This document shows positions 1-64,000 of a stretch of DNA of 64,000 nucleotides, one piece after another. Origin of the DNA: Vulcanimicrobiota bacterium (GTDB taxonomy: Bacteria; Vulcanimicrobiota; Xenobia; Xenobiales; JADMJV01); the NCBI GenBank assembly GCA_050250895.1, contig JBFWNU010000001.1, positions 224,001 through 288,000 of the forward strand, given 5' to 3'. Below the pieces are notes generated by a model, which was not told the DNA's origin, did no database searches, and was given only the letters and a program-made list of their open reading frames with translations. The first letter of the stretch is position 1, and each line of letters begins with the position of its first letter. Position numbers and translations under genes: made by a program.

Positions 1-998
1 CAGACGACGAAATTCCACGAGGCTCCGTGCCAGAGACCGCTGACCAAAAACGTGATCAGGATGTTGGCCAGCTTGCGACCCGAGCTGACTCGGCTGCCGC
101 CCAGCGGAATGAAGACATAGTCACGAAACCAGGTCGACAGCGAGATGTGCCAGCGGCGCCAGAATTCGTCGAGGCTCTGGCTGAAGTAGGGGTAGGCGAA
201 GTTGCGCATCAGCCGAAATCCGAGCAACCGAGCGGTGCCGATGGCGATGTCGGAATAGCCCGAAAAATCACCATAAATCTGGAACGCAAAGCATACGGTG
301 GCGAAAATCAGGGTGGGCCCGCTGACCCGTTCGGGGCTGGCATAGACCAGATCGACGATGGGAGCGAGCTGGTCGGCCACGGCCAGTTTCTTGAAGAAGC
401 CCCACAGGATCTGGCGACACCCTTCGCGCGCTTCTTCGAGTTCAAAAGCTCGTGGCTGGGTGAACTGGGGGATCAGGTTGGTGGCCCGTTCGATGGGACC
501 GGCCACCAACTGCGGAAAGAAGGCTACGAAAGCGAGAAAATCGACCAGATTGTCGGTGGGCTCGAGCTGGCCGCGATAGATATCGATGGTGTAGCTCATC
601 GTCTGAAAGGTGTAGAAACTGATGCCCACCGGCAGCACCACATGGACCGTGAACGGATCGAGGGCAAGGCCAAGGGACGAAGCCAGGGCCACGGCGTTCT
701 CGGCGAAGAAGTTGAAGTATTTGAAGAAGCCCAGCAAGCCCAGATTGCAGACCAGCGAGACCAACAACCATCCCCTTCTCGAACCGGCTTGCCGGGCCCG
801 AAACAGATTGCGACCGGCTACGAAATCGACCAGTGACGAAAACAGCATCAATCCGCAGAAACGCCAGTCCCACCAGCCATAGAAGAAATAACTGGCCAGC
901 ACCAAGAAGACGTTCTGGCGCCGCGGCTCTTTGAGCCCCCAATAGAGCGCGAACACCATGGGTAGAAACAGGACGTAGGTGAGGGTGGTGAAGGTCAC
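1..998 (-). CDS. MBOAT family O-acyltransferase (AlgI/DltB-like), 3' end runs off the window
   Basis: Not in the ORF track. Manual translation from GTG at 998 gives MTFTTLTYVLFLPMVFALYWGLKEPRRQNVFLVLASYFFYGWWDWRF..., later LPVGISFYTFQTMSYTIDIYRG and FFPQLVAGPIER, which are AlgI-type motifs. Confidence 0.92.
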   Translation of the reverse strand, partial: MTFTTLTYVLFLPMVFALYWGLKEPRRQNVFLVLASYFFYGWWDWRFCGLMLFSSLVDFVAGRNLFRARQAGSRRGWLLVSLVCNLGLLGFFKYFNFFAENAVALASSLGLALDPFTVHVVLPVGISFYTFQTMSYTIDIYRGQLEPTDNLVDFLAFVAFFPQLVAGPIERATNLIPQFTQPRAFELEEAREGCRQILWGFFKKLAVADQLAPIVDLVYASPERVSGPTLIFATVCFAFQIYGDFSGYSDIAIGTARLLGFRLMRNFAYPYFSQSLDEFWRRWHISLSTWFRDYVFIPLGGSRVSSGRKLANILITFLVSGLWHGASWNFVV

Positions 999-1063
999 TG
1001 GTTGAGCGTTTTCGCAGCAGAAACTGGCGTTTCCTAGGCCCCTTTGTGTGCTACACTATCAGG

Positions 1064-1555
1064 GTGACGGAATCGGATTTTCTCGGACTGGTGGACACCA
1101 CTTTTCTACCCGAGCCCTACACCGAATCGACCGACGGCCCCGAGTCGGTGCTTAGACTCTTTCAGTTGCGCTCGGTCGGGGCCCGCTATGCGCTGGCCGT
1201 AACCCGCTGGACCAGCGGCGTGGCGGGCCAAGAACAACTGCAGACGCTGCGGCTTCGCCTGACCACGCACTTCAAAGCGGGCTGGCTCTCTCAAATCGGA
1301 GCGATCGCCTTCTTCCTCGGCCAGCCCTTCGATTGGGAAACCGCGACCGTCGAACTGCAACCCGACTGGCACGGCCTGCATCCCATCATTTTCCAGGGAG
1401 TCATCTTCGTCGATCTAGCCACCGTGCGCGCCCACGTGGCCCGTAGTCAGTGGGGGCCCATCAAGTTCGGCAACATCCAGGGCCAGTTCACCCGCGTCCA
1501 CGAGTTTCTCGAACTGCTCGAGGTCAACAGCAACGCTCAGGCCGGCTGGGCCTGA
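1064..1555 (+). CDS. hypothetical protein
   Basis: ORF 1046..1555; GTG at 1064 lies 6 nt after TGcTACACT (extended -10), so probably leaderless. No recognised family. Confidence 0.65.
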   Translation: MTESDFLGLVDTTFLPEPYTESTDGPESVLRLFQLRSVGARYALAVTRWTSGVAGQEQLQTLRLRLTTHFKAGWLSQIGAIAFFLGQPFDWETATVELQPDWHGLHPIIFQGVIFVDLATVRAHVARSQWGPIKFGNIQGQFTRVHEFLELLEVNSNAQAGWA

Positions 1556-1585
1556 ACCGCGAGGGGGTGGCGCCTCCTTCGTCGC

Positions 1586-3325
1586 CTAGCGAATGACGAA
1601 GGAATTGAGCATCTCGTCGACTTCGGCCAGCACGTCCCGGTCGCCCGGAGTGTCTGAGTCGAGGGCCACGATGTAGAGGCGGTTGTTGGCCGTGGCCACG
1701 ATGGTCATCAGGGCTCCCCCATTGGGCTTGGTGCAGTCGAGCACGGTGGCCGGAAAGCCCCCCAGCTTGTTCTGGTTCTCGGTGTCGACCGTCACGCTTC
1801 GTTTGGCCAGCTCGTCGCGCAGGGCTCTGACTGCCCCGGCCACATCGTTGTTGTTGGGAGCGACCGCCACCTCGAGAGTGCTCTGCGAGCCGCGGGTCAA
1901 CTTCAAGACGGTGTTCTGGTCGGGGGTGGCCTTGACCCAGTTGAAGGGGATGGTCAGGCCAAAGCCGTTTTGAGTGTCGAAATAGGTCTGACTACCGTTC
2001 GGGTTGGGGGCCGGCGGCGGCGCGACGGCCACTTTGTCGATCTTGAACTTCCAGCTGCGCGACTGCTGCACGCCGTTGACCCAGGCCGTTACGGTGGCGC
2101 TATGCTGGGTCATATCGAGATCCCATTGGGCGTCCCAGACAATCTCCTGGCCAGAGAACCGGGCCTGCTGGGTAAAGTCGCGTCCGTCGATGACCAGCTT
2201 GGCTTTGGAGGCGCGTTGGTCGAAGGTGGAACCGATACGGGGGCGGCGCTCGGTGGTGACGCTGCCGTCGGCAGGCGTCGGGGTGAAGTTCATCGCGGCC
2301 GTGGGAGCCGTCCCGGTACTGGTGGTCTGGGTGGCGTTGCCCCGCTCGGTCGTCAAGTTGACGGCCGGGCTGTTGGCGGAATCGGTGACGGTGATTTCCA
2401 TGGGCTGGCCACGCTTGACCGCGCCGGCATCGAGAAGAACCGAATAGGTTCCGTCCCTGGCGACCAGAGCCTGGCCCTGAAAACGCAATTTGTGTCCGGC
2501 CAATTGAGAAAGCACGTCCATCTTCGGGTGCTCGACGGTGACGCTCACGGTGGAACCGGGTATGCCCTTCCCCTGGACGTTGAAGTTGGGGCCCAGAATG
2601 GTGCCGTTGCGCATGTTCGTCACCGTCAGCGCGGGGCTCACCGGAGCCGGCGCCGTGGGATTGACCGGTGACGGGGAGACCGGCGTGCTTGCACCCCTCA
2701 CCGTGTCGAAGTTCCAGTTGTGGGAAAGATTCTGGCCGCTAGAGCCACGGGCGGCCACCTCGACTTTATGGTTGCCCAGACCCAGGTCAAAGCCCGGCGT
2801 CCAGGTCAACACCTGCCCGCTGACATTGGCCTGGCGGCTAAAGTTGACTCCGTCGACAAACAGGTCGACCGAGTTGGAACGAACCTGTTCGGGAAACTCG
2901 ACCCGAATCACCGGGCGAGCGAACCGAACGCTACCCATCGGCGAGACGACAAAGGCCGGGGCCGCAGCCACCGGGGTACCGTTGGCGGCCACGGTGATCA
3001 GTCGAGAGGCCTCCTCGGTAGCTTGCCGTCCCTGCACTACCAGAGTGACCAGCACCACCCCATTTTGGACATCAAGCCCTCGGGGGATGCTCCAGTGAGC
3101 CTCGTAGCGCCCAAACGACGTTTCTTGCATCGAGAACTTCTTGGTCTTGCCAAGAATCTCGAACTGAGCCTGGCCGCCGCCCGTGCCCGTCATGATCACA
3201 TGCAGGTCGTCGCCGGATCGCAGCACGGTGGTGGCATTGTGAAATACCTTGTCGATGCGTTGGGCGGCCGCGGGCGCGGCCAACAGCAAACACAACAGCA
3301 GCGTAGAAACGCTAAAAATCCGCAT
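1586..3325 (-). CDS. secreted protein with repeated Ig-like domains and a C-terminal PsbP-like domain
   Basis: Signal peptide ending AAPAAA; two similar beta modules (RPVIRVEF..VDGVNFSRQA..DLGLGNH..WNF and RPRIGSTF..IDGRDFTQQA..DLDMTQH..WKF); Pro linkers; C-terminal FGLTIPFNW...EMLNSF pattern. Confidence 0.7.
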   Translation of the reverse strand: MRIFSVSTLLLCLLLAAPAAAQRIDKVFHNATTVLRSGDDLHVIMTGTGGGQAQFEILGKTKKFSMQETSFGRYEAHWSIPRGLDVQNGVVLVTLVVQGRQATEEASRLITVAANGTPVAAAPAFVVSPMGSVRFARPVIRVEFPEQVRSNSVDLFVDGVNFSRQANVSGQVLTWTPGFDLGLGNHKVEVAARGSSGQNLSHNWNFDTVRGASTPVSPSPVNPTAPAPVSPALTVTNMRNGTILGPNFNVQGKGIPGSTVSVTVEHPKMDVLSQLAGHKLRFQGQALVARDGTYSVLLDAGAVKRGQPMEITVTDSANSPAVNLTTERGNATQTTSTGTAPTAAMNFTPTPADGSVTTERRPRIGSTFDQRASKAKLVIDGRDFTQQARFSGQEIVWDAQWDLDMTQHSATVTAWVNGVQQSRSWKFKIDKVAVAPPPAPNPNGSQTYFDTQNGFGLTIPFNWVKATPDQNTVLKLTRGSQSTLEVAVAPNNNDVAGAVRALRDELAKRSVTVDTENQNKLGGFPATVLDCTKPNGGALMTIVATANNRLYIVALDSDTPGDRDVLAEVDEMLNSFVIR

Positions 3326-3455
3326 GAAAACACCCCTGGTCCCAATCCTCGATTAGAAGAGGGCGTTTTCGTCGCGAACCTGACGACCCCAACGTTGGAC
3401 CTTTCGTCGCCTTCTTGGGTCAACCTTCCGACCACACTGCAAGCGTTCGACCCGG

Positions 3456-3631
3456 AAAACACTGCCCGAGGTGCTCGAGCGGGTCAAGCCCAACGTGATT
3501 TGCGTGGACAACGTCATCTTGTTTCCGGCCATCAAACAGTATGGAAGCCGTGGGTGCGCATCATCTCGTGCAGCGAAAACGAGATTGCCGACCCCGACAT
3601 TCCGCCTAACTTGTCGGGCTGCGCTCAAGAC
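3456..3631 (+). pseudogene. frameshifted internal fragment of a glycosyltransferase, homologous to 4774..4950
   Basis: Hand alignment to 4774..4950 shows 20 substitutions and one 1-nt deletion (GGAAG vs GGCAAG) over 59 codons. Confidence 0.9.
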
Positions 3632-3649
3632 GGCGCTGGCTGGGCCTGA

Positions 3650-4066
3650 TCACAGGAACGGATTCTCGACTCGGACACCGCCGAAGTCCTGATTGTGATT
3701 CAAATCTTCGGAAAGCAACACTCGACATCCCGACACCCTTGCCGCCTCGACGATAGCTGCGTCCCAGTAGGAGATTTGATATCGCTCTTTGGACGCTAGA
3801 GCGGCATCAACGAGATCGAGGGTCAAGTCCGCTACCGGGTATCGCTTGAATGTTTCCCCCAATTCGACGGCTTGCTGGTGCGATAAAGGGGCCGGATGAC
3901 CTGGACGGGTCGCTTGGACGTAGAATTCTTGCAACACCTGAACTGAGAGGGCCAGGTCTTTCGAGCGAAGGATTCTCCTCGCCGTGGCTGCTTTGGTCGA
4001 TTCGTTCGGAGTTCGGCTGATGGCGTAAAGGAGAATGTTGGTGTCGAGAAACCTAAGATCGCTCAT
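3650..4066 (-). CDS. vapC: PIN-domain toxin (VapC family)
   Basis: FLDTNILLY, QVLQEFY, ISYWDAAIVEAA and LLSEDL motifs with the acidic PIN residues. Confidence 0.93.
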   Translation of the reverse strand: MSDLRFLDTNILLYAISRTPNESTKAATARRILRSKDLALSVQVLQEFYVQATRPGHPAPLSHQQAVELGETFKRYPVADLTLDLVDAALASKERYQISYWDAAIVEAARVSGCRVLLSEDLNHNQDFGGVRVENPFL

Positions 4067-4286
4067 AGAGCGAATCTCGGTTCAACCGGCAACCGGCCGA
4101 GAACGGCGGCAAGGTTTCCATCAACTCTTCCTGTCTCCGCAACTTGCGGTCGAAGTCCGATTCCTCTTGCGTTAACCCGGAGAGAAACTCGCGGACCAAA
4201 GCACTCACGGAGGTATTCTTTTCTGCCGCGAGTACACGTGCCCGGCGATAAACTTCCTCCGGCACAGAAACTGTGATATTCTTCAC
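4053..4286 (-). CDS. ribbon-helix-helix antitoxin (VapB-like)
   Basis: MKNITVSVPEEVYRRARVLAAEKNTSVSALVREFL is an RHH pattern; overlaps the toxin start. Confidence 0.88.
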   Translation of the reverse strand: MKNITVSVPEEVYRRARVLAAEKNTSVSALVREFLSGLTQEESDFDRKLRRQEELMETLPPFSAGCRLNRDSLYERS

Positions 4287-4292
4287 AGCATC

Positions 4293-4321
4293 ACAGTAGC
4301 ATCCAGGGTCTGCCCTGTCAA
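4293..4321 (-). promoter_or_regulatory. sigma70-type promoter of the TA operon, leaderless transcript
   Basis: Minus strand reads TTGACA-17 nt-TACTGT with a TG extension; the GTG start is 6 nt downstream. CTGTG/CACAG repeats nearby may be the operator. Confidence 0.8.
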
Positions 4322-4446
4322 CGAACGCCGTCAGGAGACCGACCGCGCTGCTAACGTCACACTCGGCCGGCCCGGGGCCTCGGGGGTTTCACACCGTGAA
4401 ATCTCGGCCAGGAGCGATTGTCAGAATTGCCGAATCGGGGCCTTCT

Positions 4447-5721
4447 ATGTCACAAAAGGTCATCGCTTTTTTTCCCGAAGCCGCCTACGGGCCGGCGCTC
4501 AACTCGGTGGGCATCGCCCAGGCGTGCGAACGCCAGGGCCACCGGGCCGTCTTTCTTACCGCCCCCGACATGGAGGGCACCTATAAAGCCTATGGCTTCG
4601 AAGAGCACCTGGTGCCGATGTCGGCCCCCATGCCCCCCGAAGAGGTGGCGGCCTACTGGCAGAACTTCATCGACGGTCACATTCCCAACTTCAACAAGAC
4701 CCCCTACGAGCAGATCGACAACTATGTCAAAGACTGCTGGGAGGCCATCGTCGAGACAGCCATCTGGGCCCAGAAGACGCTGCCCGACGTGCTCGAACGG
4801 GTCAAGCCCGACGTCATTTGCGTCGACAACGTCATCTTGTTTCCGGCCATCAAGCAATACGGCAAGCCGTGGGTGCGCATCATCTCGTGTAGCGAAAACG
4901 AGATTCCCGACCCCGACATTCCGCCCCATCTTTCGGGCTGTGGGCAAGACGACCACGACGGGTTCGAGGCCTACGAGCAGCGCTTCCAAGAGGTGATCGG
5001 CCCGATCCACCAACGCTTCAACGCCTTTTTGGATGAGCACGGCGAAGACCCGTACCCCTCGGGCGAGTTCTTCGAGGCCTCGCCCTATCTCAATCTGCTG
5101 CTTTATCCCGAGCCGGTCAAGTTCAAACGACGCGAGCCCCTCGACCCGGCCCGCTTTCAGTATCTCGAGGGCTGCGTGCGCAAGGAGGCCGACTATACCG
5201 TGCCCACCTTCAAGGATAAACAGAATCAGCCGCTGGTCTACGTCAGCTTCGGCTCGCTGGGGTGCGGTGATACGGCCACTCTCGATCGCCTCATCCAGGC
5301 CCTGGGTCAGCTGCCGGTGCGGGCTCTGGTCAATGTAGGCGCCGCCCTCGACAGCTATCAGAACGTGCCGGCCAATGTCCACCTCGATAAGTGGTTTCCC
5401 CAACCCTCGGTCATTCCTCAGGTCGACGCGGTGATCCACCATGGCGGCAACAACACCTTCACCGAGTGTCTCTACTTCGGCAAGCCGGCCATCATCATGC
5501 CCTACGTCTGGGACGGCCACGACAACGCCACCCGGGTGCAAGAAACAGGCCACGGCCTCAAGATGCACCGGGCCGACTGGACCCTCGAAGAGCTGGCCCA
5601 GAACCTGAACTTCATCCTCACCGACCCGGCCATGAAAGGCAAACTGGCCGAGACCTCGGCCCGCATGCAGGCCGCGCCCGGCCCGGAGAAGGCTGCCAAC
5701 CTGATTGCGGGGCTGCTGTGA
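4447..5721 (+). CDS. GT1 (MGT/UDP-glycosyltransferase family) glycosyltransferase
   Basis: VYVSFGSLG and WFPQPSVIPQVDAVIHHGGNNTFTECLYFGKPAIIMP (PSPG-like box); ATG at 4447. Confidence 0.9.
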   Translation: MSQKVIAFFPEAAYGPALNSVGIAQACERQGHRAVFLTAPDMEGTYKAYGFEEHLVPMSAPMPPEEVAAYWQNFIDGHIPNFNKTPYEQIDNYVKDCWEAIVETAIWAQKTLPDVLERVKPDVICVDNVILFPAIKQYGKPWVRIISCSENEIPDPDIPPHLSGCGQDDHDGFEAYEQRFQEVIGPIHQRFNAFLDEHGEDPYPSGEFFEASPYLNLLLYPEPVKFKRREPLDPARFQYLEGCVRKEADYTVPTFKDKQNQPLVYVSFGSLGCGDTATLDRLIQALGQLPVRALVNVGAALDSYQNVPANVHLDKWFPQPSVIPQVDAVIHHGGNNTFTECLYFGKPAIIMPYVWDGHDNATRVQETGHGLKMHRADWTLEELAQNLNFILTDPAMKGKLAETSARMQAAPGPEKAANLIAGLL

Positions 5722-6323
5722 AGGCGGTGGCTGTGCGGGGTACCGACCTGCCCCACCAGTTGCACCCCGACGTGGCCGTGGCCCACCTGACGGTGGGCAG
5801 CCACGCCTGGCGCTTCGAGCGCGACCAGGTGACCCACATCACCGCCGGTCGGGCGCTCTGTGACGGCCTCTTGCTCGAACCCGACATGCTGGTGCACTTC
5901 AAGCAGGGCACGGCCGTCACGATCGAGGTGGACGAGCCACTCCACTACGTCTACATGCAGTGTGAAGGCGGGCCCGCCGCTCAGACGCCGGTGTTGCGCC
6001 AGGTCAACGGCAGCCTGCCCGAAAAGGACTGGGGTCCCATCCCCACCATGCTCGAGGGCGAGTCGCGCACCAGCGGCGTGCTGCTCTCGCGCGAGCCCGA
6101 CGGCCGGGCCGAGAGCGGCATCTGGATCTGCACCCCGGGAGTGTGGGCCTGTCACGTGACCCGTGACGAGCTGTGCCACTTCTTGCTGGGCCGCTGCACT
6201 TACACCTCGGATGAGGGCGAGGTGCTCGAGATCGTGCCCGACACCGTCGCCTTCTTTCCCCAGGATTGGCGCGGCACTTGCGCGGTCCACGAGACGGTGA
6301 GAAAGGTCTATTGCATCCGATGA
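5718..6323 (+). CDS. cupin domain protein (DUF861/EutQ-like)
   Basis: ESGIWICTPGVW...DELCHFLLGRCTY...FFPQDWRGTCAVHETVRKVY; GTGA overlap with the upstream stop. Confidence 0.85.
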   Translation: MKAVAVRGTDLPHQLHPDVAVAHLTVGSHAWRFERDQVTHITAGRALCDGLLLEPDMLVHFKQGTAVTIEVDEPLHYVYMQCEGGPAAQTPVLRQVNGSLPEKDWGPIPTMLEGESRTSGVLLSREPDGRAESGIWICTPGVWACHVTRDELCHFLLGRCTYTSDEGEVLEIVPDTVAFFPQDWRGTCAVHETVRKVYCIR

Positions 6324-7789
6324 GCGCCCATCACTTTCTCGGCGGGCTGGTGCCGGCTCAGGGAACGCCCCGCCCAGTGATAGACCCGGCCACCCTCGAG
6401 ACGGTGGGCTACATCGCCGACGCCACCGAAGCCGAGATGCAGGCAGCCTTCGCAGCCGCCGCGGCCGCTCTTCCCGCGTGGCCCAATCTCGACGGCAAGA
6501 CGCGGGCCAATTTTCTGCACAAGGTGGCCGAGGTCATCGAGAAAGGCAACTTGCGCCCCATCGCCGAGCTGATGAGCCGCGAGATGGGCAAGCCCTTTCC
6601 TGAAGCGATGGGAGAACTGGCCAATGTCGCTCCCATCTTTCGCTACTATGCCGAGATCGCTCGCGACGAGGCCGGCAAGGTGGCCGCTCCTATCCAGCCC
6701 GGCTCGTTCCAATACTCGCGCAGTTTTCCTTACGGCACCAGCCTGCACATCGTGCCCTTCAACTTTCCCATCCTGCTGTTGTGCTGGACTCTGGCCGCCT
6801 CGCTGGCCGCCGGCAATGTGGCCATCGTCAAGCCGGCCGAGCCCACCACTTTGTGCACCTGGGCCTTTCTCGAGCTGATCGCGGCGGTCTTGCCCCAGGG
6901 GGTGATCAGCGGCCTGGCCGGCGGAGCCGAAGTGGGCAAAGCCCTGGTCGCCTCAGAGCACACCCAGGTGGTGGCCTTCACCGGTTCGGTGGCGGCGGCC
7001 CGCTCGGTGGGGGTGGCCTGTGCCGAGCAATTCAAACCGTGTCTGCTCGAAGCCGGCGGCAGCGACCCGCTGTTGGTGTCGGACAAGTGCAACCTCGAGG
7101 TGGCCATCGCCGGCTCGGTCACGGCCGCCTTTCACCTGTCGGGCCAGATCTGCACCTCGGCCGAGCGCTTCATGGTGCATGAGGCCGTCCACGACCGCTT
7201 CGTCGAAGGTCTGGTGGCCGGGGCCAAAAAGCTTCGCATCGGCCCGGGGCTGGGCAAAAGCGAGCTCGGTCCGCTGGTGTCTGAAGCCGCCCGCAACAAG
7301 GTGGTGCGACTGGTCGAGGGGGCACTGGCCAAAGGCGCCCGCCTCGAGACGGGCGGGCGTATTCCGCCCGAGCACCCGAGCGGCTGGTTTTATGAACCGA
7401 CCGTGCTGACCGGCGTCACTCCCGAGATGGAAATCTTCCACGAAGAGGTCTTCGGTCCGGTGGCCTCGGTCTTGAAAGTGAACTCGTTTGACGAGGCCCT
7501 GCGGCTGGCCAACGACTCGCGCTTTGGCCTGGGGGCCTCGCTTTTTTCCAACGACCTGGCCGAATCACTGCGCTTTGTCGACGAGGTCGAGTCAGGCATG
7601 GCCTGGGTCAACAATCCCCTCATCGATAACGACGCCCTGCCCTTCGGCGGCTGGAAGTGGTCGGGGCTGGGGCGGGCTTTGGGGCGCGAGGGACTCAACG
7701 CCTTCCGGCGCACCAAGATGGCCGTCATCGATCCCGTGCCCAAGATTCACGACTGGTGGTATCCTTACTCCGACGAGGTCTTTTTCTAG
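6320..7789 (+). CDS. NAD(P)-dependent aldehyde dehydrogenase
   Basis: PFNFP, KPAE, FTGS, LEAGG, catalytic GQICTS and EEVFGP; ATGA overlap. Confidence 0.95.
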   Translation: MSAHHFLGGLVPAQGTPRPVIDPATLETVGYIADATEAEMQAAFAAAAAALPAWPNLDGKTRANFLHKVAEVIEKGNLRPIAELMSREMGKPFPEAMGELANVAPIFRYYAEIARDEAGKVAAPIQPGSFQYSRSFPYGTSLHIVPFNFPILLLCWTLAASLAAGNVAIVKPAEPTTLCTWAFLELIAAVLPQGVISGLAGGAEVGKALVASEHTQVVAFTGSVAAARSVGVACAEQFKPCLLEAGGSDPLLVSDKCNLEVAIAGSVTAAFHLSGQICTSAERFMVHEAVHDRFVEGLVAGAKKLRIGPGLGKSELGPLVSEAARNKVVRLVEGALAKGARLETGGRIPPEHPSGWFYEPTVLTGVTPEMEIFHEEVFGPVASVLKVNSFDEALRLANDSRFGLGASLFSNDLAESLRFVDEVESGMAWVNNPLIDNDALPFGGWKWSGLGRALGREGLNAFRRTKMAVIDPVPKIHDWWYPYSDEVFF

Positions 7790-8971
7790 ATGCGCGTGTT
7801 GGTGCTGGGAGGGGCTGGCATGATGGGAGCCGGCACCATTCGTGATCTGCTCTCCGACCTTTCCCGGGGCATCTCGCAGGTGATTGCGGCCGACTTCCCG
7901 GCCGCCCTCGAACGCCTGCCTGAGGACCCCCGGCTGGTCAAGAGGCCCCTCGACGTCAACGACCAGCCGGCGCTGGCGGCGCTGCTGGCCGAATGCGACC
8001 TGTGCGTCAACGGCGTGCCCACCTTCGCCGGCCACCAGATGCAGCTTTTCGAGGCTTGTCTGGCGGCCCGGCGCACCTACGTCGACTATGGCGGCATGGG
8101 CGTTTATACGGTGCAGCAGAAGGCCGAGCACCAGCGCTTCGTCGAGGCCGGGGTGACGGCGGTGGTAGGGCTGGGAGCCGATCCGGGTCTCTCCAACGTC
8201 ATCTGCCGGGCCGTAGCCGATCGCCTCGATCAGATCGACAAGATCAACCTTTACTGGACGGCCACCTCGGTCGGCCCGGAGTGCCCGGTGCTGGTGCCTC
8301 CTTACTCCGTCTCGACGGTGTTGGCCGAGTACGCCAACCCCAGCCAGCAGTTCGTCGACGGTCGATTGCAAGAGATGCCGCCCCGGTCAGGGGTCGAGAC
8401 CATCGACCTGCCTGCGCCGTTCGGGCCGACCACCTTCATGTTCAGCCAGCACAGCGAGCCGCTGACGGTTCCCTTCGCCAAAGGCATCGCCGAGAAGGGT
8501 ATCCGCGAGTTCACCTGGCGGCTGGCCTTGCCCCACCGCGAACACGAGGCCTGGGTGGGTCTGGTCAAGGCCGGCTTTGGCGATTTCGACAACCCGGTCA
8601 GCGTGCCCGGAGGCACGGTGCGGCCGCTCGATGTGCTGCAAGCGGTCATCAACCGCAACCTGGCCGCCCATCCCGACCGACCCGAGGGCGAGGCCCACGA
8701 ACTGCACTTCGCTATCGGGCACGGCCGCAAGGCTGGCCACGCCACCCGAGTAACGGTGCGGGTGACGGGCCGACCCGATCCCCTCTACGACGGCTACGTC
8801 GACGCCGGCACCTCGATGAACATGTCGATCGGCGTTCAGCAGATCTTGCGGCGACCGCTGGTGCCGGGAGTGTGGGCTCCCGAGGAGTATTTCGAGGTCG
8901 AGCCCTATCTCGAAGAGGTCAGACGACGCCGCTTTCAGGTCGAGGTCGAAACCGTGATCACCGAAGCCTGA
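7790..8971 (+). CDS. saccharopine dehydrogenase family oxidoreductase
   Basis: Rossmann VLGGAGMMG, TYVDYGG, GLGADPGLSNV, HSEPLT and GVWAPE motifs. Confidence 0.9.
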   Translation: MRVLVLGGAGMMGAGTIRDLLSDLSRGISQVIAADFPAALERLPEDPRLVKRPLDVNDQPALAALLAECDLCVNGVPTFAGHQMQLFEACLAARRTYVDYGGMGVYTVQQKAEHQRFVEAGVTAVVGLGADPGLSNVICRAVADRLDQIDKINLYWTATSVGPECPVLVPPYSVSTVLAEYANPSQQFVDGRLQEMPPRSGVETIDLPAPFGPTTFMFSQHSEPLTVPFAKGIAEKGIREFTWRLALPHREHEAWVGLVKAGFGDFDNPVSVPGGTVRPLDVLQAVINRNLAAHPDRPEGEAHELHFAIGHGRKAGHATRVTVRVTGRPDPLYDGYVDAGTSMNMSIGVQQILRRPLVPGVWAPEEYFEVEPYLEEVRRRRFQVEVETVITEA

Positions 8972-8996
8972 CCGGCTAGCCCGGTCAGATATTTTT
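8968..8996 (+). terminator. probable intrinsic terminator
   Basis: CTGACCGG-ctagc-CCGGTCAG hairpin followed by ATATTTTT. Confidence 0.55.
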
Positions 8997-9102
8997 CAGG
9001 TTCCTCACCTATGCTATGGGGGCAGCGGGGGTCCCACCATTTGCGTCTCACTAACCTTTGGCTCGACTCTTGACTGCAAACTGCAGGAGAGTGTCCACGC
9101 CT

Positions 9103-10293
9103 ATGAATCCCGTGACCGCTGCCGTCCAGAACGGCATGGGGCCGGTGGATTTGTTGCCGGGTCGTCGCCAGGTCGCGACCACAGCAAGTACCACCCAGAG
9201 CCCACCATCACCAGCGGGTGATGTCGTTTCTCTCAGCCGTCCCCCCGAGGGCGATCCCAAGACCATCGAGGTGGTGGTTGATGCCTGGGGCAAGGGCAAG
9301 AACAGTTCCCTTTCGGGGATCTTGCTCAATCAGGGCTATCCGCGTGAAGCGCTGACAGCCCGCGATGCCGAGGGACATACTATGCTCGAGCGGGTGGCTG
9401 CCCAGAACGGGCTGAGAAATCCCGACCTGATCCACCCCGGCCAGAGACTCAAGATACCCATCCGCGCCGAAGCGTCGTCGGAGCCCGAGCACTCGGCCAG
9501 TTCGACCAGGGTGACCGTCGACCCCTGGGGTAAAGGTCCCAACAGCAGCCTGGAAGGCATTCTGAAGGGACAGGGCTACAGCCCCGCCGAGATCTATGCC
9601 AGGGACGACCAGGGCAAAACGATGATCGATCGGGTGGCCGCCGCCAATGGTCTGACCAGGCCTGACCGCATTCGGGCCGGGCAGCAGATCGAAGTGCCTG
9701 GCCGCCAGCCGGCCGCAACCGAGGCTCCCAAGCCCGCCGAACCGCCTCGAGAGCCCGAGACCGAACGGCCCGTCGAGCCGCCCCAAGAACCAGAACCGCC
9801 GGCAGCACCAGAACGGCCCAAAGAGCCAGAGCTGCCCAAAGGGCCCGAGATCTCGAGGCCAACAGAACCGGCTGGCAACGGCCGGGCCACGCTGGAGATG
9901 AGTCTAATGCTCGACGGGGCCCGAGAAGGCACTTTCAATCGCAACGAATTTCAGGCACTCAACGCCTTTGCCAACCGCTACGAAGAGACTCGTGCCGAAT
10001 ACTCCAGCGACGGCTTCACCCCCGACGAGCTGCGCAACCTCGGCCAGCTAGAAAAGCAGTACGGCGACCTCTACGTGCGCTTCCAGGACCATGATCGCTC
10101 TGACATCAACTTCTCGGCCCAGCACACCGACGACCCCAGGGTGCAGGTGCGTATGCGCCATCTCGAGGAGAGCGGCGTCCTCTTTGACGGTTTCAAGGCC
10201 GGCAGCACCGACTACGAACAAGCCCTCGAGGTCTTGATGCGCCAGCGCCAGCAGGCGCGCAACCTCGGCCTGCCTCAAGAGAAAGAAGAATAA
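9103..10293 (+). CDS. protein with two insertion-bearing LysM-like repeats, a Pro/Glu linker and a helical C-domain
   Basis: Two copies of VxVDxWGKGxNSSLxGILxxQGY...RVAAxNGLxxPDxIxxGQxxxxP. Start codon uncertain. Confidence 0.8.
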   Translation: MNPVTAAVQNGMGPVDLLPGRRQVATTASTTQSPPSPAGDVVSLSRPPEGDPKTIEVVVDAWGKGKNSSLSGILLNQGYPREALTARDAEGHTMLERVAAQNGLRNPDLIHPGQRLKIPIRAEASSEPEHSASSTRVTVDPWGKGPNSSLEGILKGQGYSPAEIYARDDQGKTMIDRVAAANGLTRPDRIRAGQQIEVPGRQPAATEAPKPAEPPREPETERPVEPPQEPEPPAAPERPKEPELPKGPEISRPTEPAGNGRATLEMSLMLDGAREGTFNRNEFQALNAFANRYEETRAEYSSDGFTPDELRNLGQLEKQYGDLYVRFQDHDRSDINFSAQHTDDPRVQVRMRHLEESGVLFDGFKAGSTDYEQALEVLMRQRQQARNLGLPQEKEE

Positions 10294-10296
10294 CCC

Positions 10297-12210
10297 ATGG
10301 TGATCACACAGACTCAAAACACGCGTTATCTCGCCCCCCCGCGGGGCAAGACCACCAGAAAGGGGGCCACCGAACCGCAAGATGCCTTCGCGCCCTCTAG
10401 CCTCCAGGCGCCCGAGCCGACTCTGAACCCGCAACAGCCTCAGTTGTCAGGATGGCGCAAGACAGTCCTGGCCGTAGCCCTGGCCACCAGCGCGCTGACA
10501 GGAATCGCCGGCAACGCCATGGCCGCGCCCATGGCGGTGTTAAACCAGGATACCCAGCAACAGCAGGTCGACCTGCCGGTGGTGATCATTCCCGAGGGCA
10601 CCCCGCGCCTGGACGTGATTCGCGAGGTGCATCAGTTCAATACCTCGGGCGGCACCCATGAAACCCGCACCGACTACTCGCCGGTCGGGGTCCACCTGGG
10701 CGGCGGCCTGGTGCATGACGCCAACGGCAACCTCACCATGATACCCAGCCTGGCCCACGACTGGAATCTGACCATCGACAACTTCGAGATGGTCAACCTC
10801 CAGAATCGCACGGTCAGCCGCTTCGGCCACACCGTCCACTACAGCCCCTCAGCGAGCAAGCGCTTCGTCTTTACCGAGCACGACCACTCGGTCGACATTC
10901 AGTCGACCCGCGGTCGTACCACCATCGAAAAAAACGAGCAGGGGCAAATTCATGTCCTGGGACCCGACGGTCTCGACTACACGATTACCCCGCAGGGGTC
11001 CAGCTTCGCCATCTTTTCGGCGGGCCAGAACCTGTCGGTACTGCGGGTGGCCGGCGAGATTCGCGTGACCGATGCCGAGGGGCGAGTCACCGGTGGATCA
11101 TCCCTCAGCGATGCCGGACTGGAAGTGGTGGCCCAGACCGGTCGCGCCAAGGTGACCCGGTCGGCCGGCGGGGTCATCACCGAGGTCGACGGCTCGCGCG
11201 GGTGGAGTGACTACAAGTTGATTCGTGACGGCGATGTCATGCTGATCCAGAAACCGGGTCGAGATCAGCGGGTCGAGATCAACCCCGAAGAGCCGCTGCG
11301 CCAGGCCCGGGCGCGCTTCGACCAACTGGCCGCCCAACTCGAAGCCCGTGATCCCGGCTATGCCCAACGGCATCCCGTCATCATGTCGCTGCTCGAGTAT
11401 GCCGCCGCCAATCCGGCGCTACTGGTCGATGAGGACGGCTCCGGGTTGCTCGAGGCCGGCACCCGAGTGGCCACCGTGGGCACGTTGGTCGAGACGGGCG
11501 TGGCTCTGACCCGCGGAGCGACAGCCCTCAGCCTGGCCGAGAACGCCCAGGCGTTGGGCGCGGCGGCCCTGACCACCAAGGCGGCAGCCGAGGCGGCTGC
11601 CAGCGCCGGTCAGTTGACCCAGGCGGCCGCCCTGGCCAATGAGGCGCGCGAGCTAGGTAGCCGAGCCAAAGAGCTGGGGGCCGAGGCCATGAAGAAGGGC
11701 CAGACGGCCAAGAACGCGGCCGAGGTCGCCCGCATCATGATGGGCGTGGGAGCAGCCCTCGAGATGGTCGACGGTGGGATGGGCTTGAGCCAGGGCAAGT
11801 CTGAAAAGGCTCTCATCGAAGGGGCCGTGGCCGTGGCCCAGGCTCGCATGGACGAACTCTCGTCAGAACTTTCGGGACCCGACCTGGAACGGGCGATGGC
11901 CGACTATACTCACGTCATGCGCGTGCTCGAAGAACTGCAGAAGGAAGCCGGCAAGAAGGTGACGGTGGGCAAGCTGAAGATCGTGTTCGGGGGCGTGATG
12001 CTGGCCTCGGCCATCCTTGGCCCCGAGGCGCCCATGGCCCTGGGCATCATCGGGCTGGCGGGCACCGCCGGAACCACCATCTACGAGCACTGGGATCCCC
12101 TCTACGAGTTCTTCACCGGCGAAAAGTCGCAGGGCCCGCCGGCCTTCCTCGAGGTCGTGCCCGGCGGCGATCAGATCAAAATCTCCCTCGATAACAAGAA
12201 GGGCGGCTAG
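10297..12210 (+). CDS. hypothetical protein, beta-rich middle and Ala-rich amphipathic/hydrophobic helical C-terminus
   Basis: 637 aa ORF starting 3 nt after the LysM gene; internal signal-like segment and a C-terminal hydrophobic hairpin. Confidence 0.75.
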   Translation: MVITQTQNTRYLAPPRGKTTRKGATEPQDAFAPSSLQAPEPTLNPQQPQLSGWRKTVLAVALATSALTGIAGNAMAAPMAVLNQDTQQQQVDLPVVIIPEGTPRLDVIREVHQFNTSGGTHETRTDYSPVGVHLGGGLVHDANGNLTMIPSLAHDWNLTIDNFEMVNLQNRTVSRFGHTVHYSPSASKRFVFTEHDHSVDIQSTRGRTTIEKNEQGQIHVLGPDGLDYTITPQGSSFAIFSAGQNLSVLRVAGEIRVTDAEGRVTGGSSLSDAGLEVVAQTGRAKVTRSAGGVITEVDGSRGWSDYKLIRDGDVMLIQKPGRDQRVEINPEEPLRQARARFDQLAAQLEARDPGYAQRHPVIMSLLEYAAANPALLVDEDGSGLLEAGTRVATVGTLVETGVALTRGATALSLAENAQALGAAALTTKAAAEAAASAGQLTQAAALANEARELGSRAKELGAEAMKKGQTAKNAAEVARIMMGVGAALEMVDGGMGLSQGKSEKALIEGAVAVAQARMDELSSELSGPDLERAMADYTHVMRVLEELQKEAGKKVTVGKLKIVFGGVMLASAILGPEAPMALGIIGLAGTAGTTIYEHWDPLYEFFTGEKSQGPPAFLEVVPGGDQIKISLDNKKGG

Positions 12211-13514
12211 ACCCAGGCGTGATGGGCCGAGAGGCTGGGCTTGAACCGCTTGTCGGCCGGCCTCGGCCCGCGCGAGGTCAGACACACCGGCGCCTCGACC
12301 ACCTCGGCTAAGGCGGCGCAAAGCGACGGGGCGTCGGCCACCGAGGCATAAACCGGCTCGACCGCGCCCAGGGCACGCCCCAGCCGCTCTTGATAGTCGA
12401 GATCGGTGAAGCGACCCAACCTCAACCGATCGCCCTGCAAGAACTCGGGGGCTAGCCGCCGATAGCCCAGGCCCAACTTGCAGCCGGGACCGACCCGATC
12501 GAGGTGGGTCACGGCCAGGCCGTCGATGCCTCCACAGGCATCGACGGCATAGCCCAACAGCATCGTGTCGAGCCAGCCCAGGCGAAAGCCCTCCTGCCAG
12601 GGGCCCCAGCGATTGTGGGGCTCGGGCCAGGCCAGCGCGGGGTCTTCGGTGGGAAAGGGCCCGGCCCCGTGGCGGGTGGCATAGCTGCGCACCACTCCCA
12701 GCCGAAAGCTCTCGCCGCCCCACTCCTTCACCAGTTCGAGACCGTTGGCAAAGGTGCAGGTGGACCAGGTAGTGTGGGGATGAAAGCCCCGCCACTCGTC
12801 AAGTAGCACCCCCTGGGCGCCCTCCAGAATGACGGTGCCTTCGGGCACCACCGACTCCACCAGGGGCGCCAGCCGAGCAGCCAGACCGAGAAACTCGGCG
12901 GCGGCCCGGGAGCTCTCGAGCACGGCCACCTCGGCCGAACCCAGCGGGTGCGAGACGAGCTGCCGGCGCTGGCCCGCGAACTCTTGCCAGTAGCGCTGCT
13001 GAATGCGACAGAGCTTCTGGCGCAAGCTCTCGGGATGGGCCAGGTCGGCGGCCACCACCGCCTCGTCAGGGTGCTCGAGCGAGTGGTGCATGGTCTCGCC
13101 CACCCCCAGGCCGCACGAGCCGTGCCGGTCCTCTCCGCGCAGCACCTCGCGCAGCCGGTTGGCGGCCTGATGAAAGGGAGTGATGAGCCGGGCCCGGGGA
13201 TCGATGCTCACCCGCTCGAGGGCGTCAGGCACCCCTTTGCCGGCCAGCACCCGGCCCTCTTCCAGCAGGCCGCTGGGATGCACCACCATAAAACGCGACA
13301 GATAGGTGCGCACCCCGGCCACGAAGCTGCCGGCTCCCAGTTGAGAAAAGGTGTGAAAGCGCCCGTCTTCGAGCGCCACCGTGTGGCCCGCCTGGGCTCC
13401 ACCGTTATAGCGAACCACCAGGCGAGCTCCCAGGCGACGCACCAGGGCATCGGTTACCGTACCCTTGCCGGAATCGCCGAACCCGAGATCGGCCACGATG
13501 ATGCCTCTTACCAT
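12207..13514 (-). CDS. adenylosuccinate synthetase-like protein (divergent PurA paralogue)
   Basis: DLGFGDSGKG, NGGAQAGHT, HGSCGLGVGET, EGAQGVLLD, TRHGAGPFPTE and GWLD; lacks the TTGRxR loop. Confidence 0.9.
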   Translation of the reverse strand: MVRGIIVADLGFGDSGKGTVTDALVRRLGARLVVRYNGGAQAGHTVALEDGRFHTFSQLGAGSFVAGVRTYLSRFMVVHPSGLLEEGRVLAGKGVPDALERVSIDPRARLITPFHQAANRLREVLRGEDRHGSCGLGVGETMHHSLEHPDEAVVAADLAHPESLRQKLCRIQQRYWQEFAGQRRQLVSHPLGSAEVAVLESSRAAAEFLGLAARLAPLVESVVPEGTVILEGAQGVLLDEWRGFHPHTTWSTCTFANGLELVKEWGGESFRLGVVRSYATRHGAGPFPTEDPALAWPEPHNRWGPWQEGFRLGWLDTMLLGYAVDACGGIDGLAVTHLDRVGPGCKLGLGYRRLAPEFLQGDRLRLGRFTDLDYQERLGRALGAVEPVYASVADAPSLCAALAEVVEAPVCLTSRGPRPADKRFKPSLSAHHAWV

Positions 13515-14446
13515 GGCGCCACCGCCGTTACCGGCACCCGACCGGCGCCGTCCTTGTCGAGGGTGGCCGCGAATGGGCTCAGGGCTCGCACAATCCCGCC
13601 GATCTGCTTGGAGGCCAGTCCCTTTCGCTTGAGCCTGGCGGCCAACTCGTCGATGTCGGCTACTAAACCCTCGCCCAGGGCCACCAGTCCGGCGGACACA
13701 TGGCAGGTATCGCCAGGATTGTCGAGCACCAGCACATGGTCACCCAGGTGTTTGCGCCAGATCTGTTCCACCGAGGCCCGCCCCGGGTCGGGGATCAGAA
13801 AGAAGGCGTGGTAGCCGGCCGACAGCTCTTTGACTACCTGGCGCAACTGCAGATCGGCCTCGAGATCGACATCCATCAGCGACTTGACGATCGACTTCGA
13901 GGTCTTCTTATAGGGTGGCTCGTCACCGGTCATGAAGAAGTAGCCTCGCTTATTGCGCCGCTCCATCGAGTCGGTGACGGTGTGGCGGGCGGCAAAGTAC
14001 ATGGCCAGGTCGTAAGACTCGCCGCCGTTGCCTCCGCCGCCGCCTTCGAGCCAGGTCCAGGTCAACCAGCGGTCGATGTCTTCGGCCGCCGATTCGAACT
14101 GACCAACCTGTAACGGTCCCTGGTCGCAGAAAGCGTCGCCGACGGCAAGAAAGAGCACCTGGGGGTCGGCCACGCCGGCATCGAGCAGGCCCTGCATGAA
14201 GCCCGGCAGCTCCTTCTTGGCTAGCAGTTCGGGAATGGCCCCCATGGAGCCGGTCACGTCCAGGGCAAAGATGATGGGCAGCGAGTTGGGATGGTCGGCG
14301 CTGTCGCGGCTTTCGCGCAGACGAACTCCGTGGGGATTCATCAGCGGGTGCACCTCGCGCTGGCGAAAGACTTCTTCGCGCTTTCGGGTGCTGCGCGTCG
14401 AGACCAGCCGCTGGTGGGCAGTGTAGCTATAACTTCCGTATCCCAT
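13508..14446 (-). CDS. vWA (MIDAS) domain protein
   Basis: FALDVTGSMG MIDAS motif, LEGGGGGNGGESY, FMTGDE. Confidence 0.85.
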   Translation of the reverse strand: MGYGSYSYTAHQRLVSTRSTRKREEVFRQREVHPLMNPHGVRLRESRDSADHPNSLPIIFALDVTGSMGAIPELLAKKELPGFMQGLLDAGVADPQVLFLAVGDAFCDQGPLQVGQFESAAEDIDRWLTWTWLEGGGGGNGGESYDLAMYFAARHTVTDSMERRNKRGYFFMTGDEPPYKKTSKSIVKSLMDVDLEADLQLRQVVKELSAGYHAFFLIPDPGRASVEQIWRKHLGDHVLVLDNPGDTCHVSAGLVALGEGLVADIDELAARLKRKGLASKQIGGIVRALSPFAATLDKDGAGRVPVTAVAPW

Positions 14447-14454
14447 GTTTCCTC

Positions 14455-15291
14455 CTAAGGCTTGTTCACCCGGGGTAGGGCGAACGGTCGATAGCGCGGC
14501 GGGCCGAAAGCCGCCGCGGCAACATCTTTCAGGGCCGCTCGCAGTTGGCGAGGGCAGTCAAAATGGTGAGCGTCGTGAGCCAGCTGGACCAGAGCTCTGG
14601 GGGCCTTGCGCCCGAGCAGAGCGGCGATACACTGGCCACTACGAGCCAGGTCGTTGCCTGGGCCAAGCTCGGCCCGACCCCAGCCGCAGAAGGCCACCCC
14701 GTGATCGCGGGGATGGAGAAGCAAGTGTTCGGGGCGCAGGTCGTTGTGGCTATAGCCAAGCTCGTCGAGGCAGCTGAGCTGATCGAGGATGCGATTCCAC
14801 ATCCAGACGGTAGCGGCCGGATCGACCCCCTCCGAGTACTGCTGGCGAGCCTGGGCGGCGGTGTAGACAAAACCGCTGCGCCAGCGCGTCACCAGCGTCA
14901 GTCGGCCCCGGGCCTGAGCCAGTTGCAGCGGATGAGCCAACAGACAATCCAGATAATCGCTGCGACCGTGCAGATGCCGCAGGGTGGCCCATTCTCGCTC
15001 GAGCACCTCAGCCTTGCCGGGCTCGGCAACTTTAAGCACCACCTGTTCGGTGGCGGCCTGGGCCCGCCGGGCCAGCAGCACACGCGCGTTCTCGCCCTGA
15101 GCCAGTTGCCCCAACACACAGTAAGGCGTGTCGCCGACTTCGACGGTGAACAGGCCCTGGGGAAGAATCTCGGGGCGGGTTCGGGCCTGGGGACGAACGG
15201 GAGCCTCCGCGAGCTGCGAGTCGCAGTAGGCGCAGACCACCTCGTCTTGGCGCGGGGCACCGCAGTTCGGACATCGTCTTGCTATCAACAT
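14455..15291 (-). CDS. zinc-ribbon + degenerate protein kinase-like protein
   Basis: CPNCG...CAYC ribbon; VVLK, E, HNDLRPEHLLL; DFG replaced by CGW. Start uncertain. Confidence 0.8.
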   Translation of the reverse strand: MLIARRCPNCGAPRQDEVVCAYCDSQLAEAPVRPQARTRPEILPQGLFTVEVGDTPYCVLGQLAQGENARVLLARRAQAATEQVVLKVAEPGKAEVLEREWATLRHLHGRSDYLDCLLAHPLQLAQARGRLTLVTRWRSGFVYTAAQARQQYSEGVDPAATVWMWNRILDQLSCLDELGYSHNDLRPEHLLLHPRDHGVAFCGWGRAELGPGNDLARSGQCIAALLGRKAPRALVQLAHDAHHFDCPRQLRAALKDVAAAAFGPPRYRPFALPRVNKP

Positions 15292-15401
15292 TGTGCTCAC
15301 AATGAGCATTATAGCTCCGACCTGGCGCCCTGTCAAATTTATACTCAAAGTTAGCAAAAATTCTTTCAGAAACCTTTTAGCCAGATGGTCTAGACTGCGG
15401 T

Positions 15402-17240
15402 ATGGTCATCCGTCCCGGGCTTCCCATTCCTCAAGCCTACCGAGCAACCACAGCTCGGACGGCCGCTGTCGAGGCACCCGACCGGGTCGAACTGTCGACC
15501 ACTCCCCCTTCCTTGAAAGGCCTGCTGCTGGCCGGCCTGACCCCGGCTACCGGTATCCCCCTGGCCGGCACGCCCGTCTCGCTTGACTTTGCGACCCTGC
15601 ACTGGCCCGAAGCCGCCCGCCGAGAAGTGCGAGGGCACCTCGAGAGTCTCTCGCTCAGCGGCCGAGCCACCCCCACCGAATTGGCTCAAGCCGAACTGGC
15701 CAGAGCCCAGCAACTAGAGCCCCGCGTTACAACCGCCGACCTGGCCACCGCTATCGAGCGAGCCGCTCAGGCCACCGAGCTCAAACCCAATCAACACCAG
15801 GCGCTGTTCGGCTTCAGCCGCCTGATCGACGCCAAGTTCCACCTCAGTCCCGCCCTCATCGACAAGCTGGCCGGTAGCTGCGACCAGACCGCCTTGACCC
15901 GGATGATCGACGGCGGACCTGACGACGGAGCGCCGGTCTGGGCGCATCCGCGCAGCCCCGAAGAGTTGGTGGCCAGCCTGGTACGCCATCTGGTAGTGGG
16001 CCAGGGCTCGTCGCTGCAGCTCGGCCTCGACCACGGGCTGGCCGAATGGCTGGAGCAACACTTCGACGACTCCTCTCCCCTAACCCAGGCGGTGGGTGGG
16101 GCCGGCGCTTTCTGCGCCAACCTCTCGGCCGCCCTGCCCGAGGTGAACGGATGCTTCTTCGCTCCCGGCAAGCTGTCGAACCGATTAGCCCAGAGATTCT
16201 CGCCAGAACTCCAGGCAGTGGATGAAAGCGGCCGAGCCTCTGGGCCCGACGGTCAGATCGACCCCGGCCTCAAAGAGCGGGTAAACTACGTGGCCGAATA
16301 CCGCCAGGGCGAGAGCTTCGAACTCTTTGGTAACCAGCAGCTCAGCCTCAACGGGCAGGTGCGCGACCTGCAGGTCAGCGGAACCTCGCGAGTCATCCTG
16401 GGCACTCCCACCAACCTCAATCCAGATTTCGGCCACACCAGCGACAGCGTAGCCCGGCAGTTGGCCGCTGAAAACGATGTCTTCTTCGTCTCGGGGGCCC
16501 ACTACCTGACCAAACGGCCAGAAGCCGAAGCCGAAGAGTTCGCGGCCCGACTGCTGGCCATGAAAGACGAGAATCCCGAACTGGTGCGCCACAACCAGTA
16601 TGTGGTTCCCAAAGACCCGGCCACCGAAGCCCAGCTCTATCGCCACCTGCACGGGGCCTTCGACTCGATGTCGCTCAATGCGGTGGAAATGGCCGGAGTG
16701 CTGGGTCGCCTGGCCGACGACGGGCAGACCGACTGGAATGGCGAGCGATTTCCCGACCCGACCACGGCCGAAAGCCTGAAGTTTCAGCTCGACTCGGCTT
16801 TAGAACTGAAGTCGGCTCTCGACTTGCAGCGTCTGCATGTGCACAGCTACAGTGGCGACCTGCTGGTTCTACAAGGCCGGCAAGCTCCTGATCGACAGCG
16901 CCTGGCCCTCTTGCGGGCCCGCCAGGTGGCCGCCATGAAGACCGCTAACGACAACGGAGAGATTCGCTCTCCGAGTGACCTCTGGCCCATCTTGCCGATG
17001 GTGGACGCGCGTGGACTGGCGGGCCTCTATCGCTTCGCCGACGCCATCAGCGAGCGCTTCGGGCTCGATGCCGACCAGCACGCTGCGGTGGTGAAAGACT
17101 GGCACTATCACGATGCAGCCAGCCAGACGACCTTCTTGTTCTCGCCGGCCCGAGCCCTGCACGACAAAACAGGGGGCACCGTCAGTCTGGGCGATACCAT
17201 CGACTATACGGCCCTGGCTCACGGATACACACCGGCATAG
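15402..17240 (+). CDS. ADP-dependent glucokinase/phosphofructokinase family protein with N-terminal extension
   Basis: VGGAGAFCANL, VNYVAEY, SGAHYL, SMSLNAVEM, RLHVHS and TVSLGDTI match ADP-PFK/GK motifs. Confidence 0.75.
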   Translation: MVIRPGLPIPQAYRATTARTAAVEAPDRVELSTTPPSLKGLLLAGLTPATGIPLAGTPVSLDFATLHWPEAARREVRGHLESLSLSGRATPTELAQAELARAQQLEPRVTTADLATAIERAAQATELKPNQHQALFGFSRLIDAKFHLSPALIDKLAGSCDQTALTRMIDGGPDDGAPVWAHPRSPEELVASLVRHLVVGQGSSLQLGLDHGLAEWLEQHFDDSSPLTQAVGGAGAFCANLSAALPEVNGCFFAPGKLSNRLAQRFSPELQAVDESGRASGPDGQIDPGLKERVNYVAEYRQGESFELFGNQQLSLNGQVRDLQVSGTSRVILGTPTNLNPDFGHTSDSVARQLAAENDVFFVSGAHYLTKRPEAEAEEFAARLLAMKDENPELVRHNQYVVPKDPATEAQLYRHLHGAFDSMSLNAVEMAGVLGRLADDGQTDWNGERFPDPTTAESLKFQLDSALELKSALDLQRLHVHSYSGDLLVLQGRQAPDRQRLALLRARQVAAMKTANDNGEIRSPSDLWPILPMVDARGLAGLYRFADAISERFGLDADQHAAVVKDWHYHDAASQTTFLFSPARALHDKTGGTVSLGDTIDYTALAHGYTPA

Positions 17241-17329
17241 AGTTGCAACAAATTTGTAATATCTAGCCATGGAAGTTCAAACCAGAATTCCACCTCGCCC
17301 CCCTAAACTAAGTGGGCAGGAGGTCATCA

Positions 17330-17446
17330 ATGAAGTATCTCGCTACCGTTTTGCTCAGCCTACGCTTGAGGCTGGATCCCCCCACCCCATCCGCCCCCGT
17401 CAGTGACGACGACGATAGCTTTCTGGGTATCGCGCTGCGCGACTAG
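17330..17446 (+). CDS. small protein, 38 aa (MKYLATVLLSLRLRLDPPTPSAPVSDDDDSFLGIALRD)
   Basis: AGGAGGT ribosome-binding site just upstream of ATG; fills an intergenic gap; below the ORF-track cutoff. Confidence 0.6.
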   Translation: MKYLATVLLSLRLRLDPPTPSAPVSDDDDSFLGIALRD

Positions 17447-18954
17447 ATCGTTCTATCTCCGTTGGGAAAGTGAACTCGCAGAAACTCTCGCAACCCTTCC
17501 CGCTCGTTCATCTCGCCCAGAGTCAGAAAGACGTCGTCGGCCAGGCTGCCGGGCTGGTCGCGCAAAATGGCGCGGGCCTCGTCTCTGGCTCTGGCCTGAT
17601 AGTCGCGACCAAGAAAAGTGGTCTCGTTGAAGCTGGCCGAGGTCCACTGAGCATAGCAGGCGCTCAGTCGGTTGTAACGGGCTCGCTGGTCATCACCCTG
17701 ACACAGTTGCAGCAGATGCTCGTTCTGATTGGCCAGCCGGGCTTCGGCCTGCAGCTGCTGGCCGTCGGCTCGGTTGAGGTCGGACATGTAGGCATCCCAG
17801 GTATAGGCCCAACGAAAGGAGCGCGAGCCCCGATGGAGCAGCAGATAGCCAATGCGCCAGCCGCCAGCCTGCGACCACTGGCTCACGAGCCCGGGTCGGG
17901 TCGACCAGGCGCAACGCCGCCAGAGGGCGCGCTGGGCTTGCAGCTCTTCGTTCATGGCGGGCGGCAGACGGTGCAGGCTCGAGTTGGCCACATCCGGCTG
18001 AGCCAGGCTAAAGTCCCAGTCATTGTAGACGTCGGCCGCATAGGGACGCCAGGCTTTCGTGAGGTTCAACTCTCGGGTTAGCTCGAGCGCTTCGCGATAG
18101 GCGTCATGGCGAGCCAGCCGCAGGGCTTGAGCATAGACCACCAGATCCCTGGCGGGATGGTCGGGGTAGCGCCGCACGAACTCGGCCAGGTCGTCTCCGG
18201 TGGTGCCGATGTCGAGCAGCCACAACAGGTGGTCGCTAAAGCGCCAGCCCATGTCGCCGTCACCGGGCACCTGGCCTAGAAAGACGTAAAGAGCTTCGAC
18301 CCGCTCGCCACGCCACTCGAGACAGCGGCCCTTCCAATAGAGAGCATCGTCGGCGCCGGGGTGGTCGGGATGGCGTTCGAGCCAGGCCTGCCATTGCTCG
18401 ACCGTGCCCCGAGGGCGGGTTGACGGCGATTGGCCGTAACGCACGTGAGACCAGTAGTATTCGTCGCCGAAGTAGGTGCCGCCGCGAATCTGGGAATACT
18501 CGCGGCAGGCCTGGGCAAACTCGGATTTCGGCTCGGCCTCGGCTCGGGCCAGAAGTTCGAGTTCGCTGTCATACTGTTGCCACCACCAGCGATTGGCCGG
18601 ACCCAACTCGAAGCGCTTGCGCAGATAGAGTCGGCGGGCTATCTCTTTCTGGACTTCTGTCAGAGGACTCTCGTCGCCCAGGTAAAGGCGACCGTCTTCG
18701 AAGGATTCTCCGCTGCCCAGCAGGCTCAGCACGTGCAGCGCCCGCTGGGGTGGCGCGGAGCGCGCGAACTCGAGCATCTGCGGCGCAAATCGCTCACGGC
18801 CTTCGCGCAGATAGCGACCCAGACGCTGTTCTTCGGCCGGCCGGTCGAGACGGAGCAGGCGACAAGCTAGCTCGCACTGGTCGGGAGGGGAATGGAGGAG
18901 GGAGACTACCAGGGTTAAGAATAAGACGCGACGGGACACTTGATTAAAATTCAA
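17443..18954 (-). CDS. hypothetical exported helical-repeat (TPR/BamD-like) protein
   Basis: Hydrophobic N-terminus; repeated HPDHPGADDALYW / YPDHPARD / QPGSLADD motifs. Confidence 0.7.
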   Translation of the reverse strand: MNFNQVSRRVLFLTLVVSLLHSPPDQCELACRLLRLDRPAEEQRLGRYLREGRERFAPQMLEFARSAPPQRALHVLSLLGSGESFEDGRLYLGDESPLTEVQKEIARRLYLRKRFELGPANRWWWQQYDSELELLARAEAEPKSEFAQACREYSQIRGGTYFGDEYYWSHVRYGQSPSTRPRGTVEQWQAWLERHPDHPGADDALYWKGRCLEWRGERVEALYVFLGQVPGDGDMGWRFSDHLLWLLDIGTTGDDLAEFVRRYPDHPARDLVVYAQALRLARHDAYREALELTRELNLTKAWRPYAADVYNDWDFSLAQPDVANSSLHRLPPAMNEELQAQRALWRRCAWSTRPGLVSQWSQAGGWRIGYLLLHRGSRSFRWAYTWDAYMSDLNRADGQQLQAEARLANQNEHLLQLCQGDDQRARYNRLSACYAQWTSASFNETTFLGRDYQARARDEARAILRDQPGSLADDVFLTLGEMNEREGLREFLRVHFPNGDRTI

Positions 18955-19083
18955 CAGGCCGGTTTTGGGGACCTCTCGCCGAAATGATTCATCGAAAGAA
19001 GAGTTGTGTCGATCTCGGCCCTGGTCGGTCGACCAACCGATGGAGGGCGAGAATCGTCCTTACGACCAAAGGAGAGTAATACC

Positions 19084-19509
19084 GTGAAAGTTCTACCTTA
19101 TCTTTGCTTTGAAGGCCGCGCCCAGGAGGCCATCGATTTTTATCAGAAGGTGCTGGGGGCCGAAGTGACCATGCTGATGCGGGGCAAAGACGCCCCCGAG
19201 GGGGCCTGCGCGGGCGGCAATCCCCGTGAGTATGCCGACAAGATCATGCACGCCGAGCTAAAGCTGGGCGATGACCGGTTGCACGTCAGCGACGGCATGA
19301 ATACCGGCCAGGCCGAGTTCAAAGGGATCACGCTGTCGGTGGCGTTGAGCACTGACGATGAGGCCAGGAAGAAATTCGCCGCTCTGTCGGAAGGTGGCGA
19401 AGTGCGTATGGCCCTCTCCGAGACCTTCTTTGCCTCGAGCTTCGGAATCTGCAACGATAAGTTCGGTGTGCCGTGGATGGTGCTGGTTCCCAGCCACGTG
19501 CCGGCTTAA
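19084..19509 (+). CDS. VOC family PhnB/YjdN-like protein
   Basis: PYLCFEGRAQEAIDFY, KIMHAEL, DKFGVPWM; GGAGAG ribosome-binding site. Confidence 0.92.
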   Translation: MKVLPYLCFEGRAQEAIDFYQKVLGAEVTMLMRGKDAPEGACAGGNPREYADKIMHAELKLGDDRLHVSDGMNTGQAEFKGITLSVALSTDDEARKKFAALSEGGEVRMALSETFFASSFGICNDKFGVPWMVLVPSHVPA

Positions 19510-20855
19510 GGCTTACGCCGCAAAAAGAGAGCCGCCCCGGCCAGTCCCAGGCCCCCGCCGGCCAGTGTCAACCCGAGCAAGAGATTGCTTCTGTCCTGTT
19601 CGTGCCGGCGGGCCTGGGCCATGGCCTGATCGACCAGTCGGTAGAGATTGGGATCGCTAACCTTGAGAGCCTCGGGGTCGGTCTTGAAGCTGCGCACCCC
19701 GTCGGCAAAATACTCGCCCACCTGGGTCAGACCGTAGTCGGTATTGCGGGGGCCGCCACAGCGGGCCGTCTGATTGGCTTGCGAAAAGGCTTCGTCAAGC
19801 TGGGCTGACCATTCTCGATAGAAAGCCGGCTCGACCTCGCGCAGGCGCGCCATCAAGGCGTGCCCCGTCTCGTGACGGGTGGTGTGGCGGGTGCCCAGAG
19901 TGTTGGCGTCAACCTGCAGCAGGCCGTCGCTTGAGGAGTGGAAGCCGTGGGCTCCGCCGGTCAGGTGGTCGAGATTGAAGCTGGGGTGAACCCGCAGTGC
20001 CACCCCTTCGGAGGGGTATGCATAGCGGGCGGCTGGCACGAGGATGGCCTGGCTTTCGAGGTCGACGGCCGCTGTCAACCTGCCTCCCGCGGCCATCTCG
20101 ACCAGCGAGCGATACTCGGCTTTCTCGTTGTCGTCGCGCGCTCCGCTGCGTCGCACCAGGCCGGCCACATCGAACCGACCCTCGACGACCACGGTCGGGT
20201 CGAGTCCGGCCTGGCGCACCTGTTCGAGCAGAAACTGGTGGCGTTGGCTGCGGGCCTGCTCTAACGGGCTCGCTACGGGAGGGGCGCAAGGGTCCGGGCT
20301 GGGCTGCCCGGCGGCTTCTTCCGCCAGACGCTCGATGCGCTCGTTGAGTTCCAACAGCCGTGGATGCACGGACAGTTCTTTGCCCAGTCGGTCCAGGGCG
20401 TTGGCCTGCTGCACCAGAGTGGTCATCGGCACCGACCGGGTGTGGCGTCCGTGCTCGCGCAAGACTTGCAAGGTCTGGGCGTCGGACTCGGTCACCTGAA
20501 TCTCGGTCCCGGCCCGAGCCACGAAGGTCAACTCGTCGCGGTCGAAGGCAGCTAACTCGTCCCCCAACTCGATTCGTTGCCGGGGCGTTAGATCGAGATC
20601 GCGAGCGGTCATCTGAGCCACCGGGTCTTGACCGGCGTAAGAGGCGCCGGCACCCAGGGCCACGCTCAGCGACGAGAGAATGGCCAGTCCGTGCCAGAGC
20701 TTGGAATAGCGGGCCAGACGAGAGAGAATAGGTCGACTGGCCGGAACTGGCTGGTTGATGGTGACCTGGTCGACGGGGTCGGGCGCGGGGTTCTCAGACC
20801 GGTGTGCTTTGGCCGGCGGCAGAAACGGACCGATGCCCGAAACTCTCGATATCAT
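19506..20855 (-). CDS. membrane-anchored zinc metallopeptidase, anthrax lethal factor/Pro-Pro endopeptidase-like
   Basis: HETGH zinc motif, downstream YG...EYFAD...LKVSDPNLY, C-terminal TM helix followed by RRKP. Confidence 0.78.
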   Translation of the reverse strand: MISRVSGIGPFLPPAKAHRSENPAPDPVDQVTINQPVPASRPILSRLARYSKLWHGLAILSSLSVALGAGASYAGQDPVAQMTARDLDLTPRQRIELGDELAAFDRDELTFVARAGTEIQVTESDAQTLQVLREHGRHTRSVPMTTLVQQANALDRLGKELSVHPRLLELNERIERLAEEAAGQPSPDPCAPPVASPLEQARSQRHQFLLEQVRQAGLDPTVVVEGRFDVAGLVRRSGARDDNEKAEYRSLVEMAAGGRLTAAVDLESQAILVPAARYAYPSEGVALRVHPSFNLDHLTGGAHGFHSSSDGLLQVDANTLGTRHTTRHETGHALMARLREVEPAFYREWSAQLDEAFSQANQTARCGGPRNTDYGLTQVGEYFADGVRSFKTDPEALKVSDPNLYRLVDQAMAQARRHEQDRSNLLLGLTLAGGGLGLAGAALFLRRKP

Positions 20856-20895
20856 TGCCTTTAGAATTCGAGCGAATGGGCTCGTTCCCCTCGTC

Positions 20896-21444
20896 TCAGG
20901 CCGCCGCGGTGGCGGCCACGACCGAGAAGAGAAACTCCTCGTAGCTCTGACCCTGCGAGTGAAGGAACTGGGTCACGAAATTCAAGCCTAACTGAACCTG
21001 CTGCTTGGGGTTGGACACCTTCTGCTCCTCGGCCAGGATAGCTGCATAGATCGGCTCGACGGCAGCGATGGCGGCCCGGGCCGGGCAGCGCCGGCTGGAG
21101 TGATAGCCTATGATGGTCTTGTGATCGGGCCCGAAGGTGGGCGAGACGTGGGCCAGCACCCAATAATGGTCGCCGCCTTTGCACATGTTGAGGACATAGG
21201 CGAAAATCTCGTTACCGGCCCCGATAGTGTCCCACAACAGGGCAAACACCGAGCGAGGCATACCCGGATGGCGAATGAGGTTGTGGGCCTCTCCCAGGAG
21301 TTCTCTCTCGGTGTAGCCAGCTACCCGCTGGAAGACCGGGTTGGCATAGGTGATGATCCCTTTGGAATCGGTCTTGCTGACAATGATCTCGTCGGTGCCG
21401 AAGCGTCGTTCGACGCCGGTCGGCTTGAAAGTCGGTACGGCCAT
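20896..21444 (-). CDS. stand-alone Aer-type PAS domain protein
   Basis: IVSKTDSKGIITYAN, HNLIRHPGMP, LWDTI, YWVLAHVSP, GYHSSRR. Confidence 0.9.
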   Translation of the reverse strand: MAVPTFKPTGVERRFGTDEIIVSKTDSKGIITYANPVFQRVAGYTERELLGEAHNLIRHPGMPRSVFALLWDTIGAGNEIFAYVLNMCKGGDHYWVLAHVSPTFGPDHKTIIGYHSSRRCPARAAIAAVEPIYAAILAEEQKVSNPKQQVQLGLNFVTQFLHSQGQSYEEFLFSVVAATAAA

Positions 21445-21475
21445 AACCTTACCATCGGTCGTTAGCCACGGCCCG

Positions 21476-24100
21476 TTAGCCCCACAGTTGCCACCACTTT
21501 TTCTTGGTTGCGGTCGGCTCGGGCAAATCGGGTTCGGGTTCGGGGCAGGTGGCTTCGGGGTAGTTGGCCAGGGCTTCATCCAGCGAGCGTTCATCGCTGA
21601 CCACGTAGGCGATCGGACAACCCGTAAGTTCTTCGAGATAGGCGCGCTCATAGGGGGTGCCGGGACGCTGGCAGGCCACCACCAGACTCTCCCCCGCGAG
21701 AGCAACCGGCATGACTCGGTATTCGCGGGCTCGCTCCGGGCTCAAGCGAGCTGCGGCGGCCGGGTCGCAGGGGGTCTCGTCAAAGAAGAAAGGGAGCAGC
21801 CCGAACTGCTGGGCCAGGGCCCGGGTGCGCTCCCGGGGAGAGAGTTCTGGCAGCCCCTGCGGCACGGGCTCCGGTTCGGGTGCTGGCGGTTCCACCGACA
21901 CTTCGGGGGCAGCCTCTTCGACCCGGTCGACAACCTCGAACACCTCGATATTGTCGCGATTGGTGCCCACGGCTCGATAGCTGACCACCTCGTGGGTGCC
22001 ATCGGCCGTCTGCTTGCTGACCCTCACCCGACCCACCGGACATTCCTTCTCGAGGTGTCCGGCCACATCCACCGTCGAACTCGTGAATTCTCCGAGAGAG
22101 CGGCGCGGATCGTAGTAGACCTCTCCAGTGTGCACGCCCACCCGGGCCAGCAAGGGTCCGTCCATACCGGGATAGCGAGTCTCGCTCAGTTCACGCTGGA
22201 TCTCGACCGCCGCCAGCACCGCCTGGTCGGGCCGCCTGAAGATGCATACGACTCCGTCGCCTGACCAGCCGAACCGCTCGCAGTCATAGCGCTCGACCAC
22301 GCGATTGACCAGGGTGCGAAAATCACGAAAGGCGCTATCCACCAGCAGCGGACGATCGGGGCGCTTGAGTCGCGACGAACCGGCCATATCCAGAGCCAGG
22401 ATCGAGAACTCGCGCTTGAAGCAGGTGTCGATGGCTCGGTTGAGGGTGGTGCTAGTGGCTACCGCCTCATCCAGACTCACCTTGCCCGCCTCGAGTTCCT
22501 CGAGATAGACCTGCATCGAGCCCGAAACGACCCCTTCCATACCGGCCAGCAAACATTCGCGCATCTCGCCGGCCGAGGCGAAACGCTCTTCGGGGTTGGC
22601 CGATAGCGAGCGCAACAAGGGGCTCACCAGTCCCTGAGGAATGGCCTTGAGGCGGGCTTTGAGCACGGCTGGATCAGCACTTTCGGGCGGCGACCCTAGC
22701 AGCAGTTCATACAGCACCAGGCCGGCCGCGTGCAGGTCGGCTCGCCCGTCGGCCGGCTGACCTGCAGCGGCCTCGGGCGACTGGTAGTCGGCCGACACGT
22801 AGAGCGAGCCGCGCGGGTAGGCAAGCAATGGCTGGCGTGTTTGGGGCCGGGCTGGCAAAAGGTCCAGACACGCCCTCAGCCGGCTCGCCACCTCAGTGCT
22901 GGTGGGCCGCAAGGCGGGCTTCTTGCGCAGCATGTCATCGAGCAAAGAGTCGAGTTCTCCCGGCAGCTCGGGGCGCAACTCGGCCAACCGGGGCGGGGGC
23001 TCGTTGATATGAGCGTGGAGTAGCTCGAACTGCCCTTTGCCGGTAAAGGGCAAACGCTCGGTCAGGGCCTCGAAGAGACAAATCCCGAACGAGTAAACAT
23101 CAGCCGCCGGGGTCACCTGACTGCTCAAGATCTGTTCGGGGGCCAGATAGGCGTACGAGCCGAGGATCTTCCCTGCTTCGGTCAAACGAGTCTGGCTGTC
23201 CAGGGGGCGAACGGTGCCCAGACGGGCTACTTTGGGACTGCCGTCCACCCCGGCCATGACGCTTTGAGGACAAAGATCCCGATGGACGATGCCGCGACTG
23301 TGCAGATGCTCGAGCCCATCGGCAATCCCGCAGAAGACCTCCAAAATGGTGGCCGGGTCTTTGCCGGCGGTCATGGTCTTGAGATCGGTGCGATCGAGAA
23401 ACTCCGAGACCAGATAGGGACGGTCGTCGTGGCGCCCGACTTCCAGGAAGCTGACCACATTAGGATGAGAAAGAGCCGCCATCACGCGGGATTCTCGCTC
23501 GAAGCGAGCCGAGTCACCCGATTCTTTGAGCAGCTTGACCGTCACCTCGCAGCCGTTGAGCCGGTCGAAAGCCTGATAGATGTCGCAACCGGCGTCTCCG
23601 CCCAGGTCGGCCAGCACCTCGAAGCGAGAAGGAAGCACGCCGTTCTGACCCGGTTCTCCGGGCTGCGGACGGGCCACGCCACTTAGCCCAAAGTCGCTCA
23701 GGGCCACCCGATCGTTGGCGCCCAGCAAGACGTTGCCGGGATGCAAACGACCATGCACTATCCCTTCCGAGTGGGCGTAGTCAAGACCGGCCAACACCTG
23801 CTCGATCAACCTCAGGGCTCGCTCGGGCGCGACCGGCTTGGCCAGCGCCCTCAGGTTGGAGCTGAGTCGCTCACACACCAGGTAGGGGTGGAGCCGTTCG
23901 CCGGCGTCATAGATGGTGACGATATTGGTATGGCGCAGTCCGGCCTGACGGCGTAGGGCCTCGAGCAGTTCGGCTGACTTCTGGCTGAAGACCTTGACCA
24001 CCCGAGGCTCTTCCAGCAACTCGTGACGAGCCGAGTAGACCAGCCCCATGGGACCGCTGCCGATGAGTTGACCCAACTGGCAGTTGCCAAAACTATCCAT
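21476..24100 (-). CDS. double (nested) Ser/Thr kinase-like + class III cyclase-like + GspE/PilB N-terminal domain protein
   Basis: Two sets of Hanks subdomains; ALDMAG..GDG..RVGVHTGEV cyclase motifs; LAQQFG..AREYRVMP..LVVA T2SSE_N-like tail. Confidence 0.85.
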   Translation of the reverse strand: MDSFGNCQLGQLIGSGPMGLVYSARHELLEEPRVVKVFSQKSAELLEALRRQAGLRHTNIVTIYDAGERLHPYLVCERLSSNLRALAKPVAPERALRLIEQVLAGLDYAHSEGIVHGRLHPGNVLLGANDRVALSDFGLSGVARPQPGEPGQNGVLPSRFEVLADLGGDAGCDIYQAFDRLNGCEVTVKLLKESGDSARFERESRVMAALSHPNVVSFLEVGRHDDRPYLVSEFLDRTDLKTMTAGKDPATILEVFCGIADGLEHLHSRGIVHRDLCPQSVMAGVDGSPKVARLGTVRPLDSQTRLTEAGKILGSYAYLAPEQILSSQVTPAADVYSFGICLFEALTERLPFTGKGQFELLHAHINEPPPRLAELRPELPGELDSLLDDMLRKKPALRPTSTEVASRLRACLDLLPARPQTRQPLLAYPRGSLYVSADYQSPEAAAGQPADGRADLHAAGLVLYELLLGSPPESADPAVLKARLKAIPQGLVSPLLRSLSANPEERFASAGEMRECLLAGMEGVVSGSMQVYLEELEAGKVSLDEAVATSTTLNRAIDTCFKREFSILALDMAGSSRLKRPDRPLLVDSAFRDFRTLVNRVVERYDCERFGWSGDGVVCIFRRPDQAVLAAVEIQRELSETRYPGMDGPLLARVGVHTGEVYYDPRRSLGEFTSSTVDVAGHLEKECPVGRVRVSKQTADGTHEVVSYRAVGTNRDNIEVFEVVDRVEEAAPEVSVEPPAPEPEPVPQGLPELSPRERTRALAQQFGLLPFFFDETPCDPAAAARLSPERAREYRVMPVALAGESLVVACQRPGTPYERAYLEELTGCPIAYVVSDERSLDEALANYPEATCPEPEPDLPEPTATKKKWWQLWG

Positions 24101-24183
24101 GGCTGTCCATTCTGCAAGTTCAGTTCATTTCCGCCTGCTTCGAGAGCAGCCGGGATGGGTATGAACCGAGTCGGAGGGTTGTT

Positions 24184-25650
24184 ATGAAAGTTTTGGAACG
24201 TGCTCAGCTTTTTCTTGATGGTAAGTGGGTAGACCCCAGCCAGAACAAGCGCTTCGAGGTGATCGACCCGGCCACCGAAGAGGTTATCACCCAGGTGGCG
24301 GCGGCCGGCCCGGCTGATGTCGACAAGGCCGTCGCAGCGGCCTGCCAGGCTCAAAAGAGCTGGGGACGCACCAGCGGGACCGAGCGGGCCGCAATTTTGC
24401 GGCGCATCGCGGCCGGCATTCGCGAACGCCAGGACGAACTGGCTCGCCTGGAAGTGCGCGACAACGGCAAGCCGTTGCCCGAGGCCGAGTGGGACATCGG
24501 GGACGCGGCCGGTTGCTTTGACTTCTATGCCAACCTGGCCGAAGAACTCGACGGACGCCAGGGCCAGGTGATCAAGGTTCCCGACGAGCGCTTCACCACC
24601 AAGATTTTCCACGAGCCGGTGGGCGCAGCCGGCCTGATCATCCCCTGGAACTATCCCCTGCTGATGGCCGCCTGGAAGGTGGCCCCCGCGCTGGCCGCTG
24701 GCTGCGCCTGTGTGCTCAAGCCGTCGGAGCTGACGCCCCTGACGGCTCTCGAGCTGGCCGAGATCACCTCCCAGGCCGGTCTGCCGGCCGGGGTTTTCAA
24801 TCTGGTGACGGGCTTTGGCCCCGAAGCCGGGGCGCCTTTGGCTAACCATCCCAAGCTGCGCAAGCTGGCCTTCACCGGCAGCGTGCCCACCGGACGCGGC
24901 GTGATGGCCGCCTCGGCTCAGCATATCAAGAACGTCAGCCTCGAACTGGGCGGCAAGTCGCCACTGGTGGTCTTTGAGGATGTCGACATCGAGGCCGCCG
25001 TCGAGTGGACCATGTTCGGCATCTTCTGGAACCAGGGCCAGGTCTGCAGCGCCACCTCGCGGCTCCTGGTCCACGAACGGATCGCCGAAGAACTGCTGCA
25101 CCGCCTGGGTCAAGAGGCCTCGCGGATCGAGATGGGCAACGGTTTGGCGCCCGGAACCAAGCTGGGACCGCTGGTCAGCGCTCCCCAGCGCGACAAGGTC
25201 GAGAAGTTCGTGGCCGAGGCCGGGGGGCGCAAAGTCTGCGGCGGCGGACGTCGCTTCGATAAAGGCTATTTCTACGAGCCCACCATCCTGACCGACCTGA
25301 CCGACGATTCCCCCGCCTGGCGCGAGGAGATCTTCGGCCCGGTGCTGGCGGTTTCGACCTTCAAGACCGAGGAGGAGGCGATCGAGCGAGCTAACGACTC
25401 GGAGTTTGGTCTGGCGGCGGCCGTGATGTCGGCCGACCTCGAACGGGCTCAGCGGGTGGCCCGGGCCTTCGAGGCCGGCATCGTATGGATCAACTGCTCG
25501 CAACCCACCTTCACCGAGGCTCCCTGGGGGGGCATGAAAGAGTCGGGCATCGGACGCGAACTGGGCCAATGGGGTCTGGCCAACTACCTCGAGGTCAAAC
25601 AGGTCACCAGCTATGACTCCCAAGAGCCGTGGGGTTGGTACCTGGGCTAG
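24184..25650 (+). CDS. betaine/amino-aldehyde dehydrogenase family protein
   Basis: PWNYP, KPSELT, FTGS, LELGGKSP, FWNQGQVCSATSRL, EEIFGP, C-terminal PWGWY. Confidence 0.93.
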   Translation: MKVLERAQLFLDGKWVDPSQNKRFEVIDPATEEVITQVAAAGPADVDKAVAAACQAQKSWGRTSGTERAAILRRIAAGIRERQDELARLEVRDNGKPLPEAEWDIGDAAGCFDFYANLAEELDGRQGQVIKVPDERFTTKIFHEPVGAAGLIIPWNYPLLMAAWKVAPALAAGCACVLKPSELTPLTALELAEITSQAGLPAGVFNLVTGFGPEAGAPLANHPKLRKLAFTGSVPTGRGVMAASAQHIKNVSLELGGKSPLVVFEDVDIEAAVEWTMFGIFWNQGQVCSATSRLLVHERIAEELLHRLGQEASRIEMGNGLAPGTKLGPLVSAPQRDKVEKFVAEAGGRKVCGGGRRFDKGYFYEPTILTDLTDDSPAWREEIFGPVLAVSTFKTEEEAIERANDSEFGLAAAVMSADLERAQRVARAFEAGIVWINCSQPTFTEAPWGGMKESGIGRELGQWGLANYLEVKQVTSYDSQEPWGWYLG

Positions 25651-25670
25651 GCAAAACACCCGCCCAGGGG

Positions 25671-25790
25671 CTCACGATCCGAGTTCTGGGGGGCTTTTCG
25701 CTCTCGCTAGACGGTCAGGCCCTCAACAGCCTGCGTCCGGGGAGGGCTCAATCTCTATTGGTGTATCTGCTGTTACATCGCCAGGCGCCC
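25671..25790 (+). pseudogene. N-terminal remnant of a SARP/BTAD-type transcriptional regulator
   Basis: LTIRVLGGFSLSLDGQALNSLRPGRAQSLLVYLLLHRQAP resembles the AfsR/DnrI winged-helix start; no convincing start codon or continuation. Confidence 0.65.
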
Positions 25791-25838
25791 GCTAGCCCGC
25801 TAAAACCCGGGGTCGCCGCTCCGCCGGGGCGGCGACCT

Positions 25839-26933
25839 TTACAGGTTCTGCGGGCAAAAGCCCACGGCGGCCAACACCCCAAAGGCCAACGTCAAGAGCA
25901 CCATCTCGCGGGGCAGAAGGTCGCAACCCGGTCCCCGCGGCAAGGGACCAGAGAAAAGGTGAAATACCGCCCTGGCCAGGGTCACGGCGTTGAGGGCGCT
26001 GGCCCCCAGCAAAGCCAGCGCGAAGCCGGCCTGGTGGTGGACCAGCGGTTGGACCAGCAGGTCCTCGGCTACATAACCAAGAGTGCCGGGCAGCCCGACT
26101 GCCACCAACCCGGAAAAGAGAAACGCGGTCGACAGCCGGGGCATGGCTTCGAAACTGGCCGCAAAACGATCCAAGCGGGGGTCTTCGCCGTAACGCACCT
26201 CGACCAGTTCGGCACAAAGCGCCCAGCTCACCGTCGCCACAGCCAGCAGCACCACCAGCGTGCCGACGGCCCCGGGCGCCCAACCGACGGCCATCGCCAA
26301 CATCCCGACCTGGGAAAGGACAAGGCAGGCCACGGTCCGGCGCAGTCGGCTCTGCGCGCTGGCCAGGACAGCCCCCGACAGCATGGTCAAGGCTCCCAGG
26401 GGGCCCATCCAGCCCACGGCGTCGTGGACCACCACCAGGCCCGCGCCGAGAAAAGCCACGGCCACCGGGGTAGGCCCTCGTTCGAAGCTGTTTAACAGCC
26501 AGCTGTGCAAAGGCACGAGGCCGAGTCGCACTGCCAAACCCACAGCCACCAGCTCCGGTTGCTCGCAGGCCAGTCCCGCCCCCACGCTCAGGCTGCTCAA
26601 AAGCCCGGCCAGAGCGAGCCCCCGCGAAGGCGAGAAGCGATACATCAACAGCCAGCCGAGCGCACCGGCCGCCAGGGGCTGACCGGCCGCTCCCAGCCAG
26701 CCGGTGGCCAGCAGCAACTGGGTGTAAACCAGGCTGCGGGTCGTAGTCCGCGGCTGACTGGCCAGCCCCACCGCTAACAGGCCCACCAGCCCCAGCCACC
26801 AGCTCGCTGTGAACAAGCCCGCCACCAGGGCCAGGGCCGCCCCCACCATTCCCCGACGCCGCGCACTCGGGATCCCGCGCCCATGGCCAAGGCCCGCGCT
26901 CAGACAGAGAGTCAGCATGCTCAGCCAAGCCAT
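25839..26933 (-). CDS. proton-conducting membrane subunit (NuoL/NuoM/MrpA-like), third DAB operon gene
   Basis: VRLGLVPLHSWL, GLPGTLGYVAEDLLV; polytopic; start MAWLS at 26933. Confidence 0.82.
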   Translation of the reverse strand: MAWLSMLTLCLSAGLGHGRGIPSARRRGMVGAALALVAGLFTASWWLGLVGLLAVGLASQPRTTTRSLVYTQLLLATGWLGAAGQPLAAGALGWLLMYRFSPSRGLALAGLLSSLSVGAGLACEQPELVAVGLAVRLGLVPLHSWLLNSFERGPTPVAVAFLGAGLVVVHDAVGWMGPLGALTMLSGAVLASAQSRLRRTVACLVLSQVGMLAMAVGWAPGAVGTLVVLLAVATVSWALCAELVEVRYGEDPRLDRFAASFEAMPRLSTAFLFSGLVAVGLPGTLGYVAEDLLVQPLVHHQAGFALALLGASALNAVTLARAVFHLFSGPLPRGPGCDLLPREMVLLTLAFGVLAAVGFCPQNL

Positions 26934-28141
26934 CGCGAAAACCGCCTTTCCAGCCCGTCGAGTCCCCGAGCCAGACGGAGCCAGGCCGCCACGGCCGCCT
27001 CGAGCGCCTCGTCGACATAGAACCGGGCCAGGGCCAGAGCGTAGAGTCGGGATTGCAGCGTCGGCGGGAAAATCCGCTCGAGATGGGCGCCCATGCGAGG
27101 CAACTCGCCCAGGGCTTGTTCGAGTTCGTGATAGTCGTGAAGCAAACTGGGCGAGCGCAGAATCTCGAGAGTGCGCACCAACCCGTGGCCCAGCATATGC
27201 AGCAGGGCCAGATGCTCGAAGCCCAGCCCGAGCTCGACGAAGATCAAGCCCGACTGGGTCATGGAGGCATAGGCCAGAGCGTTCTTCACGTCGGGCTGGA
27301 CCCTTCCCACGACGGTGGCATAGACAGCGGTGACGCTGCCCGTCAAGACCAGAGCCAGGCTGGTCGGCCACGAGGAAGCTATCAGCGGGGCTACGCGCAG
27401 CAGCAGCAGGGGTCCGAGATGAATCGAGATGGCTCCGTAAAAGATAGCGCTCGACGGGGTCGGCCCTTCCATGGCGCGGGGCAACCAGCCCCCCACGGGA
27501 AACTGGGCCGACTTGCCCATCGCCGCCAGCACCAGCAACAGTCCAATCAGGTGACGATCGAAGGCTTGCCCGGGCAGGGCGAGTCCCATCAGGCGGGTGG
27601 TGCCGGTGGTGTGATGCAGCCACAACAGCCCGGCCAACAGGCCCAGATCACAAACGCGATAGGTGACGAAGGCGCGCAGACCGTGACGGGCGGGACCGGG
27701 ACGGTGAGCAAAGAAGCCAATCAAGAGGGCCGACGTCAGGCCGACCAGTTCCCAGCCGACCACGAACAGGTCCAGATTGGCCGCCAGGGCCACCGTGATG
27801 ACTCCCGCGCCAAACAGGCTCAGCAGCAGGTAAAAGCGCAAAAAACCCGGTTCACGGTGAAGATAGCGGGCCGAAAACAAACCCACCAGACCCACCATGC
27901 AGGCGGTGAAGGTGGCAAAGGCCAGACCCACCGCATCAAACTGCAGAGCCAGCTCGAAATTGGCGTACCACAGGCCAAGCTCGAGGACGGCCGGACCGCC
28001 CATCAGGCAGGCCAGACTGGCGGCCGTGAAGGCGAGCGCCACGAGCAGACTGATCCTGCCTTCGCCAGGCTTGCCCCCGAACCACCAACAGGCCATCAGG
28101 ACCAGAAAGGCCAACACCGGACCGAGAACGACCAGGCTCAT
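26921..28141 (-). CDS. dabB: DabB-like (NuoL family) membrane subunit of an inorganic carbon pump
   Basis: GWELVGLTSALLIGFF, KSAQFPVGGWLPRAMEGPTPSSA, DVKNALAYASMTQ; directly after dabA. Confidence 0.85.
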   Translation of the reverse strand: MSLVVLGPVLAFLVLMACWWFGGKPGEGRISLLVALAFTAASLACLMGGPAVLELGLWYANFELALQFDAVGLAFATFTACMVGLVGLFSARYLHREPGFLRFYLLLSLFGAGVITVALAANLDLFVVGWELVGLTSALLIGFFAHRPGPARHGLRAFVTYRVCDLGLLAGLLWLHHTTGTTRLMGLALPGQAFDRHLIGLLLVLAAMGKSAQFPVGGWLPRAMEGPTPSSAIFYGAISIHLGPLLLLRVAPLIASSWPTSLALVLTGSVTAVYATVVGRVQPDVKNALAYASMTQSGLIFVELGLGFEHLALLHMLGHGLVRTLEILRSPSLLHDYHELEQALGELPRMGAHLERIFPPTLQSRLYALALARFYVDEALEAAVAAWLRLARGLDGLERRFSRWLG

Positions 28142-30780
28142 CGTGACAGGCTGGCCGGAGCCAGCGGACCTCGCTGGCCGCGAAAGTAGGCTACCGAGTC
28201 CGTGGCCTGGCTCACCCTCGGCCGGGGCTCGTAGCCGCGGACGCCGACCGCGGTGTGTTTGACCATCTGGCCGCTGTCCGGATTCCAACTGGTCAGCCAG
28301 AGCCAGCCGTTGTCGACCAGTCGGGCCAGAGCGGGCAGCCGCTCGAGCAGACGTTCCAACAGGTCGGCCGGGGCCTCGATCACCAACAGCAGGCGGACCG
28401 GCTCATGGATCTCGACCATCTGCCAGGGCAGACCGGTGCGCAAATCCGACGAGTGCCCATCCATCACCCCCAGTAATCCTACGATGTTATGGGGAAGCTT
28501 GGTTCCGCACCCAAACCCGTTGGGGTCGACGTAGCTGAAGTAGTATTCGAGGTTGATACCGGCCCCCACCGGAGCTACCGACTGCAATAGCTTCTCTAAC
28601 TCGACCCCATCGGGGTCCTGATGATAGTCGTAGGAGACCAGGAAGGCTCGCCGGTCAAGAAACAATCCGCGAGTACTCTGTCGTCGCCCGATAATGCACA
28701 TCGAGTTGGTGGCATGACCATACTCGGGCCGGGGCTGGGCCAGGTCCACGGCCCGGGCCTGGACGTGGGCCAGGCAGCGGCCGGGGCTCCAGCCCACATC
28801 GGCCGCGTCGAAGCGTCGGCAGCGTTCCTGGGCGTCGAGTTGGCACGCCTGGCCGAAGGCCCGCTGCATCCCTTTCACCTTCTCGGCGAACGGTTCGGGA
28901 CACAGGTCCAGATCGTAGTAGGTCAAGGCATCGTCGCAAGTGTTATGATAGGCTCCCACGAACCAGGTCGAGGCCGGGAAGCCCAGCCGTCGACGCACCT
29001 CGGGATGGTTGGCCATCATAGCCAGAGCCCGGGCGTTCGGTCCCCCTCGACCTCCTCCGCAGGCTCCACAGTCGTGGGCGGCTTCGTGCGGGTTATTGAG
29101 ACTGCTCGAGCCGTGCCCGACCACCACGACCAGGGGGGCTAGTTCTCTTAGGCCCACGGCCTTGAACACGCTCTCGACCACCCCGGCCATCTCTTCGGGA
29201 GTATAGCCGGGCCACCAACCGTGCTCGCCAGGCTGCGCCCCGGGCTCGCGTTCGAACAACAGACGAGTGGCGGGACGGCGACCTTGCAAGCTCAGCTTGG
29301 TCTTCTCGAACAGCCGACTGAACATCACCCGCCCAACCAGTGGCAGGGCCGCCCCCACTCCCACCAGAGACGAGAGAAGGCCGCCTCGCAGCAGGCTGTT
29401 GCGACTGGCCCGCCAGACCTGCTTGAAACTGCCCCAGTGGCGGCGCCGGTCGGGCTCCAGGGCCACCTCGCGCACCAGGTGGGTGGGCTCGACACTCACC
29501 GGACACAGCGGCAAAGGGTGGTGGTCCTCCAGACCCTGATAAGCCATCGCCAGGCCGAAAAAGCCGGGGTAGCCGAAGGTCTCGACCGCGCTGTTCTCTT
29601 CCAGATGGCGCCTTAGCGACTCGCAGCGCTCGTCGATGCAGAAGATAGCCTGAAACTCTGGAGCCTTGGCGGGCTTGGGAGTGTGACTGGCCAGGGCATC
29701 GAGGATGGTGCGGCGATAGCGACGCTCATAGGCCAGATGGAGCAGCCGCCGTCGCTCCAGTTCGCCGAAGGCTGCCACCTCATCGAGAAAGCCGCTCAAA
29801 TCCTGCAGTTGGGCCGGCCCGAGGCCGGCAGCTTGAGCCACCAACAGAGCTTCATAGGCCAGTAGCCGATCTGGTCGAGCCTCTTCTACGACCGGCTGGA
29901 GTGTATCCACCTCGAGCAGCAGCATGATGGCCAGAAAGTCCAACAAACGAACGGGCCCCACCGGACCGGGGGCCAGCTCGGGATGAAGCTCGAGACGGAA
30001 GATCATGCCGGCCCAGCCCCGCAAGCTCAACAAACGACCCTCGATGAAGGCCGACCAATCCTCGACTCCCAGCTTTTCGAGGCAGGCCAGCACGGCGTCT
30101 TCCGGGCACCCGTAGTGGCTTCCATAGAGGGCTCGAAAGGCAGCGAACAGGCCTTCTTCTCGGTTGGGCATGGGCCAATAGGCCAGCCCACAATCGAGAT
30201 AGGCAGCACAGAATCGAATCAAGATCGGATGGGCTAACTGATCGTTGGCTGGAGGAACGAGCCTGGCTGGGCGGCTGGGCAAGGCCTGGCACAGACGCTG
30301 CCAAAGGTCTCCCAAAGCCCGCTCCGGGGAACTTCCGGCCAAAAAGGCGACTCCGGCCTCGGGCTCGATCCAGTCGGCCAGACGGCTCAAACCCTGGCCT
30401 TCGGTGAGATGCCATTCAAGGGCACACCCGTCGGGCAAGCGCAAGGGCCACTGTAGACGCGCCAGGCGAAGCCGCCGACGACAGCCAAAGGCCGTCTCTT
30501 CCGGGGGACAGTCGAGCACCGCCTCGAGATCCTCCGGCAGAATGCGGCCCTGGGTGAGAGCCCGATGCATCTCTGCCAGGCCAGGGTAGCCCTGGGTGCC
30601 CAACTTGCGGGTCGCCTCGGCCACCGCCTGGTCGAAAGGCAGGTGCTCGAGATGGTGCAGAGGGTTGTGGTGGACGAAGCGGCGCAAAGGCGCCTGCTCG
30701 GGAAGCAGGTGAGTGGCCTGAGCAAGAGCAGCCTGAATTCTGGCCAGGTTGTCCTGGTCGCAGCGGCGACGTAAGTTCAT
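28138..30780 (-). CDS. dabA: DabA (DUF2309/UPF0753) beta-carbonic-anhydrase-like subunit
   Basis: FVHHNPL, FCIDERCE, GHGS..NNPH..DCGACGG, HNT, QPRPEYGH, INLEYYFS, HEPVRL. Confidence 0.95.
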   Translation of the reverse strand: MNLRRRCDQDNLARIQAALAQATHLLPEQAPLRRFVHHNPLHHLEHLPFDQAVAEATRKLGTQGYPGLAEMHRALTQGRILPEDLEAVLDCPPEETAFGCRRRLRLARLQWPLRLPDGCALEWHLTEGQGLSRLADWIEPEAGVAFLAGSSPERALGDLWQRLCQALPSRPARLVPPANDQLAHPILIRFCAAYLDCGLAYWPMPNREEGLFAAFRALYGSHYGCPEDAVLACLEKLGVEDWSAFIEGRLLSLRGWAGMIFRLELHPELAPGPVGPVRLLDFLAIMLLLEVDTLQPVVEEARPDRLLAYEALLVAQAAGLGPAQLQDLSGFLDEVAAFGELERRRLLHLAYERRYRRTILDALASHTPKPAKAPEFQAIFCIDERCESLRRHLEENSAVETFGYPGFFGLAMAYQGLEDHHPLPLCPVSVEPTHLVREVALEPDRRRHWGSFKQVWRASRNSLLRGGLLSSLVGVGAALPLVGRVMFSRLFEKTKLSLQGRRPATRLLFEREPGAQPGEHGWWPGYTPEEMAGVVESVFKAVGLRELAPLVVVVGHGSSSLNNPHEAAHDCGACGGGRGGPNARALAMMANHPEVRRRLGFPASTWFVGAYHNTCDDALTYYDLDLCPEPFAEKVKGMQRAFGQACQLDAQERCRRFDAADVGWSPGRCLAHVQARAVDLAQPRPEYGHATNSMCIIGRRQSTRGLFLDRRAFLVSYDYHQDPDGVELEKLLQSVAPVGAGINLEYYFSYVDPNGFGCGTKLPHNIVGLLGVMDGHSSDLRTGLPWQMVEIHEPVRLLLVIEAPADLLERLLERLPALARLVDNGWLWLTSWNPDSGQMVKHTAVGVRGYEPRPRVSQATDSVAYFRGQRGPLAPASLSR

Positions 30781-30915
30781 TCGACCCCCCCGCCCTCGCG
30801 AAATGCAAAAACGGGCATCATTTCTCTTCCCAATTCCTGCCGAGCTATTCTGCCCTTCGAGCCGGACCTCCTCCAGGCAACCAGAGCGACTTTCGGACTA
30901 GCGGGCGGCGCGCAC

Positions 30916-32046
30916 TTAATCCGCGCGGCGTTGGAAGCGCAGGACGGCCAGACTGAAGAACAAGGTCATCAGAATCACCATCGGCACGATGAATCGAATC
31001 AACATCCCCAAACCTACGCCTTTCAGGATAATGCCACGCAAGATCTCGAGGAAGTAGGTCAGGGGGATGACCAGGCCCAGATAGCGAGCGGCCACCGGCA
31101 TGCCGGCCCGGGGGAACATGAATCCCGACAGCAAGATGGTGGGCAGGAAGATAAAGAAAGACATCTGCATCGCCTGCTGTTGCGAACGAGCCACGGTAGA
31201 GATCAAGAGACCCAGCCCCAGATAGCAGAAGATATAGAAGAAGGCCATCGAGTAGAGGGCCACCAGGCTGCCGCGGATGGGCACTCCGAAAACCAGCACG
31301 CCCACCAACAAGGCGATGGTGACCTGAACATAGCCCACCACCATATAGGGCACGATCTTGCCGATCATCAACTCGACCGGCCGCAGAGGGGTGGTGATGA
31401 GCTGCTCGAGGGTGCCGGTTTCGCGCTCTTTCACGATGGCCATCGAGGTAATCATCATCATCGTCATGGTCAAGATCACGCCGATCAGGCCGGGCACGAT
31501 GTAGTGCGAGGTGACCAGATCGGGATTGTACCAAGCCCGGATCTCCATCGACACCGGCATATCTGGCAGGCGATAGGCGGTCCCTGCCTCGAGATGACGA
31601 TAGAGGATGGGCAGGCTAAGATAGTTGGCCACCCCCTGAGAGTTAGACAGAGCCGAGGAGGCGATGATCGGGTCGGTGGCGTCGACCACCACCTGCACCT
31701 TAGCGGGCAAGCCGCGGCTGAGATGATTGGCATAGTCGGGGGGGATGACCAGGCCCACTTTGACCGTGCCCCGGTCGATCATGTCGGCCAGGTCCGACTC
31801 GCGTGTGACCGTGGCCACCACGTCGAAGTATTCCGAATTGGTGAAGGCTTGAATGAGTTCGCGACTGTGGCGGTCCAGGCTGCGGTCGAGCACCGCCATG
31901 GGCACGTGCTTGACGTCGGTATTGATGGCAAAGCCGAACACGGCCAATTGGATCAGGGGCAGCATCAGCATCATGGCCAGGGTCAACCGGTCCCGGCGCA
32001 TCTGGATAAACTCTTTGGCGATCAGGGCTCGCAAGCGGCGAAACAT
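30916..32046 (-). CDS. ABC-2 type transporter permease (YbhR/YbhS-like)
   Basis: KEFIQMRRD, IVKERETGTLEQL, LSGFMFP. Confidence 0.93.
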   Translation of the reverse strand: MFRRLRALIAKEFIQMRRDRLTLAMMLMLPLIQLAVFGFAINTDVKHVPMAVLDRSLDRHSRELIQAFTNSEYFDVVATVTRESDLADMIDRGTVKVGLVIPPDYANHLSRGLPAKVQVVVDATDPIIASSALSNSQGVANYLSLPILYRHLEAGTAYRLPDMPVSMEIRAWYNPDLVTSHYIVPGLIGVILTMTMMMITSMAIVKERETGTLEQLITTPLRPVELMIGKIVPYMVVGYVQVTIALLVGVLVFGVPIRGSLVALYSMAFFYIFCYLGLGLLISTVARSQQQAMQMSFFIFLPTILLSGFMFPRAGMPVAARYLGLVIPLTYFLEILRGIILKGVGLGMLIRFIVPMVILMTLFFSLAVLRFQRRAD

Positions 32047-32942
32047 CAGGCGCCTCCCTGGGTCAGCGAGACGAAAACATCTTCGAGATTGGGCGAGGCC
32101 CCACGCGGGTCGGGCAGGCCCTGCTCTTGCAGTCGCGCCTGGAGTTTGGCCCGATCGCCCTGATAAGTGAAACGCACGGTGGGGCCGCTGGGGAAGGGGT
32201 GGCCAACCCCCTCGATGTCGTTGAGTACCTGCAGAGCCCGGTTGCGGTCTTTTACGGTGAGGCTGAGCATCTCGCCGCGCAGGGTCTTGCGCTTGAGCTC
32301 ACCCGGGCTGCCGCGGGCGATCAACTTGCCTGAGTGGATAAAGCAAATGGTGTCGCAGCGCTCGACTTCGTCCATGTAGTGGCTGGTCACCATGATCGTC
32401 TTGCCGGCCCGCGACATCTCGACGATCAGTTCCCAGAAATAGCGCCGCAAGGCCGGGTCGACAGCGCCGGTGGGCTCGTCCAAGAAGATGAGTTCGGGGT
32501 CATGGACCAGGGCCACTCCCAGGGCCAGTCGTTGGCGGGCCCCACCTGGCAGACTGCGGGCGGTCTGGTCGACGTACTCACCCAGGCGCGCGGTCTCGAT
32601 GGTCTGATCGACTCGTTCCGAGCCGAAAAGGCCGGCAAAGAATTCGAGGTTTTCGCGCACGGTCAGATCTTCATAGAGGCTGAACTTCTGGGCCATGTAG
32701 CCGACTCGGGCCCGGATCTCGTCGGCCTGGGTGCGAATATCGCGACCCAGCACCTGGCCCTGGCCCCCGGTGGGGGGAATGATGCCCAGCAGCATGCGAA
32801 TGACGGTGGACTTGCCCGCCCCGTTAGGGCCGAGAAAGCCGAAGATGCTACCACGAGGAATCTGAAAGTCGACCGAGTCGACGGCGGTGAAGTCGCCAAA
32901 CTTCTTGGTCAAGCCTTCGACGTTGACACACAGCTCAGCCAC
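32046..32942 (-). CDS. ABC transporter ATP-binding protein
   Basis: GPNGAGKS, LPGG, FLDEPT, H-loop. Confidence 0.95.
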   Translation of the reverse strand: MAELCVNVEGLTKKFGDFTAVDSVDFQIPRGSIFGFLGPNGAGKSTVIRMLLGIIPPTGGQGQVLGRDIRTQADEIRARVGYMAQKFSLYEDLTVRENLEFFAGLFGSERVDQTIETARLGEYVDQTARSLPGGARQRLALGVALVHDPELIFLDEPTGAVDPALRRYFWELIVEMSRAGKTIMVTSHYMDEVERCDTICFIHSGKLIARGSPGELKRKTLRGEMLSLTVKDRNRALQVLNDIEGVGHPFPSGPTVRFTYQGDRAKLQARLQEQGLPDPRGASPNLEDVFVSLTQGGA

Positions 32943-33810
32943 GGGCAGCCTCCGTCAGGCGTAAGAAGACGTCTTCCACCGAATACTCGGCCGGCTCGAC
33001 CTCCCACACCTCGAGCCCCTCGAGCGACCGGCGCACGGTCTCGAGCGTAGCCTGGTCGGCTTGGGGCACAAAGGCGTGCAGCCGGTCGCCAAACAGTTCG
33101 GCATCCTCCACATGGCCGGCCTTCAAAAGCCGCTGGCGAGCGGCCACCGGATCGCGACAGAACACCTCGACCACCTGGCCGTCCACCGAGGCTTTGATTT
33201 CGTCGGTGCTACCGAGGCGTAGAAAGCGCCCGCGATCGATGAGGGCCACCCGATCGAACTGCTCGGCCTCGTCCATATACGGGGTCGAGGCCACCACCGT
33301 CAGCCCCTCGGATTGCAGTTGAAAAACCAGCGCCCAGAACTCGCGGCGGCTGACCGGGTCGACCCCTACCGTGGGCTCGTCCATCAACAGCAAGCTGGGT
33401 TTGTGAATCAAAGCGCAGACCAGGGCCAGCTTCTGTTTCATGCCGCCGCTAAGCTGGCCGGCCAGCCGATCGCGAAAACGCTGCAGCCCGACGAATTCAA
33501 GCAGTCGGGCCGGCTCGTCGCTGCGCGGGTAAAGAGCCGAAAAAAAATTGACGTTCTCCTGAATGGAGAGATCGGTATAGAGCGAGAATCGCTGCGGGAT
33601 GTAGCCGATCTCTTCGCGGTTGCCGACCACGCTCAGCTCGCCCTCGTAGCTGAGCAGCCCGGCCAGCGTCTTGAGCAACGTGGTCTTGCCGGCTCCGTCA
33701 GGACCGACCAGGCCGAACAGTTCGCCCTCGGAAACTTCCAGGTCGAGGCCATCGAGAGCCACTGTCGAGCCGAAGCTCTTGCGCAGGTCGCGACAGCGAA
33801 CGGCGCTCAT
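32935..33810 (-). CDS. ABC transporter ATP-binding protein
   Basis: GPDGAGKT, LSGGMKQK, MDEPT. Confidence 0.95.
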   Translation of the reverse strand: MSAVRCRDLRKSFGSTVALDGLDLEVSEGELFGLVGPDGAGKTTLLKTLAGLLSYEGELSVVGNREEIGYIPQRFSLYTDLSIQENVNFFSALYPRSDEPARLLEFVGLQRFRDRLAGQLSGGMKQKLALVCALIHKPSLLLMDEPTVGVDPVSRREFWALVFQLQSEGLTVVASTPYMDEAEQFDRVALIDRGRFLRLGSTDEIKASVDGQVVEVFCRDPVAARQRLLKAGHVEDAELFGDRLHAFVPQADQATLETVRRSLEGLEVWEVEPAEYSVEDVFLRLTEAARG

Positions 33811-35096
33811 CGGGCCACCTTGACGTCGGCGGGCATGCCGGGCTTGAGCAGCAACTCGGGGTTGTCCACCTCGACCTCGGCGCGAAAGACTAGCAGCACT
33901 CGCTGAGCCTGGGTCTGAATCTGGCGGGGGGTGTATTCGGCCGCCGACGAGAGGAAACGCACCTTGCCGTCAAAGGTCTTGCCCGGCAACGAGTCGACCG
34001 TTACCTGGCAGGCCGCTCCCAGCTTGACGGTGGCCAGGTCCGGCTCGGGCACGAAGATGGTGACCCAGGGGTGGCCCAGGTCGGCCACTTTCAAGACCGG
34101 CACGCCCGGCCCCACCATCTCGCCTGGCTCGAAGTTGCGCAGCACCACGATGCCGTCGGTGGGAGCCACCAGCCGGGTCTTGGAAAGCTTGACTTCCAGA
34201 GCCTCGACCCTGGCTTTGGCGGCCTCGAGTCTGGCTCGAGTGGCCTCGACGGTCTGGCTGCGAGGGCCTTCCTCGACCAGAGCCAACTGGGCCGACAGGC
34301 CTTCGACCCGGGCTCGGGCCTGATCGACCTGCTCCGAGCGGGTGCCGCGCTGCAGCTCTTCATAGCGGGCCTGGGCGGTCAGATACTGCTGTTTGGCCGT
34401 TCGCTGCTCTTCCACTCGGGTCCCGGTCTCGAGCTTTTGCAACTGCTCGCGCGCTTGCTTGACCCGGGCTTGGCTCTGGTTGAGGCGGTTGACTTTTTCT
34501 TCGAGCAGGCTCTCGGGAGCGGCGCCTTCTTGAAACAGGGCTCGATAGCGAACCTCATCGGCCTGGGCCGTGGATTGGTCCGAGCGAGCCGAAGCCAGGG
34601 CCGCCCTGGCCGCCTGAATGTCTTCTTCACGGGGGCCGTTTTGAGCTAGTAGCCACTGCTGGTGGGCCGCTTCGGCTTGATGCTGAGCCTGAGCCAGTTG
34701 CTCGGCGGTGGCGCCGTTTTGGAGCAGCCTCAATTCGGCCCGGGCCTGCTCCAACGCAGCCTGAGACTGGGCGATCTCTTGAGGACGACTACCGGCTTCG
34801 AGTTCGGCCAGTTGGGCGGCCACCGCTTTCGCTTCGGCTTTGGCTCCCGCGAGTTCGGCTTCGAGATCGCGGGCATCCAGGCTAGCCACCGGCTGGCCCT
34901 TCTTGATGGCGTCCCCCTCATCAAAAGCGATCTGCTCGAGGGTGCCTCCCAGCTGAAACGACAGCTGAGTCTCGGTGGCCTCGACCACGCCGGAATAGAA
35001 ATCCGGCTTGGGGTCGGCCCGATGCGCCCCCCAGTAGAGCAGACACACGACCACCGCCAGCACCACCAGGGGCACGACCTTCTTAAGCATTTCCAT
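33807..35096 (-). CDS. HlyD/YbhG family periplasmic adaptor
   Basis: N-terminal TM, lipoyl halves, long coiled coil, AEYTPRQIQT, LKPGMPADV. Confidence 0.93.
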   Translation of the reverse strand: MEMLKKVVPLVVLAVVVCLLYWGAHRADPKPDFYSGVVEATETQLSFQLGGTLEQIAFDEGDAIKKGQPVASLDARDLEAELAGAKAEAKAVAAQLAELEAGSRPQEIAQSQAALEQARAELRLLQNGATAEQLAQAQHQAEAAHQQWLLAQNGPREEDIQAARAALASARSDQSTAQADEVRYRALFQEGAAPESLLEEKVNRLNQSQARVKQAREQLQKLETGTRVEEQRTAKQQYLTAQARYEELQRGTRSEQVDQARARVEGLSAQLALVEEGPRSQTVEATRARLEAAKARVEALEVKLSKTRLVAPTDGIVVLRNFEPGEMVGPGVPVLKVADLGHPWVTIFVPEPDLATVKLGAACQVTVDSLPGKTFDGKVRFLSSAAEYTPRQIQTQAQRVLLVFRAEVEVDNPELLLKPGMPADVKVAR

Positions 35097-36393
35097 CCTC
35101 CTCGCACAGGCTCTGCAAGGTCTCGGTCAGGCGACCGGTGACCCTCCCCCAGGCCACCCAGGCGGCGGCATAATCGTAGCGGGCCCGGCTGGCATCGACC
35201 CGGGCGGCGGTCAGGCTGGCCTCGGCGTCGAGCAACTCGACCAGAGTACCCAAACCGTGGCGATAGCGCAAGACCGAAATGCGGCGGGCCTCACTGGCCT
35301 GTTCGAGCTTCTCTCGACTGGCCTCGAGTTGGAGCCAGCGCGAACCGAGAGCGAGAAAAGCGTCTTCGGCCTCAAGGCGGGTGAGGCGTTCGGCTTCCCT
35401 TAATCTGGCCTCGAGCTGGTCGAGGCGACTGCCGGCCTGAGCCGCGCGGGCCTCGGTCAGCCCGCCGTCAAACAGCGGAACTTCCAGCTGGACCATCACG
35501 GTCCACTGGTGGTCCGGCGAAAACCCCGTGGCGTTACGGCGTAGATACTCGGTCTGCAGGGATACCCGGGGGTTGTCGCCGCTCTCGGCCAGACCGACCC
35601 GGGCCCGCGCCGCTTCCACCTCGGCTCTCACTCCTGCCAGGGCGGGCCTGTTTAAAGCCAGTTCGATGGCCTGTTCCAGACCAGCGGGCGGAGCCGGCAA
35701 GTTGGCCAGTTCAGCGGGCGCTAGGGGACCGCCCGTGAGTGAGGCGAGTCTCGCTTGAGCCAGACGGTGTCCATTCTCGGCCGCCAACAGGCGCTGGCGG
35801 GCAGCGGCCACTTCGGCCTGACTGCGGATCACGTCAAAGCGAGCCACCGCCCCGGTCTCGAGACGCTGTCTGGCCACTTCGAGCTGCACACCCCGACTGA
35901 CCAGCTCATCGCGGGCGACCGTGACGGCCTGCTCGGCCAGCAGCGTCTGCAAAAATACCAGCGCCGTCTCTTGAGCCAGCCCCAGCCTGCTCTCCTCGAG
36001 TTCGAACTGGCTGGCCTGGCGATGCTGTTCGGCGGCCTGGTTGGCATAGTGCACGCGGCCGAAGTCGGCCAGCGTCTGTTGCAGTCGCAAGGCCACCAGA
36101 TAGTTGTGCTCAGCCGAGATCTCTAGATTGGCGAAAGGGACAGTGACGGTGGGGTCAAGATGGGTATAGGAAGCGTTCATACCCAGTTGGGGACGGCCGG
36201 GAGCCAGTGCTTCGTCGATGGCGAAAGTGGCTTCGTCGACCCTGGCCCGGGCCTCGTCGATGCGTGGGCTCACAGCCAGCGCTCGAGCCACCGCCTCGAC
36301 CAGAGTGTCGGCGCAGACAGGAGCGCTCAAGAGCAGTATGACCAACAACCATCTCACCACCGTCAGACTAGAACAAGCCAGCCCGAAGCGCAT
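35083..36393 (-). CDS. TolC family outer membrane protein
   Basis: Signal peptide, two OEP repeats, VPLFDGG, YRHGLGTLVELLDAE. Start approximate. Confidence 0.9.
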   Translation of the reverse strand: MRFGLACSSLTVVRWLLVILLLSAPVCADTLVEAVARALAVSPRIDEARARVDEATFAIDEALAPGRPQLGMNASYTHLDPTVTVPFANLEISAEHNYLVALRLQQTLADFGRVHYANQAAEQHRQASQFELEESRLGLAQETALVFLQTLLAEQAVTVARDELVSRGVQLEVARQRLETGAVARFDVIRSQAEVAAARQRLLAAENGHRLAQARLASLTGGPLAPAELANLPAPPAGLEQAIELALNRPALAGVRAEVEAARARVGLAESGDNPRVSLQTEYLRRNATGFSPDHQWTVMVQLEVPLFDGGLTEARAAQAGSRLDQLEARLREAERLTRLEAEDAFLALGSRWLQLEASREKLEQASEARRISVLRYRHGLGTLVELLDAEASLTAARVDASRARYDYAAAWVAWGRVTGRLTETLQSLCEEDGNA

Positions 36394-36433
36394 CCCCGAC
36401 GGGTCGTAAACCCGCCTCCCCCGATCGGGGGAT

Positions 36434-37333
36434 TCAGCCCAAAAGGTGTTCGAAGAGGAGGAAAAAGACGCGGGCGTTGGGCAGGCTGTCGTACTGGAAG
36501 CGAATCTGACCGGAGCCAAAGAGGCGCCCCAGCCAACCGCTGTTCTCGAACTTCTCGCTGGTGAGAACGACGTAGCCCTTTTCGACGTCCAGCCCGCGCA
36601 AGTCGGACAGCGACCACTGCTCGGTGCCCGAGCCTTTGGTGAGGGCGAAGTGAGACTGGCCGATGTCGATGCGAATGCCGCCAGTTCGAATATTGAAGCT
36701 GACCGGCCGCCCCTGCTCGAGCTGAGCCAGGCAGCGTTTGAGATAGTGACGTGTCCAGGCGATTTCGGCTCCGTCGGCCAGGTAGAAATCGTGGCTGGTA
36801 TCGTCAGGAGGCCCATCTTTCTTAGAATATGAGCCGTTGAGCGAGAAGACATTGCGATTGGAGGCATCGTACCAGGAGTAGTCATAAGTGGTGCTGGTAT
36901 AGATACCGTTGGTGAAATGGCGCGTGGTGTTGACGCGCAGCTCCTCGGCTCTGGAAAACTCGCAGATCTGGCCTTTGGCGGTGGCCTGGCGGCTGCCCGA
37001 GAGACTGTAGGTTGCATAGCCCTCGGTGCCGATGTAGCTTAGCTTGCCACCAAAGCTCGTTCCGGCGACGCCCACCACGGTGCCCAGCCCGCCCCCGGCG
37101 AAAAAGAGCACGGTCGCCCCGGCGTCGATCCAGTTGCCGAAGACAAACCCAATCCCGGCGCAGGCCGCAGCGACCAGCGTGCTCCAGAAGAAGCGGCGCC
37201 CTGCCTCCATCGGCTCCTGGCTCTTCTTTAAAGAAGAGTAGCCCGACAACGGGTCGCCGATGGCAGGCGGTGGCGGTATGAAAAAGTCGGCCTCCGAGTC
37301 GACCGGCACGCCAGCATGGTTTACGTATGACAT
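36434..37333 (-). CDS. hypothetical membrane protein
   Basis: Two TM helices followed by a beta-rich domain; ATG at 37333 after AGGGGG. Confidence 0.7.
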   Translation of the reverse strand: MSYVNHAGVPVDSEADFFIPPPPAIGDPLSGYSSLKKSQEPMEAGRRFFWSTLVAAACAGIGFVFGNWIDAGATVLFFAGGGLGTVVGVAGTSFGGKLSYIGTEGYATYSLSGSRQATAKGQICEFSRAEELRVNTTRHFTNGIYTSTTYDYSWYDASNRNVFSLNGSYSKKDGPPDDTSHDFYLADGAEIAWTRHYLKRCLAQLEQGRPVSFNIRTGGIRIDIGQSHFALTKGSGTEQWSLSDLRGLDVEKGYVVLTSEKFENSGWLGRLFGSGQIRFQYDSLPNARVFFLLFEHLLG

Positions 37334-37412
37334 ACATCCCCCTGGTGGCTGGATTCGCTCGCCCGGGTTCCAACCCTTCGCAAGCAGGGCGTTCAGGAGG
37401 GAACAGATTCGG

Positions 37413-38342
37413 ATGATCGAACGTTCGTCGCCGATGAGATTAATTTCCGATTTTTCGATCAAACAGATAGATTCCGACTTTCTCATTTTCAAGCGTTTTG
37501 GAAAGTGCGTCTGCTCACTAGAGGGCGACACCGCACGACTTTTCCAACTCTACTATGAGGGAAAGACCCGACACCAAGCCGAGTCAGAACTTGGGCTTCC
37601 ATGCCTGCAAGCGGCCGAAGAACAACTGCGCGACCAGGGGTTACTCGCCCCTGACGTGTTACCTAGAATTCCCCAGGACCAGTTGACGAGGATCGAGCTC
37701 GCAAACGAGGTGCTGGTCTATCACCCTGTGCAAGGTACAGCCATGCTCCTCAACCAGACCATCGCCGCGTTGCTACCACAATGCGATGGTGAGACTACCG
37801 TCGAACTTGCCATCGACGCACTGAGCAAGAAATTCGAGATCGCGCCCGATACGGCCGAAGAGCTGCTTTGGGCAAGCCTGAAGGCGATGCGTGACCGGGG
37901 GCTGTTCCTGGCGCCGTTGCACCACGGATTGTCGCGACGGGCGTTTCTGAGCAGGTGGGCGGCTGCCGCCGCCCTGTTCCCGGTGATCGTCTCGGCCGCC
38001 GCTCCGCACGCAGCCGTTGCTGACAGTACGACATGCATCGTCAATGGAGATGCGGGTTGCCAGGCTCTCTTTCCGGGCTCGACCAGAGTCTTCACGACCT
38101 GCTGTCCGTGCACGGCGAATGCGACTCCCCCATGCCCCGGCGATGCAAACTGTCAACGACCCTATTTGAAAGATGGCAACAACTGCCTGGATGACACCCC
38201 CGACACCGGCGGCCTGACGGGCTGCTTTGTCTACATCGACTCCGGCCACCCGTTCGCTAACGCCCAAGATTCGTGCGCGGACGCCCGCAACTCGACTCAA
38301 GCCGACACCTTTGGCGGCTATGCCTGTTGCCGATGTCCGTGA
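37413..38342 (+). CDS. tandem PqqD/RRE domains fused to an RR leader and a Cys-rich C-terminal peptide
   Basis: Two three-strand/three-helix units (second: EVLVY...LLNQTIAALLPQCDGETTV...LKAMRDRGL), then LSRRAFLSRWAAAAALFPVIVS and a 12-Cys tail. Start 37413 or 37434. Confidence 0.82.
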   Translation: MIERSSPMRLISDFSIKQIDSDFLIFKRFGKCVCSLEGDTARLFQLYYEGKTRHQAESELGLPCLQAAEEQLRDQGLLAPDVLPRIPQDQLTRIELANEVLVYHPVQGTAMLLNQTIAALLPQCDGETTVELAIDALSKKFEIAPDTAEELLWASLKAMRDRGLFLAPLHHGLSRRAFLSRWAAAAALFPVIVSAAAPHAAVADSTTCIVNGDAGCQALFPGSTRVFTTCCPCTANATPPCPGDANCQRPYLKDGNNCLDDTPDTGGLTGCFVYIDSGHPFANAQDSCADARNSTQADTFGGYACCRCP

Positions 38343-39028
38343 AGACGCCCACTCCTGGCTCCGGGCGCTTTTCGAAGATTGGCCAGGGCCTCGTCGTTCA
38401 GCCGTTTTCCGACAGTATCGGCATCCTGGCTGATGAACCCTTGCTGGAGTCTATCGTGCAGGCCCTGCCGCCTGGCTGGAAAACACGAGAGACCGGCGAG
38501 TTCCTGGTCCGCATCGAACTGACCCAGGAGGGGGGTTCCTTCGTGATCAGGATCAATACTATCGTCAAGGCCAAAGCAAACAATCTCGCATCCGCACTGG
38601 CCCGGTTCCTCGAGGAGCTTCGCCTCCTGATCGTGCTACTCGAACATCAGCGCTTCTTTGTGAAAGCGCGACTATTGCGTCATCGCGAGGCAGCGGTGGT
38701 GGTGCTTGGTCAATTCGTGGCCGAGGTGGGGCTCAGCGAATGTAGCGCTGTTGCTTTTGATGTCAACGGTCGAGTCACCAGTCTAGAGGCTCCCGGGGAG
38801 CCGATGGAGGTGGTGGCCCTGGCTGAACTCGCTCCCTCGACGAGGGAGCCGTGGGAGAACCTCGGAGCGGCCAGAGCGGCGGCAAGCCTGTTCGAGGCAA
38901 AGCTGACCCCCCTGCGCGAAATCGGCCCCTGGCTTGACGTAATAGGCGACCTCGCCCAGGCTAGTCTGTGCCTTCGGATGCAACCCACGCCAGAGGCTTT
39001 CGAGCTACTCCGGCAAAGATTGGGCTGA
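38333..39028 (+). CDS. degenerate HPr kinase-related protein (Walker A absent)
   Basis: IGI...LPPGWK N-domain and L-E-x-L...FFVKARLL...AVVVLG pattern recall HprK-related proteins, but there is no GxxGxGK(S/T). Overlaps the upstream stop. Confidence 0.55.
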   Translation: MSVKTPTPGSGRFSKIGQGLVVQPFSDSIGILADEPLLESIVQALPPGWKTRETGEFLVRIELTQEGGSFVIRINTIVKAKANNLASALARFLEELRLLIVLLEHQRFFVKARLLRHREAAVVVLGQFVAEVGLSECSAVAFDVNGRVTSLEAPGEPMEVVALAELAPSTREPWENLGAARAAASLFEAKLTPLREIGPWLDVIGDLAQASLCLRMQPTPEAFELLRQRLG

Positions 39029-39085
39029 GTGCATCTCCCCCGAAAGAGGGAGGGAGAGACACATCGAGCATGAGAAGATGAAGGC

Positions 39086-39724
39086 ATGCCCATCCGTGTC
39101 TTGCTGGTCGACGATCACGCCATCGTGCGCGAGGGCCTGCGCATGCTGCTCAAGTTCGACCCTGACCTCGAGGTGGTGGGCGAAGCTTCAGACGGAGCCG
39201 AAGCCATCGAGCAAGCCCGTCAACTGACCCCCGACGTGGTCTTGATGGATCTACTCATGCCTCGGATGGACGGCATCGCCGCCACCGAGGCCATTCGCGA
39301 TGAGTTACCATCGGTGGAAGTGGTGGCCCTCACCAGCGTGCTCGAAGACGCCTCGGTGGTGGGCGCGGTCAAAGCCGGCGCCATCGGCTATCTGCTCAAG
39401 GACACCCGTGGAGACGATTTACGCCAGGCCATCAAAGCAGCCGCCGCCGGCCAGGTGCAACTGTCGCCGGCAGCCGCCAAGCGTCTGATGCGCGAACTCA
39501 AAGCCCCCTCGAGTCACGAGAGCCTGACCCCCCGCGAAGTCGAGGTCTTGCACCACCTGGCTCACGGTCTGTCCAACCGCGAGATCGCCGAACGCCTGGT
39601 GGTCGGCGAAGAAACGGTCAAATCTCACGTCTCGCACGTGCTGGCCAAGCTGGGGGCCCGCACCCGCACTCAGGCGGCCCTATTTGCCTGGCAGAAGGGG
39701 CTGGTGAGCCGCGATGCCTCTTGA
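39086..39724 (+). CDS. NarL/LuxR family response regulator
   Basis: LVDDH, DVVLMD, GYLLK; LTPREVEVL...VKSHVS HTH. Confidence 0.96.
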   Translation: MPIRVLLVDDHAIVREGLRMLLKFDPDLEVVGEASDGAEAIEQARQLTPDVVLMDLLMPRMDGIAATEAIRDELPSVEVVALTSVLEDASVVGAVKAGAIGYLLKDTRGDDLRQAIKAAAAGQVQLSPAAAKRLMRELKAPSSHESLTPREVEVLHHLAHGLSNREIAERLVVGEETVKSHVSHVLAKLGARTRTQAALFAWQKGLVSRDAS

Positions 39725-41174
39725 GCGCGCGCTCCAACTCGGCCCGACCTTCATGGCCGAATTGGCCAAGCTGACGCCAGCGGCCATGCTGTTGTTCGAC
39801 CAGCATCTCGAACCCATCGATTGCAACCCGGCCTTTGTGCGCCTGACCGGCCGCCAGCATGACAGTCAACCCTTCGAGTGCTTTAGCCGCGACGAACTCG
39901 AACGGGTGCGCGAGGCCCTGGAGCGACGCCAGGCCGATGAGCCGATCCGTTGGCCCGGGCGCGTCCAGACCCTGGACGGATACTGGCGCGAAGTCGAGAT
40001 TGTGGTCGTCTTCTTGATGGGCTACAGCCTGATGGTGATGCTCGACGTCACCGACTCGCGCCGGTTGGGGCGCAAACTCGAGGCTCTCAACCGATTCTCG
40101 AGCGCGGTGACGCTGTCCACCGGACTGGAAGCCACCCTGGATCTGCTGGCCGCCCAGGTGGTCGCGGCCACCGATGCGGTGGCGGCGGTGGTGCTGTTGC
40201 TCGACCCTGGCCCGCGAATCGATCGAGTCGGTCGAGCCGGCGTGCCCGGCGAGGTGCTAGAGGCGGCCTTTCAAATGTTCGCTAGCGGCATCAGGGTGCC
40301 CGCCTTCGAAGCCTACGAGACCGGCCAGACGCTGGTGGTGCCACCGCAGCAGCGAGAAGAGTTCTTGGCCGGCACTCGCCTGGGCGAACTGGTCGAGGCC
40401 CAGGGCTGGCAGCACCTGGTCTGCGTTCCCCTTGGCAAAGGGGTCATGAATTGCTTTTTCACCGAGCGCCTGCTGCCAACTCCCGACGACCTCTCGTTTC
40501 TCGAAACGCTGGGCCGATTCGCCACGGTGGCCATCGAGAACGCACGCCTCTTTGCCGAGGCCGAGGAGCGAGCCGTGGCCGAAGAACGCCAGCGGCTGGG
40601 AAGAGAATTGCACGACTCGGTCTCGCAGAGCCTCTACAGCATCGGCCTGGGCGCCCAGGCCGCCCTGGCCGCGCTCGAGGCCGGGTCACCCGACGAGACG
40701 CGCCAGACAATCGACTACATCCTGTCGCTGGCCCGCTCGGGTCTCGACGACATGCGCGCTCTGCTGTTCAAATTGCGACCCGAGGTCCTCGACGACGAAG
40801 GCCTGGTGGTCGCTCTCACCCGCCAGGCCGAATCGCTGCGGGTTCGTTACGGCTTGATTGTCGAGCTTGACCTGGGAGAAGAACCGCCACTTTCTCCCTC
40901 GATTCGACACGCTCTGTATCGCATCGCCAGCGAAGCCCTCCACAATGCCATCAAGCACTCGCGGGCCACCCGACTCAGAGTAAGTCTCAAGCAACGTCAA
41001 CGGCAGGTGGAACTCGAGATCGAAGACAACGGTGAGGGCTTCGTCCCTGAAGGTTGCAACGGAGGCCTGGGATTGACCACCATGCGCGAGCGAGCCGCCG
41101 AAGCCGGAGGGCAACTGCAGGTGCAGTCAGAGCCGGGTCAGGGAGCCCGGTTACTCACCACCATTCCGGTCTGA
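39714..41174 (+). CDS. PAS-GAF sensor histidine kinase (HisKA_3)
   Basis: ERQRLGRELHDSVSQ, EALHNAIKH, DNGEGF, GLGL. Confidence 0.95.
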   Translation: MPLERALQLGPTFMAELAKLTPAAMLLFDQHLEPIDCNPAFVRLTGRQHDSQPFECFSRDELERVREALERRQADEPIRWPGRVQTLDGYWREVEIVVVFLMGYSLMVMLDVTDSRRLGRKLEALNRFSSAVTLSTGLEATLDLLAAQVVAATDAVAAVVLLLDPGPRIDRVGRAGVPGEVLEAAFQMFASGIRVPAFEAYETGQTLVVPPQQREEFLAGTRLGELVEAQGWQHLVCVPLGKGVMNCFFTERLLPTPDDLSFLETLGRFATVAIENARLFAEAEERAVAEERQRLGRELHDSVSQSLYSIGLGAQAALAALEAGSPDETRQTIDYILSLARSGLDDMRALLFKLRPEVLDDEGLVVALTRQAESLRVRYGLIVELDLGEEPPLSPSIRHALYRIASEALHNAIKHSRATRLRVSLKQRQRQVELEIEDNGEGFVPEGCNGGLGLTTMRERAAEAGGQLQVQSEPGQGARLLTTIPV

Positions 41175-41630
41175 GGTTCTGCCTCTAGAGGTTACAGAAT
41201 CCTGCCGGTCTGGGCGTCACGAAGGAGTCGCCGACGATGGTCGTAATATTGTTCACCGCAGTCAGCGGGCCGCCATTTAGCATATCGAAGCGCTCGACAT
41301 CACAGTTAACGAAGCCGAAGTCGATCATGTCGAAGATGCAATTGAGGATGTCAAGGCAAACCCCAGTGCGACGAGCAGTCGAACCAGGTTCTTAAGGTAA
41401 TTCATTCACAACCCTTTCGAGTAAAGTAGACACAGGGGTTATCTTAACAAGCCTACCTTAAGGGTCTGAAAGAGCCTCGGCCATGTGGCCACCATGAATA
41501 GCCACATGGCGGTTTGCGCCTGGGAGGAAGGATTATTGTCCTCATCCCGACAATGAAGAAGCGCGGCCGGAGGACACGACCTCTCAAACAAGTCGCGATA
41601 AACTATCGGGGGAACCTCGTGCATCTCAAA

Positions 41631-42338
41631 ATGAAGCTGAGCCTAGCTTTGCTCTTCCTACTTACTCTTTGCAAACCTTCTGTCGCAAAAGACAAAGACT
41701 ATCTAGAGCTACGAGTTAACGAGCAAGACTCTCATCGCTATATTCGCATCGAGAGCAGCGGGGCGGTGGAATTCACTCGTAGCAACTGGTACGAAGTTCT
41801 GGAATTTCGCAAGGGTCGCATCGATCCTGACCGAGTGGCCAGCTTTCTGTCCACCTTGAGGAAGGCCGGCCTGGAGGGACTGGCCGCCACTTACGCCCCT
41901 CCCAGAGGGGGCCTTCCCAGCGTAGATCCCTCCCAGGCCCGGCTCGAATGGTCACGGGCCGGCCAGAAGAAGGTCATCGTCTACAGCCTGCGCGACTCAC
42001 CTCAGAAGCTTCAAGAGATTCACCAGAAAATTCTCAACTACGTCTACGAGTTTCCTGACGGGGCCCCGCCCGGGGACTATCTCAGAACCTATGAATTGAC
42101 CGACCATTCTTTGCTTGGCGAGAACAAGCCGGTGCACGCAACCGTGGCCCAACTGGCCAAGCACCCAGCCCTGAGAATGTCGATCGAGCAGCCGGGTCGA
42201 CTGGTCAGAGCCGGGCCTCCGGGCCAAACCTGGGAACGCAAGAAGTCGACCATCGAACCAACCGGATTCTTTCTCGAGCTGCAGGATCGAATCCACCGAG
42301 TGCTGGTCCTCGAGTATCGACCAAACAAACCGAAATAG
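41631..42338 (+). CDS. hypothetical secreted protein
   Basis: Signal peptide [19 protein letters not shown]; stop 8 nt before the next gene. Confidence 0.7.
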
Positions 42339-42346
42339 GGGGAAAC

Positions 42347-45193
42347 GTGAAACAAAACATATGGATTTTGCCAATCCTGCTTGGGTTGCTGGCGCTGCCA
42401 GGCTGGGCGGGAGACGGCAACATCGACAACGGAAAACTCAACCTGACCGTCTTCTTCAACTACGACGAGCAGGACAAAGCCTCTTGGGAACAGCTCTTCA
42501 AAGATGCCAACCCGGTGATGTTCAAGGCCACCGACGGGCGCCTGACCTTCGGTGAGATACGCTTCACCGACTGCCCTGGCGCTCGCGCCAAGGCCGACAT
42601 CATCATCAACGATGGCGCCGGACGCGCCTTCGCCGACGGGGGAATCCCCGGCCTGGGAACCAACGGGCGCTTCATTCAGCTCTACAAGAACTCGAACAAG
42701 AACGAGCCGAAGACTCTGGTCCACGAACTTGGCCACTACGCCTTCGGCTGCTACGACGAATACAAAGGCCGTCGCTGGGCCTGGGCCGGAATGCCGCCCG
42801 CCTGGCAAACCGAGACCACCGGAGGTTCGGTGTGGTTCGACGGCACCGGCGACCCTGCCACCAACCCCTGGTTTTGCGCCACTCAGGCCGAAGCCAACGG
42901 CACGACCTCGTGCATCATGGACTTCGCCAACGGTTGGAAGCCGGGTCGCATGAACTTCTGTCTCGACGGCGCTCACGCCGATCACCATGTGACCAGCCGC
43001 GTGTCGGGCTCCAAGCGCTATATCACCGACCAGCAACAGGTCAACGGCCATGCCTGCTGGAACGAGGTGGCCGCGGCCGTGGGCGGAAACGTTCCCGCCT
43101 CACCTCCTAACAACACCAGCGCGGTCAACGCCAACCCGACCTTCAAGACGGTGGACGGCGACGCCTACAACATCTGTATCGACCGCTCCGGCAGTATGTC
43201 CGGCGACCGCATCGTCAAAGCCCGTCTGGGCGGCACCACCGTGGTCGACCTGGCTCGCACCATGATGGGCATGATGCCTGGCGACAACCTGGGCGTCACT
43301 TCCTTTAGCTCAGGCGCCTCGACCAACTTTGCGGTGACCGAGATGACGGCCGCCACCCAGGCCGCTGCCAAAGCCGCCATCGGAACGATCAATGCTAGTG
43401 GCGGAACCGACATCGGAGCCGGTGTGCGCCAGGCCCTGGCCGACTTGATGACGGCCCAGACCAACAACGGCGAAGAGTTCTGCTCTCGCACCGTCTTTCT
43501 GCTCTCGGACGGTCAGGATAGCACCAACGTGGCCGCGCTGGTGGCCGACATCCAGGCGGCCAAGGCCACCGTCCACGCCATTGCTATCGGCTCGGGCGCC
43601 GACTCGGCCAAACTCTCGGCCATCGCCACCGGTTCCGGCGGCAACTTCTTCTTTCTGCCCCGCCAGCAAGAAGAGGTCTCGGCCCGCGGCGTGTTCTTTC
43701 GCGTAGGCGAAGAAGCTCTGCCGGGCATCATGGCCACCCTCTTCAACGAGGCGCGGGGTGGCAGCCAGGTGGCCGGTATCGACGGCCAGGCTATCGCCGG
43801 TCAATCGACCCAACACACCTTGACCGTCGACGGCTTCGTCGAGCGGGCTACCTTCTTGCTGGTGTCGGCTAACGAAGCCGATCCGCTGAGCCTGGCCCTG
43901 ACCGACCCCAACGGCAATAACATCGACCTCAACGCACCCCCAGCGGGCGTCACCGTCTCGATCCAACAGGGCGCCGTGATTGTCGACGTCGTCAATCCCG
44001 CCGGTGGCGACTGGATCGCCACCGTCGATGCCACGGCCACGGCCGCCGACCAAAACTATGACCTGCGCTTGCTGGCGATTTCGCCCGGTCTCATCGTGAC
44101 CGCCCAGGTCGACAGCGCCGCCGTCACCTTCCCGGCACCCATTCTGGTTACCGCCCGGGTTTCGGCCGGCCAGGCCCTGACCAACATCACCCATACCGTC
44201 GAGGTCTCTGACCCGTCCGGCAATATCACCAATATCACCCTGAGTGACGACGGCGACCTGTCCAATGGTGACCTGGTAGCCAACGACGGTATCTACTCAG
44301 GCTATTTCAAAGACTACACCGACAACGGAACCTATACATTCACCATCACCTACGACGGCTCGAACGCCCAGTATGCCACCGGCATCCTGCCCGCCGAGCC
44401 GGGTGGAGACCCATTCAACACCGGCAGCGTGCCCAGTTTCACCCGAGTAGCCTCGGTGGCCACCCTGGTCGACCTGGTCCCCGGCGGAGGCGGCACGGCT
44501 CTGCTGCCTCCCGCCAACGTCCGCCAAACGACCGACGACTCCGACTCGATCACCATTACCTGGGATGACACCAGCGGCGGGACGGCCTCCTTCAAGATCC
44601 AGCGCAGCTCGGACGGAGTGAACTTCCAGACCATCGACACCGTGGGTCCGGGCACGACCACCTACACCGACAACAGCCCCGGCGCAGGCAACTTCTTCTA
44701 CCAGGTCGTGGCTAACGTCACCGGCGTGGGCGACTCGCCGCCGTCCGAAGTGACCCAGGTCAACTTTGAAGACCTGGAGATGGCTCTGCAAGCCTTCCTC
44801 ACCGGGGGCGGCCAGACCGGCGGTGGAGTGAGCGGTTCGAGCGGTGGCACCAACCTCGACGACTTCTCTGGTTCGTCGTTCGGTTGCTTCATCGCCACCG
44901 CTGCTTACGGCTCGTACCTCAATCCCCATGTGGCCGCCCTGCGGGACTTCCGCGACGACTATCTCTTGACCAACCGCCCCGGCCGGGCCGTGGTCGACTT
45001 CTACTATCGCAACTCGCCGCCCATCGCCGAGAGGATCAGCCAATCGCCGATGCTGATGGGCCTGACCCGATTGGCACTCACCCCCATCGTCTACTCGGTG
45101 GAATACCCGCTGTTGCTCGTGTTGGCCCTCGGCTTCGTGCCCGCCTGCTGGCTATATCGACGCCGCCGACGCCTGGCACTTGCCAGACAGTAG
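42347..45193 (+). CDS. CLCA-like zinc metalloprotease + vWA + beta/choice-of-anchor X-like + FnIII + CFI-box-CTERM surface protein
   Basis: [26 protein letters not shown] and LLSDG (MIDAS), [13 protein letters not shown], Fn[28 protein letters not shown] + TM + RRRRR. Confidence 0.88.
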
Positions 45194-45229
45194 TCGTCAG
45201 ACGGTAGTCGTCAGACGGTAGTCGTCAGA
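45184..45229 (+). repeat. 14-bp tandem repeat, about 3.3 copies (CAGACRGTAGTCGT)
   Basis: cagacagtagtcgt cagacggtagtcgt cagacggtagtcgt caga; the first copy contains the stop codon. Confidence 0.92.
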
Positions 45230-45260
45230 GCCGCCCGCGAACGCGGGCGGCTCTTTCCTT
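45227..45260 (+). terminator. intrinsic terminator
   Basis: AGAGCCGCCCGCG-aa-CGCGGGCGGCTCT followed by TTCCTT. Confidence 0.85.
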
Positions 45261-45486
45261 CTGGGCCCCGGAGGGCGGGCTGGGTGGGCCCGCTGGCAAC
45301 GGGGTGTGCCGAGTGGCCGGGCTAGGCCCGGCCGCCGCGGGTCGGCGCGATTCGGCTCAAGACGCCGCCGGCCAGGTGGTGCCGGATTCGGCACGTGGTA
45401 GCGCCGTCCTCGGGCGAGGTTGCTCTTCCGTGCGGAAGTGGCCCGGGCGGCGCCGGCCGCCGCGGGTTAGCCCGGCTGCGGGCCGG

Positions 45487-47685
45487 CTAGCGGGTGAGGA
45501 TACCGAGCAGGCCTACCGGCTTGCCCGCGTAGATGTGCTCGAGAAACTCGGTGGGAAGGCCTTTGGTGAAGTGGGCGCCCTGGCTGCCGAAGCCGCCGGC
45601 GTCGAGCCTGGTTCCTAGCATCGTCAAAGTCCGGCGCAGCTGGGCCAGTTCGGCTTGAGTGACGGGAGTGAGGTTGTCGTCCCAGGCCTGAGGAGCGGCA
45701 CTGCCGTCAACGCCCAGCCGATCGAGCCCCGAGCCGAACTCTCTACCCGCGATGGCGCGGGCTTGTTCGAGGCCTGAGGCAGTATAATCGCGGTGGGCTT
45801 TCTCTTTCTCGATGGGATAGTATTTCTCGCGGGCGGCCTGGCGCTCTTTGGCATAGATGCCAGGGCGCTGCTTCTCGGCCTCGGCCCAGCCCTGCGATTC
45901 CATCAGGCCGCGCCCGCCCGGGAAGGCAGCCAGCAGACCCAACAGGGGACTATTCTCGATACGTCGATCGATCTCGCTGCGGATGCGCTTGGAGGCCTCG
46001 GCCCGAAAACGCTTGTCGAACTCCTTGCCGAAGCGCTTGTCGAACTCGCCATCGAAGCGTTGGTCAAACTCCTGATCGATGCGCTTGCTGACTTCCTGGC
46101 GCAACTCGCCGTCGAGCTGACGCACGTTGTTCCCGACATCGCCGCGGTCCCAAACACCGTCTTTGCCCGCTAGCTTGCGCAGGGTGCCAAGAGCGGTCTT
46201 GACTTCTTGCCTCTCGCCAGAGTTGAGTGGTAGCGCCTTAGAGGCGGCCTGATAGAGGCCGGGCTCCTGGCCGGCGACACCGACCAGACCCAGTGGCTTT
46301 TCTTGTTGGATAGCCTTGAGGAAATCGACCGACAGCCCTTTGGCGAAGGTGCCTTTGGGCAGCCCCAGCTGGCCGCTTTGCTTCTGCAGACCGGTGAGCA
46401 CATCTTTGAGTTCGGTCATCTCCTTCTCGCTCACCTGGGGCAAGCGCTGGCCCAGGGCGCGTCGGCGCGAGGCGGGGTCGAGGGTCTGGCTGGGCTGCAT
46501 GCCCATCTGGCGAAAGCCGTCGTTGAGGTCGAACAGTGCTCGTTGCTGACCCGTGCGCACGGCCTCGTCGCCATACTGCTTGTGCGCTCCCTCGCGCTGG
46601 GACTCAGCCCCCAGACCGTAGAGGCCGCGGACCACCGGTTTGAGCAGGGGCAGGTTCCTCGACACCCAGCTCTGGTCGGCCTGGCGGCCCACTTCCTGGT
46701 CGAAGCGGCGGTCGATCTCACGATGAGCCCCCTTCTCGATGGCCCCTCGCAGTTGGACCAGGTTGTTGGCCCGGTCGCGGGTATCCCAGACACGGTCTTC
46801 CCCAGCCAACTTTTCGAGGGTCTTGATGGCCCCCGGTAGTCGCTTCTTGAGGTCGCGGGTGAGGGGCAGCGCCTGCTCGCCCTGCTTGAGAATGCGCAGG
46901 CGGTCCGCCATGGGCAACCGGGAGAGGTCCTGGGGTTGGGCGATGGGTGCGGGCTTTTGTCCGTCGGGGCCCTGGGCTTTGACGGCGGAACCCCAGCCCT
47001 GTTTGTCGCCGGGTAACGGATTGGCCAGACCGTTGAGGGCATCTCGGGTGGCCCCCTCCACCCGGCCGTTGGGCTCGAGGCCCTGTTTGGTTTGGAAGGC
47101 CTTGACGGCGGCCTCGGTGTTGCGTCCGAAGGCGCCGTCGACCTTGAGCTTCGAGCCCCCAAAGTCGTTGAGCATCTGCTGCAGATTGGCGACGTGCTCA
47201 CCCAGCCCCGGCTTGTCTTTCATGCCCGTGCGCAAGGCGGCCTCAGGCAGGTCTAGTCGGTGTTCGGGGGAAAGGCCCCGATTGAGCCGGTCGAGGGTGC
47301 GAGAACCTACCTGGCCGTTAGGCCGAATCCCGTTTTCGTGCTGAAACTCGGCCACCGCCCTCTCGGTGCGCGGGCCGAACTTGCCATCCACCTCGAGCCC
47401 GGCCTCGGCGCGTTGGTTGAGCAATTGCTGCAGACGACGAACCCTGGTTTCGTCCTGATCGCCCTGCTTGAGGTTGCGATGCGGAAGGTCTAGTTGCCGC
47501 TTCTTGTTTTCGGCCGGCTGGTTGGCCCAGGACAGGTCCAGGCCGCTGGTCGATTTTTCGCGGCTGCGGCTCTCGTCTGAAAAGGCCACCCGATCGCTCT
47601 TGGCGCTCGGCTTTTTCTTGGGCCGAGGAGCCAGCGTGGCTGGGGTATGATTGACAGCGGCGGCGGCCTGACTGGTGACCTGCAT
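45487..47685 (-). CDS. protein with two peptidoglycan-binding (PG_binding_1) domains and a duplicated unknown helical domain
   Basis: VRRLQQLLN..VDGKFGPRTERAVAEFQ..G and VANLQQMLN..VDGAFGRNTEAAVKAFQ; internal duplication in the C-terminal two thirds. Confidence 0.85.
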   Translation of the reverse strand: MQVTSQAAAAVNHTPATLAPRPKKKPSAKSDRVAFSDESRSREKSTSGLDLSWANQPAENKKRQLDLPHRNLKQGDQDETRVRRLQQLLNQRAEAGLEVDGKFGPRTERAVAEFQHENGIRPNGQVGSRTLDRLNRGLSPEHRLDLPEAALRTGMKDKPGLGEHVANLQQMLNDFGGSKLKVDGAFGRNTEAAVKAFQTKQGLEPNGRVEGATRDALNGLANPLPGDKQGWGSAVKAQGPDGQKPAPIAQPQDLSRLPMADRLRILKQGEQALPLTRDLKKRLPGAIKTLEKLAGEDRVWDTRDRANNLVQLRGAIEKGAHREIDRRFDQEVGRQADQSWVSRNLPLLKPVVRGLYGLGAESQREGAHKQYGDEAVRTGQQRALFDLNDGFRQMGMQPSQTLDPASRRRALGQRLPQVSEKEMTELKDVLTGLQKQSGQLGLPKGTFAKGLSVDFLKAIQQEKPLGLVGVAGQEPGLYQAASKALPLNSGERQEVKTALGTLRKLAGKDGVWDRGDVGNNVRQLDGELRQEVSKRIDQEFDQRFDGEFDKRFGKEFDKRFRAEASKRIRSEIDRRIENSPLLGLLAAFPGGRGLMESQGWAEAEKQRPGIYAKERQAAREKYYPIEKEKAHRDYTASGLEQARAIAGREFGSGLDRLGVDGSAAPQAWDDNLTPVTQAELAQLRRTLTMLGTRLDAGGFGSQGAHFTKGLPTEFLEHIYAGKPVGLLGILTR

Positions 47686-47741
47686 GCTCTCAGAATAGCA
47701 CCCGCTTCTTGAACGGACTTTGTAATGGCCGGTCGGGTTTG

Positions 47742-49904
47742 TTACGAATCGTGTCCAGCCTGATCAATGCGACTCAGCAGATGAAAGGCCTGACCGAGCA
47801 AGTGTCCGCGCACCACCAGAGTGCTGGCCAGGTGACGGTCCTCGAGCCGGTAAAGCTGATAGACGGCCCGGCGCCGCACGAACTGAGTGTAGACCGAGAC
47901 AGGGCCGAATTGCCGCTCGCTGACCATGGCCGCTTCGACTTTATTCAGCTGAGCCTGGACTAACGATTCATAGCCCATCAAGTCCAGGTTCGGCTCGAGT
48001 AGCTCCTCGATGGCGTCCCGCGAGGTGTCGAGCAAAGCCTTCAACTGTGCGAAGCTGGCTCGAGCCCGATACCTGGCCCACTCGTCGAGAGGCAGTCCAC
48101 CCTTCCCCTCTTGCAACAGCCATTCTAGAAAACGCCAATGAACGAACTCGTCGCGCTCAGGCAGCGGGATGGCCTGCAAAAGATAGCCCAAAGCTCGTTC
48201 TCGGGCTTGACCGGCCGGCCCTGAAAAGCGGGCGGCAAAGGCGAGCTCTTCGAGCAAGTCGCGATCGTCAGGCTGAGCCTCGAGGGCCGAGCAGAGTTGC
48301 TCGTACGCCCTCGCATCGTCGCCCTCGACCCTCAGCATCTCGGCCTCGAAGCGATGGCCCCAGGCTTTGAGGCGGTTCTCCTGCAAGCTGGCGCTCAGAG
48401 CGCTACCATGGCGTTGGCGGGCCGAAGCCAGGTCTCCTCGAGCCCGGTCGACCAGGGCCGCACGGTGCAAGACCCAGAGTCGGGCCCGAGGCTGCATAGG
48501 TCGGCCCAACAACTCTTCGAACCCGGGTCGGGCGAGCTTGTGAGGCGCTTCCAGGCTCGCTAGAATCAGCTCGAGTTCGTTGAGTTCGAGTTCAGCTTCG
48601 GGCAGTTCCAGTTTGTCCAGTAGCCCGTGAAGGGGTTGGCAAGCGCCCCGGGCCCTTTCGAACTCGAGCTTCTCCAGGTGGGTCTTGATGCCGGTTACCA
48701 TGCTCGAGCGGATGGTTAGTCGCAGATGGCGGGCCCGCCCGCTGAGTCCCATACTATCGAGGTGGTCGGCCAGGGCCAGGTTGCTGTCGAGATCTTTCTG
48801 CCTGCCGGTGGCCAACCCGTGATGAGCCAACCAGTGCTCGAGCACTCCCAGGTTCTCGGCCGCGAGTTGCTCGGGCGGCTGGGCCAGCACCGCCTGCACG
48901 TCGGCCACCAGATACTCGCGATCGCTGCCAGCGAGTGCGTCGGGATTGCGACACACCTCGACCAGCAGGTCGACGGCCCAGGCTTTCAGCTGGTCGACGA
49001 CGGCCGTATAGGTATCGTTCTCGACCAGGTCAGAATGAGACAGGTTCTTCTTCAGCTCGGGAGCTACCACCAGACCGGTCAGACAGTTGAGGCCGAGCAA
49101 CTTGTGAGGGCGACGAAACAGGATGCCCTGATGGATGAAGGCCAGGCCTCGACTGGTTCCACCCAGGGCCAGCACGGCAGCCACCGGGGCTGGCCCGGCG
49201 GGCGCCGAGGGGAAGCGACCATCGGGTAGCGCCGAAACCTTGGCCCGGGGGTCGAGGGATGGATAAATCTTGACCCCCATGCACGGAGAGGGCAACTGGA
49301 TAGGCTCGTTGAGAAGGTCACCGTCGACTTTGAGCTGCAAAGGGGCATGGCGACACACCCTCATAAGGTTGGCCAATTCGGGATGAACCTTGATCACCCG
49401 GCTGGTCAGACCAAACCCTTTGTCCACCACCACCCGATTGAGGGACAGGCCGGTGCGCGGCTCGAGGCTCTCGATTTTCTGCTGACTGCCTCGCCAGGTC
49501 AGCCGATTGGCCTGGTCGAGGCGGTAAGATTCGACGATGATCTGCTTTGGCTCGATGGCCTGAGCAGCGTGCAGCCCTACAGCCAGTTCGGTGAGGTGGC
49601 GCGGCATGCCGGTGGTGTCATAGAGAAACCCCGACAAGTGCTCGAGCTGCTCGGCGGTGGCCGCCTCGCCGTCATAGAGAAACTCGCAACGGGTGAGACT
49701 GCTTTTCACCTCGAGAAAAGTCGCCTGTCCGGCTACGGCCGCGGCCACCATCTGCACCACGTAAAGCCCTGGGTCGAGCAGCTGAAATTTGCGCAGCTTC
49801 TCGTCAGCCGCCTCGGAGCTGATGGTAAAGCGCCCCACCGATTCGAACTCGCCCCCCTGCGCAAACTCTTGTAGATACGTGTTCAGGGCATCGATCTCGG
49901 GCAT
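47742..49904 (-). CDS. hypothetical protein, possible degenerate GHKL-like N-domain and TPR-like C-terminus
   Basis: GRFTISSEAADEKLRKFQL.DP..YVVQMVAAAVA N-terminus; helical repeats. Fold assignment tentative. Confidence 0.65.
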   Translation of the reverse strand: MPEIDALNTYLQEFAQGGEFESVGRFTISSEAADEKLRKFQLLDPGLYVVQMVAAAVAGQATFLEVKSSLTRCEFLYDGEAATAEQLEHLSGFLYDTTGMPRHLTELAVGLHAAQAIEPKQIIVESYRLDQANRLTWRGSQQKIESLEPRTGLSLNRVVVDKGFGLTSRVIKVHPELANLMRVCRHAPLQLKVDGDLLNEPIQLPSPCMGVKIYPSLDPRAKVSALPDGRFPSAPAGPAPVAAVLALGGTSRGLAFIHQGILFRRPHKLLGLNCLTGLVVAPELKKNLSHSDLVENDTYTAVVDQLKAWAVDLLVEVCRNPDALAGSDREYLVADVQAVLAQPPEQLAAENLGVLEHWLAHHGLATGRQKDLDSNLALADHLDSMGLSGRARHLRLTIRSSMVTGIKTHLEKLEFERARGACQPLHGLLDKLELPEAELELNELELILASLEAPHKLARPGFEELLGRPMQPRARLWVLHRAALVDRARGDLASARQRHGSALSASLQENRLKAWGHRFEAEMLRVEGDDARAYEQLCSALEAQPDDRDLLEELAFAARFSGPAGQARERALGYLLQAIPLPERDEFVHWRFLEWLLQEGKGGLPLDEWARYRARASFAQLKALLDTSRDAIEELLEPNLDLMGYESLVQAQLNKVEAAMVSERQFGPVSVYTQFVRRRAVYQLYRLEDRHLASTLVVRGHLLGQAFHLLSRIDQAGHDS

Positions 49905-50015
49905 GGCCGATGGGTTCGGCCCCGCCCGGGTGCGTCCTCCGGATGGGGTCTGCCTATCCGCCCAGGTCTCGCCTGGCGCCTCGGCTCGGGTTAGGCTGAG
50001 AGGAAGGGAGGCCTT

Positions 50016-50174
50016 ATGAATTGGCTTGCTCAACTCGGAATCTTCATCCTCGTGCTGGCGGCGCTCAAGTATTTACTGGGCCTGCCCATTTCTATCGTGG
50101 GCAGCCTGGTCCTGACCGTGCTGCTGACGCTCGTTTTCGCAGGGATCAGCAGCTTCAGTCGACGCGACACTTAG
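50016..50174 (+). CDS. small two-TM membrane protein, 52 aa
   Basis: MNWLAQLGIFILVLAALKYLLGLPISIVGSLVLTVLLTLVFAGISSFSRRDT; GGGAGG ribosome-binding site. Confidence 0.75.
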   Translation: MNWLAQLGIFILVLAALKYLLGLPISIVGSLVLTVLLTLVFAGISSFSRRDT

Positions 50175-50216
50175 CCGTTTAAGCTCTGATTCAGCCCCGA
50201 TTGGGATAGTCCAGGT

Positions 50217-50768
50217 GTGAGGATCCCATCGGTCAAAAAAGACCAGCTGGCCGGTTATCTCCAACGGCAGCGCCAAACGTTGCAAGAGAGCGACCTGCCG
50301 GAGCCCCGTCGAGGGCAGGCGATTCGACTGGTCGAGCGCGATCTAGCCCTGCTTCAGGGCGCCCGCGGCGAGACGGTCGAGCAAATGCGCGCGAACCTGG
50401 CTCTGGGACGCAGCCTGGTTCACGGAGCCGCACTCACCATCGGCGCCGGGGCCGTGGCGGGGGCCTGCCTGGCCCTGACCGGAGCTATCTCGGGTCGCGA
50501 TTTCTCTCTCGCCTTCGCAGGGCTGGGCGCCCTGGGTGTGGCCACCATGGCCGTGGCTACCTTTGGGGTGCAAAAGCCCGCCGTGGGGGAAGTACTCGAC
50601 AGCCTGGACTCGCGCATCCAGAGCTTGCAGGCCATCGCGGTGGACTCCCGCCACCAGGTCGAAGAGCTCCTCCAACCCGCGCCCGTCGCCGATATTCAGA
50701 TCGACGACGAAGGCGTGCAGCTGGGCGATGTCTTTCTGCCCATCGAGCGCGACAACAGCTATTTCTAA
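50217..50768 (+). CDS. hypothetical membrane protein
   Basis: Two Gly/Ala-rich TM helices flanked by coiled segments. Confidence 0.7.
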   Translation: MRIPSVKKDQLAGYLQRQRQTLQESDLPEPRRGQAIRLVERDLALLQGARGETVEQMRANLALGRSLVHGAALTIGAGAVAGACLALTGAISGRDFSLAFAGLGALGVATMAVATFGVQKPAVGEVLDSLDSRIQSLQAIAVDSRHQVEELLQPAPVADIQIDDEGVQLGDVFLPIERDNSYF

Positions 50769-51424
50769 CAGTCGTGGGTTATCGTGGTGGTAAAGGTGTC
50801 GGTGTCGGTTGGCCCACACGGTCCCTGCACCCGGAAAGTCACGTCAGTGCTACCCGCGCTTAAGAAGGTGAAGCTGAACATCGATTGGGTGGCGCTGGAG
50901 AATTCGAAAGTCCCGTCATCACCGATGTCGACGGCATACTCGCAAATCATGCAGGTGTGGGTCGAGCCGGAGAGGTCCCAGGTATGCGTCCTGGTGCCCG
51001 TGCAGGTATCCGTGAACCCAAGGGTGGGAGGGGCGGTGGGACAGGGGCAACTCGAGGCCGAAGCGGCCGCCGCCGGAGTGGTCACTGACGCCATCAGCGG
51101 CAGGACGGCCGCAGCCGCTCCCCAGCGCCGCAAGAAATCGCGCCGACTGACCTGACTGGGAAAGCAATCCGAGACCAGTCCTCGGCCGTGCAGTTCGGTT
51201 AAAGTCATGGCCACCAACTCATCAGCGGCTTCTGAGGGCAGCCCGAGGTGGTGGGCCAATTGCCGGGCCACCTCGGCCCGGCTGCGCCGACCGTCGCTGA
51301 ATCCCCACACCAGGGCGGCGGTGGGATTGAGGTTGTGGACCTTGCCCCCATCGGGCTCCATCAACAGCACTTCTTCACCGACCTGGGTGGCCAGCACCCG
51401 GGTATTCGCTTTCGGCATCTTCAT
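50765..51424 (-). CDS. PqqD/RRE domain fused to an RR leader and a Cys-containing PKD-like C-terminal domain
   Basis: EEVLLM...VHNLNPTAALVWGFSDGRRS...LTELHGRGLV, then VSRRDFLRRWGAAAAVLPLMASVTTPAAAASASSCPC; DLSGS..YAVDIGDDGTFE PKD-like; AGGAG ribosome-binding site. Confidence 0.85.
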   Translation of the reverse strand: MKMPKANTRVLATQVGEEVLLMEPDGGKVHNLNPTAALVWGFSDGRRSRAEVARQLAHHLGLPSEAADELVAMTLTELHGRGLVSDCFPSQVSRRDFLRRWGAAAAVLPLMASVTTPAAAASASSCPCPTAPPTLGFTDTCTGTRTHTWDLSGSTHTCMICEYAVDIGDDGTFEFSSATQSMFSFTFLSAGSTDVTFRVQGPCGPTDTDTFTTTITHDC

Positions 51425-51439
51425 TCTATTGTTCTCCTA

Positions 51440-53872
51440 TTAGGGTCGAAATCTCAAGGTGGTGCCGCTGGGGACCGGGGCGGTCCATTGAGTGCCCTCG
51501 GACCCGTCGGCGTTCTCGATGCCGATGGTCATTGCTCCCCCTTCATCGGCATCGGGGTGTCCGAAGTCGGTATCGATGAAGTGGAAGAAGATATCGTTGT
51601 TGCCATTGTCGAGCATCTCGAGCTGGAAGGTGCCTTCGCCCACGGCCAGATAACCCACCTGAGAGCCGCTGACGAAAACCGGCAAGCCATAGCCGACGTT
51701 CTTCCACTCGATGGCCAGAAAAGTACCATCGCCCTCGAGACGGACCTCGGTGTTGGCCGTGGGATGCAGCGTACCCCAGAAGGGAGCGAGCAGATTGTCG
51801 GGGTTGGTGGCCGACGGCAGTTGCTGGTTGCTGAGCGTGAAGGTCGAGGTGTCAAACTGGGCGATGCCAAAGTTGGTCACCGCCAGGAGAGCGTCGGCGA
51901 TGTCGGTGCCGTAGAACTCGAAGTGGAAGCCTGAAGAGACAGTGAAGGCCGCGATCCCGAAGGGGCTGGCGCCCCCGGGATTGAGCCCGGAAAGACTGGC
52001 AATGGCGCCGGTGGTGAAGGTGCGAGGCGAGAAGGGCTGTTGGGTGACCTGATAGACGACGCCGGCCCCATTGGTGGTAAAATCGGCCGTGTTCGAGGTG
52101 TCGCTACCGGCGTTGGTGACGGCGATGGTGCCCGTTCCGGTCGCCACCCCGCTGGGGATGGTGGCCATGATCGTGTTCTCGTCCCAACTGTCGATGGTGA
52201 GGTTGACGGCCGGGTTGACTCCGATGGTCAGACTGACCGTGCCGGTGGTCGAGCCGAAACCGACCCCGGTGAGGGTGACCTGGGTGCCCTCGCTGCCGCC
52301 CTCGGGCGCGATCCCGTCGAGAAAGATGGTGTGGGTGATATCGGCCGAGAGCGCCGCATTGGCATCGAGGCGTCCACCGCTTTGACATTGGCCCGCATAG
52401 TTGCCGGCGCCTGCGTTGGCCGACTCCATCAAACGTTTGCGCACGTCAGAATAGCTGATGCCGGCGAAGTTCGCATAGAGCAGGGCGGCCGCGCCCGCCA
52501 CGTGGGGAGCGGCCTGAGAGGTGCCGACGGCTCCTCCGATGCCGGTGTCGCTGGTGTGGGAAATCCCCAGGATAAAATAACCGCTGCCACCGGTCGGTGC
52601 GGTCGCGCCCGAATCGGCGGTGTCGCCACCGGGGGCGAACAGATCGACGGCGGTAGCGCCAATATTGGAGAACTCGGCCACCGTGTCGGCCGGGCTATGG
52701 GCCCCCACGGTGACGATGTTGGGAGACTTGTAAGCGGCCGGGAAGCGAGGGCTGCTCTCGAGATCGCTGGCCTGGTTACCCGAGGCGCACACACAAAGAA
52801 TGTTGCTGTCAGCGGCCCGATCGATGGCGTCTTTGAGAGCCCGACTCGCGCTATTAGAAGACAAACTCAGGTTGATGACGTTGGCGCCATTGTCGGTAGC
52901 ATAGTCGACCGCCTTGACGACGGCCGCCAGTTCGACCGAATTGGAAGCGCCCGCCACTTTGAGAATCATCAGTTGACAATCATAGGCGAGACCTACGATT
53001 CCGGTATTGTTTCGTTCGGCCCCAATGATGCTGGCCACGTTTCCACCGTGGGAATTCTCGTCGGTGACGTCGCCGTCGTCGGTGCTGGTGAAGCGAAAGT
53101 CGGCGCCGTTGATATCGTCGACATAGCCGTTGCCGTCATCGTCGATGAGATTGCCCGCCGTCTCGCCGGGATTGACCCACAGGTTGTCATCGACCTCGAC
53201 GTGGGTGGTCCTGATCCCCGTATCGATGACGGCCACCACCACCCCCGAACCGGTCGAGGTGTTCCAGGCATCGCAGGCTCGCGAATCCACACCGGCAATT
53301 CCGGCTGGAAAGTTACTGTCTCCCGGCACATTCGAGGCCCCATCGTTGTTGAGACCCCATTGCTGCCCGAAAAAGCCATCGGTGGGCGCCACCGTATCTT
53401 CCAGTTCCATCAGATAGTTGGGCTCGACATAGTCGACATCGGGGTTAGCGCTCAAGGCGAACACAGTGGCCGGAACGGTCTGGCCCGAATTGATCTCGAG
53501 GACTCCGGCCTCGATGCCGTCGAGCACGTCGACCACGGTGGTATCCACGCCGGTCTGCTGCGCCAGCACTTCGAGGCGTTGCCCGCGCTGCAGGACAGAC
53601 ACTTCTCTGCCCAGGGCCGAGCGAGGGTTGATCCCGTTCTTGAACTTGACGATGACCTGGTTTTGGACATAGGCGCCTCGCGGCACCAGATCAGCCCGAA
53701 CGTTCGAGACGAAGGGTCCTGTCAACACAGCTGGATTGGCCACCGCAGCCGTCCCGCCCGCAGATGGCTCGGACGACGTTCCGCCTGCCGTGCCCCCGCT
53801 GCCGCCTCCGCAGCCAGCCAGAACCAGAACAAATAAGGCCGCCAAGAGCCTCGCCCAATGCCTCTCCATCAT
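51440..53872 (-). CDS. S8 subtilisin-like serine protease lipoprotein with IPT/TIG domain
   Basis: Lipobox LAGC; propeptide; triad VIDTG / HGGNVAS / GTSQAAPHVAG; oxyanion ASGN; IPT module. Confidence 0.93.
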   Translation of the reverse strand: MMERHWARLLAALFVLVLAGCGGGSGGTAGGTSSEPSAGGTAAVANPAVLTGPFVSNVRADLVPRGAYVQNQVIVKFKNGINPRSALGREVSVLQRGQRLEVLAQQTGVDTTVVDVLDGIEAGVLEINSGQTVPATVFALSANPDVDYVEPNYLMELEDTVAPTDGFFGQQWGLNNDGASNVPGDSNFPAGIAGVDSRACDAWNTSTGSGVVVAVIDTGIRTTHVEVDDNLWVNPGETAGNLIDDDGNGYVDDINGADFRFTSTDDGDVTDENSHGGNVASIIGAERNNTGIVGLAYDCQLMILKVAGASNSVELAAVVKAVDYATDNGANVINLSLSSNSASRALKDAIDRAADSNILCVCASGNQASDLESSPRFPAAYKSPNIVTVGAHSPADTVAEFSNIGATAVDLFAPGGDTADSGATAPTGGSGYFILGISHTSDTGIGGAVGTSQAAPHVAGAAALLYANFAGISYSDVRKRLMESANAGAGNYAGQCQSGGRLDANAALSADITHTIFLDGIAPEGGSEGTQVTLTGVGFGSTTGTVSLTIGVNPAVNLTIDSWDENTIMATIPSGVATGTGTIAVTNAGSDTSNTADFTTNGAGVVYQVTQQPFSPRTFTTGAIASLSGLNPGGASPFGIAAFTVSSGFHFEFYGTDIADALLAVTNFGIAQFDTSTFTLSNQQLPSATNPDNLLAPFWGTLHPTANTEVRLEGDGTFLAIEWKNVGYGLPVFVSGSQVGYLAVGEGTFQLEMLDNGNNDIFFHFIDTDFGHPDADEGGAMTIGIENADGSEGTQWTAPVPSGTTLRFRP

Positions 53873-53961
53873 ACCTCCCACAGCCCCTCCAGGGTCTGCC
53901 AGAAGTGTTACTTTGTATGTTCACCGAAAAGTCCCTAGTTTGTATCTAAAATATGTAGGTT

Positions 53962-54426
53962 TTAGGAAGAGAGCCTTTCCATCAGCAGAATCCGACCTTT
54001 GGACTCGCCGGTTAGAGTGAATCCCTGGTGAGCCCAGAAGGCCAGGCCATCGTGATTGTCGCGCAGCACCCCCAGGCGCACGCGCCGACAACCCCAGGCT
54101 GCGGCCTGGGCTTTGGTGAAGTCGACGGCCTCACGACCCAATCCCAGACCCCGTCGGTCTTCGGCCAACAGCAAAAGGCCCAGAAAGGCTGCCTCGGCGT
54201 CGGGGTAGCCCTGGACCAGATCCAGGCATCCCTGCAGACCATCCTGCTCCAACCCCCAGACGAACTTCTGCTCGGGCGGTGTGCCCGGGGGCGTCTCTTG
54301 AAGCAGTTGGCGGGCGTCCTCAAGGCAGGGCGGACGTCCCTCGGCTAGCTGAAAATAGGCGGGGGCCCGCTCGAACAAGGCCAGGAGCTGGTCATACTCG
54401 TTGGTGAGCCGGCGAAAGGTGAGCAT
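53962..54426 (-). CDS. GNAT family N-acetyltransferase
   Basis: RRGLGLG acetyl-CoA motif, N..GLAFW..QGF. Confidence 0.9.
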   Translation of the reverse strand: MLTFRRLTNEYDQLLALFERAPAYFQLAEGRPPCLEDARQLLQETPPGTPPEQKFVWGLEQDGLQGCLDLVQGYPDAEAAFLGLLLLAEDRRGLGLGREAVDFTKAQAAAWGCRRVRLGVLRDNHDGLAFWAHQGFTLTGESKGRILLMERLSS

Positions 54427-54500
54427 GCTCGAGTCTTGGACCCGACACCATCCGCCCCCTCTGCAAGAGGGATCTGCTCAGACAGACCAAAGCCGGGGCC

Positions 54501-55982
54501 ATGAAGGCGAGCAAGATCTTTCTAGGGGTGGTGGGGCTAACCACCCTCCTGCGGTTGCTGGTCATCGGCTGGTCGGGTCCGGCCTTCGAAGAGGCCTACT
54601 ATTGGAACTACGCCCAGCATCCCCAGCTGAGCTACTTTGACCATCCCCCCATGGTGGCCTGGCTCATCGGCGTTTCCACCCGCCTCGGCACCGACCACGC
54701 CTTCTTCATCCGACTGCCGGCCGTGTTGCTGTTTGTGGGCAGTAGCTGGGTCGCCTACCGACTGGCCCTGGCGACACTCGGCCAGAAAGAAGCTGACGGA
54801 ACGGTCATCCTGATGGCCTGCGTTCCCGCCTTCACGCTCTACTCGCTCGCCATGACCCCCGACCCTCCCCTCTTGTTCTTGTGGGGCCTGGGCCTGTATC
54901 TGGGCTGGCAGATGGTAGAGCAGCGACGTCCCTGGCTCTGGCTGGGAATCGGCCTTTGCACGGGTCTGGCCATGTTGAGCAAGTACACGGGAGCCCTCCT
55001 ACCCTTCGGAATCTTCGCTTACCTGGCCCAGCGTCGGGACTGGAAACTGCTGTTTTGCCCTCAGATGGCCCTGGGGGCCGGGCTGAGTTGGCTGGTCTTC
55101 TCGCCGGTGGTGATCTGGAACGCCAACAACGGCTGGGCCTCGTTTCTCTTCCAGGGGGTCGAGCGTTACGGCCAGGCCACCAGTGTGGCTGAGCGGCTGG
55201 GCTCGTGGGCCTTTCAAGCCATCCTGTGGAGCCCCTTCGGCCTGGTGGCCCTGGTGGCGGCCCTGGTCTGGGCCTGGCGTCGACGAGAAAACCCCGGCCT
55301 GCTGTATCTATGGTGGTCGTGCATGCCCCTGTTGGGACTGCTTTCTCTGGTTTCGCTCAAACGGCTGGTCCAGATCAACTGGCCGCTGCCGGCCTATCTG
55401 CCCGCGGCCATTCTGGTGGCCGCCTATTGGCGCGAAGGACTCGAGGAGGGTCGCCACCGCGGTTGGGTGACGGCCACGTTGCTGACCACCGGGTTCTTGA
55501 GCCTGATACCCTACTTCGGCACTCTGATACCCTGGGCCGCTCTCAACAGCATCGACACCGTCCACGGCTGGTCTGAGGCCGCGGTTCGCGTTGACCAGGA
55601 AAGAGAGCGCCACCGGGCGAGCTTCGTGGGCGGCTACGGCTATGAGGTTGCCAGCGAACTTGCCTTCCATCGCCGCGACCCTCGGCACACGCTCTCGCGC
55701 AATCTTTTCTGCGAAATCGCCAAGAGCTACACTTTCTGGCAAGATGTCAATGACTATCGAGGCCAGACCGGAATCATCGTAGCCATCCCCCGCGAACCCT
55801 TCGACGAGCGACTGATGACGATGTATTTCGACGGCTACGAGAAACTCGAGCCCCTGGTCGTCTATCGCGGAGGTCAACCCCTGCGGGAATACGCTCTCTA
55901 CGTGGGACACGGCTACAAAGGTGTAACCCCGGGTTCACAACTCAGGCCTGCAGGTAAGGGCTACGTCAGCTCGCCCGAGTAG
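54501..55982 (+). CDS. ArnT/PMT-like (GT-C) membrane glycosyltransferase
   Basis: EEAYYW, SYFDHPPMVAW, TPDPPL, LSKYT; polytopic. Confidence 0.9.
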   Translation: MKASKIFLGVVGLTTLLRLLVIGWSGPAFEEAYYWNYAQHPQLSYFDHPPMVAWLIGVSTRLGTDHAFFIRLPAVLLFVGSSWVAYRLALATLGQKEADGTVILMACVPAFTLYSLAMTPDPPLLFLWGLGLYLGWQMVEQRRPWLWLGIGLCTGLAMLSKYTGALLPFGIFAYLAQRRDWKLLFCPQMALGAGLSWLVFSPVVIWNANNGWASFLFQGVERYGQATSVAERLGSWAFQAILWSPFGLVALVAALVWAWRRRENPGLLYLWWSCMPLLGLLSLVSLKRLVQINWPLPAYLPAAILVAAYWREGLEEGRHRGWVTATLLTTGFLSLIPYFGTLIPWAALNSIDTVHGWSEAAVRVDQERERHRASFVGGYGYEVASELAFHRRDPRHTLSRNLFCEIAKSYTFWQDVNDYRGQTGIIVAIPREPFDERLMTMYFDGYEKLEPLVVYRGGQPLREYALYVGHGYKGVTPGSQLRPAGKGYVSSPE

Positions 55983-56020
55983 ACTGAACTCACAGACCAC
56001 GGACAGATGCGTGACCTTCG

Positions 56021-56048
56021 ACCCGCCCGAATGGCGGGTTCTTTTTTT
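56021..56048 (+). terminator. intrinsic terminator
   Basis: ACCCGCC-cgaat-GGCGGGT followed by TCTTTTTTT. Confidence 0.8.
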
Positions 56049-56640
56049 AAAGATGTTCGGCGCTGGCTTGCTCGACCAACGCTTGCAGTTCGCTTTTGGG
56101 GTCCATCGGCTCGTCGGACTCTGCCTCGGACTCTTCGGCGACGGCTGGCTGCTCGACCGGTGGCTTCTTGTTGAAGAGCGAGCGCAGCTTCTCGGTGATG
56201 AAACGCGAGGCTTTGCCCAGAGAGGTCTGGTCTTGCATCCCCGCCCGAATCTGCTTGGCCGTCTCGTGACCGCCCTTGAGGCCGTCGAGGTTGTATTGCT
56301 GAACCAGCCGGGCAACTTCGCCAGCATCGAGCCAGATGCCCCGACAGATCTCACACTCGTCCACCGCAATGCCACCAACATCGATGCGGGCCAGACGCGT
56401 CTTGCTGCAGCGAGGGCAACGGCGGGCCCGCATGGTGATATCCACCGTGTTCTGCCCCTCGAAGCGATAGGCCGGCAGCATAAACTGCTTGCTTAGCCTG
56501 GCGCTAGAGAAGAACTCTCGAAGTTCGTCAGCGTCAAACCAGATACCGAAACAAGCGGTACAGTTGTCGATCTCGAGGCCGGATTGGGGATCTTTGGCCG
56601 GGCTCATGGCGATATTGCAGGCAGGACATCGTAGCGGCAT
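56047..56640 (-). CDS. double zf-TFIIB-type zinc ribbon protein
   Basis: CPAC..IDNCTACFGIWFDADEL and CPRC..VDECEICRGIWLDAGEV. Confidence 0.88.
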   Translation of the reverse strand: MPLRCPACNIAMSPAKDPQSGLEIDNCTACFGIWFDADELREFFSSARLSKQFMLPAYRFEGQNTVDITMRARRCPRCSKTRLARIDVGGIAVDECEICRGIWLDAGEVARLVQQYNLDGLKGGHETAKQIRAGMQDQTSLGKASRFITEKLRSLFNKKPPVEQPAVAEESEAESDEPMDPKSELQALVEQASAEHL

Positions 56641-56713
56641 TTCTATTTTTTCGCCCAGCGCGGCTAGGGACCCTCCAAGAGGACTTCGACCTTCCGCGCG
56701 CCAAGTAGTTAGA

Positions 56714-57574
56714 GTGATTTCAGGGGTTGGCAAAGCTGGCGCGGCGGGGGCAGTCCCCCAGCGACGGGCGCATGGCAGCGCCCCCAACGGCGAGCCCCCC
56801 CCTCTCGACCCCCAGGACCTGCTGGCCGAAAACCAGCGCCTGAAGGCCGAACTGGCTCAACTCAAGAGCCATCGCAGCCCGGTCAGCTTCGATCCAGACC
56901 ACAACCGCATCTCGGTCCAGGGGCTCAAGACTCGCGACTTCGAGATTTGTGCCTTCGAGGCTAGAACCGAAGCGGTCGACACCCTGCTCGAACAGACCCT
57001 CTCCTTAGATGCCCTGCTGGCCCGTCCGGGCGAGCTCGTTTTGCCCAAGCTCGACGGACTCAAAGACACTCCCTTCGAGGTCGACAGTTTCAAGCTCAAG
57101 CTGCCCGGACGCACGCTCGCCCGCTCGGCCCAGGCGATTGGCCGTGACGCCATGCGCCGCCAGGGCATCAAAGAACTCGAGGTGCAACCCATGGGTGGCG
57201 ATCGCATCCGCCTGGCCGGGTCGGTCCGCCGATTCCTGGATGTGCCCTTCGAGGTGTCGGGCAAGCTCGGGCTCGAGGGTAACAAAGTCCGCTTCTCGCT
57301 CGAGAAGGCCCACATCTTCGGTGGTCTGCCCGTGCCGCGGCTGGTGGTGGAGCTGTTCTCGGCCCTGACCGGCAAGGATCTCCAGGAGATGCATGTCCAA
57401 CAGCGCGGCCAGGACTTTCTCATCGACACCGGTGTGTTCATTCCCAAGAACTTCAAAATGGCCCTCACCCGCATCGGGACCGAGGCCGGCCAATTGGTGC
57501 TCGAGGGAGGCAAGCCGGCGCCGCCACCCGAACCCAAAGCCAATCACAATCCCACCACCCTGACGATGGAATAG
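56714..57574 (+). CDS. hypothetical protein, possibly TULIP/DUF2993-like beta fold
   Basis: Start GTG at 56714 assumed; short coiled coil then long beta strands. Confidence 0.6.
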   Translation: MISGVGKAGAAGAVPQRRAHGSAPNGEPPPLDPQDLLAENQRLKAELAQLKSHRSPVSFDPDHNRISVQGLKTRDFEICAFEARTEAVDTLLEQTLSLDALLARPGELVLPKLDGLKDTPFEVDSFKLKLPGRTLARSAQAIGRDAMRRQGIKELEVQPMGGDRIRLAGSVRRFLDVPFEVSGKLGLEGNKVRFSLEKAHIFGGLPVPRLVVELFSALTGKDLQEMHVQQRGQDFLIDTGVFIPKNFKMALTRIGTEAGQLVLEGGKPAPPPEPKANHNPTTLTME

Positions 57575-57578
57575 CCCG

Positions 57579-58829
57579 ATGATCGTTCCCCCGCCTCCTC
57601 CTAACGAGGAGCAACGTCTCAAAGCGCTCCACGCCCTCAAGCTGCTCGACACCGAGCCCGAAGAACGGTTCGATCGGATCTGTCGGTTGGCTTGCGAGAC
57701 CTTCGATACCCCGGTGGCCTACGTTTCGCTGATTGCCGAAGAACGCCAATGGTATAAGGCTTCTTGCGGTATTGGTGGGCTCACCGAGACGCCCCGCAGT
57801 CTGTCCTTTTGCGCCTTCACCATCCTGGCCGACGACGCGGTGGTAGTGGCCGACACCCACGAAGACGAAAGATTTCAGGACCATCCCTTCGTCATCGGCG
57901 ACCCCAGGGTGCGTTTCTACCTGGGCTATCCCCTATCGACCCTCGACGGCCACAAAGTAGGCACCTTCTGCATCATGGACTTCAGGCCACGTTCCTCGGT
58001 CGATGACGGGTTGGTCGATCGTCTGCGCGATGTCGCTTTCATCGCTCAAACCGAACTCAACCTGCTCGATTCGCTGCACCTGCAGAAACAGCTCATGGAG
58101 CAGTCTGAACAGCTGCAAAAGCATAACGACTTCATCCGGCGGGTCTTTGGCCGCTACGTAACCCCCGAGGTGGCCGGCATGGTGCTGGCCCATCCCGAGG
58201 GCCTCAAGTTCGGGGGCTCGCGTCGCAAAGTGACGGTCTTGATGAGTGACCTGCGGGGCTTCACTGACATGTCCGAGCGCATCAGTCCCGAAGTGGTGGT
58301 CAACCTGCTCAATCGCTATCTCGAGCGCATGGTGGCCGTCATCGAGAAATACGAGGGAACCATCGACGAGATCATCGGAGACGCCTTGCTCGTGATCTTC
58401 GGCGCTCCCCTGGTGCTCTCGGACGCGGCCGGCCGCGCCGTGGCCTGTGCCATCGAGATGCAGCAGGCCATGGACGACTTCAACGACGAGAGCGAGCGGT
58501 TGGGGGCACCGCGGGTTTCCATGGGGATCGGGGTCAACACTGGCGAGGTGGTGGTCGGCAACATCGGTTGCGATCGACGAGCCAAATACGGAGTGGTCGG
58601 AAGCCCCGTCAATATGACCGCTCGCATCGAGTCGTTCACGGTCGGAGGCCAAATCCTGGCCTCGGAGGCGACGGTCAAAGAGCTGGCGGGCCGCTTGCGC
58701 GTCGACGGTCAACTGCGGGTCAAGATGAAAGGTTTCGACGGAGCCACCACCATCTACGACCTGGGCGGCATCACCGCCCCCTACAACGTCAGTCTGCCCG
58801 TGCTTGCAAATGCCCTCACCGAAGTCTGA
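57579..58829 (+). CDS. GAF-domain class III adenylate/guanylate cyclase
   Basis: EEQRLKALHAL..LDT GAF; SDLRGFT, IGDA, GIGVNTG, GSPVNMTARIE. Confidence 0.93.
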   Translation: MIVPPPPPNEEQRLKALHALKLLDTEPEERFDRICRLACETFDTPVAYVSLIAEERQWYKASCGIGGLTETPRSLSFCAFTILADDAVVVADTHEDERFQDHPFVIGDPRVRFYLGYPLSTLDGHKVGTFCIMDFRPRSSVDDGLVDRLRDVAFIAQTELNLLDSLHLQKQLMEQSEQLQKHNDFIRRVFGRYVTPEVAGMVLAHPEGLKFGGSRRKVTVLMSDLRGFTDMSERISPEVVVNLLNRYLERMVAVIEKYEGTIDEIIGDALLVIFGAPLVLSDAAGRAVACAIEMQQAMDDFNDESERLGAPRVSMGIGVNTGEVVVGNIGCDRRAKYGVVGSPVNMTARIESFTVGGQILASEATVKELAGRLRVDGQLRVKMKGFDGATTIYDLGGITAPYNVSLPVLANALTEV

Positions 58830-60014
58830 TCACTTCGGCCAGGGCAGATTGTTGCGATAATAGAGCCCGTCTTCGAACTTCTGGAAGAAGTAGTTGATGA
58901 ACGGGTGACGCACCTCGTCGCTGGACGAGTCGGGCCGCAGATTCGATTCGGCCGAATACGAGACCACCGAAGAACCGTCGACCAGGATGCGATACCAGGG
59001 CTGCTGTTCCAGATTGGGGTCGCGGGCCATGCGGTCGCCATCCGGCTCGAAGGCCAGATCATAGTCGACCACCACCCCGCGAAACTTTCGCGAGCGGTGC
59101 CGCACCAGCACTCCCGGCGCGAACTGGGGCCAGTTGGGCAAGCCGCCCCCTCTCTCGAGGGCCTTGAGCAAGAAGGTGAACAGGTTGGCATCGGCCACCT
59201 CTTCAGCCTGTTGATAGGCCGAGACCAGATTCTTCAAAACCCGGGCCACCACGGCCGTGGCCTTCACCGAAGCGTTGAGCACGCCACTCATGGCATGCAG
59301 CGGCACCCGACCGGCCAGTTCGGGCACCAATCGCCCATCCATGAACCGTCCCTGGTGAAAACAGTCGACGAACCAGGTCTGCCCCTCATCGCGCACCCGA
59401 GCCAGAAAGTGCTCAGGGTAGTTGCAAGCCTCGATCCGCAGGTCAAGCCGCCGACCCACCAGCATGTAGAAGGCGCACAGACTGATCGGGATGCCGGTGC
59501 GCGATATCCAGACATCGACCAGGTTGCTGTTGCGGGGGTCGTAGTAATTCTCGGTCTCGCCTCGCAGGCCATCGCGACCGAAAAGAAACTCAGCCAGCGT
59601 GCGGACATCGGCGGGCCCGAAACGGCGACGAAAGGTCTCGGCCAGACTGTCGAGCAACTCGGGCAGGGCCGGTTGATGCAAGAACTCGCTCTGGAAACTG
59701 GCCACCAGGCTCAGGGCCGACTCGAGCCGCTCTTCGTCATCAGGTGTCTTGAGCCAGGCGGCCCAACCTTCGAGCAGTCGCCGGCTGGTATAGCCGGACT
59801 CGGCCAACAAAGACTGCACGGCTCTCCGTTGTCCGGCGGTCGGTTCGAGCTTCTCGTAACACGACTTCAGGTCGGGAATCTGCGTCAGGGCCGAGGCCAC
59901 TTCTTTGCGGACCACCGGCGAAGTGTCATCGGCCAACTGTAATAGAAACGGCAGTTGTTGTCGCACAAATTCAACTTTCTTCAGCAGGAGCCATCGTCCC
60001 TGGGAAACAACCAT
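58830..60014 (-). CDS. SirB1/transglutaminase-like domain fused to an HspQ/YccV domain
   Basis: YYDPRNS..RTGIPISL..NYPEHFL plus FAPGVLVRHR..RGVVVDYD..QPWYRILVD..YSAESNL. Start uncertain. Confidence 0.88.
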   Translation of the reverse strand: MVVSQGRWLLLKKVEFVRQQLPFLLQLADDTSPVVRKEVASALTQIPDLKSCYEKLEPTAGQRRAVQSLLAESGYTSRRLLEGWAAWLKTPDDEERLESALSLVASFQSEFLHQPALPELLDSLAETFRRRFGPADVRTLAEFLFGRDGLRGETENYYDPRNSNLVDVWISRTGIPISLCAFYMLVGRRLDLRIEACNYPEHFLARVRDEGQTWFVDCFHQGRFMDGRLVPELAGRVPLHAMSGVLNASVKATAVVARVLKNLVSAYQQAEEVADANLFTFLLKALERGGGLPNWPQFAPGVLVRHRSRKFRGVVVDYDLAFEPDGDRMARDPNLEQQPWYRILVDGSSVVSYSAESNLRPDSSSDEVRHPFINYFFQKFEDGLYYRNNLPWPK

Positions 60015-60020
60015 GCCAGG

Positions 60021-60362
60021 GTGAAGAACTATCGTTACTTTCTGGCTTTAACAGCCGTTTTCACCCTGCTGCTGGCAGGAGCGGTCGAGACCGCTCAGGC
60101 TGCCTCGACCAAGAAAGCGATCATTTCGGGTTTCGTGCGCGTCGCCGAAGAAGACGCCCGCGGCAACGTTCTGGCGGTAGAGATCGTGGTGGGTGACGAA
60201 GAAGAGCCCTACCTGGTGTCCAACGCCGGCAAAGGCAAAGAGCTCTTCCTCTACATCGGCCAGTGGGTGCTGGCCGGGGGCAAGGTGAGCGAAGACGAGC
60301 TGGGTTGGAAGACCATCGAAGTCCAGACCTACGATCTGGCCGAGCAGTATCCGGACCGTTAG
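60021..60362 (+). CDS. small secreted protein (OB-fold-like)
   Basis: Signal peptide ending TAQA; beta-rich mature part. Confidence 0.65.
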   Translation: MKNYRYFLALTAVFTLLLAGAVETAQAASTKKAIISGFVRVAEEDARGNVLAVEIVVGDEEEPYLVSNAGKGKELFLYIGQWVLAGGKVSEDELGWKTIEVQTYDLAEQYPDR

Positions 60363-60364
60363 CC

Positions 60365-61378
60365 ATGCAGTATGACGCTCTGTTGGTCGTCTCGTTCGGC
60401 GGCCCCGACGGACCAGATGATGTCATTCCCTTTCTCGAGAACGTCTTGCGCGGTAAACACGTGCCCCGGGAGCGAATGCTCGAGGTAGCCGACCACTATC
60501 AGCATTTCGGTGGCAAGAGTCCCATCAACGAGCAAAACCTCGCTCTGATCGCCGCTCTCGAAAAAGAGCTGGCAGCCCACGGTCCCAAACTGCCCATCTA
60601 TTTTGGCAATCGCAACTGGCATCCGCTTTTGCCCGACGCCCTGGCCCAGATGCGAGCTGACGGGGTCAAGCGGGCCCTGGCCTTCTTCACCTCGGCCTTC
60701 AGCAGCTATTCGGGCTGTCGCCAATATCGTGAAAATCTCGCCCAGGCCAGCGCGGAAGTCGGCGAAGGTGCCCCTCAAATCGACATCCTGCGCAAGTTCT
60801 ATAACCACCCCGGCTTCATCGAGCCCATGGCCGAGGCCCTCAAAGAAACCCTCACCCGCTTACCCAGGGCCGAGGTGCTTTTCACGGCCCACAGCATCCC
60901 CTCGGTGATGGCCCAGCACTGTAACTACGAATCGCAGCTGGCCGAAGCTTGCCGGTTGGTGGCCGAGCAAGCCGGAGTATCCCGCTGGGAACTCGTCTAC
61001 CAAAGCCGCAGCGGCCCGCCCCAGCAACCCTGGCTCGAGCCCGACATCTGTGACCGCATCGAAGAGCGGTGCGAGCAGGGCCTTGAACAGTTGGCCATCG
61101 TGCCCATCGGCTTTATCTCGGACCATCTCGAGGTGCTCTATGACCTCGATACCGAGGCCGTCGAGCTCTGCCACGAGAAGGGCGTAGCCGTCGAGCGGGT
61201 GCCCACGGTCGGGGTGCATCCCAAGTTCGTGTCGATGATCGCCGAGTTGATCCGCGAGCGAATGGATGGCGGCGTCCCCAAGCGCTGCCTGGGCAGCCAG
61301 GGGCCCAGCCACGACGTTTGTCCGACCGACTGCTGCCTTTACCCAGCCACCCGTCCCACCCGGGCCGCCGTCAACTAA
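60365..61378 (+). CDS. hemH: ferrochelatase
   Basis: SFGGP, GNRNWHP, FTAHSIP, YQSRSGPP..PWLEPD, PIGFISDHLEVLYDLD. Confidence 0.96.
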   Translation: MQYDALLVVSFGGPDGPDDVIPFLENVLRGKHVPRERMLEVADHYQHFGGKSPINEQNLALIAALEKELAAHGPKLPIYFGNRNWHPLLPDALAQMRADGVKRALAFFTSAFSSYSGCRQYRENLAQASAEVGEGAPQIDILRKFYNHPGFIEPMAEALKETLTRLPRAEVLFTAHSIPSVMAQHCNYESQLAEACRLVAEQAGVSRWELVYQSRSGPPQQPWLEPDICDRIEERCEQGLEQLAIVPIGFISDHLEVLYDLDTEAVELCHEKGVAVERVPTVGVHPKFVSMIAELIRERMDGGVPKRCLGSQGPSHDVCPTDCCLYPATRPTRAAVN

Positions 61379-62086
61379 ATGACCTGGGGGCAGGCTCTAG
61401 CTGACCGGGCCGAGAGCCTGTTCGCGGCGCACGCCGATGCCGAGAAGGCAACGCAGATGGCCGCCTACATGAAGGACCACTTCGCCTACTTCGGACTGCC
61501 TCAGCCAGCTCGCAAAGCCCTGGTGCGCGACCTCAAGCTGGGTCGACCCGACCGCGCCCAACTGCTGGCCAGCACCGAGGCCCTGTGGGCGAAAGAGCAA
61601 CGCGAATTGCATTATCTGGCCATCGACTTGCTGATCAAACACCAGAAGGTGCTCGAAGAGCAAGATCTGCCCTGGTTGCGAGGATTGTTGACCACCCACA
61701 GTTGGTGGGACAGCGTCGACCCTCTGGCCAGCCACGTGTTGGGGAGTCTGCTCTGGCGCTATCGCGAGCTGTGCTCGCACCTAGACGACTGGATCGCTTG
61801 CCCAAACCTCTGGTTGGCCCGTTCGGCGCTGCTCTTTCAGCTACGCTACAAAGACGAAACCGACTTCGAGCGGCTGTCGCGCTACATCCTGACGGTCTGC
61901 CACAGTGGCGAGTTCTTCTTGCGTAAAGCCATCGGTTGGGCGTTGCGCGAATATTCCAAGCACCAACCGGACCGGGTCGTCTCTTTTGTCGAAACCAACG
62001 CCGACAAACTCTCTGGACTGTCGCGGCGCGAGGCGCTTAAATGGTTGGAGCGCAAAAAAAAGTCCCGGTCGAAACCGGGAACCTAA
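61379..62086 (+). CDS. DNA alkylation repair protein (AlkD family)
   Basis: MAAYMK, SWWDSVD, EFFLRKAIGWALREYSK, LSRREALK. Confidence 0.93.
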   Translation: MTWGQALADRAESLFAAHADAEKATQMAAYMKDHFAYFGLPQPARKALVRDLKLGRPDRAQLLASTEALWAKEQRELHYLAIDLLIKHQKVLEEQDLPWLRGLLTTHSWWDSVDPLASHVLGSLLWRYRELCSHLDDWIACPNLWLARSALLFQLRYKDETDFERLSRYILTVCHSGEFFLRKAIGWALREYSKHQPDRVVSFVETNADKLSGLSRREALKWLERKKKSRSKPGT

Positions 62087-62134
62087 ACTGGAGGGTCCAC
62101 TTTGCGCGGGGATGCTCGCGCAGATGCTTGGTTG
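62054..62134 (-). ncRNA. putative small RNA, copy 1 (about 80 nt)
   Basis: TTGTGA-17-TACACT promoter, 5' hairpin, GTGGACCCTCCAGT core, TCCCGGT-ttcg-ACCGGGA hairpin + T8. 5' end inferred. Confidence 0.7.
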
Positions 62135-62139
62135 ACCTT

Positions 62140-62195
62140 AGTGTAGGCTGGAGTCCAGGGGTTCACAACCCGTCAATCCTGAACACGAAGTTACC
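62140..62195 (-). promoter_or_regulatory. promoter and upstream box of sRNA copy 1
   Basis: -10 TACACT 62145..62140, -35 TTGTGA 62168..62163, upstream GTAA-n5-TGTTCAGG. Confidence 0.65.
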
Positions 62196-62224
62196 GTTGT
62201 AAACAAGCTGTTAAATGAGACTAC

Positions 62225-62337
62225 AAAAAAAAGAGCCCGGTCTGTTCGAGCCGGACTACACTGGAGGGTCCACAACTTAGCGCTTGGCTGGGATACAAAC
62301 TTCGAGACGGGTTTGCCTCAGGAGCCGATCACCAATA
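62225..62337 (-). ncRNA. putative small RNA, copy 2 (about 110 nt)
   Basis: TCGAAC-17-TACACT promoter, 5' stem-loop, identical GTGGACCCTCCAGT core, AGTCCGG..CCGGGCT hairpin + T8. 5' end inferred. Confidence 0.7.
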
Positions 62338-62342
62338 TCTAG

Positions 62343-62397
62343 AGTGTAGACCAGGGTGAAGCTTTGTTCGACCCGAAAACCTGAACAAGTCATTACA
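62343..62397 (-). promoter_or_regulatory. promoter and upstream box of sRNA copy 2
   Basis: -10 TACACT 62348..62343, -35-like TCGAAC 62371..62366, upstream GTAA-n5-TGTTCAGG. Confidence 0.62.
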
Positions 62398-62438
62398 AAG
62401 ATTGCCATTTTGCTGCAAAATGTTACCAAAGGTCGCAC

Positions 62439-63860
62439 ATGACTGATGCCAATCGCCCCGCCGTCCTTTGGTGGGAGTTAGCCCTGGCCGTGCTGGCCTG
62501 GTTGCCAGCGGCCGCTTTATTCTACCGACCCAACATCACCTACCGCCACACCGCCGACCTGAGTCTCGATGGAGACGCCCAGACACTCGGCATCTGGCTG
62601 GTCCTGGCCTGCCTGGCGCTGGTGGCCACGCGCCCCTGGCAGAATCGCTCTCGCTACGGCACGGGAATTCGCTGGATCGGGGTCGTCAGCGCTGGCTGCG
62701 GACTTGCCCTGGTGGTCTTCTTCTTTTTGCCCTGGGGACGGTATCAGGCGATCAAGTTCGAGACCCATCGGCTCAACCTGCATGTCACCAACTACGAAGA
62801 CGGATTGCGGGGCGATCTTTCGCGTGAACTCTTCGACCCGCAGGTCGGTCCCTATCTGACTGCCGACGCGGCCCTGCTCAAGACGCTAGTCGAACGCGAC
62901 CAACTGCTCACCGAGCCTCTGGCGGCGCGGCTGGTTATGGCTAGCTTGCTCGATCAGGGTCTCGACTGGGACCAGTTGCGCGGCTTGCCGGGTGGAAAGA
63001 ATTTGCTGATGGGAGCCCTGCTGGCCGAGCCCGATGCCTGGCCCGACCAGCCGGCCACTCACCCACCGTTGCAGCCCGACCCCGAGCAGGGCCTGACCTG
63101 CGGCCTGTTCTCGCGCGAGCAGGTAGCCCGGACCCTCGCCGACTATGTCTCGACCCTCGACGGGGCCGACTGGCACGCCCTCGAACCGGCGGTGGTGGCC
63201 TGCATGCACTTTCCCGACCTGGCCACCGAGACCCAGCGAGCGCGGGTGTTCACCGCCTGGAGTAGCGCCTTTCGCGACGCCGGCCAACTGGCCGTCCAGG
63301 CGCTTTCGATGCGGGCCGAGCTGATCGACCTGCTCGGTTCAACCCGGACGGTGAGGCTGGCCGTGGTTACCAAGGGAGAGTTTCAGCAGAGCTACAAGGA
63401 GGAGCTGACCCGCGTCCTGCCACTCATGGCGGCCGGGCTGGTCCACGCCTGCGGGGTCAAGACCGTGCCCGCCCAACCCGACCAGGCCGACCTTCTGATC
63501 ACCCTCGAGCTGGGTGAGGTGCCCCACTATGACTGGTCTCGCCCCACCTATCGCTACGAGACGGTGGTGACCCAGCGCCGGGGTTACGGCCGCTATGCAA
63601 TCCCCCAGACGGTCACCGAAAGCCGGCGGGTTGCCGACGGCAGCGAGCGTATGACCGAATATGCGCCCACCGCCCGCGTTCTCTTTCGCTATGCTGGCAA
63701 AGAGATCGTGATGGGACCCTTGATCGTCCAATGGCACCGCTACTTCTACGACGCCGAGCAGCACCGCTACCCCGACTCGCCCGACGACCTCTACGGCCGC
63801 CTCTGGCCGCTGGGCGTCCACCTCGACTGGTTCCTCTTCAAGCGCCCCGACGAGTATTAG
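62439..63860 (+). CDS. hypothetical membrane protein
   Basis: Three N-terminal TM helices and a large soluble domain. Confidence 0.72.
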   Translation: MTDANRPAVLWWELALAVLAWLPAAALFYRPNITYRHTADLSLDGDAQTLGIWLVLACLALVATRPWQNRSRYGTGIRWIGVVSAGCGLALVVFFFLPWGRYQAIKFETHRLNLHVTNYEDGLRGDLSRELFDPQVGPYLTADAALLKTLVERDQLLTEPLAARLVMASLLDQGLDWDQLRGLPGGKNLLMGALLAEPDAWPDQPATHPPLQPDPEQGLTCGLFSREQVARTLADYVSTLDGADWHALEPAVVACMHFPDLATETQRARVFTAWSSAFRDAGQLAVQALSMRAELIDLLGSTRTVRLAVVTKGEFQQSYKEELTRVLPLMAAGLVHACGVKTVPAQPDQADLLITLELGEVPHYDWSRPTYRYETVVTQRRGYGRYAIPQTVTESRRVADGSERMTEYAPTARVLFRYAGKEIVMGPLIVQWHRYFYDAEQHRYPDSPDDLYGRLWPLGVHLDWFLFKRPDEY

Positions 63861-64000
63861 CCAGGCTCAGCGGGTGAACCAACCGCCCGGCAATCGCCAG
63901 CTATGGCCAGGTCCGGAAGACTCGTTACGCCAACGTTGGCGGGCGTTTTCAACCTCGGCGTCGCTGGAATACTCGGACGGCTCTTCTCGCACGCCATCAG

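Follow-up and report, generated by a model that had tools for sequence, protein, structure and literature searches.

The 64,000-nucleotide stretch of Vulcanimicrobiota DNA analysed here (the window) encodes a 309-aa protein, P0001, translated from the ATG at 37413 to 38342 (+), whose family is unnamed in the family libraries searched (Pfam and NCBIfam). From its N-terminus, P0001 consists of two tandem RRE/PqqD folds, the motif S-R-R-A-F-L, a hydrophobic region, the sequence A-V-A-D-S and a 104-aa Cys-rich tail (Table 1), which bears out the anatomy proposed in an earlier note on this DNA, namely a tandem RRE protein joined to its own RR leader and a Cys-rich core. The start at 37413 is favoured over the one at 37260 because of the Shine-Dalgarno-like AGGAGGGA ahead of this ATG, and the equivalent start position is used by the relatives P0003 and P0004. 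A profile search spanning 1.84 billion protein representatives produced 9298 family matches at E<=1e-3, a number that falls to 5045 with a limit of E<=1e-10 and to 81 with E<=1e-30; the relatives that were inspected and aligned, referred to below as the best relatives, are the best 150 of the 5045. Because RR, A203 and S205 are kept across these 150 relatives, the layout of P0001 is far beyond chance. One relative carries the annotation 'PqqD family protein' only.

The downstream ORF that overlaps the P0001 gene aligns with the HprK-like neighbour family A4 (hhalign probability 92.3%, E 5.5e-7) over 139 columns; the alignment has gaps at the GRSFSGKT columns, and the ORF lacks the P-loop region. 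A search of the genome with the A4 profile also matched the segment 38378-38713 at E 0.007. This ORF has no Pfam match, no NCBIfam match at E<=10, and was not found in 15 same-family genomes at E<=1e-5. The response regulator gene lies 58 nt further downstream, possibly in the same operon, and beyond the GAF-HisKA_3 kinase are genes for a DUF6438 protein and a VWA protein with a CFI-box-CTERM domain. The upstream side of P0001 features DabA and a divergent system on the minus strand, in which an ABC-2 permease and two ABC ATPases are accompanied by HlyD and OEP; an uncharacterised 365-aa ORF is placed between this system and the P0001 gene. A promoter and terminator scan of 36900-41400 returned a single promoter-like site, on the minus strand, while terminator-like sites numbered 3 versus 2.8 expected. 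None of the 15 ORFs scanned between 28138 and 50033 encodes a radical SAM, YcaO or lanthionine enzyme, in line with the earlier claim that such enzymes are missing from the vicinity, and NTP_transf_5 was not found in the 64-kb window.

Table 1. Features of the P0001 locus and the second family member in the window
Feature	Coordinates	Strand	Basis or remark
Open frame	37260..38342	+	Contains ATG at 37413
Shine-Dalgarno-like AGGAGGGA	37395..37402	+	10 nt upstream of ATG 37413, read from sequence
RRE/PqqD-like unit 1 (aa 8-81)	37434..37655	+	hhalign, AlphaFold, VIA-align
RRE/PqqD unit 2 (aa 84-168)	37662..37916	+	Pfam PF05402, VIA-align
Internal Tat-type signal (aa 173-205)	37929..38027	+	Motif conservation, AlphaFold, covariation
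Cys-rich C-terminal domain (aa 206-309) and stop codon	38028..38342	+	13 Cys, ends GYACCRCP
Degenerate HPr-kinase-like ORF, 231 aa	38333..39028	+	ATG overlaps P0001 stop by 10 nt; hhalign
LuxR/GerE-type response regulator	39086..39724	+	Pfam Response_reg E 4.9e-28, GerE E 3.1e-19
GAF and HisKA_3 histidine kinase	39714..41174	+	Pfam
Second family member	50765..51424	-	E 3.4e-35 vs RRE+signal profile

Domains of P0001

The second N-terminal unit is recognized by Pfam, with residues 99-164 matching the PqqD family PF05402 (E 1.7e-8; its 35.1 bits exceed the cut-off of 23.4); nothing else in P0001 matched Pfam at E<=1, leaving unit 1 without a match. The relationship of unit 1 to unit 2 emerged from profile comparison, in which the unit-1 profile of 17 tandem members aligned with the unit-2 profile over 73 columns (hhalign probability 99.3%, E 3.8e-20). 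In the AlphaFold model, both units comprise three strands and three helices in a winged-helix fold at pLDDT 92-97 (92-96 for unit 1). Structural comparison with VIA-align, the rows of which cover model residues 3-168 only, matched residues 8-81 to TbiB1 (5v1u; Z 10.2, rmsd 1.7, 74 aligned) as well as 6jx3 (Z 9.8). For residues 79-167 the matches were PqqD (5sxy; Z 7.5, rmsd 2.5, 86 aligned) and 3g2b (Z 6.6); the Foldseek result is concordant (5v1u_B, E 2.3e-4, TM 0.77). NCBIfam gave sub-threshold PqqD-type matches for P0001, the top one being TIGR04353 with 19.7 bits against a cut-off of 35. The two PqqD-like units read from the letters are therefore supported, unit 2 by Pfam and unit 1 by hhalign, AlphaFold and VIA-align, and a failure of the N-terminal domains to resemble PqqD, which had been named as grounds for abandoning the original proposal, was not encountered.

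The signal-like stretch that follows, LSRRAFLSRWAAAAALFPVIVSAAAPHAAVADS, carries the motif S-R-R-A-F-L-S, the conserved F/L-P-V-I-x-S, P198 and A-V-A-D-S, and thus matches the S-R-R-x-F-L motif, hydrophobic region and A-x-A that had been noticed inside the protein. This arrangement is conserved in the 150 best relatives: the first Arg is invariant (150/150), the second Arg is kept in 148 and replaced by Lys in 2, Ala203 and Ser205 are each present in 146, and P190 and P198, both within the hydrophobic stretch, are nearly invariant. Conservation of the flanking positions is lower, with S or T ahead of RR and F or L at +2 in 112/150 each, and L at +3 in 103/150. The distance from RR to S205 has a median of 29 aa, the hydrophobic region has a mean Kyte-Doolittle hydropathy of 1.7, and a basic residue occurs in the last 8 positions ahead of S205 in only 30/150. 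Judging from the RR-S205 spacing, the two Pro and the motif grammar, the stretch appears typical of a signal rather than of a membrane anchor. Tat signals are normally N-terminal, whereas in P0001 the motif starts at residue 174 of 309 and 172 residues precede the signal; in single-RRE relatives the motif starts at about residue 80-110. To our knowledge, there is no tested case of a Tat signal behind folded domains, and our literature search found no paper on a Tat signal with folded domains in front. Searches of Pfam and NCBIfam with P0001 at E<=1 listed no Tat-signal profile, such short profiles being weak and most weak matches being discarded by the HMMER filters. The genome encodes Tat machinery, with one tatC (213.9 bits) and three tatA/B/E matches.

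The Cys-rich domain ends in YACCRCP, as described previously, and the count of Cys in residues 206-309 is higher by one than the 12 reported from the first reading of the sequence; 4 further Cys are found in residues 1-205. A profile of this domain detected 17 ORFs in the genome at E<=8.3e-6, 3 of them without an RRE. AlphaFold modelled the domain with block pLDDT 69-92, and an Atlas search with residues 205-309 returned no usable feature match, with structure rows at TM 0.26-0.41. Across the 150 best relatives, the tails span 0-299 aa (median 95.5) and contain an even number of Cys in 117, an odd number in 19 and none in 14; the odd number in the tail of P0001 (13) counts against a released disulfide-rich product. 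The tails carry unrelated folds across the family, and some are Pro/Thr-rich or Gly-rich linkers. The mostly even Cys numbers and these linkers, together with the MauE fusion encoded near some relatives (see below), speak for an exported cargo. Some tails show knottin-like Cys spacing, and CxxC-type spacings are also present. In 7 of the 150 best relatives the tail is no longer than 15 aa, and P0073, P0087 and P0113 have no tail at all; these proteins fit a cargo-delivery role poorly, unless the records are incomplete. A lasso-type target is not obviously present because the last residue varies between relatives, being Pro in 39, Thr in 20 and Ser in 14 of 143. The mean pairwise identity of the RRE and signal exceeds that of the tail (0.35 vs 0.27 for 150 sequences, 0.40 vs 0.22 for 18 sequences), which is the combination of conserved leader and variable core expected of RiPP precursors.

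Paralogs, distribution and gene context of the family

A protein search of the 9.5 Mb genome that harbours P0001 yielded 17 matches, and a profile of the RRE and signal run against six-frame ORFs, a survey of genomic copies and cargoes that the earlier note had proposed, detected 27 ORFs at E<=1e-8. Three paralogs have short Thr-rich tails in place of the Cys domain. The second member in the window is a 217-aa protein, counted from the ATG at 51418, with one RRE, an SRRDFL signal, AAASAS and an unrelated 7-Cys tail. Beyond this genome, the order RRE, RR, hydrophobic stretch was found in 150/150 best relatives, and the RRE is in tandem in 17 of them. In the phylum of the window, 32 of the 201 sampled genomes (the genome of P0001 included) have a match at E<=1e-8, concentrated in two families with large genomes (10/15 and 4/5 genomes); the numbers of copies per genome in this survey, which scored no more than 14 candidates in each genome, are lower bounds. 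One subfamily, defined by the pattern [HN][KTQ]AHCLNxTA, occurs frequently under the labels Blastocatellia, Pyrinomonadaceae and Acidobacteriota, and a few of its records are labelled Binatia, Methylomirabilis or Nitrospinota; it was sampled starting from a 6-row alignment, with 282 of the 284 pattern matches confirmed and 76 loci kept. A homologue search with alignment A5, among the 8000 candidates sharing most words, recovered at least 3 proteins. P0001 is a member of a very large family of probably secreted mini-proteins, and a precursor of the P0001 type seems to carry its own chaperone. A literature search, with subscription journals largely outside its reach, turned up no publication that describes an RRE joined to a Tat-type signal.

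The paralogs in the genome of P0001 reside in unrelated contexts, as judged from Pfam analysis of 89 neighbouring ORFs, and no neighbour gene family is common to more than 4 of the 17 paralog loci. Kinase/regulator genes are found at 3/17 loci, including that of P0001, and ABC exporters near two other paralogs (L014 and L021). An HprK-like neighbour accompanies 3 of the 27 copies, in addition to P0001 with its degenerate ORF, and 23/27 have no kinase nearby; two of the three kinase-adjacent copies are Thr-tail copies that also adjoin sulfotransferases and a methyltransferase. At the equivalog level, neither TIGR04352 nor TIGR04353 was detected in this genome, the best scores being 54.9 bits (vs 200) and 26.7 bits (vs 35), respectively, and no convincing separate Tat-signal precursor was found beside three other HprK/PqqD cassettes of the genome.

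A recurrent enzyme partnership was detected in the relatives. The 76 Acidobacteriota-type loci include an HprK-like gene in 49 cases and NTP_transf_5 in 55, and among the 66/76 loci in which the ORF caller placed the family gene, 40 have both. In Acidobacteriota, the family gene is flanked by the HprK-like gene and NTP_transf_5; the HprK-like gene immediately precedes it, in the same orientation, in 44/46 placed cases, and the median distance between the two is 76 nt. A fusion of MauE with a double thioredoxin fold (MauE/ResA-type) occurs in 17/76 loci and Wzy_C in 11/76; the names of the neighbour families rest on 3 representatives per main cluster. The HprK-like neighbours match TIGR04352 at E 1e-13 to 1e-16 (48-58 bits, below the cut-off of 200) and the NTP_transf_5 neighbours match PF14907 at E 1e-26 to 1e-31. 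In other genomes of the window's phylum, an HprK-like gene lies within 1.5 kb of the family gene in 8/30 loci and an NTP-like gene in 3/30. Lasso precursors are phosphorylated at their C-terminal Ser by HPr-kinase homologues, and the phosphate then receives a hexose from a nucleotidyltransferase (PMC8498205). Given that relatives belong to a conserved HprK-like/NTP_transf_5 cassette, the earlier statement that this is not a standard RiPP cluster holds for the P0001 locus, but the family has recurring enzyme partners. What this window adds is the tandem RRE, the 27-copy, mostly orphan expansion, the decayed kinase partner, and the support for a contact between RRE and signal from covariation and a deep alignment.

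Predicted contact between the second RRE and the signal

With 19 alignment rows, AlphaFold left residues 185-222 below pLDDT 50, and with 150 rows it produced a model with pLDDT 88.6 for the whole chain and pTM 0.74. The 150-row model depicts the signal as two short helices (175-181 and 183-188) and a beta-strand (192-196), with block pLDDT 82-87 over residues 171-200; this differs from the usual rendering of free signal peptides and membrane helices. A strand label from DSSP denotes a segment bonded to another strand. The model output, obtained as the check on leader-RRE contact that had been suggested at the outset, does not name the partner of strand 192-196, and the Cys domain could be that partner.

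We also analysed covariation, using MI-APC on 247 sequences (85% identity filter) and 101 well-aligned columns; 18 of the 119 columns were dropped beforehand, the gap-rich segments 139-145 and 205-208 having dominated the first runs. The pair 111-194, which joins strand 3 of the RRE to the leader strand and is mostly His-Ser, ranks second, in the company of the plausible intradomain contacts 130-153, 104-111 and 133-152. Further pairs within the top 30 (121-178, 154-189, 152-178, 121-196 and 150-181) run between leader residues 178-196 and either helix 3 (150-154) or helix 1 (121). RRE-by-leader pairs constitute 43% of all pairs and their overall share among the top pairs is not enriched; covariation from 247 sequences may mirror subfamily structure, and binding in cis and in trans are not separable by it. 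Strand 3 and helix 3 form the canonical leader-binding groove of RREs, in which the leader binds as an added strand beside strand 3. The RRE, which faces the basic RR region, carries a mostly negative net charge (median -5; below zero in 136/150 best relatives). The modelled strand 192-196 and its covariation with strand 3 and helix 3 thus support, in silico only, a contact of the second RRE with its own leader in the strand-3/helix-3 groove. For the original claim that the RRE binds or masks the internal leader in cis, the predicted strand and the second-ranking pair are in-silico signs.

Proposed mechanism, alternatives and relation to known systems

Our preferred reading, held with moderate confidence, is that P0001 is the precursor of a disulfide-rich mini-protein that would be self-chaperoned, exported by the Tat pathway and released by signal peptidase. 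In the cytoplasm, as the model and the covariation suggest, the second RRE would mask its own signal by docking the hydrophobic core F/L-P-V-I-x-S into the strand-3/helix-3 groove as an additional beta-strand. In the ancestral cassettes, the RRE-leader unit would probably be a handle for the HprK-like kinase and NTP_transf_5 acting before export, with the nearly invariant Ser at the predicted cleavage site as one candidate for the modified residue; at the P0001 locus, the kinase gene appears to have decayed, and most of the 27 copies stand alone, as indicated by gene context. Once released, the signal would engage TatABC while the RRE part would remain cytoplasmic, and cleavage by signal peptidase I at A-V-A / A-D-S would yield a fragment of ~104 aa with 13 Cys, oxidised outside the cytoplasm. 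More tentatively, and with less than even confidence, the RRE might be an intramolecular chaperone of the Tat signal that releases it only after a step in the cytoplasm, either HprK-like phosphorylation or nucleotidyl/glycosyl transfer by NTP_transf_5, where these partners are present.

The internal position of the hydrophobic segment, and the median of 20 aa in the best relatives for the longest run after RR that is free of charged residues, Asn, Gln and His, would also suit an uncleaved type II membrane protein, in which a signal-anchor leaves the RREs in the cytoplasm and exposes the Cys domain outside as a sensor or binding module, perhaps with the adjacent two-component system. The LuxR-type regulator and HisKA_3 kinase within 60 nt, the kinase/regulator genes at 3/17 paralog loci and the near-tailless relatives (7 of the best 150), which fit tail-anchored RRE proteins, point the same way. 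We nevertheless regard this topology as unlikely: A-x-S/A-x-A is kept in 146/150 best relatives together with the two conserved Pro, as is typical of a cleaved signal, the AlphaFold model contains no single continuous helix, and tails of 0-299 aa with unrelated folds are unlike those of a sensor family.

Covariation between RRE and leader, and the modelled strand, require no export, and P0001 might instead be a cytoplasmic RiPP-type precursor in which RRxFL...AxA serves recognition by the RRE and looks like a Tat signal only by resemblance; the Cys part would then be modified, or bind metal, in the cytoplasm and leave it, if at all, through an ABC exporter. The divergently transcribed ABC-2/HlyD/OEP system upstream, the ABC exporters by 2 other paralogs and the CxxC-type spacings in the tails, which could bind metal, agree with such a precursor. 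It is, in our estimate, still less likely than a membrane anchor, given that the full grammar of S/T-R-R-x-F-L, hydrophobic region and A-x-A/S is kept across thousands of proteins, that MauE/ResA-type thiol-disulfide oxidoreductase fusions occur in 17/76 loci, that some tails are Pro/Thr linkers, and that no C39 peptidase or double-glycine motif was seen. Finally, an artefact, be it read-through of a PqqD gene into a Tat-signal gene or initiation at a TTG within the frame (two such codons precede RR, by 3 and 7 codons) giving rise to a separate, normal Tat precursor, is highly improbable in view of the in-frame fusion in 27 paralogs and 150/150 best relatives and of the lack of a conserved Met or start position ahead of RR.

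RRE domains are adaptors that hand leader peptides to RiPP enzymes, and Tat signals are N-terminal tags that are sometimes guarded by separate chaperones. The fusion of the two in thousands of proteins from several phyla suggests an unrecognised gating of the export of small disulfide-rich proteins. If the chaperone reading of P0001 is correct, the family would represent a very large new class of export-coupled, RiPP-like secreted mini-proteins, the HprK/PqqD/nucleotidyltransferase cassettes would gain a substrate, and the 27 copies would amount to a diversified secreted arsenal sharing one leader. The family is a concrete candidate substrate for HprK-like/PqqD/nucleotidyltransferase gene sets beyond lasso peptides, and its variable Cys-rich tails are a possible source of new stable mini-protein scaffolds.

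Among known systems, P0001 resembles the HPr-rel-A system (HprK-related kinase A, TIGR04352, with the PqqD-family peptide chaperone TIGR04353) in combining a PqqD-type RRE with an HPr-kinase-like P-loop partner: TIGR04353 is the best or near-best NCBIfam match of P0001 and its relatives, and TIGR04352 that of the neighbouring kinases. However, the scores are under the curated cut-offs (19.7 vs 35 and 48-58 vs 200), the RRE of P0001 is fused to a Tat-type signal and cargo, and the kinase-like ORF of the window lacks the P-loop. The lasso B1 RRE systems, such as those of paeninodin and pseudomycoidin (PMC8498205), are similar in that the top structural matches of P0001 are TbiB1 and 6jx3, and the tailoring of lasso peptides is echoed by the trio of RRE, HprK homologue and NTP_transf_5 in the relatives and by the sulfotransferases that adjoin two short paralogs. 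Unlike in these systems, neither a lasso cyclase nor a B2 protease accompanies P0001. RRE and substrate form a single chain, in which an export signal precedes a Cys-rich cargo domain of 100 aa, and a C-terminal Ser is not conserved.

TorD, DmsD and NapD are dedicated chaperones that bind Tat signals. P0001 shares with their substrates S-R-R-x-F-L, the hydrophobic region and A-x-A, and with these chaperones the principle of a cytoplasmic protein guarding the signal until the cargo is ready; it differs in that the proposed chaperone has an RRE fold and is part of the same polypeptide, N-terminal to the signal, and in that the cargo has no known cofactor. The long-leader RiPP precursors of the NHLP/Nif11 type, reportedly described by Haft and co-workers in 2010, likewise combine a conserved leader the size of a domain with variable Cys-rich cores and occur as many paralogs dispersed over a genome, but their leaders are not RRE folds and terminate in a double-glycine site, at which a C39 ABC exporter cleaves. 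MauA, the small subunit of methylamine dehydrogenase, is a small, disulfide-rich protein with a long twin-arginine-type signal and the disulfide helpers MauD/MauE. P0001 shows no sequence similarity to MauA, and neither TTQ genes nor MauE were found in the window, whereas the 17/76 loci of relatives with the fusion of MauE and thioredoxin, which matches MauE in Pfam and MauD in NCBIfam, parallel the association of MauA with MauD/MauE.

Genes of the window and the second family member

The tail of the second family member encoded in the window (Table) ends in THDC and is unrelated to that of P0001, the protein with tandem RRE domains, an internal Tat-type signal and a Cys-rich tail. Its gene is flanked by two large ORFs, and a Pfam search with one of these produced no match. 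Close to the P0001 gene (37413..38342), the longest form of the 365-aa ORF, for which no family match was obtained, overlaps the start of this gene, so that the true start of the ORF is probably located further in. The sorting domain of the VWA-domain protein was identified by model NF041770 (97.6 bits).

Features in the window, in the same genome (G000) and in Acidobacteriota-type loci (L058, L108)
Feature	Location	Strand	Characteristics
365-aa ORF	window 36434..37531	-	Gly/Ala-rich hydrophobic segment
948-aa VWA-domain protein	window 42347..45193	+	choice-of-anchor X; CFI-box-CTERM sorting domain
Second family member	window 50765..51424	-	single RRE, SRRDFL signal, AAASAS, 7-Cys tail
Two near-identical ORFs	G000:C1:3776587-3777177 and 3779151-3779762	+	Cys-rich domain without RRE
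Two short family members in tandem	L011 (G000:C1:891249-904280), ORFs 6118-6513 and 6598-7029		Thr-rich tails, no Cys
515-aa fusion	L108:6426-7970; L058:5374-6918		MauE/DoxX membrane domain; two thioredoxin-fold domains (AhpC/TSA, Redoxin)

Family loci outside the window

No other locus in this genome resembles a cassette as closely as L011, where a methyltransferase gene is followed by the two short family members and then by an HprK-like (HPr-kinase-like) gene and two Sulfotransfer_3 genes. Among the Acidobacteriota-type loci, the MauE/DoxX fusion repeatedly adjoins the family gene (17 of the 76 loci). In both RRE-less ORFs, a hydrophobic stretch precedes a domain homologous to the Cys-rich domain of P0001, the RR is replaced and the sequence reads …DIDFLATAG…; these ORFs may be decayed or re-purposed copies.

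Variation of the tail among relatives

Three relatives, P0073, P0087 and P0113, consist of the RRE and the signal and carry no cargo, with the C-terminus at the A-x-A-x-S site or no more than 3 residues from it; they are either truncated records or an RRE-signal module with an independent role. In P0115 (151 aa) and comparable members of Acidobacteriota type, the tail measures about 30 aa and its Cys residues follow the spacing C-x6-C-x7-CC-x4-C-x4-C, which presumably resembles that of an inhibitor cystine knot.

Follow-up and report, generated by a model that had tools for sequence, protein, structure and literature searches.

A large bacterial protein family joining a PqqD/RRE domain, an internal twin-arginine-type signal and a variable tail

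Gene content of the locus

The window, a stretch of 64,000 nucleotides from a Vulcanimicrobiota genome, holds two copies of a fused gene together with a subtilase gene and an HprK-related homologue (Table 1). Copy 1 encodes a product of 219 aa and lies directly downstream of the gene for an S8 lipoprotein; the spacer between the S8 stop codon (TAA) and the copy 1 ATG at 51424 is exactly 15 nt long (TAGGAGAACAATAGA), just as the initial annotation had read it. This junction is bridged by a contig of ~93% identity covering 51304-51644, and just two orthologues sharing the tail of copy 1 turned up, P0001 (92% identity) and P0002 (74%). The subtilase carries an LAGC lipobox, followed by a fervidolysin-type prodomain, the S8 catalytic domain (Peptidase_S8, E 6.7e-46), a TIG domain and a C-terminal region of ~200 aa; the L-A-G-C motif was read from the translation, after the hydrophobic segment of the N-terminus LAALFVLVLAGC. 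Its best NCBIfam matches (mycosin, PatA/G) are below the cut-offs, and none of the lanthipeptide-protease models matched. Besides the S8 gene, the surroundings of copy 1 consist of a GNAT gene and unrelated ones, with no cognate modifying enzyme adjoining. Further, there is no HprK-like or NTP_transf_5 gene near copy 1, so that any modification of its product would act in trans or be lost.

Table 1. Features of the copy 1 and copy 2 loci (coordinates refer to the window)
Feature	Position	Strand	Evidence
S8 subtilase lipoprotein, 813 aa	51440..53881 (or start ATG 53872)	(-)	ORF, Pfam, NCBIfam
Spacer from S8 stop to copy 1 start, AGGAG ribosome-binding site	51425..51439	(-)	DNA
Copy 1 fusion gene (RRE / twin-arginine signal / PKD-like tail)	50765..51424	(-)	ORF, DNA, Pfam, AF2 model
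PqqD/RRE domain of copy 1 (about residues 10-85)	51170..51397	(-)	PF05402, AF2, PDB matches
Internal twin-arginine-type signal of copy 1, residues 92-125	51050..51151	(-)	sequence, family statistics, AF2
Variable tail of copy 1, residues 126-219	50768..51049	(-)	Foldseek, Atlas, Pfam
Copy 2: degenerate extra PqqD-like stretch, PqqD, SRRAFLSRW signal, 13-Cys tail	37413..38342	(+)	ORF, Pfam, motif scan, DNA
HprK-related homologue without P-loop	38333..39028	(+)	hhalign, DNA

Copy 2 probably starts at the ATG at 37413, which follows an AGGAGG motif, within an enclosing ORF that spans 37260..38342 (+). Over their full length copies 1 and 2 share 25% identity, and the segment of copy 2 that matches copy 1 residues 92-125 is LSRRAFLSRWAAAAALFPVIVSAAAPHAAVADS. 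Relatives of ~300 aa with two matched stretches, like copy 2, are P0006, P0007, P0090, P0096 and P0137. The end of copy 2 is overlapped by the ATG of the HprK-related gene (ATGTCCGTGA), whose product aligned to the HprK-like alignment over 196 columns in hhalign (probability 94%, E 1.4e-7). Scanned in six frames for the motif, the window gave copy 1, copy 2 and one unrelated match. The parallel between the two leaders, ~13 kb apart, on which the initial annotation had been built, was borne out by the rest of the genome, which holds 28 module matches, 26 of them whole-module (one of these degenerate), i.e. ~25 full copies dispersed over 24 loci. Most copies lie far from any candidate enzyme, and copy 1 is the only one that stands in an operon-like position to an S8 gene.

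Architecture of copy 1

The PqqD profile (PF05402) matched residues 18-84 of copy 1 with an E-value of 5.2e-11 (43.1 bits, cut-off 23.4) and was detected in 146/147 aligned family members. The AF2 model of this part (pLDDT 94-97) has the three-stranded sheet and three helices of a winged-helix domain (strands 11-15, 18-23 and 28-32; helices 34-42, 49-60 and 64-80), and the best PDB matches of the domain are the lasso B1 RREs 5v1u and 6jx3 (Foldseek, TM by target 0.84). Residues 92-125 (VSRRDFLRRWGAAAAVLPLMASVTTPAAAASASS) then run from SRRDFLRRW through the uncharged GAAAAVLPLMASVTT to PAAAASAS, so that a Tat motif, an h-region and an AxA site are all found in copy 1 (SRRDFLRRW...AAAASA). Candidate cleavage sites are ASA|S for signal peptidase I or ASS|C126, which is lipobox-like. 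In the AF2 model the signal forms a helix (94-107) and a strand (111-115) with pLDDT 79-91. The conserved segment after LP (V/M-x-S-V) is a beta-strand in 2/2 AF2 models, with a strand pLDDT of only 65-79, and it is the sole strand outside the RRE in the model of copy 3b.

PqqD, signal and tail of copy 1 form a true fusion. The V preceding SRR is encoded by GTC, and the 12 codons upstream include no ATG, GTG or TTG in frame, so the fusion does not stem from a missed internal start.

A very large family with a conserved signal

A profile search with the module returned 5173 cluster representatives at E<=1e-10 and 11879 at E<=1e-3. All 150 matches listed (150/150) cover the whole module, roughly profile positions 1-123, while their tails are hypervariable. 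With 26 stretches in its own genome and thousands of proteins elsewhere, the likeness of the module is far above chance, and copy 1 is a member of a very large bacterial family in which a PqqD/RRE domain, an internal twin-arginine signal and a variable tail are combined. The family is apparently undescribed, as our literature search found no paper on it. With a conserved leader of ~125 aa followed by a variable core, the family also shows this trait of RiPP precursors.

Of 147 family proteins, 146 keep an AxA-like site, 141 have RR and 132 show the pattern [STGNA]RRx followed by two hydrophobic residues. Medians are 28 aa for the uncharged run, 30 aa for the spacing between RR and AxA and 1.92 for the Kyte-Doolittle value. 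In the alignment of these 147 rows, R94 and P109 never vary and P117 hardly does. No Ser or Thr comes close to invariance there, and a modification site therefore cannot be named. Tat signals known so far sit at the N-terminus, whereas RR occupies residues 94-95 in copy 1 and has a median index of 97 (counted from 0) in the family. Profiles of Tat signals respond little: TIGR02811 (TAT-target) matched copy 1 residues 89-123 weakly, and Pfam TAT_signal found just 4/147 members at E<=0.1. The genome encodes one TatC. We read the “RR leader” of the initial annotation as most likely a twin-arginine signal that brings its own signal-peptidase site and would need no dedicated leader protease.

Variable tails

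Tail length, measured in 140 family proteins, varies between 3 and 229 aa; many tails are knottin-like mini-peptides of 20-40 aa, and 11/141 members have tails of at most 15 aa. Recognisable tail domains (PKD, collagen, SH3_3, PknH_C, vWA) are extracytoplasmic in type, and the vWA tail of a 646-aa relative is an example of a large folded domain as cargo. The tail of copy 1 is Thr-rich, 94 aa long, with an odd number of Cys (7), and resembles a PKD-like beta-sandwich. Foldseek matched it to PKD structures (TM by target 0.52-0.62; the modelled region has pLDDT 54-77), among them the PKD1 domain of PrtV (4l9d; TM by target 0.61, E 1.4e-2), while Pfam PKD (PF00801) stayed under its cut-off (E 0.068, 13.6 bits vs 23.5) and the Atlas structure search gave PKD_4 with a TM of 0.37. 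No homologue of this tail was found in 40 relatives and no paralogue in its own genome.

An even Cys number was counted in 88/99 tails with at least four Cys, and in 17/22 copies of the Vulcanimicrobiota genome. This parity fits disulfide pairing and supports export. A constant RRE-plus-leader module that is dispersed over the genome with variable cargo, folded domains included, had been anticipated from two copies and is what the wider survey found; the suggested routing of the cargo to export also gains support, as far as sequence patterns go, from the RR and AxA statistics, the Cys parity and the presence of TatC. The cargoes had further been called unrelated, which holds for copy 1. By eye, most other copies in this genome seem to have one common, diverged Cys-rich domain.

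Conserved gene neighbours

Across 31 distant loci (Gemmatimonadota, Armatimonadota, Acidobacteriota, Entotheonella, a cyanobacterium and others), all drawn from one motif-defined subfamily ([ST][IL]xAPTPAMA), an HprK-like gene was found at 19 and an NTP_transf_5 gene at 17, with either of them at 24/31. One or the other was also present at 14/20 loci from relatives. The HprK-like proteins tested all matched TIGR04352 (12/12, E 3e-9 to 4e-18), with scores of 36-65 bits against a curated cut-off of 200. Sulfotransferase genes adjoin some copies, and lanthipeptide, radical-SAM or YcaO enzymes were absent from the 159 neighbour proteins scanned (of 240 candidate ORFs). The recurrent partners of the family are HprK-related kinase-like and NTP_transf_5 genes and not the subtilase, which is a local companion of copy 1. 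A survey of copies and their neighbours, as the initial annotation had proposed, confirms variable cargo and a neighbour pattern, the pattern being HprK-like plus NTP_transf_5 instead of S8.

Discussion

We lean, by a small step, towards copy 1 being a pre-pro-protein with a cytoplasmic RRE and an internal Tat signal, whose tail is exported and cut at the AxA site. About 85 residues of PqqD/RRE would fold in the cytoplasm, where the domain may take up the conserved LPxV(T/S)S(I/V)xAP from its own signal as an extra strand of its beta-sheet, and may also or instead recruit a kinase and a nucleotidyltransferase to the pre-protein. Once released, the signal would engage Tat, which takes folded or modified cargo, and the variable tail would be freed by signal peptidase, in copy 1 by signal peptidase I at ASA|S or perhaps by lipoprotein signal peptidase at ASS|C126, leaving behind a stub of RRE plus signal. 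In most lineages the system is a three-gene cassette of the family gene, the HprK-related kinase-like gene and NTP_transf_5. In the Vulcanimicrobiota genome the family has expanded to ~25 dispersed copies, most of them orphaned from the cassette enzymes. Located in the periplasm or at the cell surface, the subtilase may trim the PKD-like product of copy 1 or act as its partner, but leader removal in the family would not require it.

A more specific version of this pre-pro-protein scheme would couple export to modification: the RRE would mask its own signal in cis and free it to Tat only after the kinase and NTP_transf_5 have acted, with ~25 precursors served in trans. We consider this coupling unlikely on present grounds; if true, it would be a new class of leader-guided maturation for mini-proteins and whole folded domains alike.

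The hydrophobic segment might instead be an uncleaved signal-anchor, inserted N-in/C-out via Sec/YidC or Tat, with the RRE as a cytoplasmic adaptor or receptor and the tail displayed outside. A folded N-terminal domain followed by one hydrophobic segment is indeed type II topology, the members with the shortest tails (at most 15 aa) would suit tail-anchored RRE proteins, and Atlas clusters of PqqD with AhpC/Redoxin resemble membrane-anchored thiol oxidoreductases. We nevertheless doubt such an anchor, given that the invariant P109, the nearly invariant P117 and a predicted helix of just 14 residues make it short for stable anchoring, that the conservation of the AxA-like site and of RR exceeds the needs of the positive-inside rule, and that the many knottin-like tails are typical for released products.

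Distinctly improbable, in our view, is the proposal that copy 1 is a RiPP-type precursor whose RRE and RR segment are cut off by the adjacent S8 enzyme acting as a dedicated LanP-like protease. LanP-type subtilases remove lanthipeptide leaders, and here, too, an S8 fold with a clear catalytic domain adjoins a leader-bearing gene, co-oriented with it across the short spacer with its ribosome-binding site, in a junction that is preserved in the ~93% identical contig. S8 genes are also somewhat enriched near the copies of this genome, both within 6 kb (5/24 loci vs 1.18 expected, P about 0.006) and within 1 kb (2/24 vs 0.29, P about 0.03), under a random-placement null that ignores the clustering of secretome genes, and one relative's locus (L068) pairs a family member with a sulfotransferase and S8. 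However, S8 is missing from 19/24 loci of this genome and 19/20 loci of relatives, where it occurs once, and none was seen among 36 scanned neighbour ORFs of the 31 distant loci, so that leader removal by S8 is unsupported at the family level. A signal-peptidase site is already present at the end of the leader, and the enzyme, being a lipoprotein, would meet its substrate only after export. Moreover, none of the specific NCBIfam protease models gave it a score above cut-off, it differs from LanP in its lipoprotein signal and its TIG and C-terminal domains, and is no conserved partner; no lanthipeptide enzyme is nearby, with neither LanB/C/M-type matches among the scanned neighbours of S8 and copy 1 nor lanthipeptide, radical-SAM or YcaO enzymes in the wider neighbour scan.

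An annotation artefact, in which an internal start before SRR yields an ordinary Tat/Sec pre-protein and PqqD is a separate gene or an untranslated frame, is hardly credible: in copy 2, TTG occurs 2 and 6 codons ahead of RR, and 15/26 copies of this genome have an in-frame ATG, GTG or TTG within 12 codons, but those present are mostly TTG, 11/26 (copy 1 and 10 others) have none, the ATG at 51424 has a good ribosome-binding site in front of it, PqqD and signal share one stop-free frame in 150/150 relatives listed, and PqqD is found in all aligned members except one.

The main finding of the window is the family together with the kinase and nucleotidyltransferase genes that accompany it; the subtilase is a side issue. 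If our reading is true, thousands of soil and wastewater bacteria secrete disulfide-rich mini-proteins and small domains from such precursors, in which RRE, Tat signal and product, normally separate, are joined in one chain, and leader-guided maturation would reach folded proteins. The family is, further, a large untapped source of knottin-like bacterial peptides.

The HprK-like/NTP_transf_5 pair has its counterpart in lasso-peptide clusters, where a kinase and a nucleotidyltransferase form a tailoring pair. An HPr-kinase homologue of such clusters phosphorylates the linear precursor and a nucleotidyltransferase adds hexose to the phosphate (PMC8498205). The likeness to this tailoring set (paeninodin-type kinase, pseudomycoidin-type nucleotidyltransferase) includes the PqqD-type RRE, which is closest to lasso B1 structures, the neighbouring HprK-related P-loop protein and NTP_transf_5, and sulfotransferases near some copies. 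Unlike lasso clusters, the cassettes lack both a lasso cyclase and a B2 protease, the RRE and its presumed substrate form one chain, the leader is Tat-like and the tails can be folded domains; lasso kinases target a C-terminal Ser, which only 8/141 family members have.

A second comparison is the HPr-rel-A system of NCBIfam, which we take to be catalogued with its function unexplained and to comprise HprK-related kinase A (TIGR04352), a PqqD family chaperone (TIGR04353) and kinase B (TIGR04355). The same kinds of protein stand side by side in both, the partners of our family have TIGR04352 and TIGR04355 as best NCBIfam matches, and TIGR04353 matches the RRE weakly. With 36-65 bits vs 200 for the kinase and 20-26 bits vs 35 for PqqD (21.2 bits in copy 1), these are relatives and not members, and TIGR04353 spans only 74 positions, whereas our family adds a fused signal and tail. 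If true, our reading would supply a likely substrate for such catalogued but unexplained sets of HprK-related kinase, PqqD and nucleotidyltransferase genes.

Long-leader RiPP precursors such as prochlorosins and those with Nif11/nitrile-hydratase-type leaders have many dispersed, hypervariable cores. Likewise, one conserved leader of ~125 aa precedes diverse tails in ~25 copies here, the majority of which lie at a distance from any candidate enzyme, but this leader is an RRE plus Tat signal and not a substrate-only leader with a GG site, and our scans returned no lanthipeptide synthetase or comparable enzyme for the family. Finally, TorD, DmsD and NapD are cytoplasmic chaperones that bind Tat signals and withhold them from the translocase until maturation is complete. 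The withholding of the signal by a cytoplasmic domain proposed here is similar, yet each of those chaperones is a protein in its own right, with another fold and with cofactor-containing enzymes as clients, while the RRE lies in cis and its binding is predicted from models; if true, this would be a naturally occurring signal peptide under the control of a domain within its own polypeptide.

A large family with a probable internal export signal

Copy 1 joins three parts in one chain: Pfam PqqD covers residues 18-84 (E 5.2e-11; 43.1 bits vs a cut-off of 23.4), residues 92-125 (VSRRDFLRRWGAAAAVLPLMASVTTPAAAASASS) carry the twin-arginine segment, and the final 94 residues form a Thr-rich tail with seven Cys. 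SRR is preceded by the codon GTC, and the 12 codons upstream contain no in-frame start (ATG, GTG or TTG), so that the RRE domain and the signal belong to a single protein. The spacer between the subtilase (S8) gene and copy 1 reads TAGGAGAACAATAGA, with AGGAG inside. The initial annotation had reported this fusion close behind the S8 gene and a second copy in the window, and all details of that observation were borne out by the ORF, Pfam and DNA data. Promoter and terminator predictions across 50000-54700, made with a simple scan, were not decisive.

Features in the window and at other loci (positions without genome or contig refer to the window; G000, source genome)
Feature	Location	Strand	Remarks
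Copy 1	50765..51424	-	219 aa
S8 subtilase gene	51440..53881	-	813 aa; TAA stop 15 nt before copy 1 start
Copy 2, ORF	37260..38342	+	PqqD match E 2.2e-8, then LSRRAFLSRWAAAAALFPVIVSAAAPHAAVADS
Copy 2 from likely start	37413-38342	+	
P-loop-less HprK-like gene	38333-39028		translationally coupled to copy 2; hhalign probability 94%, E 1.4e-7
LuxR-type response regulator and histidine kinase	39086-41174	+	immediately following copy 2 and the kinase-like gene coupled to it
Secreted protein	42347-45193	+	948 aa
Protein without Pfam match	47742-50033	-	763 aa
GNAT acetyltransferase	53962-54426	-	same strand as S8 gene, 80 nt upstream of it
PMT_2 (ArnT-like) glycosyltransferase	54501-55982	+	divergent from GNAT gene
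Tandem family copies L011, L014	G000 C1:897366-901354		12- and 24-aa Thr-rich tails
HprK-like gene at L011/L014	C1:899180-899482		
MauE/DoxX-type membrane protein, L072	G008:C137 5423-6382		between HprK-like gene and family member
Family member with vWA tail, L078	G002:C11 4910-6850		646 aa; NTP_transf_5 gene directly follows
CHAT-domain proteins, L054 and L057	G000 C5:204200-206917, C4:290288-293233		905 and 981 aa; homologous
GNAT in distant cassette, L136	7692-8483		
Stand-alone PqqD genes	G000 C9:228-242 kb, C2:589-596 kb, C4:127-134 kb, C1:3477-3481 kb		others also present

The proposal that a constant module with a variable tail is dispersed through the genome also held, for a large family rather than a pair. 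A profile of the PqqD and signal parts (123 positions), searched against the 9.5-Mb source genome at E<=1e-5, gave 28 matches, of which 26 covered the whole module; since one of these is degenerate and one pair is tandem, we count 25 copies at 24 loci. Among 1.84 billion representatives, the profile matched 11879 proteins (E<=1e-3), of which 5173 remained at E<=1e-10, and all of the 150 matches listed span the whole module (length 120-352 aa), with source annotations of "hypothetical" or "PqqD". Within the phylum, 57 of 301 genomes had a match at E<=1e-8. Two of these (G227 and G240) are unpublished, are matched in the PqqD part only and enter no other claim. Matches to the full module come chiefly from the order and class to which the window belongs, with a few elsewhere.

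Grouped by eye, 21 of the 25 tails in the source genome are Cys-rich domains of ~80-145 aa with 11-23 Cys, many of them with C..AR......Y.CC..C[ST] as their C-terminal motif, three are short (12-24 aa), Thr/Gly-rich and free of Cys, and one, that of copy 1, is PKD-like. For the latter, neither a paralogue in the source genome nor a homologue among 40 related genomes was found; same-tail orthologues of copy 1 numbered only two in a collection of 5.8 billion clusters (P0001, 92% identity; P0002, 74%), and copy 1 drew no relatives from a scan of metagenome contigs. Tails are hypervariable among the 150 listed matches: many are peptides of 20-40 aa with patterns of the C-x6-C-x5-CC-x3-C-x4-C type and weak Pfam matches to knottin-type families; further tails are Thr/Pro-rich or collagen-like or consist of His/Asp repeats, and some are nearly absent. 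Large folded domains can also sit behind the module, as the vWA tail at L078 demonstrates. Ahead of its recognised PqqD domain, copy 2 has an extra, degenerate PqqD-like stretch, and because relatives of ~300 aa (P0006, P0007, P0090, P0096, P0137) carry two matched stretches, a tandem-RRE subfamily seems to exist.

Several neighbours deserve mention in their own right. Two-component genes, like those following copy 2, recur close to other family copies of the source genome (one cluster of 9), the CHAT-domain proteins are encoded a few kb away from two separate copies, and a GNAT gene is found within one distant cassette as well as upstream of the S8 gene. The 948-aa protein ends in a 15-residue motif, a membrane segment and an Arg-rich end, and this C-terminal motif may be a sorting signal. 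A homologue of the 763-aa protein adjoins family copy 5 (25% identity over 358 aa, E 2e-18); residues 1-420 give ~26 matches genome-wide, itself counted, which place the protein in an expanded family, and its occurrence beside both copies was therefore treated as chance.

Twin-arginine reading and structure prediction

The middle segment is most likely a twin-arginine export signal. Among 147 aligned family proteins, RR is present in 141 and [STGNA]RRx followed by two hydrophobic residues in 132; positions R94 and P109 never vary, and R95 and P117 hardly do. The uncharged run after RR has a median of 28 residues and a moderate hydrophobicity (Kyte-Doolittle median 1.92), and an AxA-like site occurs in 146 of the 147 proteins at a median distance of 30 residues from RR. 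The source genome has one tatC. The domain types recognised in tails are extracytoplasmic (PKD, collagen, SH3_3, PknH_C, vWA), and Cys numbers are even in 88 of the 99 family tails with at least four Cys (17/22 in the source genome), as expected if the residues pair as disulfides outside the cytoplasm. Against this reading, however, the signal sits internally in the protein, and only four of the 147 members match the short Pfam model TAT_signal at E<=0.1; to our knowledge, Tat signals described so far are N-terminal. In copy 1, signal peptidase I could cut between ASA and the following S. Alternatively, processing could occur at the lipobox-like site between ASS and C126, and we speculate that this would leave six Cys, the number for three disulfides.

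AlphaFold2 modelling of copy 1 on the 147-row alignment gave a mean pLDDT of 79.4, with residues 1-100 at 91-97. The predicted N-terminal domain consists of three strands and three helices and is closest in the PDB to the lasso-peptide B1 recognition elements TbiB1 (5v1u) and 6jx3 (TM by target 0.84). A helix at residues 94-107 (RRDFLRRWGAAAAV) and a beta-strand at residues 111-115 (MASVT) follow in the model. Copy 3b, with a Thr-rich tail of 24 aa, likewise has a predicted strand at residues 107-111 (pLDDT 65-69), and as the tail contains no other strands, this one can pair solely with the RRE sheet. RREs hold leader peptides as an added strand, and the two models lead us to infer the same mode of docking for the conserved LPxV(T/S)S(I/V)xAP stretch. 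A complex prediction of the RRE (1-85) with its own signal segment (86-128), run without controls, scored 0.17 against a mark of 0.32, and speaks neither for nor against binding.

The copy 1 tail was modelled with low-to-moderate confidence (pLDDT 54-77) as a beta-sandwich resembling PKD (4l9d, TM by target 0.61). An Atlas structure search with this tail pointed to PKD_4 domains of S8 peptidases (TM 0.37), and an Atlas feature search yielded no usable match. Duplication of a domain of the neighbouring S8 protein as the source of the tail was ruled out (best BLASTP E 2.2).

The neighbouring subtilase

The S8 protein combines a fervidolysin-type prodomain, Peptidase_S8 (E 6.7e-46) and TIG, and its N-terminus, read from the translation, ends in the lipobox LAGC. 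Its proposed role in removing the leader across the family was not upheld: the operon-like arrangement is found at copy 1 only, and a leader ending, as here, in a candidate signal-peptidase site would not need S8. The source genome contains 39 S8 matches, corresponding to ~36 genes, and under random placement, a lenient null, their enrichment near family loci is modest, with an S8 gene within 6 kb of 5/24 loci (1.18 expected, P ~0.006) and within 1 kb of 2/24 (0.29 expected, P ~0.03). No RNA data set was found to contain the stretch, and three DNA runs contain only small shares of it. A contig from run X2 (~93% identical) covers 51304-51644 and bridges the junction, so the adjacency of S8 and copy 1 is present in a close relative, and locus L068 of a relative has the gene order family member, Sulfotransfer_2, S8. 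Neither the enrichment nor the X2 contig nor L068 establishes S8 as a partner of the family.

Conserved partners

Most of the ~25 copies in the source genome are orphans lacking cassette enzymes. Neighbours of the 24 loci were heterogeneous, and the 159 neighbour proteins scanned (out of 240 candidate ORFs, those dropped being mostly short ORFs and family members) included no radical-SAM, YcaO, lanthipeptide or similar enzyme families. No HprK-like, NTP_transf_5 or sulfotransferase genes lie near copy 1. At the tandem locus L011/L014, the copies are found amid methyltransferase, Sulfotransfer_2 and HprK-like genes, with two further ORFs resembling sulfotransferases. Several stand-alone PqqD genes of the source genome lie near HprK-like and/or NTP_transf_5 genes, and the eight such loci examined had no convincing separate Tat-leader precursor gene beside them.

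Two partners recurred at 20 loci from related genomes that had been chosen by module match only: relatives of HprK-related kinase A (~250-300 aa) at ten, the PF14907 nucleotidyltransferase NTP_transf_5 at six, and one or the other at 14. These HprK-like proteins match TIGR04352 at E 1e-11 to 1e-18 (43-64 bits vs a cut-off of 200), and many have a GxSxSGKSTL P-loop, often beside a P-loop-less paralogue. Among 31 distant loci, defined by the motif [ST][IL]xAPTPAMA and drawn from Gemmatimonadota, Armatimonadota, Acidobacteriota, Abditibacteriales, Entotheonella, a cyanobacterium, Solirubrobacterales and Xenobia, 19 had an HprK-like gene within ~2 kb, 17 had NTP_transf_5 and 24 had either partner. 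Such cassettes are often tight triplets with overlapping stops and starts, and all 12 distant HprK-like proteins tested matched TIGR04352 (E 3e-9 to 4e-18).

Proposed mechanism and comparison with known systems

Our analysis establishes that the proteins have a three-part architecture, which is conserved, that kinase and nucleotidyltransferase genes recur around the family and that Cys numbers in its tails are mostly even. Twin-arginine signals that carry an AxA site lead to Tat export and to cleavage by signal peptidase, and their N-terminus remains on the cytoplasmic side. On this knowledge, the pre-protein would be exported via Tat and cut by signal peptidase at the AxA site, and the RRE would stay in the cytoplasm because the signal's N-terminus does, with the conserved stretch possibly held on it as the strand predicted in both models. 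PMC8498205 describes lasso clusters in which the linear precursor receives a phosphate from an HPr-kinase homologue, and a hexose is attached to that phosphate by a nucleotidyltransferase. By analogy, the HprK-like and NTP_transf_5 partners may modify the pre-protein before export; the 147-row alignment contains no conserved Ser/Thr marking a modification site.

The individual parts, i.e. the RRE, the Tat signal and tailoring genes for kinase, nucleotidyltransferase and sulfotransferase, are known. The NCBIfam "HPr-rel-A system" is related and catalogued, but the family and its partner proteins fall below its cut-offs. Our literature search, thin on subscription journals, found no publication describing a protein in which an RRE is joined to an internal Tat signal followed by a variable exported tail. 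New points are the expansion within one genome to ~25 copies, most of them orphans, tails of the PKD-like and vWA types, a copy linked to S8 and the repeated strand prediction.

Follow-up and report, generated by a model that had tools for sequence, protein, structure and literature searches.

What do the two short, similar stretches of minus strand beside alkD encode? They lie near the end of the window (the whole 64,000-nt stretch of Vulcanimicrobiota contig that was analysed), and a preliminary description of the letters had proposed tandem sibling small RNAs (sRNAs) with an identical anti-Shine-Dalgarno core, matching promoters and a shared operator. We re-read the sequence, compared the locus with related genomes and weighed the possible roles of the two units, referred to here as copy A and copy B.

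Two minus-strand units convergent with alkD

Re-reading of the sequence recovered, in both copies and at the same positions, every minus-strand element of the preliminary description. The features of the locus are as follows.

61379..62086, plus strand: alkD (DNA alkylation repair; Pfam PF08713, E = 2.3e-63, amino acids 14-223 of 235)
62054..62133, minus strand: copy B, predicted sRNA of ~80 nt (from sequence; fold z-score -2.63)
62054..62080, minus strand: copy B intrinsic terminator, hairpin 62080..62063 and T8 62061..62054 (terminator scan, fold)
62087..62100, minus strand: copy B core GTGGACCCTCCAGT (exact match)
62140..62145, minus strand: copy B -10 box TACACT (sequence)
62172..62168, minus strand: copy B CGGGT (sequence)
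62185..62178, minus strand: copy B TGTTCAGG (sequence)
62194..62191, minus strand: copy B GTAA (sequence)
62225..62336, minus strand: copy A, predicted sRNA of ~110 nt (sequence and fold; 5' end placed at the seventh nucleotide past the -10 box)
62225..62257, minus strand: copy A intrinsic terminator, GC hairpin and T8 (62232..62225) (terminator scan, fold)
62260..62273, minus strand: copy A core GTGGACCCTCCAGT, with AAGCGCTAAGTT just before it (exact match)
62343..62348, minus strand: copy A -10 box TACACT (sequence; TAnnnT at the equivalent place in family members)
62375..62371, minus strand: copy A CGGGT (sequence)
62387..62380, minus strand: copy A TGTTCAGG (sequence)
62396..62393, minus strand: copy A GTAA (sequence)
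62439..63860, plus strand: divergent gene for a 473-aa protein without a Pfam match, with 12 nt between its start and the outermost unit of the copy A array

The GC hairpin and T8 described for each unit were both called as terminators by the terminator scan. The exact 14-mer GTGGACCCTCCAGT is present in each copy and occurs exactly twice in the window; these are also the two exact copies in the whole 9.5-Mb genome, which holds two further sites with one mismatch, while a reversed-pattern control gave 12 matches at up to one mismatch. The other repeated element, TGTTCAGG, is found four times in the window, where 1.85 occurrences would be expected. The pair is taken as more than chance because it is conserved in other genomes, not because of these window statistics.

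The two copies align at 72% mean column identity, with the identity concentrated in the named elements, and their 5' stem-loops are indeed variable to the point of being unalignable. The promoter claim stood in part: TACACT is present as a -10 box in both copies, but the -35 hexamers are poor, with 3-4 of 6 matches by eye, and a sigma-70 consensus scan across 61800..62700 returned no promoter-like site. Comparison of open reading frames found none common to both copies. A 45-aa frame (62138..62275) begins within the copy A core, crosses the copy A terminator and enters the copy B promoter; in copy B, the same frame meets a stop after five codons. With a -10 box and an intrinsic terminator each and no common reading frame, copies A and B look like independent sRNA genes.

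Both units are convergent with alkD, whose stop codon falls within the copy B terminator. The antisense overlap that had been noted is confirmed: copy B covers the last 33 nt of alkD, and an overlap, here of 31 nt in the same arrangement, recurs in the sister genome (G001). That genome has one window-type gene with an identical core, convergent with alkD and adjoining hemH, at a locus where the gene for the 473-aa protein is not the neighbour. Amino-acid identity between the two genomes is 49% for AlkD and 71% for HemH, and the window-type synteny holds between both genomes of the genus. Copies A and B are best explained as lineage-specific duplicates that would derive from a single ancestor at the alkD-hemH locus.

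A wider RNA family and its known counterparts

Close strains, with contigs 90-99% alike in the DNA runs X1, X3, X6 and X7 from sludge and wastewater, reveal where the locus tolerates change. A strain contig (X1, record 1) differs from the window at 37 positions over 61910..62349, of which 20 fall in the alkD 3' end (61951..62050, ~20% of positions) and nine in the spacer 62206..62222. Across the copy A body (62223..62345) there are none, and copy B with its promoter (62054..62205) has one, at 62152; a single strain difference such as this may be an error, since the strain contigs have a depth below 6. The RNA bodies are thus nearly invariant, a strong constraint relative to the neighbouring alkD coding sequence.

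The sibling pair proves to belong to a real conserved family, but one much larger than the two copies first described. The family core GTGGACC(C)TCC is invariant in 21/21 aligned members, and a pattern search for the core plus a T-run matched 8/16 genomes of the taxonomic family (2/2 in genus g1, 6/8 in g3 and 0/6 in g2), with 0-3 matches per genome for reversed-pattern controls. We built a covariance model (R1) from 21 members of the major type, excluding the window copies. It gave 28 matches at E <= 8.2e-10 in 9/151 sampled genomes of the phylum, all of them in g1 and g3, two genera of one family. The same model aligns to copy A at 62226..62307 (20.4 bits, E = 7.4e-5) and to copy B at 62055..62143 (15.4 bits, E = 0.0017), and both window copies carry the family core AAGCG..TTGTGGACC(C)TCC followed by a T-run, the context reading AAGCG-CTAA-GTTGTGGACCCTCC in copy A and GCGCAAAGTGGACCCTCC in copy B.

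In most members the terminator stem encloses a C-rich loop. The major type has one long terminator stem around a ~45-nt loop that holds the core and a second UCCUC motif, as well as an A-rich 5' leader (ACAAGCGAAUAAC) found in this type only. Its 10-bp stem is paired in 90.9% of cells, with both-side (compensatory) changes in 7/10 pairs; 0/500 shuffles reach the observed values, and slid registers pair just 29-48% of cells. The window copies lack this long stem and are instead laid out as a 5' stem-loop, the core and then a separate small terminator hairpin. Because R1 alignments flag the stem pairs as non-canonical in both copies, and because the terminator is separate and 3' of the core, the window copies are classed as a distinct subtype, divergent and atypical of the predicted family. 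A one-base CC/CCC indel in the core tells family members apart, and since this indel breaks any frame through the core, the family is read as non-coding.

Paralogous loci have no common gene neighbour, with synteny seen only pairwise between orthologous loci. A scan of all species genomes returned at least 119 stretches, mostly chance, and the true members among those listed all came from genomes already known; a metagenome scan for the window type returned 16 stretches, none with the family context by eye. These results describe a putative multi-copy sRNA family that, among the searched genomes, is confined to two genera of the Vulcanimicrobiota/Eremiobacterota-labelled phylum. This phylum, uncultured and little studied, is known mainly from metagenome-assembled genomes. 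The family offers a concrete entry point to its post-transcriptional control, and the covariance model is ready for annotating genomes of the group.

The proposal that the family is undescribed held: no Rfam 15 family matches, and a full-text search found no paper on sRNAs of the phylum. The Rfam scan covered 60500..64000, with matches admitted up to E = 10, and six further loci of the family, with a limit of E = 1; nothing came near a gathering score. The best match of copy B was the Burkholderia anti-hemB RNA (RF02837; 23.0 bits against a gathering score of 49.5), and that of copy A the Betaproteobacteria toxic small RNA (RF02278; 19.2 against 50 bits). Like the window copies, both of these sRNAs are short and have an unpaired C-rich stretch ahead of a GC terminator. 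The similarity, however, comes from the terminator and a UCCC run, many of the aligned pairs are non-canonical, and the families belong to a different phylum; neither window copy is a member.

Several known systems share features with the family. In the Gram-positive C-rich-seed sRNAs RsaE/RoxS and 6C, unpaired C-rich motifs have been proposed, or in some cases shown, to base-pair with ribosome-binding sites rich in G; these RNAs have no sequence or structural homology to the window copies, and the Rfam scans matched none of them. Qrr1-5, OmrA/B and the meningococcal sibling sRNAs are sets of paralogs under one regulator, with regulator and targets known; their resemblance to the window copies lies in the identical seed and the similar promoters of the paralogs. 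The Cuckoo RNAs/alpha-r14, which comprise RSs0680a-d (CcsR1-4) of Rhodobacter and the NfeR1 and SmelA075-type RNAs of rhizobia, are likewise multi-copy sibling sRNAs, sometimes in tandem clusters, with structural variants within the family and some loci that keep their genomic context (PMC4615179, PMC10746234). In the Cuckoo RNAs, 2-4 adjacent hairpins carry CCUCCUCCC as their loop motif (PMC4615179). That motif is absent from both window copies, the present family having GGACC(C)UCCUGC and AUCCUC instead, and the architecture differs, with one long stem in the major type or the series of 5' stem-loop, core and terminator in the window type. Those RNAs belong to Alphaproteobacteria, whereas the present, predicted family comes from Vulcanimicrobiota-labelled genomes. 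It would add a further independent case to the C-rich, anti-Shine-Dalgarno-like sibling sRNAs of Alphaproteobacteria and Firmicutes.

The upstream array

Each unit is preceded by an array of short repeated elements, numbered below relative to the first base of the -10 box.

62371..62427, minus strand: copy A upstream array, GGTAAC at -79, GGCAAT at -58, GTAATG at -48 and GTTCAG at -38, then CGGGT
62168..62204, minus strand: copy B upstream array, GTTTAC at -59, GGTAAC at -50 and GTTCAG at -39, then CGGGT

Both contain what had been described as a shared operator. That element is part of a position-fixed upstream array common to the family across genera, but only copy B matches the family matrix. 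The copy B array scores 12.2 bits, at a 1-nt offset, where 159 of 19.0 million positions genome-wide reach 12 bits or more, and over 26 nt it shares 96% identity (E = 1.9e-4) with a G005 promoter, which belongs to a major-type sRNA of another genus. The units of copy A, though weak, are in register with the family positions -79/-58/-49/-38, but its matrix score is negative (-11.5 bits), which counts against claiming co-regulation of both copies. Among 20 promoters of genus g3, array units lie at -58 in 15, at -49 in 11, at -79 in eight and at -89 in seven. An array positionally conserved across genera fits a shared regulator, and may lead to an uncharacterised regulon. Genes behind similar arrays include an FlgE/F/G-like gene, a T2SS-F gene and others of unknown function, with no phosphate genes among them. 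The idea that the GTTCAC-like repeats are PHO boxes drew no support; the best PstB match scored 202.8 bits against a curated cut-off of 343.2.

The C-rich core and its possible action

The 16S 3' end of this genome reads ...GGAUCACCUCCUUUCU, which makes GGAGG the Shine-Dalgarno sequence to expect. The core had been likened to single-stranded CCUCC/UCCC seeds. The major type fits this, its CCCUCC having a predicted probability of being unpaired of 0.88-0.98, but the window type reaches just 0.55-0.67, with means of 0.55-0.58 in the two window copies, and is predicted to be only partly single-stranded, because a UGGA/UCCA mini-stem would partly hide the motif. The genome encodes Hfq (85 bits; G000 C6:536576) as well as CsrA (75.5 bits), and both window copies end in T8.

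Repression of GGAGG-led mRNAs, the proposed function, drew no backing from target scans, as duplexes did not beat reversed-seed controls and no conserved target emerged. Over 78,621 heuristic candidate start regions with a 7-mer prefilter, duplexes at or below -20 kcal/mol numbered 901 for winB against 1140 for its reverse, and 1853 against 2435 for T1. The exact complement GGAGGGTCC has 82 matches, 18 of them near starts, and the control CCTGGGAGG has 240, with 41 near starts, so that there is no enrichment. Over 16 genomes of the family, GGAGGGTCCA-N0-9-ATG gave 34 matches against 39 in controls, with as many in genomes without the sRNA family and no two downstream proteins homologous. One 13-nt complement, at G000 C5:47046, was set aside because the frame around it is rich in Arg, Gly and Pro and probably spurious. 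Start regions complementary over 10 nt or more occur at G000 C4:85120, C3:146968 and C1:1629596-1629605 (DUF4349 protein) and are the leading candidate targets. With the scans no better than controls, anti-Shine-Dalgarno repression remains a proposed mechanism for an sRNA family that appears real and new, though of a known kind.

As a whole, the observations are best explained by tandem, independently transcribed sRNA genes of a new family whose C-rich core pairs with Shine-Dalgarno regions, an account we consider fairly probable. The promoter of each gene would consist of a sigma-70-type -10 box whose use requires a DNA-binding activator; this protein would sit on the array of GTnnAC-like units, spaced in phase ~10 bp apart at -38/-48/-58 from the -10 box. 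The RNA would end at the intrinsic terminator, whose U-tail could bind Hfq, and in the major type the A-rich leader could add to this binding. The invariant C-rich core (GGACCCUCC) would then pair with the Shine-Dalgarno regions of several mRNAs, which are G-rich (GGAGG[G]UCC), and block ribosome binding, as with other C-rich-seed sRNAs.

The absence of any excess of complementary start regions would suit RNAs whose partner is a protein or the ribosome and not an mRNA, with the invariant 15-nt core as a binding site or decoy. The core resembles the 16S tail and could mimic it (UGGA-C-CCUCCU against UGGAUCACCUCCU), or it could be a GGA-containing site that titrates CsrA, which is encoded here, or another RNA-binding protein. 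Fifteen contiguous positions (TGTGGA, CC, TCCTGC) are invariant in 21/21 members, longer than most seeds need. Each RNA, however, has one GGA only, and known CsrA sponges carry many GGA motifs. CC and CCC core variants also coexist within the same genomes, which is easier to reconcile with base pairing through a bulge than with a rigid protein site, and the gene neighbourhood points to no protein partner, the paralogous loci having no neighbour in common. We regard such action as unlikely.

Action in cis on the convergent alkD, as 3'-end antisense or as a bidirectional terminator or roadblock, would reduce the family likeness to a common promoter and terminator scaffold. The overlap with alkD, retained in the sister genome, speaks for it, but this overlap consists of the terminator only, leaves the conserved core outside and touches an alkD tail beyond the Pfam domain. 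Copy A has no alkD overlap at all, other members sit at unrelated loci, and on the plus strand the hairpin comes after an A-run with no U-tract behind it; we consider this reading quite improbable. To read the units as remnants without function, as repeat elements or as genes for small proteins seems less credible still, and we give this reading very little weight: the element does occur in more than one copy and the region is crossed by ORFs of 45 and 53 aa, but the genome holds just the two exact 14-mers, every paralog has its own syntenic locus, the bodies are far more conserved than adjoining coding sequence, and the ORFs are neither common to the copies nor compatible with the core indel.

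The preferred account, of sRNA genes with a core that would pair with Shine-Dalgarno regions, could be part of something broader. The sRNAs may form the riboregulatory part of a large regulon that is specific to the lineage and has unusual position-fixed promoters, and they would broadly retune translation initiation when a putative master regulator is active, although we find this extension doubtful. Its promoters would combine a TGTGAAC-N4-GTTCAYA palindrome near -90/-79, GTTTACA-like repeats at -58/-49/-38 and a -10 box without a -35, and dozens of small glycine-rich protein genes of unknown function in this genome would stand under the same architecture. The RNAs themselves would form a modular scaffold whose C/U-rich loops (GGACCCUCC, CCUCUCUCC), similar to the 16S 3' tail, are interchangeable.

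Anatomy of the two units

On the minus strand of 61700..62800, every element that the preliminary description had claimed for copies A (62336..62225) and B (62133..62054), two tandem predicted small RNA (sRNA) units, is present exactly at its position.

Elements of the two units (all minus strand; read from the sequence, the terminators also from a terminator scan)
62396..62393, copy A, GTAA
62387..62380, copy A, TGTTCAGG
62375..62371, copy A, CGGGT
62348..62343, copy A, TACACT
62273..62260, copy A, 14-mer GTGGACCCTCCAGT
62232..62225, copy A, terminator T8, with a GC hairpin
62194..62191, copy B, GTAA
62185..62178, copy B, TGTTCAGG
62172..62168, copy B, CGGGT
62145..62140, copy B, TACACT
62100..62087, copy B, 14-mer GTGGACCCTCCAGT
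62080..62063, copy B, terminator hairpin, with T8 at 62061..62054

Aligning the two copies (72% mean column identity) bore out that identity is confined mostly to these elements; the ∼60-nt 5′ domain of copy A is unalignable to copy B, the 5′ part of which is a short GC stem-loop with the loop AUCCCC. The −35 of the units is weak, and a sigma-70 consensus scan called no promoters in the region of both copies. The 14-mer occurs exactly twice in the window, and a search for further copies across the 9.5-Mb genome returned only this pair; two more sites with one mismatch are not above the reversed-pattern control. No ORF is shared, as had been proposed: ORFs of 45 aa (62138..62275) and 53 aa (62277..62438) overlap the units, cross terminators and promoters, and are not common to both copies.

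Family, subtype and sequence constraint

When 40 relatives were searched by BLAST with the interval of the two units, G001, the other genome of genus g1, had a match of 56 nt (86% identity), and G005, a genome of another genus, had one of 26 nt (96% identity) that spans the copy B upstream motif. At both loci, the core GTTGTGGACC(C)TCC precedes a terminator. In 16 genomes of the family, a pattern search combining the core with a T-run, with reversed patterns as the control, was positive in 2/2 genomes of g1, 6/8 of g3 and 0/6 of g2, with 2–7 loci per positive genome against 0–3 matches for the controls. Conservation of the core in relatives, the lack of which the preliminary description had named as refuting its claim, is found in both g1 and g3.

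The architecture of most members, the major type, is unlike that of the window copies: it runs from a −10 box through an A-rich leader, ACAAGCGAAUAAC, to a long stem (CCGCCGAG...CUCGGCGG) that doubles as terminator and surrounds a ∼45-nt loop with two motifs, AAGCGUUGUGGACC(C)UCCUGC and AUCCUCAA. Across an alignment of 21 major-type RNAs the core TGTGGA..CC..TCCTGC is invariant and 90.9% of stem cells are paired, against 29–48% when the stem registers are slid by 1–3 columns. The covariation check showed seven of ten stem pairs changed on both sides, with the observed values reached by 0/500 shuffles, and the major-type stem is well supported. A covariance model of these RNAs (R1), run on 151 genomes sampled from the whole phylum, gave 28 matches at E≤8.2e-10. 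The matches fall in nine genomes, each belonging to g1 or g3; there were none in the other 20 families or in the six g2 genomes, absence here meaning not found in those searched. A cousin sRNA in the window's own genome (G000) has the major-type leader, stem and promoter layout, with CCUCUCUCC in the loop instead. It is specific to G000; a search of the 15 further family genomes found none. Its three copies are 94–95% identical, with an A-rich leader, large-loop terminator stem and upstream array, and the loop bears CCAACCUCUCUCC.

Family loci of G000 outside the window (by contig)
C1:1585964-1586058, major-type gene
C1:2134915-2135010, major-type gene
C1:2807507-2807602, major-type gene
C4:344745-344835, plus strand, cousin sRNA L287
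C2:646226-646299, plus strand, cousin sRNA L288
C1:809330-809407, minus strand, cousin sRNA L289

R1, built without the window copies and run unfiltered on 61800..62600, scored 20.4 bits (E 7.4e-5) for copy A and 15.4 bits (E 0.0017) for copy B. Both matches are carried by the core and U-tail, and the stem pairs of the model are unformed, so the window copies are a divergent subtype, in which the core is followed by a separate small terminator. G001 has a single window-type gene with an identical core. As in the window, the gene adjoins hemH (71% amino-acid identity) and faces a convergent alkD, which is 49% identical to the window alkD at the amino-acid level. Because there is one such gene at the same locus, the tandem duplication is specific to the window lineage, and the subtype is old enough for orthology within the genus. 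The terminator hairpins of copy A, copy B and G001 differ in sequence, yet all three fold. The window-type core plus T-run returned 16 stretches from the metagenome collection, none of which, by reading, showed the family context. The alkD tail, which reads ..KKKSRSKPGT in the window and ..KKKPVFRPV in G001, falls outside the Pfam domain and is encoded opposite the sRNA terminator and T-run, in antisense (window 62051..62086, plus strand; L036:1515..1545, minus strand); the protein tail thus appears to be dictated by the sRNA gene.

Contigs from four metagenome DNA runs were aligned on 61900..62500. A contig from run X1 (record 1) spans 61910..62349 with 37 differences, of which 20 lie in the final 100 nt of alkD (61951..62050), nine in the spacer from the copy A terminator to the copy B array (62206..62222), one (62152) in copy B and its promoter, and none in 62223..62345. 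A contig from run X7 (record 13) keeps both RNA bodies, copy A unchanged over 62223..62299 and copy B with two differences and one inserted base, whereas 62149..62222, the copy B promoter and array, is replaced by 75 unrelated letters, which suggests promoter turnover between strains. Contig depths are below 6 and single differences are soft; even so, the putative RNA bodies show a large contrast to the coding sequence beside them. A conserved reading frame is ruled out by the invariant core itself, where CC and CCC versions differ by one base. The paralogs each lie at their own locus, which is syntenic in pairwise genome comparisons, and a neighbour gene common to paralogous loci was not found, as expected of independent trans-acting genes.

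Novelty and predicted mode of action

No Rfam 15 family matched the window copies (best scores: anti-hemB, 23.0 against a threshold of 49.5 bits; betaproteobacterial toxic sRNA, 19.2 against 50 bits), nor were there Rfam matches at six other family loci. Full-text literature searches, judged by titles and abstract openings, found no paper on sRNAs of Eremiobacterota/Vulcanimicrobiota. The closest analogue in kind is cuckoo/alpha-r14, a family of multi-copy and sometimes clustered sRNAs that includes structural variants; its stems vary, and conservation is limited to an anti-Shine-Dalgarno-like loop motif, CCUCCUCCC (PMC4615179; PMC10746234). The present family lacks the CCUCCUCCC motif and the cuckoo architecture and belongs to another phylum; its RNAs would at most act like cuckoo RNAs and are not members of that family. 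The claim of an undescribed family stands, with far more loci than the window pair: on sequence grounds, these putative sRNAs form a real, conserved, previously undescribed family of a familiar kind, the divergent subtype of which is present in the window as a tandem duplicate specific to its lineage.

The comparisons show, at the level of sequence, a unit that is conserved and non-coding, ends in a terminator and carries an invariant C-rich core. The best-supported reading of its function is a predicted base-pairing sRNA, the core of which would occlude GGAGG-type ribosome-binding sites. Folding predictions leave CCCUCC unpaired in major-type RNAs (P(unpaired) 0.88–0.98) and half-exposed in the window type (0.55–0.67), where UGGA/UCCA could pair into a 4-bp stem closed by a CCC triloop. 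The 16S rRNA of G000 ends in GGAUCACCUCCUUUCU, and Hfq and CsrA are both encoded; Hfq would probably bind the sRNA U-tail and could also bind the A-rich leader of the major type. Against 78,621 heuristic start regions, duplex energies of the sRNA seeds were no better than those of reversed seeds, exact complements of the core were not enriched in count, and no recurrent downstream protein was found behind complementary sites across genomes.

Candidate targets in G000 (start regions in which 10 nt or more across the Shine-Dalgarno sequence are perfectly complementary)
C4:85120, start region
C3:146968, start region
C1:1629596-1629605, DUF4349 gene

Upstream array and candidate regulon

With the −10 boxes of 20 g3 promoters as reference points, we counted GTnnAC-like units by position; the units occupy fixed positions relative to the box.

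Array units relative to the −10 box
−89, 7/20 g3 promoters, left half of the palindrome TGTGAAC-N4-GTTCAYA
−79, 8/20 g3 promoters, right half of the same palindrome
−58, 15/20 g3 promoters, first part of GTTTACAAAGTTTACA
−49, 11/20 g3 promoters, second part of GTTTACAAAGTTTACA
about −38, g3, GGCAACA, read from the matrix consensus
Copy B, same register: GTTTAC −59, GGTAAC −50, GTTCAG −39
Copy A, same register: GGTAAC −79, GGCAAT −58, GTAATG −48, GTTCAG −38

Since the window units share the g3 register, the proposed operator, GTAA-n5-TGTTCAGG, corresponds to the −48 and −38 array units. Under a promoter matrix trained solely on g3 promoters (training sites 21–41 bits), copy B scores 12.2 bits with a 1-nt offset and copy A −11.5 bits; scores of at least 12 bits occur at 159 of 19.0 million G000 positions against 98 in the reversed control. 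On this basis, copy B has good support for a shared regulator, whereas for copy A such control is only suggested; co-regulation of the two copies is plausible. The g3 promoters are without a recognisable −35, where the matrix consensus is uninformative, which would fit activator dependence.

Above 14 bits, the matrix finds 37 sites in G000 against nine in the reversed control. The top sites (C1:1743952, C1:2011248 on the minus strand, C1:3192804, C4:532110, C1:1505941, C1:3895450, C6:425335 and others) lie ahead of small glycine-rich protein genes and cousin sRNAs, which suggests a sizeable uncharacterised regulon with the sRNA promoter architecture. The glycine-rich proteins include L222, L228, L230 and L234, and those behind the top sites have no Pfam match (e.g. 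MFDFKISGGFGGGGGG..., MGKVKNQPNININ..., MGQLGGIGKMLGG...).

No PstB-type phosphate ABC ATPase was found in G000 at the curated NCBIfam cut-off (best of 72 ABC matches, 202.8 against 343.2 bits), which is unexpected given the size of the genome, 9.5 Mb, and its completeness of 99.6%. GTTAAC/GGTAAC arrays with ∼10-bp phasing precede a FlgE/F/G-like flagellar rod or hook gene (L231, C1:1466500-1467315, minus strand) and a T2SS-F (pilus/secretion platform) gene (L224, C1:1014448-1015713). Gly-Asn-Ala repeat genes, with long coding arrays of 9-nt GGCAAC/GGTAAC repeats, were rejected as false positives of the promoter-unit scan.

GGCAAC/GGTAAC coding arrays in G000
C1:3741805-3743277, minus strand
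C2:978921-979757, minus strand
C5:432643-432711, minus strand
C10:59305-59328

A possible relative within a 3′ UTR is found on the C1 minus strand, ∼100–170 nt downstream of 3741805: GTTGTGGCCCTCTGGAG, with a GC hairpin and T9 behind it, closely follows the stop codon of a long gene for a Gly-Asn-Ala repeat protein. The stretch is similar to the window-type core plus terminator.
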